Below, piece by piece: positions 1 to 43,508 of a DNA stretch of 43,508 nucleotides. The stretch is from Candidatus Dormiibacterota bacterium (lineage in GTDB: Bacteria; Chloroflexota; Dormibacteria; Dormibacterales; Dormibacteraceae). The position numbers were made by a program, and so were the translations under genes. The stretch covers positions 1 to 43,508 of the forward strand of contig DATEGL010000170.1 in the NCBI GenBank assembly GCA_035280145.1. Direction: 5' to 3'. The notes under the pieces are model-generated. The model had not been told where the DNA came from and did not search any database. It saw only the letters and a program-made list of their open reading frames with translations. Numbering within the stretch: position 1 is the first letter of the stretch; each line of letters starts with the position of its first letter.

Positions 1-1
1 C

Positions 2-667
2 TGGGTCAGGCAGGCAGGCTCGCCCATCGCCTACGAGACGTGGGCTTTGAGCTCGATTCCGAAGGGAGCTTGCGGGTCGACCACGGTGAGCGCGACCCAG
101 ACCTCGCCGCAATCGGTGGGCGGGGTCATCAACCTGAGCACGGTGACCACTGGCTGCACCACGCCCTCTTACCGATACTGGGACTATCCCAGCCAGGCCG
201 GCGTGGGGCTGAATGCGGTGTGGACCATGCTGCGCGACTACAGCACGACTGGAACCTACGGCTGGAACACCGCAGGCTACAAGCCGGGGACGCAGAGCAT
301 CGTCGTGCATGTCCGCCAGGCCGGCTCGACAGCCGCATACGACACCGACGGCATGATTTCCTTCAGCCTTACAGGTTGCTCGTCGGCCACGCTCTCGGCG
401 TCGCCCAGCTCGCCGCAGCAAATCGGAAGCACAGTCATGTTGATCGCCAGCTCGAGCGGCTGCAGCACGCCGCTCTACCAGTTCTGGGTGTATCAACCAG
501 GCCTCGGCTGGAGCATGGTCCAGGCCTACAGCACCACGGCGACCTTCAACTGGAATACGCAGGGCATCATCGCGCCCGGGACATACGCGTGGGTCGTGTT
601 CGTGAAGCAACAAGGGTCGGGTAGCGATGACGACACGTACGCGCTGTTCAGCGACACTATCTCATGA
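2..667 (+). CDS. 3-prime fragment of a secreted multi-repeat protein (triple-tyrosine / Y_Y_Y-like Ig repeats); 5-prime end lies outside the window
   Basis: Frame 2 is open from nt 2, and WVRQAGSPIAYETW looks like the tail of an earlier repeat, so the TTG at 47 in the ORF track is probably not the true start. Two complete ~95-aa repeats carry GC-x-x-P-x-Y-[RQ]-[YF]-W, Y/F-x-W-N-T and G-T-Y/Q motifs. Stop at 665-667. Confidence 0.7.
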   Translation, partial: WVRQAGSPIAYETWALSSIPKGACGSTTVSATQTSPQSVGGVINLSTVTTGCTTPSYRYWDYPSQAGVGLNAVWTMLRDYSTTGTYGWNTAGYKPGTQSIVVHVRQAGSTAAYDTDGMISFSLTGCSSATLSASPSSPQQIGSTVMLIASSSGCSTPLYQFWVYQPGLGWSMVQAYSTTATFNWNTQGIIAPGTYAWVVFVKQQGSGSDDDTYALFSDTIS

Positions 668-685
668 ATCGATACAGCGCTCGAC

Positions 686-714
686 TTGACTCGACCTGAC
701 CTCGTGACTAGAGT
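686..714 (+). promoter_or_regulatory. Candidate sigma-70-type promoter for the GH18-repeat gene
   Basis: TTGACT (686-691), a 17-nt spacer, then TAGAGT (709-714), about 25 nt upstream of the ATG at 739. Sequence match only. Confidence 0.35.
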
Positions 715-738
715 GTCCGGGCCGACATCTCCCAAAAG

Positions 739-3516
739 ATGCCACTGCCCCAGCCCCGCCACCTGGCTTTTGTATTCGCGATTGCACTGGTCGCCAACTC
801 CGCGGCAGGCCTGGCGTCCTCGCACGGCATCACGCCGGTTCATGCCGCGGCAGTCAGGCAGGCCGGAGATCGAAGTCATCCGCTCGTAACTCAACTCGAA
901 TCGGATCGAGTCGCGGCCGGCCTGCCACCCCTGGTGACGCCAGGCCCGACCAAACCCAGTGCTCAAGCCTCGACCCAGGGGACTTCGATCTACGTGGGCA
1001 AGCCACAGCGCGAGGTCATGGGTTTCGCATTGGCGAGCAGTCTCAGTGATCCGACTCTTGGCTATCCCAGTTGGAACTTCGAGCTGATATCCACGCTTTC
1101 CTTCTTCGCGCTGCACGTCGACTGGACTGGCCACATCGTGCAGACCGACAACGCGTGGAGCGTGTGGAACTCCTCCGCGCTGACCAATTTCGTCAACTTC
1201 GCCCACTCCAACGGCGTGAAAGTGCTAGTCACGGTTGACATGCACGACTTCGGCTCCGGCACGCCCAACATGTGCTCGGCGCTGCAGAGATCGAGCATCA
1301 CCATCAGCGAAACCGCGGCGCAGGTCTCCGCGAAGGGCGTGGACGGCGTCAACATCGACTACGAAGGCCAGAACAACAGCTGCGGCACCAGCGACCCACT
1401 CTGGGTTCGCCATGCAATGACGGCCTTCACTCACGACATGCGCGTCGCGATCGGAAGCTCGAGGTATCTGTACATCGACACCTACTCGGGCGCGGTCGGC
1501 GATCCGGAGGACTTCTTCGACATCCCGAGCCTCAACCCCTACGTCGACGTCTTTTTCGTGATGACGTACGACATGGAGTACTCCAACTGGGCGTATCCGC
1601 CGGTCAGCTGTCCGACCTTCTGCCTCGGCCCGACCTCTCCGCTGACCGCCTACTACTACAACGACACGAACGTGATGGCGAACTATGCCGCGGCGGTGGG
1701 CGCGTCGAAGGTCGAGCTTGGCATCCCGTATTACGGCCGGAAAGCCTGCGTTCCGCAGGCAGTCGCCAACGCCGACCCGTCATCGTCGGTGATTGCCGAC
1801 ATGTACGTCGACGCCGCCGGCGAGGCTACCGACCCCTCAGTCGTGCCCGGCTCGTACGTCGCCCACCGCGAATACCGCTCGAGCGGACTCGAGCGCTGGG
1901 ACACGTGGAACAACAGCACCCTCAACTGCATTCGCGAGCTCTACTGGGACGACACTCTTTCGCTCGGCAAGAAGTACGACCTGGCCAACGCGGACGGCTT
2001 GCGCGGCATCGGGATCTGGACCCTCAACTACGGGGGCAGCTCAACCGAGCTCTGGAACACGATCTACAGCCACTTCGTCGGCTGCAGCAGCAGCGGGATC
2101 GGGGCGTCGCCGCAAGCCCCGCTGGCGAGGGGCTCCGCGGTGAACATCTCGGCTGCGGCTTATGGCTGCGCCAACCCCGAGTATCGGTACTGGGTGCTGC
2201 CGCCGGGCGGGACGTGGACCATGGTCCAGGACTACACAAGCGCCACCAGCTACGCGTGGAACACTGCCGGCGTGGCCCCGGGCGCATATCGATTCGCCGT
2301 CTGGGCCAGAAACGTAGGCTCGCCGAACGCGTACGACGTCTACAGCACGATGAGCTACTCGGTCACCGCGCCATGCACAGGACTGACTATCGCTCAGGCG
2401 CCGCCTTCGCCACAGATCAGCAGCACAACAGTCACGCTCAGCGCTGCCGGCTCCGGCTGCCCGAACCCGAATTATCGCTTCTGGATCCTGCCGCCCAATG
2501 GAGTGTGGACGATGGTCCAGGACTACACCACGACCGCGACATACGCCTGGAACACCACAGGCATCAGGGCCGGCGTTTATGGCATCTCGGTCTGGGCGAA
2601 GGACCCCAGCACCGGGGGAAGCTTCGACCTCTACCGGACCGCGAACTTCGCGATCACCTCGCCTTGCTCCTCCGCCTCTATATCCAGCTCGCCGCCGGCG
2701 CCTCAGCAAGCGGGAACGTTCGTCACACTGAGCGGCGCGACGGGCGCGTGTCCCAACCCGCAGTTTCGCTTCTACGTCCTGCCGCCTGGAGGGTCGTGGA
2801 CCCTGATCCAGGACTACTCGGCGGTCAACGCGTATAGCTGGGACACCTCGACGGTGGCGGCGGGGACGTACAGATTCTCGGTCTGGGCACGAGATGCCGC
2901 ATCCACTGCGTCTTATGACGCGTACGGGACGACCTACTATCTGGTCACCCGGCGCTGCACAAGCCTGGCCCTGGCCACTCGATCGAACATCACGTCCGTC
3001 GCGGTCGATGCCAGCGCGTCCGGCTGTCCAACACCACGGTTCCGTTTCTGGCTGCTGGCGCCTGGCGCCGGTTGGACGATGGTGCAGGACTACAGCTCGA
3101 GCACGTCGTATGTATGGAACACGGCCCACCTCGCCGCCGGCAGCTACCGCTTCTCGGTCTGGGCGCAGGATGCGACGTCGCCCGGCTCCTACGACACTTA
3201 CACGACCCTCACCTATTCGTTCGCGCCCTGCACGTCCGACAGCGTCTCAGCCACGCCCGCATCGCCACAGTCAGTGGGCTCGTCGGTGACCATCAGCTCC
3301 ACGGCGGCCGGCTGTCCCAGCCCGCGGTACCGCTTCTGGATCCTGGCCCCAGGCGGCACGTGGACGATGGTGCAGGACTACGGCGGGGGCAGCTCGTACG
3401 CGTGGAACACCACCGGTCTGGCTCCAGGCACCTACACGTTTTCGGTCTGGGCCCTGGACGCCAGCTCGGGAAGCGGTTACGACACCTACCGCACATATAC
3501 GTTCGTGCTCAAGTAG
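739..3516 (+). CDS. Secreted glycoside hydrolase family 18 (YaaH/YdhD-like) enzyme fused to five triple-tyrosine repeats
   Basis: Signal-like N-terminus LAFVFAIALVANSAAGLA. GH18 active-site region AKGVDGVNIDYEGQ (DxxNxDxE, with the D-x-E retained). Five tandem ~95-aa repeats run from nt 2083 to the stop. Confidence 0.85.
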   Translation: MPLPQPRHLAFVFAIALVANSAAGLASSHGITPVHAAAVRQAGDRSHPLVTQLESDRVAAGLPPLVTPGPTKPSAQASTQGTSIYVGKPQREVMGFALASSLSDPTLGYPSWNFELISTLSFFALHVDWTGHIVQTDNAWSVWNSSALTNFVNFAHSNGVKVLVTVDMHDFGSGTPNMCSALQRSSITISETAAQVSAKGVDGVNIDYEGQNNSCGTSDPLWVRHAMTAFTHDMRVAIGSSRYLYIDTYSGAVGDPEDFFDIPSLNPYVDVFFVMTYDMEYSNWAYPPVSCPTFCLGPTSPLTAYYYNDTNVMANYAAAVGASKVELGIPYYGRKACVPQAVANADPSSSVIADMYVDAAGEATDPSVVPGSYVAHREYRSSGLERWDTWNNSTLNCIRELYWDDTLSLGKKYDLANADGLRGIGIWTLNYGGSSTELWNTIYSHFVGCSSSGIGASPQAPLARGSAVNISAAAYGCANPEYRYWVLPPGGTWTMVQDYTSATSYAWNTAGVAPGAYRFAVWARNVGSPNAYDVYSTMSYSVTAPCTGLTIAQAPPSPQISSTTVTLSAAGSGCPNPNYRFWILPPNGVWTMVQDYTTTATYAWNTTGIRAGVYGISVWAKDPSTGGSFDLYRTANFAITSPCSSASISSSPPAPQQAGTFVTLSGATGACPNPQFRFYVLPPGGSWTLIQDYSAVNAYSWDTSTVAAGTYRFSVWARDAASTASYDAYGTTYYLVTRRCTSLALATRSNITSVAVDASASGCPTPRFRFWLLAPGAGWTMVQDYSSSTSYVWNTAHLAAGSYRFSVWAQDATSPGSYDTYTTLTYSFAPCTSDSVSATPASPQSVGSSVTISSTAAGCPSPRYRFWILAPGGTWTMVQDYGGGSSYAWNTTGLAPGTYTFSVWALDASSGSGYDTYRTYTFVLK
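2083..3513 (+). repeat. Five tandem coding repeats (~286 nt / ~95 aa each) of the two-Cys triple-tyrosine domain
   Basis: Repeated GC-x-N/T/S-P-x-[YF]-R-[FY]-[WY]-[VIL]-L-[PA]-P-x-G-x-W-T-[ML]-[VI]-Q-D-Y ... Y-x-W-[ND]-T ... G-x-Y-x-[FI]-[SA]-V-W-A-x-[DN] ... [YF]-D-x-Y blocks, each bounded by a Cys. Confidence 0.85.
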
Positions 3517-3540
3517 CAGCGACGCCATACTGCTAGTCGC

Positions 3541-5349
3541 TTGACTGACTTCAGGCCCACGCGCGGGCCGGCGATTCTTTACGCGCTCCTCATCCTGGCG
3601 GTCGGGCTCGCGTACAGGCTGTCGTTCGTCTACCAGGGATGGTCGGCCACCGACGAGGGCTGGCTCCAGGCGGCCGGGATTCGCATCGCGTCGGGCCAGG
3701 TGCCGTACCGAGACTTCGAATATCCGCTACCGCCGGTCACGATCTACAAGGAGGCAGCGCTGGCGGCCGTCACCGGGCCAGGCTGGACGGTGCTCGCGTC
3801 GAGGTGGCTTTTCTCGTTCGAGGTCACGCTTGCCTCGCTGCTGGCGTTTTTGATCCTGCGTCGCGCAGTCAGCGACCGAACCGCATTCTTCGTAACGCTG
3901 CCGACTGTCTTCTTCACCGTGATGATCCTGGCGTTTACGAATTACACATACGATGCGGAGTTCTGGGCCCTCGTCTCGGTGACATTGGCCGTGTACGCGG
4001 GAGAAGGCAGGCGGCAGGGGTTGGTGGCGCTTGCCGCGGGCGGAGCGGCTGGCCTGGCCGCCATGGCCAAGAGCCCGTTTCTCGCGTTTCTACCGGCGAT
4101 CCCATTCGCCGCCCTCGCCGGCTCATGGCTGAGGCGGGGTCGCAATGACGCGCCGCAAATGGCTCGTTCCTTGCAGCGAGTGTGGCTGCTCTACCTGGCC
4201 GGCGCCGCGATCGTCATCGGCGGGTTCTTCGCCTACTTCGCCTCAATCGGACTGCTGCGGAGCTTCGTCGAGCAAGCGTTTCTCCTGACCGCTCGCGCCA
4301 ACCCGGTGAGCCTGCGCTTTGCGTTGATCCAGGACCTGCCGGACTACGCGGTCCGCTTCGGCCGTTTGGGGATTGGCGTCACTGCGATCATCTTGCTTCT
4401 CCTCCCGTTTGCGATCAACCGTTTGTGGGAGTTTGTCCGCACCGTTCTTCTGCTGGGAGCTCTGGCCTATGTGCTCGTCTACACGCAGCTCCACCCGCCA
4501 ATCCCCTCGCGCCCGTACTTCATCAACATCGCGTACTTCGTGGTGTCGGGAGTTGGGGTGATCGCCCTGCTCGTAAGCCTGATCCTGGAAACGCCATGGC
4601 TCGCCCGCAATGAGACCGCCGCCGGGCTGAGATCACGATTCCCGCCTCTGGAGCTGATCTTCCTGGCCCTTTTCCTGCAGTGGCTGGCTCAGTTTCATTA
4701 CGACGGCCTGGTGTTCTGGTTCGTCGGATCCTATCTGAGCGTGCCCGTTGTCCTCATCTTTCTACGCGAGCTGGGCCGCGTCCGCATCCCAGTCTTCCGA
4801 GGCGCCACGCGTCTGCGCTTCGGCGCCCCGGCCGTAGCCTGGGTGCTCATCGCGACATGGCTGTCGATTGGCGGTGCCGGCATCTTTCTCGAGCGCGTGT
4901 ATCAGGACGCCGACCGGCCTCTGCTCACTGCCTCGTTCTCGCCTGCGAAATTGAGCGGCATCACGACTTACCCCGAGACCGCACAGCGAGTCGATGCTCT
5001 CGTCGCCGAGGTTGACCGGCGGACCAAGCCCGGCGACCCCATATTCTTCTTTCCTGATTACGGGATCATGTACGCGGTCACGGGACGCACCAATCCCACG
5101 CCGCTTGACTGGTACAACGAAGCGTTTCTCACTCCGGCGGTCACGGACCAGGTGCTGGCGGCGCTGCAGCGTGATCCTCCCAGGGTTGTTTTCCTCCAAC
5201 GGCAGCGCGAAGGCGCCTACCAGCGCGACCAGCCTCCCGTCGATTACGTGCACAGCAAATGGGCCCCAATCTTTCTGTACCTGATCGCGCACTACCGGGT
5301 GGACGGAGGTGTCCAGGACATCGCCATCCTGGTTCCCGCCGGGCCATAG
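3541..5349 (+). CDS. Polytopic GT-C fold glycosyltransferase (GT39 / ArnT / Pmt-like)
   Basis: 602 aa with many hydrophobic segments. The first extracytoplasmic loop has an acidic motif, SATDEGWLQAAG...VPYRDFEYPLPP, typical of PMT_2/ArnT-type enzymes. TTG start 22 nt after the GH18 stop. Confidence 0.65.
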   Translation: MTDFRPTRGPAILYALLILAVGLAYRLSFVYQGWSATDEGWLQAAGIRIASGQVPYRDFEYPLPPVTIYKEAALAAVTGPGWTVLASRWLFSFEVTLASLLAFLILRRAVSDRTAFFVTLPTVFFTVMILAFTNYTYDAEFWALVSVTLAVYAGEGRRQGLVALAAGGAAGLAAMAKSPFLAFLPAIPFAALAGSWLRRGRNDAPQMARSLQRVWLLYLAGAAIVIGGFFAYFASIGLLRSFVEQAFLLTARANPVSLRFALIQDLPDYAVRFGRLGIGVTAIILLLLPFAINRLWEFVRTVLLLGALAYVLVYTQLHPPIPSRPYFINIAYFVVSGVGVIALLVSLILETPWLARNETAAGLRSRFPPLELIFLALFLQWLAQFHYDGLVFWFVGSYLSVPVVLIFLRELGRVRIPVFRGATRLRFGAPAVAWVLIATWLSIGGAGIFLERVYQDADRPLLTASFSPAKLSGITTYPETAQRVDALVAEVDRRTKPGDPIFFFPDYGIMYAVTGRTNPTPLDWYNEAFLTPAVTDQVLAALQRDPPRVVFLQRQREGAYQRDQPPVDYVHSKWAPIFLYLIAHYRVDGGVQDIAILVPAGP

Positions 5350-5425
5350 AGCTGAGGTGGGCCGAGTCAGGTGGCGAGCGCGTCGCCGAGGCCGCGACAG
5401 GAGATTGGAGGTGGAGGAGAGGCCC

Positions 5426-6019
5426 CTAGCGCGAGCCGACTGCCAGCACGTAGCGGTGATGGATCGCGAATTCCTCCCAGTGCTCGATCTCAAACTCGGC
5501 CGCCATCGCTGAGCGTATGACCTCCGCCGGCCGCGCGTATGAGCCGCGGTCGTAACGCCACAGCACGCGGCTGCGCAGGCGGTCGGGGTCCAGGATCGCA
5601 TCGAGGAACACGAGGCGCCCGCCATGCCGGAGCAGGCGAGCGCTTTCGCTAAACAGCAGCGGAAGAGCGCGGTCGTCGATATGGTGCGACACCGCCTTGC
5701 ACACCACGAGGTCGATGCTGTGGCTGAGGAGTGGAACGCGGGTGGCATCCCCGATGAGCGGTGTGCCGCTTGAATGCTTGGCCCGAAAGCCCTTCAGCTT
5801 GAGGGGGTCGTTGTCCAGGCAAATATATGCGGCGCCTACCGGCCACAGCTCCGGGGCGAGGCCGGTCCCGCCGCCAATGTCCACCAGGCGCTCCACTGGC
5901 GGGAGCTCGGCGAGCCGCCGGGCGACCCGGCGATTCACCTCGGCTACTCCGGCCACCGCCTGCAGCGCGTCATAGACACGCGGCCGCGCCGCCACCCTGT
6001 GCAGGACATCAGTCAGCAT
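5426..6019 (-). CDS. Class I SAM-dependent methyltransferase
   Basis: Motif I LVDIGGGTG; Methyltransf_11/25-like layout. The start overlaps the upstream gene by 11 nt. Confidence 0.75.
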   Translation of the reverse strand: MLTDVLHRVAARPRVYDALQAVAGVAEVNRRVARRLAELPPVERLVDIGGGTGLAPELWPVGAAYICLDNDPLKLKGFRAKHSSGTPLIGDATRVPLLSHSIDLVVCKAVSHHIDDRALPLLFSESARLLRHGGRLVFLDAILDPDRLRSRVLWRYDRGSYARPAEVIRSAMAAEFEIEHWEEFAIHHRYVLAVGSR

Positions 6020-6827
6020 CGCGACCTGATCTTCGAGCCACTGCGATTAGCGAGGAGCCGATCGGTAGCTTTCGCCGGCGGCGCAGGAGCGGGCGTTCCA
6101 GCGCCAGCAACGGACGAAAAGCGGCGCCCAGCAGCGGGTTGAGGTTCAGCTCCTGGTCGACCAGGCGCTTCCGCCGATCGGGCTCGGAAAGATTCGCAGA
6201 ACCGCTCCTGCGCGGGGCGAGGCGGCGGCCCGCCCACAACGCCGGATAGAGACCCGCCATGTACGGGCTCAGAAATTCGATCTCAAATCCAGCCTGCGCC
6301 AGCTTGCCGGCCAGCTCGTCCGACGTATAGCGGCGAACGTGCTGCGCCGCCTCGTCGAAGTAGCTCCACAGCCTGGGCCCGGCGGGTACGGTGACCACCA
6401 GCGCGCCACCGTCGGTGATCATCTGCCGCAGGGCGTGCAGGACGCCCACGTCGTCCGGCAGGTGCTCGAGTACGTCAAACATGCCGACTATCTCGAACCG
6501 AACGGAGAATGGAGGATGCATTGCGTCAGCGCGCACCAGCGCTGCGTTGGGCAGGCGCCTGCGCGCGACCTCGAGGCCGTCCTGAAACAGGTCGATGCCC
6601 ATCACCGAGCCGGTCGGGCACGCCGCCGCCAGCGTCCGCAGGACGTTGCCCGTTCCGCAGCCGACCTCCAGCACGCGATAACCGGGCGCGAGCGTCGCCG
6701 TCAGCTGGCCCACAGTCGCTGCGATAACGCGATTTCGCGCCCGGAACCAGAAGTGATGGTCCTCCACTGCGGCCAGAGGTTCGAAGTAGCTCGGGTCGTA
6801 CTCGGTCCGGACAGTCCCGGACATCAC
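6009..6827 (-). CDS. Class I SAM-dependent methyltransferase (HFWF N-terminal motif family)
   Basis: EDHHFWFRARN near the N-terminus, then VLEVGCGTGN (motif I) and DVLEHLPDD. Confidence 0.8.
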   Translation of the reverse strand: MMSGTVRTEYDPSYFEPLAAVEDHHFWFRARNRVIAATVGQLTATLAPGYRVLEVGCGTGNVLRTLAAACPTGSVMGIDLFQDGLEVARRRLPNAALVRADAMHPPFSVRFEIVGMFDVLEHLPDDVGVLHALRQMITDGGALVVTVPAGPRLWSYFDEAAQHVRRYTSDELAGKLAQAGFEIEFLSPYMAGLYPALWAGRRLAPRRSGSANLSEPDRRKRLVDQELNLNPLLGAAFRPLLALERPLLRRRRKLPIGSSLIAVARRSGRDAD

Positions 6828-6834
6828 ATGTTCC

Positions 6835-7977
6835 TTATACGGGAGTGAAGTCTCGGACGGCCTCGATCACGCGACGCTGCTCGGATGCCGTCAGCTGGTT
6901 ATAGAACGGAAGCCTCACCAGCCGGTCACTGATGTCTTCTGTCACCGGGCAGCCACCTTCGCGGCCTCCGAAACGCCGTCCCATCTCCGAGAGGTGGAGG
7001 GGCACGTAATGAAACACAGCCATGATGTCGCGCTCCTTGAGGTGAGCGATGAACCGCTGCCGGGTGTCGAGCGATGGCATGAGCAGGTAGAACATGTGGT
7101 ACGACTGCTCGCGATCCGACGGAATGACCGGGAGGCGCACCCCATTTGACTGCGCCCAGTCGGCCAGGCCGGCGCAGTAGGTTTCGTAGATCCGCCGGCG
7201 CGCCGACTGGATGCGATCCCGGGCTTCGAGCTGCGCGAGGAGCACCCCGGCCAGCATGTCGGAGGGCAGATAGCTCGATCCGATGTCGGTCCAGGTGTAC
7301 TTGTCCACCTGGCCGCGGAAGAAGCGGCTGCGGTTGGTACCCTTCTCGCGAATCATCTCTGCTCTTTCGATGTACTTCGGGTCGTTGATGAGGAGCGCCC
7401 CGCCCTCACCGCAGCTGAAGTTCTTGGTCTCGTGGAAGCTCTGCGCCGCGAGGGCGCCGAACGTCCCGAGCAGCCGGCCTTTGTACCGGCCGAAGAGTGC
7501 GTGGGCGTTGTCCTCGATGACGACGACGCCTCTCCGCCGGGCGATCTCCATGATTGCGTCCATCTCGCATCCGACGCCGGCGTAGTGGACGAGGACCGCG
7601 GCGCGCGTGCGATCAGTGATGAGGCTTTCGAACTGTCGCTCGTCGAAGTTCAATGTGTCCGGCCGAACGTCGATGAAAACCGGCTTTGCGCCCCGGAGCA
7701 CAAATGCGTTGGCGCAGGACACGAAGGTGAACGACGGAATGATCACCTCGTCGCCCGGCTTTAGATCGAGCAGCATCGCTGTCATCTCCAGCGCGTGGGT
7801 GCACGAGGTCGTCAGCAGAGCTTTCGCAACGCCAAGCTCAGCCTCGAGGTACTCGTGGCAGCGTTTGCTGAACATGCCGTCGCCGGAGACGTGACCCGCA
7901 GCGATCGCCTCGGCGATGTATTCGTGCTCGTTGCCCTCGAAGCTGGGACGGTTGAAAGGAATCAAGCCTTCCATCAA
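6835..7977 (-). CDS. wecE: dTDP-4-amino-4,6-dideoxyhexose (WecE/RffA-type) PLP-dependent sugar aminotransferase
   Basis: Long colinear similarity to remembered E. coli WecE blocks: IPFNRP, SCTHALEMTAMLLDLKPGDEVIIPSFTFVSCANAFVLRGAKPVFIDVRPDTLN, FHETKNFSCGEGGALLIND, REKGTNRSRFFRGQVDKYTW, MAVFHYVPLH. The real start may be the ATG at 7974. Confidence 0.85.
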   Translation of the reverse strand: MMEGLIPFNRPSFEGNEHEYIAEAIAAGHVSGDGMFSKRCHEYLEAELGVAKALLTTSCTHALEMTAMLLDLKPGDEVIIPSFTFVSCANAFVLRGAKPVFIDVRPDTLNFDERQFESLITDRTRAAVLVHYAGVGCEMDAIMEIARRRGVVVIEDNAHALFGRYKGRLLGTFGALAAQSFHETKNFSCGEGGALLINDPKYIERAEMIREKGTNRSRFFRGQVDKYTWTDIGSSYLPSDMLAGVLLAQLEARDRIQSARRRIYETYCAGLADWAQSNGVRLPVIPSDREQSYHMFYLLMPSLDTRQRFIAHLKERDIMAVFHYVPLHLSEMGRRFGGREGGCPVTEDISDRLVRLPFYNQLTASEQRRVIEAVRDFTPV

Positions 7978-8744
7978 GGCCTGGTTCCGATCGCGTAGAG
8001 GTTCTTGAATTCCCGGTTAGGCCCGGCGCTCGGATCAAGCTGGACAGGCTCGGAGTACGCCGCCATTCCGTCATGCACTGCTCCGAGCTCCGGCAGCTTT
8101 CCGTACAGCACCCGCTTGACCAGAGCCTTGGCGCGCATCGACCGCGGGATGAGGTGAAAGCGCACCGCAAAGTGCCGGAGCGGGGCAAGTGCGCGGTCGC
8201 GGGGAGTGGTTTCCTCCGCCGGGAAGGCGCCGTAGACACGCACGTCAAAGCCACATCCGTCCAGCAGGGAATCTATCTCGCTCGTGTTGAAGTACCGCGT
8301 GCTGAGAGGGCTCGGGTTGAAGTCGGGCCGGTCGCGGTTCGGCAGGCACACCATCAGACTTCCGCCCGGCTTGAGCACTCTGCGGCACTCCGCGATCGCA
8401 GCCTCATGGTCAGGAAGGTAGTAGATCATCTCGAGCATCAGCACTGCGTCGAAGGTGGCGTCGAGGAAGGGGAGGCGCTGTGCGTCCATGCAGACCAGGT
8501 TCGCCTGGGGAATGTGCCGGCGCCCCTCACGCAGCAGCCTTAGCGTGTAGTCGCCTCCGACCGACATGCGGGAGTGGTTCTGCAGGTAGGGCAGTCCCAT
8601 GCCGCTCCCACATCCGACCTCAAGAACAGCGCCTCCGTGACCCACCTCGGCCGCGAGCCGGTAGCGAAAGTACTGCATCGCCAACTGCTCCGGCGAAGCG
8701 GGCAGGCCCCAGGTCTCCGTGACGGCTGTGTAGTCGCTCGTCAC
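7974..8744 (-). CDS. Class I SAM-dependent methyltransferase
   Basis: VLEVGCGSGMG motif I and LKPGGSLMV. GTGA start/stop overlap with the upstream gene. Confidence 0.75.
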   Translation of the reverse strand: MTSDYTAVTETWGLPASPEQLAMQYFRYRLAAEVGHGGAVLEVGCGSGMGLPYLQNHSRMSVGGDYTLRLLREGRRHIPQANLVCMDAQRLPFLDATFDAVLMLEMIYYLPDHEAAIAECRRVLKPGGSLMVCLPNRDRPDFNPSPLSTRYFNTSEIDSLLDGCGFDVRVYGAFPAEETTPRDRALAPLRHFAVRFHLIPRSMRAKALVKRVLYGKLPELGAVHDGMAAYSEPVQLDPSAGPNREFKNLYAIGTRP

Positions 8745-9349
8745 TTGTGCAGTGGAAGGAGCGCCGTCTTGACCAGGATGTCGAGGTCGTCGCGGAAGGT
8801 TGCCTTCCGCACATAGTCGATGCCGAGTCGCATCTTCTCGGGCCGGATCAGCTCTGCGTAAGCCCGATCGGGATCGGAGTGCCCGGCCAGGATCTCGCCC
8901 TCGTTGTGAAATCTGAGCGATGACCAGTCTGTAATCCCGGGCCGCATGTTCAGGATCTCGCGTTCCTCTTCGGTGTAGCCCGCGACCTCTTCCGGCACCT
9001 GCGGGCGAGGACCGACGAAGCTCATATCTCCCTTCAGAACGTTCACAAGCTGGGGCAGCTCATCGAGCTTGTAGCGGCGGAGGAACCGACCTGTTCCGGT
9101 CAGGCGAGGGTCGTCGTCCGGTGTGTTGGGCCCGCCCACCCGGTCCGCGTTGGTGACCATGGTGCGGAACTTGAACATGCGGAACTCGCGACCGCCCCTG
9201 CCGACCCGCCGGCCGGCGTAGATCGCCGGGCCGTCGCGATCGAGCTTGATCCGCGCCCAGATCGCGAGGACGATCGGCGAAGTGAGCACCAGGCCGGCCG
9301 AGGCGAGCGCGACGTCGAAGACGCGCTTGGCGACGAGGGATCGACTCAG
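8741..9349 (-). CDS. Small PglC/WbaP-C-terminal-type polyprenyl-phosphate sugar-1-phosphate transferase (initiating enzyme)
   Basis: AKRVFDVALASAGLVLTSPIVLAIWARIKLDRDGPAIY...REFRMFKFRTM...DELPQL.NVLKGDMSFVGPRP is the bacterial sugar transferase signature. The N-terminal 193 aa of the 395-aa track ORF are R/G/P-rich out-of-frame sequence over the neighbouring gene. The start is uncertain: CTG at 9349, or GTG at 9439. Confidence 0.8.
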   Translation of the reverse strand: MSRSLVAKRVFDVALASAGLVLTSPIVLAIWARIKLDRDGPAIYAGRRVGRGGREFRMFKFRTMVTNADRVGGPNTPDDDPRLTGTGRFLRRYKLDELPQLVNVLKGDMSFVGPRPQVPEEVAGYTEEEREILNMRPGITDWSSLRFHNEGEILAGHSDPDRAYAELIRPEKMRLGIDYVRKATFRDDLDILVKTALLPLHK

Positions 9350-10449
9350 GAGTAGAAGTCCTTGATGCCGGCGGCCACCTCGAGCACCTGGTCCTCGCCC
9401 AGCTCGTTGTTGAGGGGAAGCGAGAGCACCCGCGCGCACAGGTCCTCTGTCTTGGGCAGGTGAATGTGGGCGAGCCCCACCGGCTGCTTGTGGTTGGGTA
9501 CCGGACCGGGTGAAATCAGGGTCTCGATTCCCTTCGCGGCGAGATGCGCCGCGAGCTCGTCGCGGCAGTCGGCCTCGATGACATAGTTCTGATAGATGTC
9601 GAAGTAGGGTCCGCCGTCGGGGCCTGGGGGCCGCTTGATCGTGCCCACGTCCGCCAGCTCCTCGTCGTAGATGGCGGCCAGCCTGCGCCGCTGGTTGATC
9701 CACTCCGGGACTTTCTTCAGCTTGAGGTCCAGGATCGCGGCCTGGAGGTTGTCGAGCCGGCAGTTCCAACCCCAGCCGGAGAATCCGGTCTTGGAGATGC
9801 GCCCGTGATCGCGCAGCTCGCGCAACCGAGCGGCCAGCGCGGCGTCGCTGGTCACGACTGCGCCGGCGTCTCCGTACGCACCGAGCAGCTTTGCCGGATA
9901 GAAGCTGAACGCGCCGGCGAGGCCCCACGCCCCGCCCCGCGCTCCCAGGTAAGCGCCGCCGAGGGCCTGGGCGGCGTCCTCGATCACGAGCAGATCGTTT
10001 CGGCGCGCGATCTCCATGAGACGCTCCATCTGGACCAGGCGGCCGTTGAGATGCACAGGCATCATTGCCTTGGTGCGCGGCGTGATCGCCGCTTCGACCA
10101 GGTCGACGTTCATCACATGGTCCTCGCCGACGTCGACCAGGACCGGCGTCGCTCCCACCTGGTGGATGACGGCCATCGTCGCCATGAACGTGTGCGAGAC
10201 GGTGATCACCTCGTCGCCCGGTCCGATGCCGACCGCCTCGAGCAGGAGCCGCATGCCATCGGTGCAGTTGCTCACGCCAACCGCGTCTGTCGTGCCGACG
10301 AATGCCGCCAGGTTGTGCTCGAAATCAAGCATCTGCTGGCGCATGATCAAGTCGCCTTTCGTAAGTACGTCGCGCATCGTCGCCATGACCTCGTTCTCGA
10401 TGCGCAGAAATTCCTTGCCCGGCTCCCAGAACCTAACCGACACGGCCAT
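9346..10449 (-). CDS. DegT/DnrJ/EryC1/StrS-family PLP-dependent nucleotide-sugar aminotransferase
   Basis: 367 aa with family blocks VSNCTDGMRLLLEAVGIGPGDEVITVSHTFMAT, LLVIEDAAQALG and AFSFYPAKLLGAYGDAGAVVT. Confidence 0.85.
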   Translation of the reverse strand: MAVSVRFWEPGKEFLRIENEVMATMRDVLTKGDLIMRQQMLDFEHNLAAFVGTTDAVGVSNCTDGMRLLLEAVGIGPGDEVITVSHTFMATMAVIHQVGATPVLVDVGEDHVMNVDLVEAAITPRTKAMMPVHLNGRLVQMERLMEIARRNDLLVIEDAAQALGGAYLGARGGAWGLAGAFSFYPAKLLGAYGDAGAVVTSDAALAARLRELRDHGRISKTGFSGWGWNCRLDNLQAAILDLKLKKVPEWINQRRRLAAIYDEELADVGTIKRPPGPDGGPYFDIYQNYVIEADCRDELAAHLAAKGIETLISPGPVPNHKQPVGLAHIHLPKTEDLCARVLSLPLNNELGEDQVLEVAAGIKDFYS

Positions 10450-11374
10450 AGCTCCTCGTGATGACCTGCTGGATGGTTTTCAAGACGGAATCCTCGTCGA
10501 GACCGTGCATTGCTTTCAGGTAATTCTGATCCCCGACAGTTTTGTTGAACTCGGGCCGCAACCCGATCCTCTTGAGCGTCGCGTGTCCAGGTTCCAGTTC
10601 TGCCATCACCTCGGCGACCGCGCCGCCCAGCCCGCCCTCGACGCTGTGCTCTTCGAGGGTGAAAACGTAGCGCGTCTCAGCTGCGGCGCACGCCACGGCG
10701 TCGCGGTCGAGCGGCTTGATGGTGTGCATGCTCAACAGGCGCACGGCCAAGCCCTGGTCGCTCAGCCTGCGTGCCACCCTGTCGGCGGTCGCGAGCATCC
10801 CGCCCGACGCGATCAATGCCACATCCGATCCGTCGCGCACCGTGATCGCGCGGCCAAGAACGAAAGCCGGCTCGGCCTGATGCACCACCGGCTCGCCCGC
10901 CTTTCCCAGACGGAGGTAGAAAGGACCGTCCTGCGCCACGGCGGCACGTGTGGCGAGGCCTGCCTCGACCGGGTCGCCAGGCGACACGACGGTCATGTTT
11001 GGAAGAGCGCGCATGATCGCCACGTCCTCCGACGCGTGGTGGGTCACGCCGAGGTTGCCGTAAGCCAGACCTCCACCCACCGCGACGACCTTGACGTTGG
11101 CGCGGTGGTAGCAGACGTCGTTGCGAATCTGCTCGATGCAGCGCAGGGTCGCGAAGTTGCCGATGGAGTAGGTGAAGACGATCTTGCCCGTCAACGCCAT
11201 ACCGACGGCGAGGCCGATCATGTTCTGCTCCGACACGCCGGCGTTGACGAACTGATCAGGGTGCCTGGTGGCAAATTCTTCGATCACGGAGTAGCCAAGG
11301 TCGCCGACCACAAGGCACACGCGCTCGTCGCGGTCGGCCAGCTCGTTGAGGGCCTGGATGAATGCGGTCCTCAA
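10433..11374 (-). CDS. Transketolase-family protein, C-terminal (pyrimidine-binding) subunit
   Basis: DLGYS...FVNAGVSEQNMIGLAVGMALTGKIVFTYSIGNF... plus a C-terminal TK_C-like region. TTGA overlap with the N-terminal subunit gene. Confidence 0.8.
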   Translation of the reverse strand: MRTAFIQALNELADRDERVCLVVGDLGYSVIEEFATRHPDQFVNAGVSEQNMIGLAVGMALTGKIVFTYSIGNFATLRCIEQIRNDVCYHRANVKVVAVGGGLAYGNLGVTHHASEDVAIMRALPNMTVVSPGDPVEAGLATRAAVAQDGPFYLRLGKAGEPVVHQAEPAFVLGRAITVRDGSDVALIASGGMLATADRVARRLSDQGLAVRLLSMHTIKPLDRDAVACAAAETRYVFTLEEHSVEGGLGGAVAEVMAELEPGHATLKRIGLRPEFNKTVGDQNYLKAMHGLDEDSVLKTIQQVITRSYGRVG

Positions 11375-12204
11375 GAAGCCTCCACTTCAGCCAGCGCGGT
11401 GACCAGTTCGTCGGGCGACGGCGGCCGATAGTGCCACAGCACTTTGCCTTCCATCCAGCTCACGCCTTTGCCCTTGATCGTGTGGGCGATGATGGCGTTC
11501 GGCTTGCCGGTCTCCAGCGGCAGAGCGTCAAACGCCTCGCGAAGCACGTGCACGTCGTGTCCGTCAACCTCCCGGACAGCCCAACCAAACGCTCGGAACT
11601 TGTCCGCCAGTGGCTCGAGCCTGAGCGTCTTTTCGACGAAGTCGAGGCTCTGGATCTTGTTGTAGTCCAGCACGACGTTCAGGTTGTCGAGCCTGTGATG
11701 GCCGGCGAACAGGATTGCCTCCCAGTTGGAGCCTTCGTCACACTCGCCGTCGCTCATGACCACGAACACGCGCCACCCGGCTCCGCTGCGTTTGCCGGTC
11801 AGCGCCATGCCGGTGCCGACAGGCAGGCCGTGGCCGAGCGAACCGCTCGACATCTCGACCCCCGGCACGCCCCAGTGGGTCGCGTGGCCGTACAGCTGAC
11901 CGCCGTTGCGCGCGTACCCGCCCAGGTCTTCGACCGGAATGAAGCCTGCTTCTGCCATCGAGGCGTACAGGATCGCGGCGGCGTGGCCCTTTGACATGAT
12001 GAGCCGGTCGCGGTCGGGCCACTGGGGTCGTTTGGGATCGATGCGCAGCTCGGATCCGTAGAGCACGGCGAGGATATCGGCCACCGAAAGGCAGGAGCCG
12101 ATGTGCGACGTCCTGGCGGCGCTGATCATGCGCAGCGAGTGGCTGCGCAGCCGGCGCGCGAGCGCACGGAGGTCGTCGTCAGAGACATGCCGGTTGTCGG
12201 TCAC
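11371..12204 (-). CDS. Transketolase-family protein, N-terminal (ThDP-binding) subunit
   Basis: SHIGSCLSVADILAVLY, DRLIMSKGHAA, SGSLGHGLPVGTGMAL and VVMSDGECDEGSNWEA (ThDP/metal motif GDG-x-EG-x-N). Confidence 0.8.
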   Translation of the reverse strand: MTDNRHVSDDDLRALARRLRSHSLRMISAARTSHIGSCLSVADILAVLYGSELRIDPKRPQWPDRDRLIMSKGHAAAILYASMAEAGFIPVEDLGGYARNGGQLYGHATHWGVPGVEMSSGSLGHGLPVGTGMALTGKRSGAGWRVFVVMSDGECDEGSNWEAILFAGHHRLDNLNVVLDYNKIQSLDFVEKTLRLEPLADKFRAFGWAVREVDGHDVHVLREAFDALPLETGKPNAIIAHTIKGKGVSWMEGKVLWHYRPPSPDELVTALAEVEAS

Positions 12205-12959
12205 GGAATCCTCGCAAACGCGATGTAGGGGTCGAAGTCGACACGCTGCAGCTCCAGCTTGCCGATGCCGAGCGTGTCGAGCAGGGCGAGCGTCTCCCCC
12301 GGCCAGATTGGATTGTCGAGCTCATCGAAGGCCAGAATCGCTCCCTTGGGCATTCTCGGCACGAAAGCCTGCAAGGCAGACTTTGTGGGCTCGTAAAGGT
12401 CGAAGTCCAGGAACAGAAGGCTGACCACCAGGTGGGGATGCTCAGCCATGAAGCGGGGAATCGTCTCCAGCGCATCGCCTTTGATCAGCTCGACCTTTGG
12501 GATGTGGCCGAGGAAGCGATCCTTGTCGTACAGGCTGATGAGCTCCAGCAGCTCGGCGTACGAATCGGCGTGCAGACCTCCCGGCTCGGCCGTCTGCCAG
12601 CCCGGGCCGGTCTGGTCCTTCTCGCTCACGGCAGGAAAACCAGCGAAGCTGTCGAAGCCGTAGATCCGCCGCGTCAGGTTTACCGGCTCGAGAACAGCGC
12701 TGAGCTTGGCCCATGCCATCAGGCCGTAGCCGCGGTTCACCCCGCACTCCACGATCGAGCCCTTGACTTCGATGATCCGTTTGAAAATCTCGTACATCGC
12801 GAGCAAACGGGTGAGGTGCTGGCGGCGCACGTACTTCGGAAAGTTTTCGATCCGGACCTCGACCGGGTCGGGGCTGGCGTTGAAGATCTTCGCGATCTCC
12901 GGCCCGACCATCCGCTCCTGGTCGGTGCGCAGCGGCTTGGACTCCGTATTACGGGCCAT
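12201..12959 (-). CDS. TylF/macrocin-O-methyltransferase-family SAM-dependent sugar O-methyltransferase
   Basis: IVECGVNRGYG, FDSFAGFP, LLFLDFDLYEPT and AFDELDNPIWPGE match the TylF (Methyltransf_24) pattern. Confidence 0.75.
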   Translation of the reverse strand: MARNTESKPLRTDQERMVGPEIAKIFNASPDPVEVRIENFPKYVRRQHLTRLLAMYEIFKRIIEVKGSIVECGVNRGYGLMAWAKLSAVLEPVNLTRRIYGFDSFAGFPAVSEKDQTGPGWQTAEPGGLHADSYAELLELISLYDKDRFLGHIPKVELIKGDALETIPRFMAEHPHLVVSLLFLDFDLYEPTKSALQAFVPRMPKGAILAFDELDNPIWPGETLALLDTLGIGKLELQRVDFDPYIAFARIP

Positions 12960-14847
12960 CGGTCACCGGGCGGCCCTCTCGCGTGCGTGCGATGCGGGGC
13001 TCTTGTCGGGCGTGGGGTGGATGGTCGCCGGCGGCTGTCTTGAGAGTCCGGACCAGGTCATCGGTGCGACCTTCGCGCGCAAGCTCCTCGAGCCGGTTGA
13101 CCGTCCAGTCGAGGTCCTCTGGGCTGAAGCTCTGAGGCGAGACCACCTCCATGATCGCCGGGTGATCGGTCGGGCGCGAGCCTTCGTCCGGGCCAAGCAG
13201 CTCCTCGTGCAGCCGCTCGCCTGGGCGAAGTCCGGTGTAAACGATCTCGATATCGGGACCCGGACGCAGGCCTCGCGCGCGTACCAGGGCCTCGGCCAGG
13301 CTGACGATCTTCATCGGCTCCCCCATGTCGAGCATGTATACGTGGCCGGGCTTGGCGACGGTCAGCGTCTTGATCACGAGTGACACCGCCTCGCGGATTG
13401 TCATCATGTAGCGAGTCATCTCGGGGTGGGTGATCGTGACGGGGCCACCCTGCTCGATCTGCCGCTCGAACAGCGGGACCACGCTGCCCCGGCTGCCGAC
13501 GACGTTGCCGAACCGCACGGCCCAGCACGTCATCTCACCGCGCCACCCGAGGATCATCTGCTCGCACAGTCGCTTCGTGCATCCCATCACCGAGTGACGG
13601 GCCACGGCCTTGTCGGTCGAGACGAGGATGAAGCTCTTCACGCCGCCGGCTTCGGCGCACCGCAGTGTGTTGTAGGTGCCGATCACGTTGGTGACGACTG
13701 CCTGGGCGGGGTGCATCTCCATCATCGGCACGTGCTTGTAAGCGGCGGCGTGGAACACGACTTCAGGCCGCTCCTCGGCAAAGACCCGCAGCAGCTGCTC
13801 ACGGTCGGTGATCGAGATCAGCGCTTCGCGGACGTCGATCGAGCTGCCCATGCGCAGCTCCTCGGTGATGTCGAAGAGCCCGCTCTCGTTGTTGTCGAGC
13901 GCTACGAGCCGTCGGGGCTCCAGGCGCGCGAGCAGACGGCACAGCTCCGAGCCGATCGAGCCTGCGGCGCCGGTGACCAGCACGGTCTTGCCCGCAACCC
14001 GATCCCTCGCCTGCTCGATCTCAAGCTCGCGATGCGTCCGGCCCACCAGGTCATCGGCGGAAAGCTGGCGGAGTCTGGTGCCGTGCTGGCGGTGCATCCA
14101 GTGGTCGGCCGCGGGAACGATGAACAGAGGCAGGCCCGCCTGCAGGCAGGCGTCGAACATTTTCTTGTCGGCAGGCTGGGAATCACCGCTCAGGACGAAT
14201 GCAACTCCGTCGGCCTCGACCGACTTGAGGAGATGCGGCAGGTCGTCCGAGTGGCCGACGATTGGCACCCCGAGCACCGTGTGATTGAGCTGGCGCTGGT
14301 CGGTGGTCACGATGGCCACCGCCTGCCAATCCGCGCTTGGAGACTGGACAAGCTCCTTTACCGCAGGGTGCGAGGCGGAGCTGGCCACGATGAGCAGCCG
14401 GCTGCCCGTTGCGGGAGCGCGGGATAGCAAACGCGGCAGCAGGCGAAAGATCCCGATTCCCATCAGCGCTGCCGGTGCTGCCAGCAGCGGCACACCGATG
14501 CGGAACGCACGGTCGTCGCCGGGCAGGGCCCAGTTGGCCAGAAAGATGAGCAGAGCGGCCTCAGCGACCGCGAACGCGGTGGCGATCGCGTCATGTATGC
14601 CGGCGACTTTCCAGATCCGGCGGTACAGCTTGAAGTGTGCTTCGGCCGCGCCGAGGGCCAAAACGACGAACGCAACGGAGAGAACGAGGATCCTGCGCGA
14701 CTGGGCGGTGGTGATGATCCGGCCGCCGTAATTCAACTGCTGGAACGCCTCGAGTGCGACCCAGAAGATCACGACTTCGATCACGAAACCAGGCCCGTAG
14801 CGTTGCAAGTTGCGGACCTGGTGAACGAGCCAGGGGGCGACCGTCAC
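12949..14847 (-). CDS. Membrane-anchored CapD/PglF/WbpM-type nucleotide-sugar 4,6-dehydratase
   Basis: 632 aa. N-terminal TM segments, then the Rossmann motif KTVLVTGAAGSIGSELCRLL, AAYKHVPMME (YxxxK) and FILVSTDKAV. Confidence 0.85.
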   Translation of the reverse strand: MTVAPWLVHQVRNLQRYGPGFVIEVVIFWVALEAFQQLNYGGRIITTAQSRRILVLSVAFVVLALGAAEAHFKLYRRIWKVAGIHDAIATAFAVAEAALLIFLANWALPGDDRAFRIGVPLLAAPAALMGIGIFRLLPRLLSRAPATGSRLLIVASSASHPAVKELVQSPSADWQAVAIVTTDQRQLNHTVLGVPIVGHSDDLPHLLKSVEADGVAFVLSGDSQPADKKMFDACLQAGLPLFIVPAADHWMHRQHGTRLRQLSADDLVGRTHRELEIEQARDRVAGKTVLVTGAAGSIGSELCRLLARLEPRRLVALDNNESGLFDITEELRMGSSIDVREALISITDREQLLRVFAEERPEVVFHAAAYKHVPMMEMHPAQAVVTNVIGTYNTLRCAEAGGVKSFILVSTDKAVARHSVMGCTKRLCEQMILGWRGEMTCWAVRFGNVVGSRGSVVPLFERQIEQGGPVTITHPEMTRYMMTIREAVSLVIKTLTVAKPGHVYMLDMGEPMKIVSLAEALVRARGLRPGPDIEIVYTGLRPGERLHEELLGPDEGSRPTDHPAIMEVVSPQSFSPEDLDWTVNRLEELAREGRTDDLVRTLKTAAGDHPPHARQEPRIARTREGRPVTDGP

Positions 14848-14917
14848 CCTAAGAGTTTCGCAAATAGACCCCCCGGACCGGAAAACGGATGTACACCGCG
14901 CTCGCCGCTCGCTCTGG

Positions 14918-16204
14918 CTACCCCGGGCCTCCGGTCAGTGTCGCGTCGGCCTCTCGCAGGGGAGCCGCCTTGTGGGCCCGGGCCGGCGAGGTGATCAGAT
15001 ACACGTCGAAGAGCGTCAGGATCGCGAGGACATACAGCGCAGCATCGAATGCGAGCACCGCGGCGGCGTTCGGATTGGTGAGCGTGTTCAGCACCAACAG
15101 CGCCACCACGAAGCCCACAAATGAGATCAGCATGTTCCGCGCGTTCATCGGAAAGACGTGGCCCGCGTCGATCACGCTGCGGTGCGTGATGTAAATGCCC
15201 CACGGCACCGCTCCGATCAGGGTCAGCCTCAGCCAGGTGACCCCGCCGGCGAAGCTCGGCCCGAGGTAGATCGAAACGATCGGCGTGGCGAACAACTCGA
15301 AGAAGGCAACCGCAAACACGGTCCCGGCAAAGGTGAGACCGCCCACCTGCATGATCTGCGTGCGCAGCCGGGCCACGGAGCCGGCCGCGAACATGCGCGA
15401 GGCGGCGGGCAGGAGAACGAAGCTGATCGGCGTCAGGCCGGAGCCCACCATGCTGAGGGCGGCCACGCCGAAGGCGACGATGCCGGCGACGCGGATGTCC
15501 GCTGTATGCGCGACGAGCAGGCTCGGCATGGCAAACAGAGTCAGCTGGATGAAGTCGCCGGGAACACGCGGCACGCCAAATCGCGCGAGCTCGCGGATTC
15601 GCCCGGGGACTTGCGTGAAGCTCATGGGCAGACGGACCAGCGGAATCAGCGAGACGACGATCCAGCCCACGCCGATCGCGCTCATGATCTCGGCCACAGA
15701 GTGCCCGAAGAACTTGATGGCGATCAGCGGCATCAAACCCTGGTTGACGGCCATCAGGAGGTTGGCCCACTGGATCTTGGTCAGGCCGCGCAGGTATCCA
15801 TACGCGACCACGTGGAGCGCCCCACCGAGCAGGACCACCGGCATCGCCAGGACAAGGTCGTTGTAGGCGGGTGAACCAAAGAACAGGTGCGCCCAGAACC
15901 GGCTGAAGAGGAGCAGCACGGCCGAGACGATCCCGACGCCGGCGAACATGATCACCAGCCCGCCCGGGGCGTACGCCGCGAACCGCGATGATTTCTCGGC
16001 TGCGGCGTATGACACGTAGCGTGCGATGCCGACGTCGAGCCCGAGGACTCCCAGCGGAAGCAAAAGCGACAGAGTTCGCCGCGAAAGCGAATACTCACCG
16101 AAGCCCGCGGTGCCCATGCTCGAGGCAACCAGGCGGAACGCGAGCAGGTAGCAGGCGATCACGAAGCCTTCGGTGATGAAAGTGGTCACGTAATCGCGCC
16201 TCAT
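14918..16204 (-). CDS. Wzx-like oligosaccharide flippase (MOP/polysaccharide biosynthesis protein family)
   Basis: 428 aa, about 12 hydrophobic segments, and an N-terminus typical of the family (FITEGFVIACYLLAFRLVASSMGTAGFGEYSL). ATGA overlap with the GT4 gene. Confidence 0.65.
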   Translation of the reverse strand: MRRDYVTTFITEGFVIACYLLAFRLVASSMGTAGFGEYSLSRRTLSLLLPLGVLGLDVGIARYVSYAAAEKSSRFAAYAPGGLVIMFAGVGIVSAVLLLFSRFWAHLFFGSPAYNDLVLAMPVVLLGGALHVVAYGYLRGLTKIQWANLLMAVNQGLMPLIAIKFFGHSVAEIMSAIGVGWIVVSLIPLVRLPMSFTQVPGRIRELARFGVPRVPGDFIQLTLFAMPSLLVAHTADIRVAGIVAFGVAALSMVGSGLTPISFVLLPAASRMFAAGSVARLRTQIMQVGGLTFAGTVFAVAFFELFATPIVSIYLGPSFAGGVTWLRLTLIGAVPWGIYITHRSVIDAGHVFPMNARNMLISFVGFVVALLVLNTLTNPNAAAVLAFDAALYVLAILTLFDVYLITSPARAHKAAPLREADATLTGGPG

Positions 16205-17421
16205 CGCACAGGCTCCAGTGGCTGGAACGCATCGAGCATCCGATCCGCAAGCCTCGGGATGTTGTGGTGTTCGACCAGGTATTCGCGGCCTCGCCGGCCC
16301 ATGCGCATTCGCTCCTCGGGAGTCAGCGCCGCCAGCTTTTCGATCGCGTCGGCGACTAGCTCGGGTTTGCCGGGCGGAACGCTGAAACCGGCGTCGGCGT
16401 CGCGTACGGGGTCGTACGTCGAGTTGCCGAAGAAGATGATCGGGCGGCCGGCCGCCAGGTAGTCGGTCAGCTTGTTCAAACTGATCCCGAAACGATACAG
16501 GGGCAGGTCGCGCAAGCCGTAGATGAAAGCGTCGGCCTCACCCATCACGCGCGCCACCTCGCGCTTGGGGACTGACGGCCGGAAGTCGACGTTGGTTAAG
16601 CCCATCTTGCCCGCCCGGTCGATGATCGCCTCACGCTCCTGCCCAGAGCCGATCATCACGAACTTAATGTCCTTGCGGTCCCGGGCCTGGAGCACCGAGG
16701 CGCTGTCGAGGATCGTGTCAAGGGCGTTGGCGGCGACGAAACCGCCCAGGAACATGACACGAAAAGGTCGCCGGGGGGCGCCGTCGTAGGGGGCGAGGTC
16801 GTCATAGCGATCCAGCTCGACCCCGTGCGGGATCCAGACGATCTTGGAGCGCGGTACCCCCTGCGCCTCGACGTAGCCGTCGGTGTGCCGCCACAGCATC
16901 ACGATCCGCTCGGCATGGTGGAACAGAAATCGCTCGAGCCGGCGCATCGAGCGGGCAACCAGCCCATTCGGGTTGAGGCGGCCGAAGTCGATCAATGTCT
17001 CGGGCCACAGGTCGGTGACCTCGAAAAAGAAGCGAGCCCGCTTCGCGCCCGCCAGTGCGTACCCGCTGAGGGCGGCGAGCGGATGCACCGAGACACCGAC
17101 CACGATCTCCGGCCGTTCCCGCCGGAAGATTCCGGCTAGCAACGCGAGCATGCTGAATACGGCCATGTTCACGACGCGCCCGAGGTCGTTGCCGCGATAT
17201 GGAGTGCCCCTCACCCAGATATAGCGCACACCTTCGATGTCCTCCCCACGCCAGAGGCGCCAGCCGAGACGCCGCATGGGGCGGAGGTGGTAGTGGCTGA
17301 AGCTGCAGGCGAAAATGGTTGTCGGGTTTCCTTTGGCGACCATCCGTCGCGCGATGTCGAAGCTCCGCGTGGCCAGTCCGTCGGGTGGATCCGCGTAGTG
17401 ATTGACCATCCAGATCCGCAT
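16201..17421 (-). CDS. Glycosyltransferase family 4 (WbuB-like)
   Basis: MRIWMVNHYADPP N-terminus, and a C-terminal GT-B region with ADAFIYGL...LNKLTDYLAAGRPIIF. Confidence 0.8.
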   Translation of the reverse strand: MRIWMVNHYADPPDGLATRSFDIARRMVAKGNPTTIFACSFSHYHLRPMRRLGWRLWRGEDIEGVRYIWVRGTPYRGNDLGRVVNMAVFSMLALLAGIFRRERPEIVVGVSVHPLAALSGYALAGAKRARFFFEVTDLWPETLIDFGRLNPNGLVARSMRRLERFLFHHAERIVMLWRHTDGYVEAQGVPRSKIVWIPHGVELDRYDDLAPYDGAPRRPFRVMFLGGFVAANALDTILDSASVLQARDRKDIKFVMIGSGQEREAIIDRAGKMGLTNVDFRPSVPKREVARVMGEADAFIYGLRDLPLYRFGISLNKLTDYLAAGRPIIFFGNSTYDPVRDADAGFSVPPGKPELVADAIEKLAALTPEERMRMGRRGREYLVEHHNIPRLADRMLDAFQPLEPVR

Positions 17422-17440
17422 CGGACGGGTCGACCTTTCG

Positions 17441-18634
17441 CTACTGATGGGTCGAGATCGACTCCGTCACCTCGACTGCGCCGCGCACGAGATCGATGAG
17501 GATCGGGCTAACCTCGCGGAGGGCGGCGACGTCGAGGTCGCGGTGCTTGAGCGCGATCACCACCGCGTCGAATCGGTCTCCCCGCGGAAGCTCCCTGATC
17601 ACACTCACGTCGGCGGGGAGCTGCGCCGTGTCGACGATCGGGTCGAAGACGACGACGTCATGTTTGGCCGCGAGTCCTCGGGCGAAGGCGAGCGCCGCTG
17701 ATCCGCGGGGATCGGGGTAGTTCGGCTTGTAGGTGGCGCCGACGACGAGCACTCTGCCTCGGCTCACGCCGGCCGATCGGAGCAGACCGCGCAGCTCCTG
17801 GGACACCCCCTCCACGATCCTCTGGTTGCTCGCGACCGCGTCCTGCAGCATTGGCATCTCCAGGCCGTGTTGGTCCGCCGCCTGGAGCAGATAGCGCGGC
17901 ATCGTCGGGATGCATGTTCCCCCGGCGCCAACCCCCGGTTGATGTGCCATGAAAGCGAACGGTTTGGTGGATGCAGCGTCGATCACGTCAGCCGCGGTCA
18001 GGCCGACCCGCCGGCACAGCTCGGCGAACTCGTTGATGAACCCGATGTTCACCAGCCGGAACGCGTTCTCGAGCAGCTTCGACGCCTCGGCTACCTCGAC
18101 GGGATCGACCGGGTAGGTGACCACGCGCGCCTGGTTGTACATCTTGACCGCCATGTCGCGCGCCGCCAGGGTGAGGCCACCGACCACGCGGGGAATCTCG
18201 CCCAGGTCGGTGCCACGGCCAGGATCAAAACGTTCGGGCGCATGCGCGACAACCCGACCGTGTGGTCCGATGCGGGCGGCGAATTCTCGCGTGAAACCGA
18301 TCGGCACCGTGCTCGCGATGACCACGAGACGGTCGGCCACGGGCAGCGATTCGAGGTCGCCGGCGAACTGGTCGAAAGCCGCCATGCTGATCTCGAGCGA
18401 TGGCAGCAGATTGGGGAGACACAGGATCAGGGTCGAGCATCCGGCCAGGTCGCTGACGCGCGACGTCAGGACCGGCTTGAGGTCACTGGTCGCGTACCGG
18501 TGGCCGAGCTCCGAAACGCGCTCTTTCGAAATGTCGTATCCGACGGTGGTGTGACCCGTACGGTGCCACAGCGCAAGCTCCTGCGAACCAATTGTGCCGA
18601 GACCTACGATCCCAATCTGGGCAGGGGATGTCAC
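17441..18634 (-). CDS. UDP-glucose/GDP-mannose dehydrogenase-family nucleotide-sugar 6-dehydrogenase
   Basis: IGIVGLGTIGSQ dinucleotide fold; central AEASKLLENAFRLVNIGFINEFA; catalytic region GGTCIPTMP; C-terminal UDP-binding region LVVGATYKPN. Confidence 0.85.
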   Translation of the reverse strand: MTSPAQIGIVGLGTIGSQELALWHRTGHTTVGYDISKERVSELGHRYATSDLKPVLTSRVSDLAGCSTLILCLPNLLPSLEISMAAFDQFAGDLESLPVADRLVVIASTVPIGFTREFAARIGPHGRVVAHAPERFDPGRGTDLGEIPRVVGGLTLAARDMAVKMYNQARVVTYPVDPVEVAEASKLLENAFRLVNIGFINEFAELCRRVGLTAADVIDAASTKPFAFMAHQPGVGAGGTCIPTMPRYLLQAADQHGLEMPMLQDAVASNQRIVEGVSQELRGLLRSAGVSRGRVLVVGATYKPNYPDPRGSAALAFARGLAAKHDVVVFDPIVDTAQLPADVSVIRELPRGDRFDAVVIALKHRDLDVAALREVSPILIDLVRGAVEVTESISTHQ

Positions 18635-18685
18635 CTGGCCTAATAAAGTATCAGGCCCCTCCTCCCGATCCAGGGAGTGGCTCGC

Positions 18686-19687
18686 TCAGCTCAGGTAGAA
18701 GAACCAATGAGCGTCATACGCGTCATAGCCGGCTGAGCTGCTTGCGTCGCGCACCCAGACCGAGAGCCGGTAATGTCCGGTGGTCTGGCCGCTTGACGTT
18801 GACCAGTTATAGGTGGAGCTGGTCGAATACGGTTGGGCCAGGGTCCACACTCCACCATTGGCGGGCCCGAGGATCCAGAATTCGAACAGCGGGTTCAGAC
18901 AGTCTGGGCTGGACGCGCTGATGGTCACAACCGTCCCGCCGGGCGCGCCGCCAGGCGGTTGGACAGATTCGCTCACCGACGGGCAGCCTGGGGTCAAGTC
19001 GAAATATTCGCTTGCGTCGTATGAGTCGTACGCCGCACTGCTTGTCGTGTCTCGCAGCCAGACCGAGAATCGATATGTCCCTGTCGTTTGCGTGCTCGAG
19101 GTCGCCCAGGAGTAGTAGCTGACCGAGCTGTAGTCCTGCACCATCGTCCAGGCGCCGCCGCTCGCCGGGCCGAGAATCCAGAACCGGTACAGAGGGTGGG
19201 AGCAGACCGCGGGAAGCTGAGCGTTGATTGTGACCGTGGTCCCGTGCATCGATCCAGTGGATGGCGCGGACGAAAGTGAAACTGCGGTGCACTGCGTCAG
19301 CGTGTATAGCAGGGTGTGGTAGGAGTCGTAGCTCAGCGTGCTGGCGCTGTCCCTCGCCCACACCGAGAACTCGTAGGTTCCCGCCGCAAGCGAGGCGGTC
19401 GGCCAGGAGTACGAAGAGCTGGTCGAGTACGTCTGAACCACGGACCATGTGCCACCGGGTGGCAGGAGCCAGAACTGATACAGCGGATTCGGGTTCGGGC
19501 AGCCGGACGCAACGGCCCAGACGGTTACCACAGGGCCGACCGTCGTCGGTGAGGGCGGGATGGCGTTGATCGTGGTCGCGGTGCAGCCGCTGCCTGCTCC
19601 GGCTGTCAGGACGGCAGTGTGATGTGAACCGGGAACGAAGGCGAGACCGAGACACCCGAGCGCAGCCGCGGCCAGGCGAGCCCTCAA
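18686..19687 (-). CDS. Secreted head-less protein made of a signal peptide plus three triple-tyrosine repeats
   Basis: MRARLAAAALGCLGLAFVPG signal-like start, then three ~100-aa repeats (coding repeats at about 18689-19585). Ends exactly at the last repeat. Confidence 0.8.
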   Translation of the reverse strand: MRARLAAAALGCLGLAFVPGSHHTAVLTAGAGSGCTATTINAIPPSPTTVGPVVTVWAVASGCPNPNPLYQFWLLPPGGTWSVVQTYSTSSSYSWPTASLAAGTYEFSVWARDSASTLSYDSYHTLLYTLTQCTAVSLSSAPSTGSMHGTTVTINAQLPAVCSHPLYRFWILGPASGGAWTMVQDYSSVSYYSWATSSTQTTGTYRFSVWLRDTTSSAAYDSYDASEYFDLTPGCPSVSESVQPPGGAPGGTVVTISASSPDCLNPLFEFWILGPANGGVWTLAQPYSTSSTYNWSTSSGQTTGHYRLSVWVRDASSSAGYDAYDAHWFFYLS

Positions 19688-19691
19688 TTCG

Positions 19692-22073
19692 TCAGGTCAG
19701 ATTGAAGTACTCGTTCGCGGCGTACGCGTCGTAGGAGGCAGAGCTGCTCGCATCGCGCACCCACACCGAGAAGCGGTACGTGCCTTTGGTCTGGGTGGCG
19801 CTGGTGTTCCAGGTATAGGTGTTGCCTGTGCCGTATGGCAGCACCAGCGTCCACACACCTCCGCTGGCGGGACCCAGGATCCAGAACTGGTAGCGAGGAT
19901 TGGGGCAGCCGGAGCTCGTTGCGGTGATCGTCACGGTCGTCCCTGCGGGGGCGTTGAGTGGCGGACTGGAGGTCTCGCCAACCGAGGGGCAACCCGGAGT
20001 CAGGTTGTAATAGGCACTCGCGTCGTAGGCGTTGTAGGCAGCAGTGCTGCTCGCATCGCGGAGCCAGACCGAGAAGCGATAGGTGCCCGTCGTCTGGGTA
20101 GGCGACGTGTTCCAGGTGTACGTGTTGCTCGCGCTATAGTCCTGGACCATCGTCCACACCCCACCGTTGGCGGGACCGAGGATCCAGAACCTGTACGTCG
20201 GGCTGCTGCATCCGCTCGTGCTCGTCGCGGTGAGGGTGACGACCGTGCCGCGCATGGCTGCGCTAGGCGGTGAGTCGGTGAGAGCCACCGACGCGCATTG
20301 GGACAGGGTGATGAACGCCGTCTTGTAGACGTCGTACTGCGTCGTGCTGCCGCTGTCTCTGGCCCAGACCGAAAACTCGTAGCTGCCCGCGGCGAGCCCA
20401 GTGGTGTTCCACGAGTAACTTGCATTCGTCGAATACGGCTGCACGATCGACCAGGCGCCGCCGGGCGGCAGGAGCCAGAACTGGTAGGAGGGGCTGGCGT
20501 GCGGGCAGCCGGTGGCGGTCCCGGTGACCGCGACGGTGGTGCCGATTGTCGCCTCACCGGGAGCGGTGACCGAGAGTCCAGAACACCCGGACAGCAGCGT
20601 GAACGCCCGTGCCGTGGTGCCGGAGGCCACAAAGATCTGGCCGCCGGCCGTGGCCGGTGTCGTGAAGTGATTGGCAGAGAAGCCGGCCGTTTGCAGGATC
20701 TTCGTTCCGGTCGCGGCATCGAAGCCATAAAGCCCGGTCCCGTTTGTGTCGACGACGAACACGACGCCTCCGGCCACTATGGGCGGGCCGAAAGTCGCGG
20801 CGGCCGTATGCCACGAAGGGGATGCGCACGTCGCGTCGCAGTTCGTGAACGAAGGGGTGGCGGGATAGACCTTCAACGCGACCAGGCCCTGTCCGTCACA
20901 CGACAAGTAGACGTATGGAGCCGCATAGGCGATCGAGCCGAACGTCGCGTCGTGGTGGTTGCCGTGGCACGCATCCACCGGGCCGTACGTCGAGGGTGCG
21001 GGTGTGGGGTAGAGCTGGCCGTCGATCCCACCCAGGTTCTGCGGATTGACGAGAAAGCCGTAACCTGCTTTGCCTGTCGCGAATGCCAGCGTCGGACTGA
21101 TCAGCACGGTGCTGATCGAACCGAGGTCCTCGTCGGGGCAAGACCAGACGTCGTGCCAGTCCTGAGGTGCGAAGTAGTCCTGCAAGCCAAGTGTTGGGGA
21201 GAGCCCGACGACGGCGTCGTTGAGGTTGTCATAGGAGCTCGGGCAATCACCGTTGCCGGTGGTCACGAGCACCTTGCCGGTCGAGTCGTCCACCACAACG
21301 CCGCCCGCCGCCCACATGCCACTCCCGCTACCGGGCGTCTCGAACTCCTCGAGCGGGAGGTTGTTCCCGGTCGTGCCGGCGCCGAACACGTAGCCGTGGT
21401 AATTCCCGCAGTCGCCGAAGCGGCCGCCCATCGGGATGTAGACGTGGCTCCGGTCGGCAGACAGGGCGAGCGCGCCACGCTCCTGCTGGATGGTCCAGTC
21501 GAAGTCCGCGCTGCTGACGGCGGAGTAGACGACCACAGCCCCGGTGTTGAGGTCGAGCCCAAACATGTAGTAAGAAAGCTCGAGGTGCCGGAAGGCCACG
21601 ACGTAGATGCGCCCGCCGACTGTGTCGATCACCGGCGTGCCGAGGATGCCGGCTGAGGAGACGTTGCCGCATGCCCAGCCGCTCGTCTGAGGGGCGCCCA
21701 GGTTCGTTGACCACGCCACCGTGCCGTCGGCCTGGTGGAGCGCATACACCGTGTTGTTGAGCGTCGCGACGTAGACAAAGCCGTTGTAGATGAGTGGCTC
21801 GACGTATGTCTGGCCGTCGAGGGCGGTCGTCCATCCGGCACCGATCCCTGTGACAGTTGACTGCGAGCTGTCGAAGCCGGTGTGGGCGTTGTCGCGGTGG
21901 TACACGGTCCAGGAGCCGTTTGCGACCTGGGCGGAGTCAGGCGCAGCCGGAGCACGGCTCGCCGCCGAGACTGGTCCAGCCGGCGCGAGTGCGATCGCCA
22001 AGAAGCTGATGGCGGCCGCAGCGAGGCGAGCTCTCACCACGTCGTAATCATGAACGCTGCAGGTGGCCCTCAT
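19692..22073 (-). CDS. Secreted PQQ-like (BamB-type) beta-propeller protein fused to three triple-tyrosine repeats
   Basis: Propeller-type blades (NGFVYVATLNNTVYALHQADGTVAWS, GGRIYVVAF, GGVVFVVDTNGTGLYGFDAATGT). Three C-terminal repeats at about 19695-20585. I place the start at the ATG at 22073 (MRATC...) or the GTGs at 22040/22037 (VVRARLAAAA...), not the track start at 22196. Confidence 0.8.
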   Translation of the reverse strand: MRATCSVHDYDVVRARLAAAAISFLAIALAPAGPVSAASRAPAAPDSAQVANGSWTVYHRDNAHTGFDSSQSTVTGIGAGWTTALDGQTYVEPLIYNGFVYVATLNNTVYALHQADGTVAWSTNLGAPQTSGWACGNVSSAGILGTPVIDTVGGRIYVVAFRHLELSYYMFGLDLNTGAVVVYSAVSSADFDWTIQQERGALALSADRSHVYIPMGGRFGDCGNYHGYVFGAGTTGNNLPLEEFETPGSGSGMWAAGGVVVDDSTGKVLVTTGNGDCPSSYDNLNDAVVGLSPTLGLQDYFAPQDWHDVWSCPDEDLGSISTVLISPTLAFATGKAGYGFLVNPQNLGGIDGQLYPTPAPSTYGPVDACHGNHHDATFGSIAYAAPYVYLSCDGQGLVALKVYPATPSFTNCDATCASPSWHTAAATFGPPIVAGGVVFVVDTNGTGLYGFDAATGTKILQTAGFSANHFTTPATAGGQIFVASGTTARAFTLLSGCSGLSVTAPGEATIGTTVAVTGTATGCPHASPSYQFWLLPPGGAWSIVQPYSTNASYSWNTTGLAAGSYEFSVWARDSGSTTQYDVYKTAFITLSQCASVALTDSPPSAAMRGTVVTLTATSTSGCSSPTYRFWILGPANGGVWTMVQDYSASNTYTWNTSPTQTTGTYRFSVWLRDASSTAAYNAYDASAYYNLTPGCPSVGETSSPPLNAPAGTTVTITATSSGCPNPRYQFWILGPASGGVWTLVLPYGTGNTYTWNTSATQTKGTYRFSVWVRDASSSASYDAYAANEYFNLT

Positions 22074-23325
22074 CGGTCGCTCTGCCTCGGAGCAGCGCCA
22101 GAGCCACGATCTCCAACGCCGCCAATGCCCAGAATTCAAGGGCCAGATCGTTGTTGAAGTAGGGCGTGTCGACCAGGCCGTGGACGACGATGGCAACGAA
22201 GCTCATCGAGGTCCCCCACAGCAGCGGGCGCGCAAACCCGATTGCCCGACCGAATCCCTGCCATCCGCGCCACAGCAGCGTGGCCATGAGAGCGACGAAA
22301 GCGATGAGCCCGAGCAGCCCGAGCTCGACCCACATCGCAAGAAAAATGTTGTGCGGGTAGAGTTCCGGTGTGCGGCCCGCCAGGTACTGCCGCATGATCG
22401 GGGCGTAGTTGCGAACCCCGGCGCCGAAGATTGGATGGTCGCGAAGCATCACCAGCGTGTCGCTCCAGATGCGCACGCGGCCTTCGAAAGTGTTGCCCGA
22501 ATAATTCGGATCGAGCTGCTGGGAGAGGCGCTCCTGGACCCAGGGAATGCGCGAGATCGCCAGGCCGCTCACAGATGCGCCGAGCAGCAATGCGACCTTG
22601 AGCCTCAGTTGAGGCATCGTGATCACCGCGCCAATCGCCATCACAGCGAGGGTGAGCAGGCCGGCCCGAGAGAGCGTCAACACCATCGACGCCAGCAGAA
22701 TCGGGAGGCAGATCACGGCGACGATTCGGTCGCGCCGTTCCGATGCGTAGAGAGCGAAGCCTGCGGCGATCGCAATCGGGGGCTCAAGGAAAATCGCCAC
22801 CGAGTTGGGACTCGTGTACAGAACCTCTGGGGCGTTGCGGACTCCGATCACGTTGTGATGCGCGAGGTTGTCGGCCCACGCACCCAGGTTCCCGATCGCG
22901 AATGCGGTGGCGCCGACGGCAAACCCGAGCAGCACCGTGCGAGCTTCATTCGGCGACCCCAGAAGATCCACTGCGACGTAAAAGAGCAGCGCCGGCTCGA
23001 TGAAGTACGCGCGATAGAGCCCAAGCGCGCCGATATGGTCCGGTGAGACAAGGATGCCGATCCCGCCTGCAATTAGAAGGAGAGCAAGAGGAATCTCGAG
23101 CCCCGTCCGGCTCGCGCGCCAGCTGCCGGCGCGGACGCGGCCCGCGGCGTAAAGCGCGATCGTCAGCAGGACCAGGATCTCGAGAACTGTCGTGGGGAAC
23201 GGGCCAACGCGGAACCGAACCACGTACAGCGGCATGCACCCCACCGTGATGGCGAGCGCCCAGCGGCTGTAGCGAATCAGGGACGTTGCCGACACTGTGC
23301 CCGTGCGTTGGGGTGCGGCCACCAT
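22048..23325 (-). CDS. O-antigen ligase / polymerase / O-oligosaccharyltransferase family (Wzy_C domain) membrane protein
   Basis: 425 aa, polytopic, with a LTLSRAGLLTLAVMAIGAV block and a large loop before the HPHN-containing region, as in Wzy_C proteins. Confidence 0.7.
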   Translation of the reverse strand: MVAAPQRTGTVSATSLIRYSRWALAITVGCMPLYVVRFRVGPFPTTVLEILVLLTIALYAAGRVRAGSWRASRTGLEIPLALLLIAGGIGILVSPDHIGALGLYRAYFIEPALLFYVAVDLLGSPNEARTVLLGFAVGATAFAIGNLGAWADNLAHHNVIGVRNAPEVLYTSPNSVAIFLEPPIAIAAGFALYASERRDRIVAVICLPILLASMVLTLSRAGLLTLAVMAIGAVITMPQLRLKVALLLGASVSGLAISRIPWVQERLSQQLDPNYSGNTFEGRVRIWSDTLVMLRDHPIFGAGVRNYAPIMRQYLAGRTPELYPHNIFLAMWVELGLLGLIAFVALMATLLWRGWQGFGRAIGFARPLLWGTSMSFVAIVVHGLVDTPYFNNDLALEFWALAALEIVALALLRGRATDEGHLQRS

Positions 23326-23374
23326 ATGGTCCGCGAGGCATCATAGGGACGCGGCGAGCAGTCCTGCCGCGGCC

Positions 23375-25423
23375 TCAGGTCAGCGAGAAGTACTGGGTGT
23401 TGTAGACGTCGTAGCTGGAAGGGCTGTTCGCGTCCTTTGCCCACACAGAGAAGCGATATGTGCCGGTCGCGAGACCGGTCGTGTTCCACGTGAAGGAGCC
23501 GGCGTTCGAATAATCGCGCACCATAGTCCACTGTCCGTTGGGTGCCTGCACCCAGAAGCGATAGGTCGGCGTTGCGCATCCCGTCGCCGACCCAGTGATT
23601 GTCACGCCGGCGCCAACACTCGCCTGGCTGGGCGGTGACGAGGAGATGCTTACAGCAGCGCACGCAGGCTGGTTCACCTGCAGGTACTGGGTGGTGTAGG
23701 CGTCGTACTGCGCCGAGCTGCTTGCATCTCGCACCCATACGGACAGGCGATATGTCCCCGTGGGCTGGCCCGTGGTGTCCCAGTTGAAGGTCGGGCTCGT
23801 GGAGTAATCCTGTTCCATCGTCCACGTGCCGTTGGGCGGAAGGAGCCAGAACCGGTAAGACGGGTTGCTACAGTCCGAGGCAGCCGCGCCGACTTTCACT
23901 GTGCTCCCCACCGACGCTGCGGTGGGCGCGGAGATGGACACTCCGGTGCATGGGACCACCGCCAGCGTGTAGTAGAAAGTGCTGTACTGGTCGTACGTAG
24001 AGGGGCTGGAGGTGTCCCTGGCCCAGACGGAGAAGCGGTACGTTCCCGTCGCTTGGCCGGTCGTGTTCCACGAATAGCTGGCGGCCGTCGAGTAGTCCTG
24101 GGCGATGGCCCACACGCCGCCCGGCGGTTGGATCCAGAACCTGTACTGCGGGTTGGGACAGCCACCGGCCGAACCGCTGACGGCGACCTGCGATCCGACA
24201 GACGCCTGCGAATCGGGTGAGGCCGACACGGTGAGGCCGGTGCACGGCGTGGTCGTCAGGGTGTAGTACGCACTGTTCCAGCCGTCGTAGCTGGCCGGGC
24301 TCGCTGCGTCACGCGCCCACAGCGAGAAGCGGTACAGGCCTCCGACGGGACCGTTCTGCCAGGTGAATGTTCCGGACGCCGAGTAGTCCTGGGCCACGTT
24401 CCAGGTTCCGCCCGGCGGTTGGATCCAGAACCTGTACAGCGGGTTGGGGCACGAGCTTGATCCGGCCGTGAGCGTCACGGTCGTGCCGGGTGATTGTGGC
24501 GACGCCGGCAATGCGGAGAGGCGGACCCGGTTGCATCGACCCGGATAGACCGTATTCGAGGTCAGGCTGTCGGTGCCATCGGCGTTGGTGGCGCTGACTG
24601 TGAACGTGTAGGCGGTCTCGTTCTGCAATCCGGTGAAGGTCGCGCTGGTCGCGGTGGGAGGCAGGGTCATCGTTGCGTTGCCCGGGTGCGCGGTCACGGT
24701 GTAGCCAGAGATCTGTGTGTGGCATGTATGAGCGGGGTTCCAGGTGACAGTCGCGCTCCGGTTCCCGTTGGTGGCAGCGGGGTCGGGCCCGAGATGTGGC
24801 GGGCTTGGCAGGGCGCTCGCGTAGCTCTGGGCGATGCTCATGTAGTAGGACCAGTCCCAGTACGGTCCTGGGTCGGTGTGGTGGTCCTCACCGCCGAACA
24901 GGCCGGGGTTGTTTGGGTCCGGGACTTCGTCGTGCCCGATCACGTGGTTCCGGTCCATCGGCACTCCCCAACGCGAGCAGATCGAAGCCGCGAGGTGGGC
25001 GCTCGCCTGGTACATCGCTGTCGTGTAGTAGCCGGGTGTCCAGGCGAAGCCCTCGTGCTCGATTCCGATCGCGCGCGTGTTGTAGTCCCAGTTGCCGGCG
25101 TGCCACGCGATGTCGTGCTCCTGGACCATCTGGGTGATGTCGCCCTGGTCGGAAACCACGTAATCCGCTGAGGCGGCGAAGGTGGGGTCCTGGAACTCGG
25201 CTATCGCGCTCTCGTAGCTCCCTTCGGTGTCGTGGATGATGATCATGTCGACCGGGTGGTCATGCGGACGGTTCCCGTAGCTGTAGTTGGCGGGGTCGGC
25301 AGGAACCCAGCTGGCAAGCGGATAGTCGGGAGTGCTCCTGAGCGCGGCGCTCGCGCCAACCGGCGCCGCCGAAGCCAGGACCACCATCGCAGGCACCACG
25401 CAAATAGGGATGAGCCGGCGCAT
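23375..25423 (-). CDS. Secreted N-acetylmuramoyl-L-alanine amidase (Amidase_2/PGRP) - FN3 - four triple-tyrosine repeats
   Basis: MRRLIPICVVPAMVVLASAAPVGASA signal. Amidase_2 block IIIHDTEGSY...ADYVVSDQGDITQMVQEHDIAWHAGNWDYNTRAIGIEHEG. FN3-like segment SATVTWNP...ISGYTVTA...TAYTFTVSATNADG. Four repeats at about 23378-24535. The track start TTG at 25450 is an alternative. Confidence 0.85.
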   Translation of the reverse strand: MRRLIPICVVPAMVVLASAAPVGASAALRSTPDYPLASWVPADPANYSYGNRPHDHPVDMIIIHDTEGSYESAIAEFQDPTFAASADYVVSDQGDITQMVQEHDIAWHAGNWDYNTRAIGIEHEGFAWTPGYYTTAMYQASAHLAASICSRWGVPMDRNHVIGHDEVPDPNNPGLFGGEDHHTDPGPYWDWSYYMSIAQSYASALPSPPHLGPDPAATNGNRSATVTWNPAHTCHTQISGYTVTAHPGNATMTLPPTATSATFTGLQNETAYTFTVSATNADGTDSLTSNTVYPGRCNRVRLSALPASPQSPGTTVTLTAGSSSCPNPLYRFWIQPPGGTWNVAQDYSASGTFTWQNGPVGGLYRFSLWARDAASPASYDGWNSAYYTLTTTPCTGLTVSASPDSQASVGSQVAVSGSAGGCPNPQYRFWIQPPGGVWAIAQDYSTAASYSWNTTGQATGTYRFSVWARDTSSPSTYDQYSTFYYTLAVVPCTGVSISAPTAASVGSTVKVGAAASDCSNPSYRFWLLPPNGTWTMEQDYSTSPTFNWDTTGQPTGTYRLSVWVRDASSSAQYDAYTTQYLQVNQPACAAVSISSSPPSQASVGAGVTITGSATGCATPTYRFWVQAPNGQWTMVRDYSNAGSFTWNTTGLATGTYRFSVWAKDANSPSSYDVYNTQYFSLT

Positions 25424-25529
25424 AAACAACCTTGTTAACGAAACGCCCAAGAGAACCCTGTATTAATACCCCGGACCGAGAGTCGCAGATTCTAAGAGCC
25501 AAAACTTAGAGCCGGTTAAACTCGCGAAA

Positions 25530-27197
25530 GTGCCGCCTGCGGACCTCCCCAGCCGCATCCTGTACCGCGGCCGAGACCGGGCTGCGGCGCGGTCATTCCT
25601 CCACGCGATCGGCCTGACCGCCGAGGACATCGAAAAGCCGTTCATCGGCGTGTCCAACTGCTGGCTCGAGACCATGCCATGCAATTTCGGCCTGCGCGAG
25701 ATCGCGGCCCCACTGAAGGCCGGCATTCGCGCCGCCGGCGCCAACCCGATGGAGTTCAACACCGTTGCCATCTCGGACGGCATCACGATGGGCACCGAGG
25801 GGATGAAGACCTCGCTCGTGAGCCGCGAGGTCATCGCCGACTCAATCGAGTTGGTCGGCCGGGGCCACATGTTCGACGGGATGGTCTGTCTGACGGCCTG
25901 CGACAAGACGACGCCAGGCTCGGCGATGGCCCTTGTCAGACTCGACCGCCCGGGGATCGTGCTTTACGGCGGCTCGATCATGCCCGGCTACTGGCGCGGG
26001 AGACAGGTCGCCGTGGGTGACGTTTATGAGGCAATCGGGGCGGCAGCCGCCGGCAAGATCACCGACGCGGAACTGACCGATCTCGAGCTGGTCGCCTGCC
26101 CCGGGGCCGGGGCGTGCGGCGGGCAGTACACCGCCAACACGATGTCGATGATGTTCGAGGTCATCGGACTGTCGCCGGTCGGGTTCAATTCGATCCCGCA
26201 GACCGATCCGGAGAAGCTGCGGGCGGCGGAGAAGATTGGCGTGGTCGCGATGAATGCGCTCGAGCACGACCTGCGGCCTTCGCGGATCCTCACCCGCCGC
26301 GCTTTCGACAACGCGATCGCGGCGGTGGCCGCGAGCGGCGGCTCGACCAACGCTGTGCTGCATTTGCTGGCGCTCGCGCGCGAGGTGGGGGTCGGCCTGA
26401 CGATCGACGAGATCGACCGCATCAGCCGGCGCACGCCGCTGCTGTGCGACCTCAAGCCCGGCGGCCGTTTCGCAGCGGTCGAGCTGCACAGGGCAGGCGG
26501 CATCGCGCTCCTCACGAAGCGGTTGATTGACGGCGGTTACGTCGACGGCGATGCGCTGACTGTCACCGGCCGCACCCTGGGCGAAGAGTGCGAATCCGTC
26601 CGGGAAACGCCTGGACAGGAGGTGGTCGCGCCCCTCTCGGCGCCGCTGCGCAGCGAGGGTGGGCTGGTCGTCCTTTCAGGCAACCTCGCGCCGGAAGGCT
26701 CGGTGGTCAAGGTCACGCATAGCACACCGACAACGCACCGTGGACCGGCTCGTGTCTTCAACCGCGAGGAGGACGCGTTCGCCGCGGTGTACGCCGGCCG
26801 CATCAAGCCGGGCGAGACGGTGGTGATCCGTTACGAGGGCCCGAAGGGCGGGCCGGGCATGCGCGAGATGCTGTCTGTGACCGCAGCCATCGTCGGCGAG
26901 GGACTTGGCGAATCCGTGGCGATGGTCACGGACGGGCGATTCTCCGGCGCGACCCGGGGCTTGATGGTTGGCCACGTCGCACCCGAGGCGGCGGTGGGTG
27001 GCCCGCTAGCCGCGGTTCAAGACGGGGATGTCATCTCCATCGACGTCGAGTCGCGCACGTTGAATGTGGAGAACGTCGACATCGACAGGCGTCTCAGCTC
27101 GTGGTCACCGCCTGAGCCGCACTACCACAGAGGAGTGCTCGCCCGCTACGCAATGCTCGTGAGTTCAGCCTCCGAAGGAGCCATCCTCAAGCCTTAA
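25530..27197 (+). CDS. ilvD: Dihydroxy-acid dehydratase
   Basis: 555 aa with CDKTTPG, GAGACGGQYTANTM, RFSGATRG and full-length family colinearity. GTG start. Confidence 0.95.
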   Translation: MPPADLPSRILYRGRDRAAARSFLHAIGLTAEDIEKPFIGVSNCWLETMPCNFGLREIAAPLKAGIRAAGANPMEFNTVAISDGITMGTEGMKTSLVSREVIADSIELVGRGHMFDGMVCLTACDKTTPGSAMALVRLDRPGIVLYGGSIMPGYWRGRQVAVGDVYEAIGAAAAGKITDAELTDLELVACPGAGACGGQYTANTMSMMFEVIGLSPVGFNSIPQTDPEKLRAAEKIGVVAMNALEHDLRPSRILTRRAFDNAIAAVAASGGSTNAVLHLLALAREVGVGLTIDEIDRISRRTPLLCDLKPGGRFAAVELHRAGGIALLTKRLIDGGYVDGDALTVTGRTLGEECESVRETPGQEVVAPLSAPLRSEGGLVVLSGNLAPEGSVVKVTHSTPTTHRGPARVFNREEDAFAAVYAGRIKPGETVVIRYEGPKGGPGMREMLSVTAAIVGEGLGESVAMVTDGRFSGATRGLMVGHVAPEAAVGGPLAAVQDGDVISIDVESRTLNVENVDIDRRLSSWSPPEPHYHRGVLARYAMLVSSASEGAILKP

Positions 27198-27324
27198 CGC
27201 AGGCAAGGTTGACCTGGGCCTGCAGCATTGGCGTTACGACAGTTTCGCGGGGATGCGTACACCCTGACCAGACAGCTCTCGACCTCGTGACTCCGCGAAT
27301 TTCGTTTGTTATCCTCACGTCCAC

Positions 27325-28311
27325 TTGACGCTCCCTCGACCTAGCATCTCGGCGGTCGTGCCCGCCTACAACAGCGAGCTGTCGCTGCCGGAGCTGGTCC
27401 GCCGGCTCCATTCAGTGCTTGACCCCATCGCCTCGGACTACGAGCTGATCCTCGTCGATGACGGCAGCCGGGACGGCACATGGCCCGTAATCGAGACCCT
27501 CGCGCGCGACAACTCGTGGGTGAAGGGTGTGCGCCTGCGGCGAAATTACGGGCAGTACAACGCGGTTCTTTGCGGCATCAGGCACGCGTGTCACGAGTTG
27601 ATCGTGACGCTCGACGATGACCTTCAGCATCCACCAGAGGAGATTCCCAAGCTGCTCGACAGACTCACGCCCGACATCGACGTCGTGTACGGTACGGCGC
27701 AGCGCGAGACGCACGGTCTCTGGCGTGATTTGGCGAGCCAGGTGACCAAGCTCGCGCTCCAATCCGCGATGGGCGCGCCCATCGCGCGTAAGGCCGGGCC
27801 ATTCCGTCTGTTCAGGACTGGGATCCGGGATGCATTCGCGGGTTACGACGGACCCTACGTCGCGATCGACGCCCTTTTGACGTGGGGCACGACCCGATTC
27901 ACCGCCGTCGACGTCAAGCACGCCCCGCGAACCGCCGGCAAGTCCAACTACACGTTTCGCAAGCTCGTGCTGCATGCGATCAACATGATCACGAGCTTCA
28001 GCATCTTGCCTTTGCAGGTCGCGAGCCTGACCGGATTCTTCTTCACGGTCGTGGGCACACTCGCCCTCATCTATGTGGTGGCCAAGTACCTCATCGAGGG
28101 AGGCAGCGTGCCGGGGTTCTCCTTCCTAGCGTCGACGATCGCCATCTTCTCTGGAGCGCAGCTCTTCTCGCTTGGCATCATCGGCGAGTACCTGGCCCGC
28201 ATTCACACGCGCACCATGCAGCACCCGAGCTACACGATCGGCGACATGACGCCGGCCGCCCGCGCCCTGAGCAACGGCGAGCCGGTGGTGGGGGCGGCGG
28301 CGAGCCGGTAG
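27325..28311 (+). CDS. GT2 polyprenyl-phosphate glycosyltransferase (ArnC/GtrB/Ppm1-like)
   Basis: SAVVPAYNSE, ELILVDDGSRDGT and LDDDLQHPPEEIP, plus two C-terminal TM helices. TTG start. Confidence 0.8.
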   Translation: MTLPRPSISAVVPAYNSELSLPELVRRLHSVLDPIASDYELILVDDGSRDGTWPVIETLARDNSWVKGVRLRRNYGQYNAVLCGIRHACHELIVTLDDDLQHPPEEIPKLLDRLTPDIDVVYGTAQRETHGLWRDLASQVTKLALQSAMGAPIARKAGPFRLFRTGIRDAFAGYDGPYVAIDALLTWGTTRFTAVDVKHAPRTAGKSNYTFRKLVLHAINMITSFSILPLQVASLTGFFFTVVGTLALIYVVAKYLIEGGSVPGFSFLASTIAIFSGAQLFSLGIIGEYLARIHTRTMQHPSYTIGDMTPAARALSNGEPVVGAAASR

Positions 28312-28313
28312 TT

Positions 28314-29333
28314 GTGAGCGTCCTGGACCCGCGGCGCAGCATTGCGGTCGCCGGCAGGCGGGTGCTCGTCACCGGCGGCCTCGGCTTCCTGGGGTTCAAC
28401 CTGGTCCGCGCCCTGACAGCCGCCGGGGCGCGGGTGAGCGTCCTGAGCCGCTCGTGGCCGCCGCCGCCTGCGACCGTCGAGTCGATGCTCGAAGAGGCGG
28501 AGTTCTTTCACGGCGACATTCGGGATCCCGCTCTTGTCGACGAGGCGGTCATCGGGCGCGATCTCATCTATCACATGGCAGGCAAGTCGGGACCGGCGGC
28601 AAGCAACGTCTCGCCGATGGAAGACCTCGAAGTGAACGCTCGCGGCACGCTGATCCTGCTCGAAGCGTGCCGGCGATTGAACCCCAAGGTGAAGATCGTG
28701 TTTCCAAGCTCGCGCCTTGTCTACGAGGCGAGCCCGTCGCAGCCGACCGGCGAGTCAGCGCCGACCGGCCCGCGCTCGGTGTACGGCGTACACAAATGGG
28801 CGGCGGAGCAGTACCTGCTTCTCTATCAGCGCCTGTACGGATTGCGGGTCAGCATCCTGCGCATCACCAACCCGTATGGCCCGTTTCAGCGGCCGGAGCA
28901 GAACCGATACGGCGTCGTCAACTGGTTCATCCACCAGGCGATGCAAAACCGCGCGCTCACCGTGTACGGCGGCGGTGAGCAGCTGAGGGACTACATCCAC
29001 GTCGACGATGTGGTCGATGCATTGCTGGTGGCGAGCGGCGCGCCAGAGGCGGATGGCATGATCTTCAACGTCGGCTGCGGGCGAGGAGTCCCATTCCTGG
29101 AGATGGCCGAGATCGTCGTCAAGGCGGCAGGCCGAGGCTGGATCGAGCACGTCGCTTGGCCGCGTGACGCGGCGGTCGTGGAAACCGGCGATTTCATCGC
29201 GGACATATCGCTGATCAAAGAGCGCCTCGGGTGGAGACCAGCAATCCCACTCGAGTCGGGGATCGAGGATGTCGTCCAGCGTTACGCCCAGCTCGAGTTT
29301 GGGCCGGACCTCGGCCCGGGATTGCTCGCCTGA
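28314..29333 (+). CDS. NAD-dependent nucleotide-sugar epimerase/dehydratase (SDR, extended)
   Basis: RVLVTGGLGFLGFNLVRAL, SSRLVY and YGVHKWAAEQY (YxxxK). GTG at 28314, right after the GT2 stop. The upstream part of track ORF 27882.. is out-of-frame overlap. Confidence 0.85.
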   Translation: MSVLDPRRSIAVAGRRVLVTGGLGFLGFNLVRALTAAGARVSVLSRSWPPPPATVESMLEEAEFFHGDIRDPALVDEAVIGRDLIYHMAGKSGPAASNVSPMEDLEVNARGTLILLEACRRLNPKVKIVFPSSRLVYEASPSQPTGESAPTGPRSVYGVHKWAAEQYLLLYQRLYGLRVSILRITNPYGPFQRPEQNRYGVVNWFIHQAMQNRALTVYGGGEQLRDYIHVDDVVDALLVASGAPEADGMIFNVGCGRGVPFLEMAEIVVKAAGRGWIEHVAWPRDAAVVETGDFIADISLIKERLGWRPAIPLESGIEDVVQRYAQLEFGPDLGPGLLA

Positions 29334-30085
29334 AGCGCGAGTACTACCGCGAGTATCGCCAGGTGGAGGATGTCCACTGGTGGTTTGTCGGACGGCGCCG
29401 CATCCTGCTCCAGCTACTCGATCGCTACCTCGGCCAGAACGGATCGCACGAGCGCCGGATCCTCGACGTCGGCTGCGGCACCGGGACGATGCTGACCCAC
29501 CTCGCGATGCTCGGAAAGGCCGAGGGCGTTGATATCGATAGCGAGGCGGTCGGTTACTGCCAGGAGCGCGGCCTCGACAACGTCCACCTGGGAGAGGCGA
29601 CGCGGCTGCCGTTCGCGGGCGACTCCTTCGACCTCGTGACGGCGCTCGACGTGGTCGAGCACCTGGACGATGACACGGCGGCATTTCGAGAGATGCGCAG
29701 GGTGCTCCGGCCTGGCGGCCTCCTTCTGGTCACGGTCCCCGCCCATCGGTTCCTCTGGGGAGACCAGGACGAGGTCAACCTGCACAAGCGACGCTACGCG
29801 GCCCCGGAGCTGCGCAACCGGCTGGCCTCGAGCGGGTTCGACGTGTTGCGTCTCTCCTACATGAACGCGCTCCTGTTCGCGCCCATCGCGGTTATCAGAC
29901 TGCTGCGCCGCATCGAACATCGCGTGCGACCTCGTATTCCGCATGAGTCGGACTTCAGGTACCCTGCCCCGCGACCTTTGAACTTCGTCCTCGGCCACGT
30001 CTTCGGCGCCGAAGGCAGGATCCTGCGTCGGGCCGACATCCCGTTTGGCGTGTCGATAGTGGCTCTAGCGCGGAAGGCGCGATGA
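29329..30085 (+). CDS. Class I SAM-dependent methyltransferase (HWWF N-terminal motif family)
   Basis: EDVHWWFVGRRRIL, ILDVGCGTG and DVVEHLDDD, paralogous in layout to 6009-6827. Start uncertain: CTG at 29329 in a CTGA junction, or GTG at 29231 with a 103-nt overlap. Confidence 0.75.
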
Positions 30086-30091
30086 TCGGCG

Positions 30092-31309
30092 TTGGCTAAG
30101 ACCGTCGACGTGGTCACCGGCGATCGAACGCGCGATCGCATGCCGGCCTTGCGGCGATGGGCGGGCGCCGCGGTGATCGACGCCGCACCGATCACAAGGG
30201 CCCAGTTGATCGCCGGGGTGCAGGCCGCGGTCGCGCCATTTTTCGTCAGCCGGATCGTCGTGTGGGCGGCCACCATCTTTGGCGCCCGCAACATCCCGGC
30301 GCCGCCGGGCATGTACTCGAACACATATCCTCCTGCCGCGCTCGCCCCGTTCTACCACTGGGACACCGACGCGTACTGGTACATCGCCCACCACGGCTAC
30401 ACGCTGGGTTCCGGTGGCGTGGAGGCGCAGGCGATCAGAGTGGCGTGGTTCCCTTTCTATCCGCTGCTGGTCTATCTCTCTGGCGGCAGCGTGTGGGCGA
30501 TGATCCTCGTCCCCAACGTCTGCTTCCTCGCCTCGCTGGCGCTTCTGCACGTCGTGGCGACCAGGCGTATGGACGCGGAGCGCGCACAGCTCGCGCTCTG
30601 GCTGGTGGCTATTGGGCCGGCCGCGATGTTCTTCAGCTACCCATACACCGAGTCGGTCTTCCTGCTCCTCTGCGTCGGCGCATTCGCGCTCATGGAGTCG
30701 GGGCACTGGCTAATGGCCGGTCTGGCCGGGATGGCAGCGGCCGGGACACGCTTCCCAGGCGTTTTGCTCGCCGCGTCCTTCGGGGCGGAATCGGTGCTCA
30801 ACAAACGGCGGCGCCTGACGATCGCGGTAGCCGGCCTGCTGCCTGTGGCCGGCCTCGCGGTCGTCAGCCTCGTCGATTGGACGCAGATGGGCGATCCGCT
30901 TGGCTTTGTTCACGCGCGGGCTTTCTGGATCGGGCCCGATCGGAACCCGCTCTACCTGGTGGGCTCGTTCCCGAAGGCCGTGATCGAAGGCGACCCATTC
31001 AACCCGGAAGCAATCGGGGTGCCGGTGCTTGCCGTATTTGCGATCGGAGCCGCATGGGTGGCCCTGCGCATGCCCGCCGCGTATGGCGTATTTGCTGTTA
31101 CGCAGGTCCTGGTCGCCTTCGACCAGGGTCTCTACCTACACATCTTCAGCCTGGTGCCGCGCGTGGTCTCGGTGATCTTTCCGTGCTACTTCGCGTTTGC
31201 CACGCTGCTGGCGACGAGGCGCAACCTGAGGCTCGCCTGGATTGGGTTGTCGGCGTCGGCGATGATATTCAACGCGGCGCTCTACGGCGCCTGGCGCTTC
31301 GTCGGCTGA
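30092..31309 (+). CDS. Polytopic GT-C type membrane glycosyltransferase (PIG-V / mannosyltransferase-like)
   Basis: 405 aa, multi-TM. FYHWDTDAYWYIAHHGY resembles the W-D-x-x-x-Y-x-x-I-A-x-x-G-Y loop motif of PIG-V-type enzymes. TTG start 7 nt after the preceding stop. Confidence 0.6.
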   Translation: MAKTVDVVTGDRTRDRMPALRRWAGAAVIDAAPITRAQLIAGVQAAVAPFFVSRIVVWAATIFGARNIPAPPGMYSNTYPPAALAPFYHWDTDAYWYIAHHGYTLGSGGVEAQAIRVAWFPFYPLLVYLSGGSVWAMILVPNVCFLASLALLHVVATRRMDAERAQLALWLVAIGPAAMFFSYPYTESVFLLLCVGAFALMESGHWLMAGLAGMAAAGTRFPGVLLAASFGAESVLNKRRRLTIAVAGLLPVAGLAVVSLVDWTQMGDPLGFVHARAFWIGPDRNPLYLVGSFPKAVIEGDPFNPEAIGVPVLAVFAIGAAWVALRMPAAYGVFAVTQVLVAFDQGLYLHIFSLVPRVVSVIFPCYFAFATLLATRRNLRLAWIGLSASAMIFNAALYGAWRFVG

Positions 31310-31900
31310 CTACCTGACGGCGGGGAGCCAGGCGGCGCGATTGTTCTCGTAGGCGGCGATGTCTGGCTCGTGGCGCTCGACCAGGGAGATCTCGTCGAGG
31401 CCCTCGAGCAGACATTCCCGGGTGAATGGATCGATCTCGAATCGATAGCTGAACCCCTCGCCGCGCACCTCCTGCCTCTCGAGGTCCACCGTGATGCTCG
31501 TATCCGGATCCTCTACGACGAGGTCGAACAGATGCCGGACCTGGCCGTCAGGCAGCGACACCGCGAGCAGGCCGGTCTTGTGGCAGTTCGCCCGGAAGAT
31601 GTCGGCGAAGCTCGGCGCAATGATCGCCTGGAAGCCGAAGTCGCGCAGCGCCCACGGCGCGTGCTCGCGCGACGAGCCGCAGCCAAAGTTCGCCCCTGCC
31701 ACCAGCACCGAAGCTCCCACATGCTCTGGCCGGTCGAGCACGAAGTTGCCCCGCGCGCGCCAGTCATAGAAAAGGAAGGGGCCGTACCCGGTGCGCTCGA
31801 TCCGCTTCAAGAATTGCTTGGGGATGATCTGGTCCGTGTCGACGTCTGCCAGGTCGAGCGGAGCCATGCGCCCGGACACCTGCTTGATCGCGGCAGGCAT
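31310..31900 (-). CDS. leuD: 3-isopropylmalate dehydratase small subunit
   Basis: 196 aa with DTDQIIPKQFLK and GANFGCGSSREHAPWAL. 1-nt overlap (TGATG) with leuC. Confidence 0.95.
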   Translation of the reverse strand: MPAAIKQVSGRMAPLDLADVDTDQIIPKQFLKRIERTGYGPFLFYDWRARGNFVLDRPEHVGASVLVAGANFGCGSSREHAPWALRDFGFQAIIAPSFADIFRANCHKTGLLAVSLPDGQVRHLFDLVVEDPDTSITVDLERQEVRGEGFSYRFEIDPFTRECLLEGLDEISLVERHEPDIAAYENNRAAWLPAVR

Positions 31901-33321
31901 CAGATCAGCTCCCTCACGTCGACCAGATGGCCGGTCAGCGCCGCCGCGACCGCCATGGGCGGGCTCATCAGGTGCGTCCGCCCGCCGGCACCCTGCCGGC
32001 CTTCGAAGTTGCGGTTGGAGGTCGAGGCGCAGCGCTCACCGGGCGCCAGGATGTCCGGGTTCATGCCCAGGCACATCGAGCAGCCGGCGTTGCGCCACTC
32101 GAAGCCGGCCGCCTTGAAGACCAGGTCGAGACCCTCTTTCTCCGCGGCCAGCTTGACCGACGTCGAACCGGGCACGACCATCGCTCGTACCTTCGGATGC
32201 ACGTGCCGGCCGTTGATGACGCCTGCCGCCGCGCGCAGGTCCTCGAGGCGCGCGTTGGTGCAGGAGCCGATGAAGACACGGTCGATCGCAACGTCCGCCA
32301 GCGCCAGGCCGGGCCGGAGGTCCATGTAGCGCAGGGCGCGCTCGTCGGTCTCCGAGCGAGGGTCCGGCACGCGTCCGGTGACGGGAACCACCTGTGCGGG
32401 ATTCGTGCCCCACGTGACGTGCGGCTCCAGAGCGGCGGCGTCGATGTCGATTTGGCCGTCGAATGACGCGTCGTCGTCGGAGCTGAGCGAGCGCCAGTAG
32501 TCCAGAGCCTTCTCCCACAGATCGCCATGCGGTGCGTGCGGTCTGCCTTCGACATAAGCGAAGGTCGTGTCGTCGGGCGCCACCATTCCGGCCTTGGCGC
32601 CCCACTCGATGGACATGTTGCAGACCGTCATCCTCCCTTCCATCGACAGGCCTCGGATGGTCGGGCCGCGGTACTCGACCAGATGCCCCTGCCCGGCCGA
32701 GGTGCCGACGCGGCCGATCAGGCCGAGCACGATGTCCTTGGCGGTCACGCCAATTGGCAGCTCGCCGGATACGTTGACCGCCAGGTCGCCGTGGCGGTTC
32801 TGGGGAAGGCACTGCGTGGCAAGCACGACCGCGACTTCGGAGGTGCCGATGCCGAATGCCAGTGCGCCGAAGGCTCCATGGGTGGAGGTGTGGGAGTCGC
32901 CACACACGATCAGCATCCCCGGCTGCGTCAGGCCGAGCTCCGGCCCGATCACGTGAACTATGCCCTGGCGGCGGCTGCCGATCTGGTGCAGCCGGATGCC
33001 CTCGCGGCCGCAGTTCTCCACCAGGACCTCCATCTGCTTGCGCGAGAGCTCGTCCGCCGAGCGGACTCCGCCGCGGGTGGGGACGTTGTGGTCCATCGTA
33101 GCCACGGTCAAGTCGGGGCGGCGCACGTGGCGGCCGGCCATGCGCAGGCCCTCGAAAGCCTGCGGGGACGTGACCTCGTGGACGAGGTGGAGGTCGACGA
33201 AGAGCAGGTCGGGCTCGCCTTCAGCCGAGCGCACGACATGGCCGTCCCACAGCTTCTGAGCCAGCGTGGAAGCCTGGCTCCGCCGCTCCCCGCGAGCATC
33301 TTCGCTACTGGCTCGGCTCAT
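31900..33321 (-). CDS. leuC: 3-isopropylmalate dehydratase large subunit
   Basis: [72 protein letters not shown] and CSMCLGMN. Start placed at the ATG at 33321 (alternative ATG at 33357); the track start at 33426 adds implausible sequence. Confidence 0.9.
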
Positions 33322-33538
33322 CCGGGCGTTGCCGCTTGCGCTCCGGTCCTCACGCATCGAGGGGATGCGCTCCGGTCCGGTGCTCGCGGCGCCTACGGAT
33401 GAGCTCGACCCAGCGCGAATCTGCACCGCGCGGCCGGCGGATCCAGGCTAGAGGCATCGAGGGCGACAACTCTACGCAGGACAGGACGCGGAAATTTGTG
33501 CCTCGCCTACAACCGGAGGAGGGGAGTCTCTCGTTAAC

Positions 33539-33634
33539 ATGCCTAGGCACATGTCCCAGTCGCGCGCGCTCGGCCTCGTACTTGTTGGCCTTCTGGGCCT
33601 TATTGGCATTGCATCGGGGGCCCGCGCGACCTAG
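33539..33634 (+). CDS. ilv leader peptide (31 aa) rich in Leu/Val/Ile codons
   Basis: The ATG at 33539 is preceded by GGAGGAGGGGAG (33515-33526). It translates to MPRHMSQSRALGLVLVGLLGLIGIASGARAT, with 10 Leu/Val/Ile among 14 consecutive residues, followed by TAG. It lies immediately upstream of a terminator hairpin and ilvB. Confidence 0.6.
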   Translation: MPRHMSQSRALGLVLVGLLGLIGIASGARAT

Positions 33635-33657
33635 ACAGACCGCCAGATAGATCGCAA

Positions 33658-33693
33658 AAGCCCCCGACCGAAATGCGGGGGCTTCTTCATTTT
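33658..33693 (+). terminator. Attenuator terminator upstream of ilvB
   Basis: Perfect 9-bp stem AAGCCCCCG (33658-33666) / CGGGGGCTT (33676-33684) with a 9-nt loop, followed by CTTCATTTT. An alternative 8-bp pairing exists between 33614-33621 (TCGGGGGC, inside the leader ORF end) and 33660-33667. Confidence 0.6.
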
Positions 33694-33713
33694 CGAAGGA
33701 GTCCGCCAGAAAA

Positions 33714-35396
33714 GTGACCGGAGCCGACATGATCCTGGAAGCGCTGGAGCGCGAGGGAGTCGAGCACATCTTCGGCTACCCGGGCGGCGCCAACCTGCCG
33801 ATCTATCAGCACCTTCCCGAGCACCCGAAGCTCAAGCACATCCTCGTCCGCCACGAGCAGGGCGCCGCGCACATGGCCGACGGATACGCCCGGGCCAGCG
33901 GGCGGCCAGGCGTAGTTTTCGCAACCTCCGGCCCCGGCGCGCTGAACCTGGTCACCGGGCTCTGCACCGCCTACATGGACTCGGTGCCGTTGGTCGCCAT
34001 CACCGGCCAGGTGCCCAGCACTGTCGTGGGCAGGGACGCATTCCAGGAGTCCGACGTCATCGGCGCCACGAGCTCGGTGACCAAGCACAGCTACCTCGTG
34101 ACACGGATCGACCAGCTGCCGCGTGTGATCCATGAGGCGTTCCACATCGCGACCACTGGGCGTCCAGGGCCGGTCTTGATCGACATCTGCCGCGACGTCC
34201 AGCAGGCCGAGGCCGACCGTGTGACGCCGGAGCGCCTGGAAATCCCCGGCTACAGGCTCAACGGCCATGTCGATCTGGACCACGCGCGGCGGGCGGCTCA
34301 CGCACTGGCGGCCGCCGAGCGTCCCGTGATCCTTGCCGGTCACGGCGTGATCCTCAGCCACGCCGAGCGGCAGCTGCAGGAGCTGGCCGAGGCCGCCGCC
34401 GCTCCAACCGGCACGACGCTGCTCGGTATCGGGGCCTTCCCGGTCAAGCATCCGCTCTCGCTGCATATGACCGGCTTCATGGGCACCGGCTGGAACCTCA
34501 AGGCGGTCCAGAACGCGGACGTTTTGATGATGGTCGGCATGCGGGTTGACGACCGCGTGACCGCCAAGCTCGCGGGCTTTGCGCCGAACGTCAAGACATT
34601 CATCCACGTCGACATCGATGGCTCGGAGATGGGCAAGAACGTCCGCCCTCACATCGAGCTCGTCGCCGACGCAGGGCAGGCGCTCGAAGCGATGCGGCCC
34701 CACATCGGCCTGCTGAATTCGGGGCGGGCCGCCTGGCTGAACCAGATCGACGCCTGGCGCGAGGAGCACCCGCTGCGCTACAAGCGCTCGAACGGGCGCC
34801 TCCAGCCGCAGGACGTGCTGATCGATATGTATCGGCGCGCCCGCAGCGAGGCGATCGTCGTCGCCGACGTGGGCCAGAACCAGATCTGGGCAGCGTTGTG
34901 GTGGAACTACGACCGGCCCGGTCTCTTCATCAACTCGGGTGGCGCGGGCACGATGGGCTTCGCCCTTCCGGCTGCAATAGGCGCGAAGTTCGCACGGCCC
35001 GCCGTCCCCGTGTGGTGTGTCGCAGGCGAGGGCGGTTTTGTGATGACCGCACAGGAGCTGTCCGTCGCCGTCGAGCACCAGCTCGACGTCAAGATCGTGC
35101 TGCTCAACAACTTCTCGCTGGGCATGGTCCGCCAGTTCCAGGACGACTTCTACGGCGGCGTGCGTTCCCAGGTCGACCTGACGCAGATGCCCGACTTCGT
35201 GAAGCTCGCCGAGGCATATGGGCTGCCCGCGATGCGGGTGGACAGGCTCGAGGACGTCGGACAGGCGATGGATGCGGCCGAGCGGACGAAGGGCCCGTTC
35301 CTGATCGACTTCCGGATCGATCCGGAGGCCAACGTCTACCCGATCGTGCCGATCGGGAAGACCCTGAACGAATTCTGGGAGTCGCCCGAATCGTGA
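33714..35396 (+). CDS. ilvB: Acetolactate synthase (acetohydroxy-acid synthase) large subunit
   Basis: 560 aa with [28 protein letters not shown] and [13 protein letters not shown]...[18 protein letters not shown] lies 12 nt upstream of the GTG at 33714. Confidence 0.95.
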
Positions 35397-35859
35397 GCCA
35401 GAAGATCCGGATCCTCTCGGTCGTGGTCGAAGACGGCCCAAACACGCTGACAAGAGTTTCGGGCGCCATCCGCCGGCGCGGCTTCCACGTCCGCGCGATC
35501 TCGGTCGGTCCCAGCCAGGAACCGGGGCGCATCCGGATCAACCTGCAGGTCGACCACGGCCATGCCGAGGCCGACCAGGTCCGCAAGCAGCTCGAGCGCC
35601 TGGTCGAGGTCGTGGAGGTCGAGGACCTCACCGAGCACGACCTGCACACGCGCGAGCTCGTGGTCGCCAAGGTCACCGCGGCCGCCGACGTCGCGGGACT
35701 GCTGGAGCGCGGAGCCAGGGTGCTGGCGAAAGGCGCCGACGGCACGACCGTCGAGTTTTCCGGCGAGCGCGACGAGGTCGGCCAGTTCGTCGACGAGCTG
35801 ACCCGGCATGGAATCGTCGACGTGGTCCGGTCCGGCCCCGTCGTCATGAGGAGAACGGC

Positions 35860-35863
<4 letters not shown>
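35393..35863 (+). CDS. ilvN: Acetolactate synthase small (regulatory, ACT) subunit
   Basis: GTGA overlap with the ilvB stop. The 156-aa product [35 protein letters not shown]... is typical of IlvN/IlvH. The upstream part of track ORF 34898.. is an out-of-frame artefact. Confidence 0.9.
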
Positions 35864-36848
<985 letters not shown>

Positions 36849-36852
<4 letters not shown>

Positions 36853-38108
36853 GAGACACAAATCCCGACCGGGTATTCATCTTCGACACGACGCTGCGCG
36901 ACGGGGAGCAGTCGCCAGGCTTCCACCTCGACGCCAACTCCAAGCTGCGCATCGCGCGCCAGCTGGAGAGGCTCGGCGTGGATGTGATCGAGGCCGGCTT
37001 CCCAATCTCGTCTCCGGGGGACTTCGAGGCATGCCGGCGCATCGCGCGCGAGATCCGGGGCACGACGATCACCGCCCTCGCGCGTGCGGTGCGCGAGGAC
37101 ATCGATGCCGTGTGGGGGGCCATCAAAGAAGCCGAAGACCCGCAGATCCACATCGTGCTGTCGGTGTCGGACGTCCACATCAACCGGAAGCTCGGGATGT
37201 CACGCGAGGCCGTCCTGAAGCGCGGCGCCGAGATGGTTTCGTACGCGCGCTCGCTGTGCGAGAACGTGGAGTACTCGCCGGAAGACGCAGGGCGTGCCGA
37301 CGTCGATTACCTGATCGAGACCGTGGAGACGATGATCGCCGCCGGCGCGAACGTCATCAACATCCCGGACACCACCGGGTACTGCCTCCCGTACGAGTTT
37401 GGCGAGCTGGTCCGGCGGGTCATCGCGGAGGCGCGAGGTTCAGAAAAAGCGCTCTTCTCGGTCCACTGCCACAACGACCTGGGCCTTGCGGTCGCCAACA
37501 CCCTCGCGGCAATCTCGGCCGGCGCGCGCCGCGTCGAGTGCACGATCAACGGCATCGGGGAGCGGGCCGGCAACACGTCACTCGAAGAGATCGTGATGCT
37601 GCTCAACGTCCGCCAGGCCAGGCTCGGCCTGGAGTGCGGCGTGAAAACAACCGAGATCACGCGCACATCACGCCTCGTGTCCGAGCTGACCGGCACGCCG
37701 GTGCAGCCAAACAAGGCCGTGGTCGGAGCCAACGCCTTCGCGCACGCGTCGGGCATCCACCAGGACGGCGTGCTGAAAGACCGCCTGAACTACGAGATCA
37801 TGAAGCCGGAGGACGTCGGTCTGGCCGATTCGCGCATCGTCCTCACGGCGCGCTCTGGGCGCCACGCGTTTCACCACAGGCTGAGCCGGTTGGGCATCAC
37901 CCTCAGCGACGGCAGCTCCGACGCGGCGTGGCATCGGTTCCTGCAGCTGGCCGATACGAAGAAGGAAGTGACCGACGAGGACCTGCGCAGGATCGCGGCG
38001 ATGGCGGACAGCAACGGCTCCGAGGGGAATGGCCATCCGCCTGTGACGGACCAGCTGAATGACCACAACCACGTCGCGGACACCCTTCGACATTTGATCT
38101 TCGGGTGA
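36849..38108 (+). CDS. leuA: 2-isopropylmalate synthase-family enzyme, short form lacking the C-terminal LeuA_dimer regulatory domain
   Basis: ATGA overlap with ilv[53 protein letters not shown] and [12 protein letters not shown]. Only 419 aa; the protein ends about 30 aa after the KKEVTDEDL linker block. Confidence 0.85.
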
Positions 38109-38977
38109 TTGATAAGGGGTCCCCGCGAAATCACGCCGAAGGCTCTGATTTCGTGCGGAAAAAGGTTGCTTATCAAGGTGAGCCGGGCGCCTACTCGGAC
38201 GAGGCGGCAACCACCGTCTTCCCCGAGGCCCAGGCGTCCGGCTTTGCAACTTTCCGGCTGACGTTCGAAGCCCTCGAGATGGGCGCGGTCGATGCGGCGG
38301 TGCTCCCGGTCGAGAACTCGAGCGCCGGCGTCGTGCAGGAAGTGTCCGACCTGCTGTGGGAGCTGCCCGGGCTACGAGTGGTCCAGGAGCACATCCACCC
38401 GGTTCGCCACTACCTTCTTGGATGGCCTGGACCGGTCGAACGGGCGCTGTCGCATCCCCAGGCGCTGGCGCAATGCGACCGCTACCTCCACTCGCGCCAG
38501 ATTCGGCCGGTCGCCTACCACGACACCGCCGGCGCGGCCCGTGCGGTGGCGGAGCAGCGGATGCCCGGCACCGCGGCGATCGCCAGCAAGGCCGCGGCCA
38601 GCCGGTACGGATTGTACGTGCTTGCCGAGTCCATCCAGGACGACAGCGAGAACCGGACTCGGTTCGTGGTCGTCGAGAAGGGTGCGCCCGCCCGGCCCAG
38701 GGACGGCAAGTCCGGCTGGAAAGGGTCTATCGCCTTTGTGACCGCCCACCGTCCCGGCAGCCTGGCCCATGCCCTGGACTGCTTCGCCCGCCGGGGCGTG
38801 AACCTGACCCGCCTCGACAGCCGGCCGATGCTGGGCCGGCCGTTCGAGTACCGGTTCTACGTTGACTTCGCGATCAACGGCGAGGCCTCGGCGGCGGCGG
38901 CGGCAGAAGCCGCCCTCAGCGACCTGGAAGAAGCCAGCGCCGAGATCAAGCTGTTCGGCACCTACCCGGCTGCATAA
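38105..38977 (+). CDS. pheA: Prephenate dehydratase (PDT + ACT domains)
   Basis: VAYQGEPGAYSDEAA, AVLPVENSSAGVV, TRFVVV, and the ACT region LTRLDSRP...EYRFYVDF. GTGA overlap with leuA; alternative GTG start at 38153. Confidence 0.9.
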   Translation: MIDKGSPRNHAEGSDFVRKKVAYQGEPGAYSDEAATTVFPEAQASGFATFRLTFEALEMGAVDAAVLPVENSSAGVVQEVSDLLWELPGLRVVQEHIHPVRHYLLGWPGPVERALSHPQALAQCDRYLHSRQIRPVAYHDTAGAARAVAEQRMPGTAAIASKAAASRYGLYVLAESIQDDSENRTRFVVVEKGAPARPRDGKSGWKGSIAFVTAHRPGSLAHALDCFARRGVNLTRLDSRPMLGRPFEYRFYVDFAINGEASAAAAAEAALSDLEEASAEIKLFGTYPAA

Positions 38978-38983
38978 AAATCC

Positions 38984-39065
38984 CCCCTCCCTGAAGGGGT
39001 TGAGGGAACAGGGAGAGGGGCAGCAGAAGCAGGCTGCGGCGGGAAGCACTCAGACCGCAGCCTGC
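38984..39065 (+). terminator. Two consecutive stem-loops after pheA (probable operon terminator region)
   Basis: CCCCTCCCT (38984-38992) pairs with AGGGAG-A-GGGG (39010-39020). A perfect 11-bp inverted repeat follows: GCAGGCTGCGG (39029-39039) / CCGCAGCCTGC (39055-39065). There is no clean U-tract. Confidence 0.4.
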
Positions 39066-39189
39066 AGACAGAAGTTTAACTTAACAACGTTAAGTATGTG
39101 ACGGGATTATGGGCAATGAGTCCCGTTCAAACCCAGGTTTCAGCACGCCCGCAGACATCGCTGAAGGGTTTGCTATAAAGTGACGCTCC

Positions 39190-40569
39190 GTGGCGAGCGG
39201 TCGCACTGACGGATCAGGTGCGGCCGATCCGCGTCCTCGCCGGCGACGGCTACCAGGAGTAAGCCTCCGCCCGGGTTCGGTCAAACAAGCCAGACTCGAG
39301 GCGGGTTTGAGCCTGGCCCAGCTGGGCAAGGGGCATGTCACAGCCCCGGCGATCTACCTGGTCGAGACTGGTCGCACTCGCCCTTCGTTGCCTACCCTCG
39401 AACACATTGCCAGGCGAACGGGCAAGCCGATCGAGTTCTTCCTGGCCGAGCCGGCCGGCGGCGACGAGACGCAGGCCAGTCTGATCGCCCTCGAAGCGAT
39501 GGTTGCCGAGGCTCGCTACCAGGAGGCCATCGCGCTCGGCAGGTCTCTGCTCGACCGCGGATCGTCCGCGTTCCGGCTCGGCCGCATTCGCTACTTCCTG
39601 GCTCAGGCCCACCTCGGCCTGTCTCAGCTGGAGCCGGCCGCGATGCTGCTGGCCGAAGCGCGAGCCCATTTCGAAGCGGTCAACGACGGCGTGATGCTCG
39701 CCGAGTGCATCGGCGCCCAGGCAACCATCGCCAACATGACCCAGTCAAAGGACGCGGTCGCGCTCGCCGAGGCGGCGCTGAAGGTCTGCCGGGCGCTGCC
39801 TACCGTCCCCGCGCTGGCCGAGGCGCGGCTGCTGGCGACCCTCGCCGCCGCCCACATGGCCAACCGCGACTGGGACCAGGCGATCGCCGCCTACGAGAAG
39901 TCGATCGAGATCAGCGGGTCGCTTTTTGACTTGCGTGGCGTCGCCCGGTCGTACGGAGATCTGGCCACCGCCTACTACAAGGCCGGGGAGTCGGAGGCGG
40001 CTTCGCGCTACGCGATGCGATCCGTGGCGGTGCTGGAAGTCCTTCGCGATCGGGCCGGCCTGGCCCGGTCCGAGAGCAGCCTCGCCGGCGTGCTGATGGC
40101 TCGCGGGGACCTCGAGGGCGCCCGGTTGCATCTGGAGCGGTCCCTCGAGCTGTCCAATGAAACGGATCTCGAGGCGGGGCGCAGCCAGGTGCTGCTGAAC
40201 CTCGCCGAGCTGTCCGTTCGCGAGGGCGAGATCGACCGGGCCCATGGCCTTGCCACCGACGCGCTCGAACTGGCCCAACGCCTTGGCGAGGGCGCGGTGA
40301 TCGCCGAAGCGCACGTGCTCCTGGGTCGTATCGCCGATCAGCGCGGCGAGAACGAGGTGGTCGATCGTGAGTTCGACGCTGCGATCCATGGATTCGAGGC
40401 CGTCGGCATGCACGAACGTCTGCTGCAGTGCCACGGCATCTACGCCGAGATCCTCGAGCGCCGCGGAGAGCTGGCCAAGGCCTACGTCCATATGAAAGAG
40501 GCGCTGCAGGCAAGCAGGCCGGGCCTGCTGCGCGACGCAAAACAGCGGGAGAAGGTCAACTCGGCCTAG
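39190..40569 (+). CDS. XRE-family helix-turn-helix transcriptional regulator with a C-terminal TPR domain
   Basis: HTH_XRE block VKQARLEAGLSLAQLGKGHVTAPAIYLVETGRTRPSLPTLEHIARRTGKPIEFF, followed by about 350 aa of TPR-like A/L/E-rich helical repeats. GTG start. Confidence 0.8.
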   Translation: MASGRTDGSGAADPRPRRRRLPGVSLRPGSVKQARLEAGLSLAQLGKGHVTAPAIYLVETGRTRPSLPTLEHIARRTGKPIEFFLAEPAGGDETQASLIALEAMVAEARYQEAIALGRSLLDRGSSAFRLGRIRYFLAQAHLGLSQLEPAAMLLAEARAHFEAVNDGVMLAECIGAQATIANMTQSKDAVALAEAALKVCRALPTVPALAEARLLATLAAAHMANRDWDQAIAAYEKSIEISGSLFDLRGVARSYGDLATAYYKAGESEAASRYAMRSVAVLEVLRDRAGLARSESSLAGVLMARGDLEGARLHLERSLELSNETDLEAGRSQVLLNLAELSVREGEIDRAHGLATDALELAQRLGEGAVIAEAHVLLGRIADQRGENEVVDREFDAAIHGFEAVGMHERLLQCHGIYAEILERRGELAKAYVHMKEALQASRPGLLRDAKQREKVNSA

Positions 40570-40615
40570 CCGCCGGGGACCCTTCAGATCGCGTGTTAAC
40601 GTAGGTTTCGGCCGC

Positions 40616-43009
40616 ATGGCGAAAGCGCTTCGCAACTCGAAGTTCAACCTGACCGCTGAAGCCATAATCGCGGACTACCGGCTCGCGTACAGCAGCCGCC
40701 GAGCGAGCGTCATCGGTCGCGCCGAAGTCCTGCGCGGCAACGCCACCTTCGGCATCTTTGGCGACGGCAAAGAGGTGGCCCAGGTTGCCATGGCGAAGAC
40801 GTTTCGACCGGGTGACTGGCGGGCCGGCTACTACCGCGACCAGACGTTTATGTGGGCGACCCGGATGTCGAACGTCCGCGAGTTCTTCGCCCAGCTTTAC
40901 GGGAACGCCAGCCTGGAAGCTGATCCAGCATCAGGTGGCCGCCAGATGGGCAACCACTTCGCGACGCGGTTCCTTCACGACTCGGGAGAGTTTGCGCGCG
41001 CGGTCGATGCGGCCAACAGCAGCGCCGACGTTTCCAACGTCGCCGGCTGGATGCCGCGCCTGGTCGGGCTTGCATACGCGTCGAAGCTGTATCGCGAGAA
41101 CCCACAGCTGAAGGACGTCGCCGACGGTTTTTCTGTCCACGGGGACGAGGTCGCTTTCGGCACCATCGGCGACGCCGCTACCAGCGAGGGGCTGTTCTGG
41201 GAGACGATGAACGCCGCCGCAGTCATACAGGTTCCGCTCGCGATGTCGATCTGGGACGACGGCTACGGCATCTCGGTTCCCATCGCATACGAAACGACCA
41301 AGTCTTCGATCTCAGATGCGCTTCGCGGCTTCACTCCCGACGACCGCCCAGGCATGGACATCTATGTCGTGCGCGGTTGGGATTACCCGGCCCTCGTCGA
41401 GACATACGCGATCGCCGTCGACAAGGTGCGACGCGAGCACAAGCCGGCTCTGATCCATGTCACCGAGATGACGCAGCCGCAAGGCCACTCGACCAGCGGC
41501 AGCCACGAGCGCTACAAGTCGAAGGAACGGCTGCGCTTCGAGACCGAGTACGACTGTGTGGCGCGCATGCGCGACTGGATCATCGAGTTCGGTATCGCCG
41601 GTGAGTCGCAGCTCGAGGGGTGGGAGGCAGCCGACAAAGAGGCCGTGGAAGCCGCTCGCGACCTTGCGTGGGAAGCCTTCCAGGCGCCGATTCGCGCCGA
41701 GCGAGATCGCGCCGTGGCGGTCCTGCGCCGGATCGACATGCCGGAGGTCGCAGAGCTGACCAACGAGCTGGACGATGCGCACAAGGTCACGAGGGCCCTG
41801 GTGATGTCGACCACCGCGCGCGCCCTTCACCAGCTCCGCGGCATCGAGTCGCCCACGCGTGGTGAGCTGGCGCGTTTCGTCGAGGAATACCGTCGCCAGA
41901 ACGACGAGCGATACAACTCGTTTCTCTACAGCCAGTCGTCCGAATCCCCGCTGAACGTGCCGGTCGTGGCGCCCGTGTATTCCGAGAAGTCGCCGACCGT
42001 CGACGGACGCATGGTCCTGCTGCGCAACTTTGATGCCAACTTCGCTCGCGACCCGCGCATCTTCGTGGTCGGCGAGGACATCGGCCGGCTGGGCGATGTG
42101 AACCTGGTCTTCGAAGGCCTGCAGGCCAAGTACGGCGATCTACGGCTGACCGACACGGGGATCCGGGAGGCCACGATCCTCGGCCAGGCGATCGGCGCCG
42201 CCATGCGCGGACTGCGCCCGATCTGCGACATCCAGTACCTCGACTATTTCCTGTACGCCCTGGAGACGGCGGCTGACGATCTGGCGACGCTGCACTGGCG
42301 CACGGTAGGCGGACAGAAGGCCCCGGTGATCATCAGGACCAAGGGGCACCGCCTGGTCGGAATCTGGCATTCGGGATCGCCGATGTCGGTGCTTTTGAAC
42401 TCGCTCCGCGGCATCTACATCGCGGTGCCGCGCAACGCGACGCAGGCCGCGGGTTTCTACAACACCCTGTTTCGCGGCGACAACCCCGGCGTGGTGATAG
42501 AGGTCCTCAACGGCTACCGGCTGAAGGAGCGGGTGCCGGACAACATCGGGACGTTTACCGTGCCGTTGGGCGTTCCGGAGGTTTTGCGCGAAGGCACCGA
42601 TGCGACGGTCGTCACGTACGGGGCGTGCTGTGCGATCGCCCTGGACGCCGCCGAGACGCTCGAGAGCCTCGGCGTGTCGTGCGAGGTGTTCGACGTGCAG
42701 ACGCTGAATCCATTTGACACCGGCCACGTGCTGGCCCGGTCGCTGGAGAAGACGCACGCGCTCGTGTGCCTGGACGAGGACGTGCCGGGCGGAGCGTCGG
42801 CGTTCATCCTGCAGCAGATTCTCGAGCTGCAGCAGGGGTGGTGGCATCTGGACGCGGCCCCGCGCACCCTTGCGGCGTCATCCAACCGGCCGGCGTACGG
42901 GCCGGACGGGGATTACTTCACGAAGCCGAACCGGGAGAGCATCGTTGAGACGGTGTACGACGTGGTCCGCGAGCGTCAGCCGTGGAGGTTCCCGCCGCTG
43001 GATGCGTGA
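40616..43009 (+). CDS. ThDP-dependent 2-oxoacid dehydrogenase E1 component, fused alpha-beta form
   Basis: 797 aa. The alpha-like half has FGTIGDAATSEGLFWETMNAA. The beta-like half has VVGEDIGRLGDVNLVFEGLQAKYGDLRLTDTGIREATILGQAIGAAMRGLRP, plus a C-terminal transketolase_C-like region. Confidence 0.8.
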   Translation: MAKALRNSKFNLTAEAIIADYRLAYSSRRASVIGRAEVLRGNATFGIFGDGKEVAQVAMAKTFRPGDWRAGYYRDQTFMWATRMSNVREFFAQLYGNASLEADPASGGRQMGNHFATRFLHDSGEFARAVDAANSSADVSNVAGWMPRLVGLAYASKLYRENPQLKDVADGFSVHGDEVAFGTIGDAATSEGLFWETMNAAAVIQVPLAMSIWDDGYGISVPIAYETTKSSISDALRGFTPDDRPGMDIYVVRGWDYPALVETYAIAVDKVRREHKPALIHVTEMTQPQGHSTSGSHERYKSKERLRFETEYDCVARMRDWIIEFGIAGESQLEGWEAADKEAVEAARDLAWEAFQAPIRAERDRAVAVLRRIDMPEVAELTNELDDAHKVTRALVMSTTARALHQLRGIESPTRGELARFVEEYRRQNDERYNSFLYSQSSESPLNVPVVAPVYSEKSPTVDGRMVLLRNFDANFARDPRIFVVGEDIGRLGDVNLVFEGLQAKYGDLRLTDTGIREATILGQAIGAAMRGLRPICDIQYLDYFLYALETAADDLATLHWRTVGGQKAPVIIRTKGHRLVGIWHSGSPMSVLLNSLRGIYIAVPRNATQAAGFYNTLFRGDNPGVVIEVLNGYRLKERVPDNIGTFTVPLGVPEVLREGTDATVVTYGACCAIALDAAETLESLGVSCEVFDVQTLNPFDTGHVLARSLEKTHALVCLDEDVPGGASAFILQQILELQQGWWHLDAAPRTLAASSNRPAYGPDGDYFTKPNRESIVETVYDVVRERQPWRFPPLDA

Positions 43010-43434
43010 GGCGCGACCATGGCGGCCGCGCCCATGATGAGAAGGATTACGGCGAAGCAGGCAGCGACCGTGACCACGACCCAGCGGGACCAGAACCCGT
43101 TGATCTCTACGTTGTTCGGGTCTTTGGGATCGTAGAGGACAGAGATCCTCTGTCCGATCTGAAACGAACCAGACGTTTTGGACTCGGCGGTGATCGGAAC
43201 TCCAGCCGGGGTTGTGAACTGGACGATCGGGAAGTACATGGTGGTCCGTTGCAGCCGCTCCGCCTTGAGGCTCTGGACGGTGGCCGTCGCCTGAGAGGCC
43301 CTGGCGAGGAATCGGCGCTGGGACCTGTAGGCCAGCACCGTCCAGACGATGGCCAGTCCACCGAGAAAGAGACAGACTGGCCCAAACACGGTGTTTGGAA
43401 TCGGAAAACTCATCGCCGCTAGGTTGTACACCAA
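42976..43434 (-). CDS. DUF3592-like small membrane protein
   Basis: An N-terminal TM segment, then a beta-rich core (PIVQFTTPAGVPITAES...GQRISVLYDPKDPNNVEI), then a C-terminal TM segment. Convergent with the E1 gene and overlapping it by 34 nt. Alternative ATG start at 43413. Confidence 0.6.
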   Translation of the reverse strand: MVYNLAAMSFPIPNTVFGPVCLFLGGLAIVWTVLAYRSQRRFLARASQATATVQSLKAERLQRTTMYFPIVQFTTPAGVPITAESKTSGSFQIGQRISVLYDPKDPNNVEINGFWSRWVVVTVAACFAVILLIMGAAAMVAPHASSGGNLHG

Positions 43435-43508
43435 AGTCCCAAGGAAGGCGCCAGGTTAGGTCAGGTCGCCGGGCAGGTACTCCACGACCGACAGCATTGG
43501 CGCCCGGC

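Follow-up and report, generated by a model that had tools for sequence, protein, structure and literature searches.

Split transketolase-like proteins predicted to tailor nucleotide sugars in surface-glycan loci

What does a two-gene transketolase (TK)-like enzyme do in the middle of a sugar-modification operon? The question is raised by the window, that is, the whole stretch of 43,508 nucleotides analysed here, which comes from a rhizosphere MAG that is Dormibacterota/Chloroflexota-like. The stretch was matched in two rhizosphere metagenome runs of a single study, possibly the source sample, and no RNA datasets with matches to it are listed.

Locus layout and the ordinary transketolase

An earlier note on this DNA had described two transketolase halves joined by a TTGA overlap and wedged between a TylF-type methyltransferase and a DegT aminotransferase, with an adjacent dehydratase. 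The ORFs, Pfam domains and junction letters bear this description out. Both ORFs, TKN and TKC, were found at the positions given there, on the minus strand (Table 1). The TKN stop overlaps the TTG start of TKC in TTGA (11371–11374), the methyltransferase stop overlaps the TKN start in GTGA (12201–12204), and the DegT1 ATG at 10449 overlaps the end of TKC (TAG, 10433–10435) by 17 nt. The neighbouring dehydratase is present as a PglF/CapD-type protein (PF02719, 339.7 bits, 1.7e-101), for which the best NCBIfam match is the PseB-type UDP-GlcNAc 4,6-dehydratase, below the cut-off. The TTG start of TKC is credible, because most relatives among the matches listed align from residue 1 and because Arg2, the equivalent of Arg358 in Escherichia coli TK, is kept in 120 of 133 cluster representatives.

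Table 1. Features of the cassette and its surroundings in the window
Feature	Coordinates	Strand	Length and start	Domain or family	Position or remark
TKN, subunit of the split transketolase-like enzyme that binds ThDP and metal	11371–12204	-	277 aa, GTG start	PF00456	
TKC, pyrimidine-binding and C-terminal subunit	10433–11374	-	313 aa, TTG start	PF02779, PF02780	
CalS11/TylF-like SAM-dependent nucleotide-sugar O-methyltransferase	12201–12959	-	252 aa	PF05711	Upstream neighbour of TKN
DegT1, DegT/DnrJ/EryC1-family PLP aminotransferase	9346–10449	-	367 aa	PF01041	Downstream neighbour of TKC
PglF/CapD-type membrane-anchored UDP-HexNAc 4,6-dehydratase	12949–14847	-	632 aa	PF02719	
Small PglC-like initiating phosphoglycosyl transferase (PGT)	8741–9439	-		PF02397 Bac_transf	Start uncertain: GTG at 9439 or one of the in-frame starts listed further downstream
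MT11, second methyltransferase of the cassette, Methyltransf_11 type	7974–8744	-	256 aa	PF08241	
DegT2, WecE-type sugar 4-aminotransferase	6835–7977	-	380 aa	NF008687	

The maximal ORF at the PGT gene (8741–9928, 395 aa), in which residues 201–390 match Bac_transf with 184.6 bits, was rejected as the gene model; it is not credible because its first ~190 codons overlap DegT1.

The pair is not the cell's ordinary transketolase. The MAG encodes a separate canonical TK of 630 aa on another contig (C133), which scores 943.7 bits on NF004559 against an equivalog cut-off of 488, whereas TKN and TKC reach 275.5 and 195.5 bits, respectively. A full-length TK is also present in all five other carrier genomes tested, and of the 24 same-genus genomes searched, only 3 yielded a close ortholog of the pair. 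These three observations reject a housekeeping role. The earlier note had argued against such a role from gene placement and had named a separate full-length tkt as a check; its reading is supported by that gene and by the distinct clade, the genomic context and the remodelled residues described below.

Residue signature and clade of the pair

Across TKN and TKC, all three transketolase-superfamily domains (ThDP-binding, pyrimidine-binding and C-terminal) score above the gathering thresholds: TKN matches PF00456 Transketolase_N (1.5e-41, 142.9 bits), and TKC matches PF02779 Transket_pyr (1.9e-35) and PF02780 Transketolase_C (2.2e-22). Their closest solved relatives are the N chain of a split TK, 6YAK, for TKN (261 bits) and 6YAJ for TKC (208 bits). 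With residues numbered as in E. coli TK, TKN keeps the equivalents of His26, His66, His100, Asp155, Asn185 and His261 and carries the motifs SDG (in place of GDG), GSLGHG and WHY; TKC keeps those of Arg358, Ser385, Glu411 and His473 and carries the substitutions His461 to Gly, Asp469 to Leu and Arg520 to Lys. The canonical set of sugar-phosphate and acceptor residues (Arg358, Ser385, His461, Asp469 and Arg520) is incomplete in the pair, with Arg358 kept; the canonical residues are kept in the MAG's own housekeeping TK and in the solved split TK.

The same pattern runs through the family, which we surveyed in 77 sequences (76 fetched loci and the window). The ThDP, metal and catalytic residues His26, His66, His100, His261, His473 and Glu411 are invariant in 77/77, and the sole variation in this set is the first Gly of GDG, which is Ser in 75/77. 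Site 461 is Gly in all sequences but one, site 469 is Leu in 65/77 and Asp in none, Arg358 is kept across the family, and site 520 is Lys or Arg. Leu at 469 is found in 58 of 61 pairs of the UDP/PGT type, and the site is mixed in CDP-type pairs. On these alignments the acceptor-side residues of the pair are remodelled. In E. coli TK, D469L has been associated with the acceptance of aromatic acceptors (PMC13663882). A catabolic split TK (locus L092) carries Ser at 461 and Leu at 469, so the pairs found in glycan loci are not alone in having lost His461 and Asp469.

A phylogeny of the two halves against metabolic split TKs, which the earlier note had proposed, places the glycan-context pairs in one clade with an SH-aLRT of 100, separate from a catabolic split TK; the window pair lies inside this clade and is distinct from the housekeeping TK. 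The metabolic comparator set in the trees is small: the second comparator (L091) has MoeA and a beta-lactamase-fold protein as neighbours, a context that is uninformative and so leaves L092 alone as a clearly catabolic split TK. A further, divergent pair (L093), beside a DegT-like gene, sits on a very long branch. Among the 133 nearest 50%-identity cluster representatives, Gly461 is found in 121, and 4 changes at this site are needed on their tree. Spot checks placed two basal representatives that keep His461 in non-glycan contexts and the weakest representative with Gly461 in a glycan locus. The clade signature comprises SDG, GSLGHG, WHY, Gly461, a non-acidic residue at 469 and adjacency to nucleotide-sugar genes. 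The window pair has every element, in a complete context of methyltransferase, DegT, PGT and PglF. The best reading is that the pair belongs to a large, horizontally spread clade that appears to be dedicated to nucleotide-sugar tailoring in surface-glycan loci.

The cassette and the reaction that it suggests

We surveyed the genomic context over about 8 kb on each side in the window and in 80 fetched loci, which span more than 12 phyla, 81 loci in all. The order of genes in the cassette varies, and the context of the pair across phyla is always nucleotide-sugar tailoring. A DegT gene lies near the pair in 60/81 loci, a small PGT in 55/81 (on the same strand in 54 of 57 copies), a CalS11-like methyltransferase within ~8 kb in 36/81, a PglF-type dehydratase in 34/81 and MT11 in 24/81; in about half of the loci no dehydratase is seen within ~8 kb on each side. 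Three variants were distinguished: a UDP/PglF type, a type with PGT and an aldo-keto reductase (8 loci), and a CDP type, which has a CDP-glucose 4,6-dehydratase-like SDR together with a glucose-1-phosphate cytidylyltransferase that scores 467.9 bits (cut-off 300). This CDP-glucose context occurs in about 11 of the 80 loci. The only element common to the three variants is an NDP-hexose 4,6-dehydratase together with the TK pair.

The closest solved relative of the methyltransferase beside TKN is CalS11, a TDP-rhamnose 3'-O-methyltransferase (186.9 bits, E 5e-54), and this resemblance to an NDP-sugar enzyme counts in favour of a nucleotide-sugar pathway. Its homologues at the surveyed loci share 46–92% identity, about 60–68% outside the Dormibacterota/Chloroflexota group; MT11 homologues accompany the cassette at 34–41% identity in several phyla. 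DegT1 matches PF01041 (317 bits, 1.9e-94) and reaches no NCBIfam equivalog cut-off, the best being PseC (188 bits against 423). Its closest solved relatives are 2OGA, WbpE and QdtB, and it looks like the C3-type or atypical aminotransferases rather than the PglE/WecE-type 4-aminotransferases. DegT2 is a true WecE-type enzyme (NF008687, 566.2 bits against 375), with a homologue beside the cassette only in one locus from close relatives (L012); it likely serves a second sugar, outside the conserved cassette.

From these observed gene identities, cassette, clade and residue signature, we predict an acceptor, a donor, an order of steps and a product. The PglF-like dehydratase would convert a UDP-HexNAc to a UDP-2-acetamido-2,6-dideoxy-hexos-4-ulose. 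TKN and TKC would take a ketol donor, either a ketose phosphate or hydroxypyruvate, to dihydroxyethyl-ThDP and attach the dihydroxyethyl unit at the C4 carbonyl, so that C4 becomes a tertiary alcohol bearing a 4-C-hydroxyacetyl branch. DegT1 would then transaminate the side-chain ketone, which at other loci an aldo-keto reductase would reduce. The CalS11-like enzyme, and perhaps also the second methyltransferase, would methylate the product, and the small PglC-like transferase would pass the finished UDP-sugar to the lipid carrier, where it would be the repeat unit's first sugar. To the core of this scheme, in which an NDP-4-keto-6-deoxy sugar receives the ketol unit and the side-chain ketone so formed is transaminated, we assign a probability of roughly one half. 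The earlier note had already put forward the ketol transfer onto the 4-keto-6-deoxy intermediate, as inference only. A true WecE-type enzyme, DegT2, is also present in the window, which is consistent with DegT1 working on the newly formed branch ketone. Pairs with a DegT partner and pairs with a reductase partner are mixed together on the tree, as would suit a carbonyl in the product that undergoes either amination or reduction; direct action of those enzymes on the 4-keto sugar would predict the same alternation. The loci in which no dehydratase is seen near the pair likewise weigh against the scheme.

Other chemistries could also occupy this position. It is unlikely, although still the best-placed of the alternatives, that the pair decarboxylates pyruvate in the manner of DXP synthase or YerE and adds the resulting hydroxyethyl-ThDP, as an acetyl equivalent, to the NDP-4-keto sugar, the 4-C-acetyl branch then being aminated or reduced. 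TKN has a weak match to DXP_synthase_N (PF13292, 7.2e-06), as do many relatives in precomputed Pfam data, DXP synthases are the next-best solved relatives of TKC after transketolases, pyruvate serves as a donor for several wild-type split TKs (PMC13663882), and the CDP-type context is that of the pyruvate-using YerE. The family scores argue the other way, with TKN and TKC at 275.5 and 195.5 bits on NF004559 against 32 and 142.6 bits on dxs. So do the invariant equivalents of His26, His261 and His473, which are typical of transketolase catalysis and do not strictly exclude a pyruvate donor.

We think it improbable, somewhat more so than pyruvate use, that no nucleotide sugar is involved and that the pair and DegT1 together make a small amino-polyol or amino-ketose (phosphate) for attachment to the glycan. 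Such a route would draw on ordinary metabolites and resemble the transketolase–transaminase cascade used in the laboratory. Some DegT-family enzymes use non-nucleotide substrates, NtdA and the Kdo8N transaminase among them (both also appear among the DegT1 matches), and a class I/II aminotransferase stands beside DegT in 8 loci. The retained Arg358 and the Lys or Arg at 520 would also fit an ordinary, small phosphorylated substrate. Against this, the cassette has no recurrent ligase, kinase or phosphotransferase by which the substituent could be attached, the tightest partners of the pair (4,6-dehydratases, the CalS11-like methyltransferase and PGT) make or use NDP-sugars, and the residue at site 469 varies together with the type of nucleotide sugar. 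In quinocarcin biosynthesis, QncN/QncL supply a glycolyl or acyl group. For the window, the idea that the pair provides such a group for N-acylation was rejected: among the genes that recur with the cassette, none is of the E2-like, lipoyl, carrier-protein or ligase kind.

Very improbable is an ordinary metabolic isozyme placed in the operon to raise the supply of sugar-phosphate precursors for the polysaccharide: although the catalytic and cofactor residues are all intact and the best family models are transketolase equivalogs, a canonical TK is present in this genome and in the five other carriers, both halves fall under the equivalog cut-off, presence within the genus is patchy, throughout the clade other residues stand in place of His461 and Asp469, on which sugar-phosphate binding and acceptor selectivity depend, and pentose-phosphate genes never occur in the context of the surveyed loci.

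Comparison with known systems and meaning

As the earlier note had claimed, the known ThDP-dependent enzymes that branch sugars are YerE-like and E1-like, and in the review that covers them transketolases are only proposed (PMC12247030). YerE acts with the reductase YerF in CDP-yersiniose A biosynthesis for the Yersinia pseudotuberculosis O-antigen. Its reaction, like the one proposed here, is that of a ThDP enzyme of a surface-glycan locus that branches an NDP-4-keto-6-deoxy sugar by joining two carbons to its C4 carbonyl, with the branch ketone processed afterwards, and its CDP-glucose setting is matched in the CDP-type loci. However, YerE belongs to the decarboxylase/acetolactate-synthase-like superfamily and uses pyruvate, whereas the window pair has a two-subunit transketolase fold; a Pfam search found none of the TPP_enzyme_N/M/C domains of the YerE fold on TKN or TKC. 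The YerE branch ketone is reduced, whereas here it is predicted to be mostly aminated by DegT, and the activity of YerE is proven, whereas that of the pair is predicted. The resemblance is limited to the proposed role and context.

For miharamycin and amipurimycin, split transketolases have been proposed as the source of the hydroxyacetyl branches (PMC12247030). By description, these enzymes and 13 Streptomyces split TKs in the same review resemble the pair as two-gene TKs beside sugar-tailoring genes with a proposed transfer of hydroxyacetyl onto a keto sugar. They belong to Streptomyces antibiotic clusters and their role is likewise a proposal, whereas the clade described here occupies surface-glycan loci in more than 12 phyla and is linked to an initiating PGT. 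In rifamycin biosynthesis, Rif15a/Rif15b are likewise encoded by two overlapping genes and depend on ThDP and Mg2+; with fructose-6-phosphate, a 2-ketose phosphate, as C2 donor, this two-subunit TK has been shown biochemically to attack a non-phosphorylated secondary-metabolite ketone (PMC6002545). Its acceptor, however, is a naphthoquinone, the adduct rearranges to a C–O ester, and no sugar-nucleotide pathway is involved. The closest solved structure, the split TK of Carboxydothermus hydrogenoformans (6YAK/6YAJ), shares the two-chain architecture, which forms a heterotetramer, and has been used as a general ketol-transfer biocatalyst; unlike the pair, it keeps the canonical His461, Asp469, Arg520 and GDG. 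The nearest parallel in gene order is in a cultured organism, Actinoplanes missouriensis, where the Wzx/Wzy-type polysaccharide cluster wps-2 (AMIS_56700–56730) has the same succession of methyltransferase, TK N half, TK C half and DegT (PMC13390465). Its TK halves are domain predictions for which no function was proposed (PMC13390465).

In the literature we found no characterised transketolase that acts on nucleotide 4-keto sugars or belongs to an O-antigen or capsule cluster, the only related reports being the Actinoplanes annotation, the review (PMC12247030) and the natural-product cases. Nor has a transketolase with a sugar-ketone acceptor and a stable C–C product been demonstrated there. 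Taken together, the clade probably equips an activated keto-sugar with a two-carbon side chain, which would be a new reaction for this enzyme type. More tentatively, we suggest that it may be the first type of transketolase with a nucleotide-activated keto-sugar as its natural acceptor. Its products might then form a class not described before, of 4-C-(1-amino-2-hydroxyethyl)- or 4-C-(1,2-dihydroxyethyl)-branched, O-methylated 6-deoxy-hexosamines that serve as the lipid-linked first sugars from which surface glycans are built in bacteria, and also in some archaea, across more than 12 phyla. If this is true, a third enzyme superfamily would join the proven catalysts of sugar C-branching. A ketone-accepting transketolase that gives functionalised tertiary alcohols is an open goal of biocatalysis (PMC12247030), for which a natural enzyme would become available. 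Several hundred genes would no longer be annotated as 'transketolase' in the metabolic sense, and many soil and water bacteria, both cultured and uncultured, would be expected to carry a new family of branched amino sugars at the reducing end of their surface polysaccharides.

Gene layout and recurring neighbours

We estimate at roughly 85% the probability that the split transketolase is a dedicated nucleotide-sugar or glycan tailoring enzyme and not a metabolic transketolase. It lies in a cell-surface glycan cluster on the minus strand (about 4.7–25.4 kb of the window), and the remainder of the window carries genes of branched-chain and aromatic amino-acid metabolism. The two halves described in the earlier note, TKN (N-terminal, ThDP-binding) and TKC (pyrimidine-binding and C-terminal), are both present as ORFs with transketolase domains, and the junctions are as claimed: GTGA with the upstream methyltransferase gene, TTGA between the halves and a 17-nt overlap with the downstream aminotransferase gene (DegT1). 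The additional methyltransferase ORFs around a second, WecE-type aminotransferase (DegT2) suggest that the same glycan contains a second sugar, an N- or O-methylated 4-amino-4,6-dideoxy sugar. Y_Y_Y domains, mostly C-terminal, occur in four large proteins flanking or inside the cluster (GH18 chitinase-like, PQQ/beta-propeller, Amidase_2 with FN3, and one shorter protein) and could be a common cell-surface or glycan-anchoring module. A second ThDP enzyme in the window, an E1 fusion, is unrelated to the pair.

Features of the window (core genes listed 5' to 3' on the minus strand)
Feature	Position	Strand	Remarks
PglF/CapD-type 4,6-dehydratase	12949-14847	-	core, first
TylF-family methyltransferase	12201-12959	-	core, second
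TKN	11371-12204	-	core, third; 277 aa, PF00456
TKC	10433-11374	-	core, fourth; 313 aa, PF02779 + PF02780
DegT1	9346-10449	-	core, fifth
Small Bac_transf phosphoglycosyl transferase (PGT)	8741 to about 9439	-	core, sixth; start uncertain
Methyltransf_11 enzyme	7974-8744	-	core, seventh; one of up to three SAM-methyltransferase ORFs around DegT2
DegT2, WecE-type aminotransferase	6835-7977	-	core, eighth; NF008687, 566 bits (cut-off 375)
SAM-methyltransferase ORF	6009-6827	-	core, ninth (further methyltransferases)
SAM-methyltransferase ORF	5426-6019	-	core, ninth (further methyltransferases); gene models at 4762-6019 overlap and are provisional
Y_Y_Y-domain protein	739-3516	+	domain scan
Y_Y_Y-domain protein	18686-19687	-	domain scan
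Y_Y_Y-domain protein	19692-22196	-	domain scan
Y_Y_Y-domain protein	23375-25450	-	domain scan
2-oxoacid dehydrogenase E1 fusion	40616-43009	+	797-aa single chain; E1_dh (alpha) + Transket_pyr/Transketolase_C (beta); weak ninth Transket_pyr match

Searching GTDB species genomes by tblastn revealed at least 588 relatives of the pair, and the best 80 loci, which we analysed, span more than 12 phyla, among them Saccharibacteria and Omnitrophota, with two archaeal MAGs also represented. Our census of 81 loci (these 80 plus the window) combined tblastn with the window proteins, all-against-all clustering of neighbouring ORFs and Pfam/NCBIfam scans of cluster representatives. A DegT aminotransferase lies near the pair in 60 of the 81 loci, a small (about 220 aa) Bac_transf PGT in 55 (on the same strand in 54 of 57 copies), a CalS11-like methyltransferase in 36 (about 60–68% identity even across phyla), a PglF-type dehydratase in 34 and a Methyltransf_11 enzyme in 24. 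Because gene order varies (methyltransferase-TKN-TKC-DegT or methyltransferase-DegT-TKN-TKC), the linkage argues for a functional rather than a historical association. In eight loci an aldo-keto reductase gene lies beside PGT-TKN-TKC, and six of them showed no DegT gene within the fetched stretch. In about 11 further loci of CDP type, the pair is preceded by a glucose-1-phosphate cytidylyltransferase (TIGR02623, 467.9 bits; cut-off 300) and a CDP-glucose 4,6-dehydratase-like SDR, and the small PGT is absent (0/11). Common to all three contexts are an NDP-hexose 4,6-dehydratase and the transketolase pair.

Several loci show further arrangements. On the archaeal contigs, the CalS11-like gene sits between TKN and TKC in a Woesearchaeota MAG (L085), and the order is DegT-TKN-TKC-PGT in a Heimdallarchaeota MAG (L076). 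A class I/II aminotransferase gene (PF00155, 218.9 bits) directly follows the cassette DegT in seven loci (L033, L038, L043, L045, L046, L052 and L053; for example, L045:6828-7991:+); its cluster spans eight loci, the L017 copy not adjoining a DegT, and the NCBIfam models it comes closest to, those of generic or methionine aminotransferases, are not reached at their cut-offs. As pure speculation, it might supply the ketol donor hydroxypyruvate from serine.

Phylogeny and active-site residues

The phylogeny proposed earlier, of the halves against metabolic split transketolases, grouped every glycan-context pair into a single clade (SH-aLRT 100) in a maximum-likelihood tree of concatenated TKN and TKC (81 rows, LG+G4, quick search, rooted on the housekeeping transketolase of the MAG). 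A catabolic Actinotalea split transketolase (L092, whose neighbours encode an FGGY kinase, an ABC permease and a SorC regulator) and its relative L090 fall outside. CDP-type pairs are mostly basal within the clade, and DegT-partnered and reductase-partnered pairs are intermixed. The scrambled taxonomy of the clade points to horizontal transfer; its exact boundary is provisional because the metabolic comparator set is small. The entire PglF-methyltransferase-TKN-TKC-DegT-PGT-Methyltransf_11 block also occurs on a contig labelled Verrucomicrobiia (DASPXA010000025.1), with 82–89% protein identity to the Dormibacterota/Chloroflexota versions, among which it nests; this is either a recent transfer or a mis-binned contig.

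Residues (E. coli transketolase numbering) were mapped through HMMER alignments to human transketolase and the solved Carboxydothermus split transketolase. The established human/E. coli equivalences are R318/R358, S345/S385, E366/E411, H416/H461, D424/D469, Q428/H473 and R474/R520. Across 77 family sequences (76 fetched loci and the window), His26, His66, His100, Asp155, Asn185, His261, Glu411 and His473 are invariant and Arg358 is retained in 76. By contrast with the Carboxydothermus enzyme, which keeps GDG, His461, Asp469 and Arg520, the family has SDG in 75 sequences, Gly at site 461 in 76, Leu (65) but never Asp at site 469, and Lys (52) or Arg (23) at site 520; GSLGQG has become GSLGHG, and Tyr directly follows His261, each in 76. 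The housekeeping transketolase of the MAG is canonical at every substrate-binding position. From the conserved catalytic residues and the changed 461 and 469 sites, we infer intact cofactor chemistry and an intact ketol-donor side, with an acceptor pocket that is enlarged and less polar. Arg358 and Lys/Arg520 may hold the donor phosphate or the sugar-nucleotide diphosphate. Site 469 follows context: of 61 UDP/PGT-type pairs, 58 have Leu there, and the CDP-type pairs have His, Gln, Leu, Ala or Met. In E. coli transketolase, the D469L change has been linked to the use of aromatic acceptors (PMC13663882).

Loss of His461 and Asp469 alone is not diagnostic of the clade, because catabolic L092 also lacks both; SDG, WHY and Gly461 are jointly diagnostic. 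Gly occupies site 461 in 121 of the 133 near-full-length representatives closest to TKC (50%-identity clusters from a 1.84-billion-protein library), and in a TKC-only tree of 146 rows this state needs only 4 changes, where shuffling gave a mean of 15.4. Genomic context, spot-checked for three representatives, fits this distribution. Basal P0247 keeps His461, with an Aminotran_3 gene and the genes of an ABC sugar-uptake system next to it; P0201 (L096, JGI metagenome contig, 5102-6999) keeps His461 in a LysW/LysX amino-group-carrier-protein cluster; and P0268, the weakest of 150 representatives (39% identity), has Gly461 and belongs to a glycan locus whose other genes encode SDRs, a methyltransferase, GT2s, a flippase and an NTP-transferase. 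The L096 cluster, which also holds DegT, BtrH_N, phosphodiesterase-family and APS-kinase genes, resembles an unrelated natural-product pathway into which a split transketolase has likewise been recruited.

Partner enzymes and a possible route to a branched sugar

The TylF-family methyltransferase is a close homologue (186.9 bits) of CalS11, a TDP-rhamnose 3'-O-methyltransferase that methylates the sugar while it is still bound to the nucleotide. DegT1 stays below the cut-off of every NCBIfam equivalog model. Among solved structures it comes closest to the C3-aminotransferases 2OGA (DesV), WbpE and QdtB, and 4-aminotransferases of the PglE, PseC and WecE types are not among its top solved-structure matches. 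As DegT2 is by its profile score a bona fide WecE-type 4-aminotransferase, an enzyme for the plain 4-keto sugar is already at hand, and another ketone is a plausible substrate for DegT1. The tight link to the small PGT implies that the pathway ends in a UDP-sugar, the first to be placed on the lipid carrier.

Transketolase chemistry requires a carbonyl acceptor and makes a new alpha-hydroxy ketone. The only recurring carbonyl-forming partner of the pair is the 4,6-dehydratase, and for the step that follows either an aminotransferase or a reductase recurs. Ketol branching at C4, a specific route to which we give even odds, would be the simplest pathway. The dehydratase would form the 4-keto sugar, the transketolase would add dihydroxyethyl-ThDP to C4, the branch ketone would be aminated or reduced, and methylation and PGT transfer to the carrier would follow. 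Rif15a/b, a proven two-subunit transketolase that attacks a ketone with fructose-6-phosphate as donor (PMC6002545), is a precedent for the proposed step. YerE/YerF are another, carrying out the analogous acetyl branching with enzymes of a different ThDP superfamily. According to a review of ThDP-dependent sugar branching (PMC12247030), no ketone-accepting transketolase has been characterised; it cites 13 predicted sugar-branching split transketolases, all from Streptomyces. Split transketolases for miharamycin and amipurimycin are likewise proposed, not proven. The cultured Actinoplanes missouriensis has the same gene order as the cassette in wps-2 (AMIS_56700-56730), for which domain predictions only are given (PMC13390465). 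In the literature searched we found no characterised transketolase of surface-glycan loci. By analogy, the pair would belong to ThDP-dependent sugar C-branching, a kind of system that is itself already known.

The CDP-type loci have the setting in which YerE works. Among rival readings, we consider a pyruvate-derived acetyl branch unlikely, and the assembly of an amino-polyol substituent from small metabolites slightly less likely again.

A housekeeping role or an accessory trait

The MAG, of which the window is contig C170 (2.4 Mb in all, 76% complete, G+C ~65%), has Dormibacterota/Chloroflexota MAGs as its nearest relatives by tblastn against GTDB species genomes, and the window DNA was found in two rhizosphere metagenome runs of the same study. 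The check for a separate full-length transketolase was positive: contig C133 encodes one of 630 aa that scores 943.7 bits on NF004559, and TKN (275.5 bits) and TKC (195.5 bits) both fall below the cut-off of 488. All five other pair-carrying genomes inspected (Sphingomonas, Paramagnetospirillum, Mesorhizobium, Actinotalea and Bythopirellula) also have a full-length transketolase. In addition to two full-length transketolases, Actinotalea lenta carries three different split pairs (L091, L092 and L086), one in a sugar-catabolic operon and one within the CDP-type glycan clade. Of 24 further genomes from the genus, only 3 have a close ortholog of the pair (83–88% identity), and several genomes without one are at least 94% complete. 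The placement of the pair had been read as speaking against a pentose-phosphate housekeeping role, and the separate canonical transketolase and the patchy distribution in the genus bear this out, so that a metabolic isozyme is very improbable. The pair is an accessory trait.

Follow-up and report, generated by a model that had tools for sequence, protein, structure and literature searches.

Five genes in a 43,508-nt stretch of Candidatus Dormiibacterota DNA (contig DATEGL010000170.1), referred to below as the window, end in tandem copies of a repeat that belongs to a known domain family, Pfam Y_Y_Y (PF07495). What is new is its usage: in this lineage the array has expanded as an interchangeable C-terminal tail carried by many extracellular heads.

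Results

Tandem two-cysteine units form the C-terminus of five proteins

Translation of the five ORFs combined with a motif and coordinate script confirmed the tandem C-terminal repeats proposed in a preliminary description of this DNA. We identified 17 complete units and one partial unit, the latter where the window edge truncates the ORF at 2-667 on its 5' side (Table 1); the units of this ORF are the most divergent of the set. Units are 91-102 aa long and contain two cysteines each, separated by 23-29 residues (mostly 28); the repeat itself stood as first defined, the spacing given in its consensus, C-x(20-25)-G-C, being slightly short. Positions C1, C29, P32, W45, Y51, W59 and G67 are invariant in the window. 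Pairwise identity among units ranges from 32 to 69%, indicating that they are old repeats, neither recent duplications nor a low-complexity artefact. The proteins were said to stop at their last repeat, and every stop indeed falls in the last strand of the last unit. The window arrays contain 26-29% Ser+Thr and are near-neutral or acidic (pI 4.5-8.3).

Across 565 units, the three tyrosines were conserved at 85% (Y34), 72% (Y51) and 89% (Y69), and an S12-P13 pair was found in 71%, in the loop between strands A and A'. Conserved aromatics occupy alternate strand positions in the unit alignment, which points to a candidate binding face; judged from this alternation and not from coordinates, the face bearing W37, W74 and R76 is probably exposed. 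A Cys1-Cys29 disulfide would staple each module.

The repeat is a Y_Y_Y domain with an Ig-like fold

The likeness to Y_Y_Y recorded earlier turned out to be actual membership, so that the module cannot be called undescribed at the level of the domain family. The gathering threshold of the Pfam model is 26.6 bits and the arrays scored 39-87 bits (41, 39, 86 and 87 bits in four of the five proteins). Taken alone, 11 of the 17 units matched at E<=0.01, the first listed with 29.3 bits, and 45 of 50 relatives carried a match. The model spans only unit residues ~31-88, and the two-Cys N-terminal third therefore lies outside it. The fragment encoded by 2-667 had no Pfam match over the whole protein; the repeat HMM found two units in it, and it matched NF010681 in part.

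Structure prediction with AF2, as suggested in the preliminary description, gave an Ig-like beta-sandwich of eight strands for a single unit (pLDDT 95.9). Each array is a string of such modules of ~97 aa, folded independently of one another. The three-unit array of the headless protein was modelled with a pLDDT of 88 and a pTM of 0.51, suggesting well-folded beads whose mutual orientation is uncertain. Among the 50 matches listed by a fold search with the unit model, only generic Ig, Fab and FN3 folds were found (best E 3.6e-3), with weak matches to GbpA and a porphyran-binding CBM and no specific likeness to a known carbohydrate- or wall-binding module.

Repeat proteins are exported and carry no recognised anchor

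All five genes encode proteins with predicted N-terminal signal peptides, recognised by a hydrophobic signal, in line with the earlier view of a real, exported, C-terminal module on different heads. Neither an LPXTG-type motif (LP.[TSA]G) nor the C-terminal hydrophobic segment of a sortase substrate was found in the window repeat proteins. Pfam searches of the five proteins returned no match at E<=1 to SLH, CWB2, CW_binding_1 (choline-binding), LysM, SH3b or PG_binding, and no known wall-binding module was present among the 25 commonest of 62 families in 50 relatives. Reg_prop, HisKA/HATPase and response-regulator domains were likewise absent from the five proteins by Pfam, and no TM helix follows Y_Y_Y.

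Organisation of the window genes

The head types named in the preliminary description (GH18, PQQ-like propeller, Amidase_2 with FN3, and none for 18686-19687) were all recovered with Pfam, and the intergenic distances it gave (49, -26, 4 and 51 nt) were exact. Also upheld was a single minus-strand run, from 25423 to 5426: it contains 17 genes, all 16 gaps are <=70 nt, and the glycan operon accounts for 13 of the genes.

Table 1. Features of the window region containing the repeat genes and the surface-glycan island.
Feature	Position	Strand	Repeat units	Domains and basis
Truncated repeat protein, 3' part of edge-cut gene	2..667	+	one partial and two complete; array ~71-664	
Exported GH18 enzyme	739..3516	+	five, C-terminal; array 2083-3513	Glyco_hydro_18 69 bits; Y_Y_Y 87 bits
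602-aa membrane protein	3541..5349	+		~9 hydrophobic segments; between GH18 gene and glycan operon end
13-gene surface-glycan operon	5426..18634	-		domain matches, TM scan, gaps
Headless protein	18686..19687	-	three, after a signal peptide; array 18689-19585	
Exported PQQ_2/BamB-like beta-propeller	19692..22073	-	three, C-terminal; array 19695-20585	PQQ_2 53 bits
Wzy_C-family polytopic membrane protein	22048..23325	-		Wzy_C (PF04932) 73.5 bits vs 31.7; at least 7 hydrophobic (TM) segments
Exported N-acetylmuramoyl-L-alanine amidase with fn3	23375..25423	-	four; array 23378-24535	Amidase_2 112 bits; fn3 46 bits
Second arm of glycan island, beyond ilvD	27325..31309	+		domain matches

The GH18 protein starts with a hydrophobic signal and its nearest solved GH18 is 4wiw (E 4e-14). 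The GH18 motif DxxDxDxE reads D-G-V-N-I-D-Y-E; it retains the catalytic Glu with its neighbouring Asp but has Asn in place of the middle Asp. The substrate may be chitin, peptidoglycan or the glycan of the locus. The 602-aa membrane protein encoded downstream had no match in family profile searches.

The headless protein is a collinear paralogue of the array encoded by the propeller gene upstream, with identities of 59% (C1-D1), 63% (C2-D2) and 64% (C3-D3) between corresponding units. The public gene call places its start 52 codons downstream, giving 281 aa. Two observations favour the TTG start at 19687: a 335-aa orthologue (P0002) covers 100% of the query, and an 'RARLAAAA' N-terminal hydrophobic signal is common to this protein and the adjoining propeller protein.

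The start of the propeller gene overlaps the Wzy_C stop by 26 nt, and the pair Wzy_C then propeller recurs in related loci L028 and L039. Orthologues of the amidase gene were found in loci L010, L035, L037, L039 and L042; in the four orthologues compared, heads were 68-71% identical, arrays 42-48%, and the number of units varied from 3 to 5.

The array is a lineage-expanded tail on many heads

The repeat family comprises 5,322 cluster representatives. Close relatives were mostly encoded by soil Dormibacterota MAGs, and the 32 GTDB loci by Dormibacterota or 'Chloroflexi CF_' soil MAGs for the most part. Relatives contain 1 to ~21 units per protein, with two Cys in 496 of 611 units. The array ended <=15 aa from the C-terminus in 113 of the 142 top relatives (~80%) and in nearly all GTDB-locus proteins. 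The heads include three peptidoglycan-hydrolase families: a sample of 50 relatives contained 4 Amidase_2, 3 Amidase_3, 2 SpoIID and 4 GH18 heads, and a sample of 45 contained 12 GH18, 2 Amidase_2, 4 CAP and others, with Reg_prop in one protein. GH18 is the commonest head, and propeller, RNase and phosphoesterase heads were also found. Headless repeat proteins are conserved (P0002; L035, L037, L040, L041), as are proteins combining TIG with repeats in the islands.

Repeat genes lie in variable surface-glycan islands

The five repeat genes are embedded in a variable surface-glycan island adjoining ilvD. Its main operon encodes a nucleotide-sugar dehydrogenase, a GT4, a Polysacc_synt_2 protein (membrane UDP-GlcNAc 4,6-dehydratase type), a candidate 10-TM MOP-like flippase, a Bac_transf initiating transferase of the small PglC type, a TylF methyltransferase with three further methyltransferases, a split transketolase and two DegT aminotransferases, one scoring above the NCBIfam cut-off of dTDP-4-amino-4,6-dideoxygalactose transaminase. 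The second arm encodes a GT2, a NAD-dependent sugar epimerase/dehydratase, a methyltransferase and an 8-TM protein of the 'cell surface glycopolymer formation' family; its orthologues adjoin repeat genes in L022 and L028.

The co-occurrence of repeat family and glycan genes was positive: glycan-synthesis genes adjoined repeat genes in each of the 9 long contigs sampled and in about half of the 32 GTDB loci. Many repeat genes also belong to clusters without a visible glycan gene, such as the run of six in L010. Syntenic GH18-repeat genes flank an orthologous operon in L021, L022, L026 and L030; because many of these loci are orthologous, they are not independent evidence. Export type differs among islands, being Wzx/Wzy in the window, Wzm/Wzt in L037, L040 and L041 and Wzz/WecG in L043. 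Related islands thus kept the repeat-protein set and swapped the glycan machinery, which weakens the earlier attribution of ligand synthesis to the adjacent Wzy_C gene and operon. Since the glycan gene content is variable, we regard the product of the adjacent 13-gene operon as a possible but less likely ligand.

Judged by sequence, the Wzy_C protein may act as O-antigen ligase, as polymerase or as O-oligosaccharyltransferase. Specific NCBIfam models all scored below threshold (TfpM 28 vs 600, RfaL 32 vs 277, the exosortase-associated O-glycosylation ligase 37 vs 188, and IctB). Neither a TPR domain, by Pfam, nor a solved relative was found. Ligase or O-oligosaccharyltransferase activity is still compatible with these scores, because sequence separates these subtypes poorly. 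The protein may also be a plain Wzy polymerase, since no other polymerase candidate was identified.

Discussion

Surface retention and its alternatives

Murein hydrolases of single-membrane bacteria normally bear a wall-targeting module, and on the hydrolases described here the array occupies the position of this module. The best reading of the sequence data, which we consider plausible though well short of established, is that the tail retains enzymes at the cell surface. It would do so by non-covalent binding to a wall polymer, either the peptidoglycan or some conserved portion of a secondary wall glycopolymer, probably through the face with W37, W74 and R76 and with a valency set by the number of units. 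Domain and fold, export without another anchor, C-terminal position, the heads, lineage, glycan context and the conserved aromatics all count in its favour. As to lineage, a preprint (10.1101/2021.05.31.446380) assigns Dormibacteraeota to a clade of monoderms from which SLH and CsaB were lost. Several observations count against retention. In the only experimental description of its role, Y_Y_Y serves Bacteroides sensors as a spacer close to the membrane and as an element of dimerisation (PMC5121618). The pI of the arrays is unlike that of charge-driven binders of anionic wall polymers, and the fold search returned generic matches only. The exchange of glycan machinery, together with arrays diverging faster than heads, fits a conserved ligand poorly or reflects relaxed constraint.

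Some of these observations would be expected if the array were an Ig-like spacer or stabiliser, or a binder of insoluble environmental polymers (chitin, fungal walls, walls of other bacteria), with enzymes released rather than retained. FN3, PKD and Big domains play such accessory parts on secreted chitinases. The predominance of GH18 heads (12/45; 4/50), the generic sandwich with its weak GbpA and porphyran-binding CBM matches, the variable unit number, the faster evolution of arrays, the known spacer role (PMC5121618) and the three-unit pTM, which suggests a flexible chain, all agree with release. Spacers, however, normally join two functional parts, and nothing lies beyond the array at the extreme C-terminus in ~80% of relatives. 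Proteins made of a signal peptide and units alone are conserved, one substrate-specific binder is ill-suited to amidase, CAP, RNase, phosphoesterase and propeller heads alike, and the recurrent placement inside glycan islands is left unexplained. We consider this account rather improbable.

Co-location with glycan genes fits glycosylated repeats as well as glycan-binding repeats. The Wzy_C protein would then be an O-oligosaccharyltransferase of the PglL/PilO/WsaB type moving the lipid-linked glycan of the operon onto Ser/Thr of the arrays, for example in the S12-P13 loop, and the island would be comparable, as a surface-glycoprotein locus, to the S-layer glycosylation (slg) loci known from Geobacillus and Paenibacillus. 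The Wzy_C gene is wedged among repeat-protein genes, one of which it overlaps, and Wzy_C genes flank repeat genes in L024, L028, L030, L038 and L039; one of those in L038 bears TPR repeats, as WsfB and PglL do (PMC2943079). The slg clusters use Wzm/Wzt, as three related islands do, and can adjoin the S-layer target gene. The flippase candidate and small initiating transferase of the operon, the Ser+Thr content of the arrays, the frequent S12-P13 pair and a variable glycan content beside conserved target proteins, which is the pattern of a glycoprotein locus, agree with this scenario. It is nevertheless unlikely in our estimation: the specific models scored far under their cut-offs, the window protein lacks TPR by Pfam, the enzyme may simply polymerise the glycan of a Wzx/Wzy pathway, the S-P motif may serve structurally to kink strand A, and we know of no glycosylation sequon defined for the lineage. 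Least probable of all is that array proteins, especially headless and TIG-headed ones, self-assemble into an Ig-like proteinaceous surface layer with which enzyme-headed versions co-assemble. Conservation of both protein types in the islands would fit, the conserved aromatics, if exposed, could be lattice contacts, and the Deinococcus S-layer is described in PMC10120038 as formed by interdigitated immunoglobulin arrays; a range of 1 to ~21 units is unlike a lattice subunit.

Relation to known systems

The family shares its HMM family, the Ig-like beta-sandwich and the three tyrosines with the Bacteroides hybrid two-component sensor BT4663 (PDB 4a2l). In these sensors a single Y_Y_Y follows two Reg_prop propellers and is itself followed by a TM helix and kinase domains, whereas the units described here are in tandem, mostly with two Cys each, at the free C-terminus of secreted enzymes. 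The 4a2l structure was out of sequence reach of the 17-unit profile and absent among the 50 fold matches listed. A second likeness is to NF010681/PRK14081, 'triple tyrosine motif-containing protein', which is made of tandem Y_Y_Y without other domains, unlike the window family with its catalytic heads and two-Cys units. Window arrays match it partially over several units (28-96 bits), the best score of 96 bits comparing with an equivalog cut-off of 842. PRK14081 has no assigned function, so that none can be transferred.

CWB2, SLH, choline-binding repeats, LysM and SH3b resemble the family in design only: an exported catalytic head with tandem C-terminal modules, similar kinds of head (amidases, glycosidases) and numerous paralogues in each genome. 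They are unrelated to it in sequence, none of them having been detected in the window proteins by Pfam, and their folds differ from the Ig-like sandwich of the repeat. SLH binds pyruvylated SCWP, and cwp genes lie near the polymer locus. In C. difficile, CWB2 motifs recognise PSII according to Willing et al. 2015, as cited in PMC5065235. The slg loci with WsaB/WsfB and the pilin-TfpO/PilO pairs likewise group the gene of a Wzy_C-family membrane protein with those of exported surface proteins and of a lipid-linked glycan pathway, but the window has no S-layer protein and no pilin, and glycosylation of its repeats is purely hypothetical. Chitinase FN3, PKD and Big domains are Ig-like modules on GH18 enzymes as well; their usual place is between catalytic domain and true chitin-binding module, and they are not common to amidases, CAP and propellers, in contrast to the terminal, promiscuous array.

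Implications for the Dormibacterota surface

Dormibacterota are abundant in soils. To our knowledge they have no cultured representative, and their envelope is therefore known only through genome inference; the single-membrane envelope type is itself genome-inferred. If arrays anchor enzymes, this would be the first function assigned to tandem Y_Y_Y repeats and would explain surface autolysins and exo-enzymes in a lineage reported to lack SLH/CsaB. One HMM would then provide a sequence handle for predicting the surface proteome of the lineage, and the unit, as a compact Ig-like module stapled by a disulfide, could serve display or affinity uses. Should the repeats instead accept glycans, the locus would offer a way into protein glycosylation in the lineage. 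A broader proposal, which we put forward as a speculative and somewhat doubtful one, is that the two-Cys Y_Y_Y array constitutes a general Dormibacterota surface-display system. In that role it would represent a new class of non-covalent wall-glycopolymer-binding module, taking over from the lost SLH/CsaB, and would be co-encoded with a variable island for ligand synthesis beside ilvD and co-evolve with it. In a related scenario, the array would accept glycans as the scaffold of a new general system of protein O-glycosylation, with the interleaved Wzy_C enzyme as its driver. Both the anchoring and the acceptor readings are open to testing with recombinant proteins without culturing the organism.

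The unit arrays of five window proteins

Translation of the five ORFs and location of the core motif identified 17 complete units; a further, incomplete unit lies where the window's 5' edge truncates the first gene. The preliminary description had reported five genes ending in at least 17 tandem copies, proteins that stop at the end of the last repeat, and Amidase_2+FN3, PQQ-like propeller, GH18 or absent heads. These observations were borne out: the heads were recovered as Pfam matches, and all five proteins terminated within the final strand of their final unit. Window units were 91-102 aa long, with two cysteines 23-29 residues apart (mostly 28), and C1, C29, P32, W45, Y51, W59 and G67 were invariant in the alignment. 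Pairwise identity between units was only 32-69%, indicating that the repeat is old and maintained rather than recently duplicated. Together with independent assembly of the locus from a second sample (L002), this ruled out an assembly artefact or recent duplication. Both units of the cut gene were the most divergent of the set (32-45% identity to other units); the first complete one carried a 6-residue insertion following the YRYW strand and lacked the conserved SVW-x-R segment, reading VVHVRQ there.

A hydrophobicity scan revealed a clear N-terminal signal in three array proteins. A motif scan found neither LPXTG nor a hydrophobic C-terminus in any of the five; a sortase, lipoprotein or transmembrane anchor was ruled out because the corresponding motifs were absent.

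Positions of features in the window and in loci from other assemblies
Source	Position	Strand	Feature
Window	2-667	+	Array gene, 2 units and a partial unit; cut by window edge
Window	71-376		First complete unit in gene 2-667
Window	739-3516	+	Array gene, 5 units; GH18 head
Window	739-2082		GH18 head
Window	3541-5349		Polytopic protein, ~9 hydrophobic segments
Window	10433-12959		Transketolase split into an N-terminal and a pyrimidine/C-terminal gene, adjoining TylF-type O-methyltransferase
Window	14918-16204		Polytopic protein, ~10 hydrophobic segments
Window	18669-18650		Weak terminator-like site between headless gene and operon
Window	18686-19687	-	Array gene, 3 units; headless
Window	19692-22073	-	Array gene, 3 units; PQQ_2/BamB-like propeller head
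Window	22048-22073		26-nt overlap of propeller-gene start and Wzy_C stop
Window	22048-23325	-	Wzy_C gene
Window	23375-25423	-	Array gene, 4 units; Amidase_2+fn3 head
Window	25423 to 5426	-	17-gene run
Window	25530-38977		ilvD, leuD, leuC, ilvC, leuA-like
Window	30092-31309		Polytopic protein, ~8 hydrophobic segments
L010 (DMCH01000158.1, Chloroflexi bacterium UBA10874)	2-17904		Six consecutive same-strand genes, each ending in 4-6 units
L028	7090-8481, 8231-13153		Wzy_C gene, PQQ_2-propeller-repeat gene
L038	7320-9485, 11819-12997		Two Wzy_C genes
L039	1-1002, 999-3401		Wzy_C gene, PQQ_2-propeller-repeat gene

The repeat matches the Y_Y_Y family

In Pfam searches, four of the five window proteins exceeded the Y_Y_Y (PF07495) gathering score of 26.6, reaching 39-87 bits; 11 of the 17 isolated window units and 45 of 50 relatives also matched. 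Judged by these profile matches, the repeat is a member of this known family, and the preliminary description was incorrect in presenting the domain as undescribed. The Y_Y_Y model spans only unit residues ~31-88, so that the N-terminal third with both cysteines lies outside it. None of the Pfam models of known wall-binding modules tested matched the five window proteins, which also lacked the HTCS sensor architecture and fell outside the PRK14081 equivalog.

AlphaFold2 modelled a single unit as an eight-strand beta-sandwich (pLDDT 95.9). The three-unit model (pLDDT 88, pTM 0.51) suggests well-folded modules of uncertain mutual orientation, resembling beads on a string with short linkers. Foldseek comparison of the single-unit model with the PDB returned generic Ig, Fab and FN3 matches only (E 3.6e-3 or worse, TM 0.5-0.66), hence no specific structural analogue. 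The 17-unit profile had no significant match among PDB sequences, and thus no solved relative by sequence; its best matches, coronavirus main proteases at E 0.03, were dismissed as noise.

In the unit model, Cys1 lies just N-terminal of strand A and Cys29 just C-terminal of strand B. Since these points neighbour each other in an Ig-like sandwich, a Cys1-Cys29 disulfide is likely to staple each unit. Strand alternation across 565 units placed Y34, F36, Y69, F71 and V73 on the core side and W37 (62%), W74 (60%) and R/K76 (88%) on the outer face, on two strands adjacent in the sandwich. This face, as assigned from strand alternation, is a candidate binding patch.

Distribution of the family and its heads

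A search of 1.84 billion proteins with the 17-unit profile retrieved 5,322 cluster representatives at E<=1e-3 and 1,244 at E<=1e-30, with up to ~21 matched stretches per protein. Among the 142 top-ranking proteins, the array ended at most 15 aa from the C-terminus in 113; 496 of their 611 units had two cysteines and 110 had none. With each GTDB species represented by a single genome, a pattern scan detected 32 loci, most in soil MAGs named 'Candidatus Dormiibacterota' or 'Chloroflexi bacterium CF_xx', a taxonomic picture skewed to close relatives because the scan used near-exact motifs from five close units. Repeat-gene contigs were also present in SMAG bins of unrelated phyla: L011, L016 (Nitrosopolaris; archaeon), L018 (Verrucomicrobiia), L025 (Eisenbacteria) and L034 (Sulfotelmatobacter). 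These are probably mis-binned Dormibacterota, since L011, for example, carries an ilvD scoring 757 bits against that of the window. The window itself derives from a soil metagenome, and its GC content (63-68%) is near the Ca. Dormibacteria median of 66.9% (PMC10608941).

The 45 heads from GTDB loci comprised GH18 (12), CAP (4), BNR-type propellers (3), fn3 (3), PQQ_2 (3), Vgb_lyase (2), Amidase_2 (2), phosphoesterase (2) and others. Fifty metagenomic relatives carried Amidase_2 (4), Amidase_3 (3), SpoIID (2), GH18 (4), Vgb_lyase (4), RCC1 (3), TIG (5), PKD (4) and CAP (2), and source annotations of relatives added proteases and RNase Sa. Attached to so many different head families, the array is a promiscuous tail. 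Three unrelated peptidoglycan-hydrolase families bear it, and no further recognised wall-binding domain was detected in these hydrolases, for the 50 relatives among the 25 commonest of 62 families. Arrays diverged faster than heads (42-48% versus 68-71% identity) and varied in unit number.

The searchable literature on Y_Y_Y, 'triple tyrosine', the Dormibacterota envelope or GH18 held no description of such arrays, many subscription papers being outside this scope. What appears new is the deployment of tandem arrays, with a likely disulfide in each unit, as a common C-terminal tail of the secretome. Their occurrence mostly in uncultured soil Dormibacterota, in a sample skewed to close relatives, and their location inside glycan islands of varying content, with a Wzy_C gene set among the array genes, also appear new. 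The likeness to CWB2 and SLH systems is confined to design.

The headless, propeller and Wzy_C genes

Units 1, 2 and 3 of the headless protein paired with units 1, 2 and 3 of the propeller protein at 59, 63 and 64% identity. The headless gene is thus a collinear paralogue of the array of the gene directly upstream, with which it shares a RARLAAAA signal peptide; it looks like the product of a tandem duplication followed by propeller loss. At just 72-74% DNA identity, this duplication would be old. The N-terminal hydrophobic signal of the headless protein is present if the TTG at 19687 is the start, whereas the public call (P0001) begins 52 codons downstream (281 versus 333 aa), removing the signal peptide. 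The TTG start is supported by a 335-aa orthologue (P0002) and by the shared leader.

The gene overlapping the propeller gene matched Wzy_C at 73.5 bits (Pfam); its product had no solved relative by sequence, and family models could not separate its subtype. Adjacent or overlapping Wzy_C and PQQ_2-propeller-repeat genes recur in L028 and L039, which suggests that the two genes are translationally coupled and form a functional pair. In L038, two Wzy_C genes flank P0116, a distant repeat-protein relative (E 8e-13). One encodes a 721-aa Wzy_C+TPR protein, an architecture reported for the O-oligosaccharyltransferases PglL and WsfB (PMC2943079).

Repeat genes reside in variable glycan islands

The intergenic gaps of 49, -26, 4 and 51 nt in the preliminary description were exact, and all 16 gaps of the whole 17-gene run were at most 70 nt. 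Scanning 17000-26000 for promoters and terminators gave no useful signal (no promoter-like sites; 2 terminator-like sites versus 4.1 expected). By family matches and TM scan, the 13 downstream genes form a Wzx/Wzy-type surface-glycan operon. It encodes a nucleotide-sugar dehydrogenase, a GT4, a 10-TM MOP-like protein, a Polysacc_synt_2 dehydratase, a TylF methyltransferase, the split transketolase, two DegT aminotransferases (one passing the dTDP-4-amino-4,6-dideoxygalactose transaminase cut-off), a small Bac_transf initiating transferase and three further methyltransferases, four in total. Such gene content may point to an uncommon amino-dideoxy sugar that bears many modifications and perhaps a two-carbon branch. 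A second arm past ilvD encodes a GT2, an epimerase, a methyltransferase and a 'cell surface glycopolymer formation' membrane protein, and ilv/leu genes enclose the island. None of the three polytopic proteins in the table had a significant Pfam match; the one with ~10 segments matched SpoVB/MOP weakly, making it a flippase candidate, and the one with ~8 scored 33 bits on the NCBIfam 'cell surface glycopolymer formation' family.

When window proteins were searched against the fetched loci, an orthologous operon with an adjacent GH18-repeat gene was found in L021, L022, L026 and L030, and Wzy_C and/or ilvD adjoined repeat genes in L011, L024 and L028. Homologues of the window glycan genes were absent from 14 of the 32 GTDB loci, many on short contigs. 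Many syntenic loci are orthologous and are therefore not independent observations. In all nine long contigs sampled with headless-protein relatives, glycan genes lay within 10 kb. The proposed co-occurrence of repeats and glycan genes is real, and the interpretation in the preliminary description is supported in part. The machinery differed, with Wzy_C in L038 and L039, Wzm/Wzt in L037, L040 and L041, Wzz/WecG/Bac_transf in L043, several glycosyltransferases in L036, and just a methyltransferase and an asparagine-synthase-type gene in L035. Across islands, propeller-repeat, headless repeat, Amidase_2-fn3-repeat, GH18-repeat and TIG-repeat proteins recurred. ilvD was again a neighbour in L036, L037 and L040 while the glycan genes differed (Wzx/Wzy versus Wzm/Wzt), as if the island kept its chromosomal site and changed its content. 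The six-gene repeat cluster of L010 lies ~15 kb from an orthologous glycan operon (L022) farther along the same contig.

Possible roles of the array

The best-supported reading, which we hold tentatively, is that the array retains enzymes at the surface: the tail of an exported enzyme would hold the protein there through non-covalent contact with a wall polymer, the W37/W74/R76 outer face being the candidate contact patch of each unit. This reading is favoured because the array is a free C-terminus rather than a linker, and because it occupies the site at which single-membrane bacteria place wall-targeting modules on autolysins. The location of repeat genes in envelope-glycan islands also argues for it, as does a preprint in which Dormibacteraeota fall within a monoderm clade marked by loss of CsaB and SLH domains (10.1101/2021.05.31.446380). 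Against binding count the near-neutral or acidic arrays, their faster divergence and variable unit number, the exchange of glycan machinery beside persisting repeat proteins, and the one described Y_Y_Y role, in spacing and dimerisation (PMC5121618). As to the ligand, the Wzy_C gene and 13-gene operon had been proposed as its source. Glycan genes do adjoin the repeats, but the claim is weakened because the machinery varies while the repeat proteins persist; a better fit would be peptidoglycan or a linkage unit that is conserved.

A passive spacer, or a binder of environmental substrate, would agree with the generic Ig-like fold and the predominance of GH18 among heads, but we consider it unlikely given that the array is terminal, that headless proteins are conserved and that heads are so varied. 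Quite unlikely is an array serving as glycosylation acceptor. In its favour, the O-oligosaccharyltransferases PglL, PilO, WsaB and WsfB share the Wzy_C domain, slg clusters export through Wzm/Wzt and may adjoin their target gene (PMC2943079), and Ser and Thr make up 26-29% of the arrays, in which the S12-P13 loop is conserved. Family models did not separate its subtype, however, and the window Wzy_C protein may simply be a polymerase. That the array proteins self-assemble into a surface layer is highly improbable.

The GH18 head

The GH18 head of the window reads DGVNIDYE within 'KGVDGVNIDYEG', the middle Asp of DxxDxDxE being Asn. Its closest solved structure is 4wiw, an uncharacterised GH18 (E 4e-14), and its substrate may be other than chitin.
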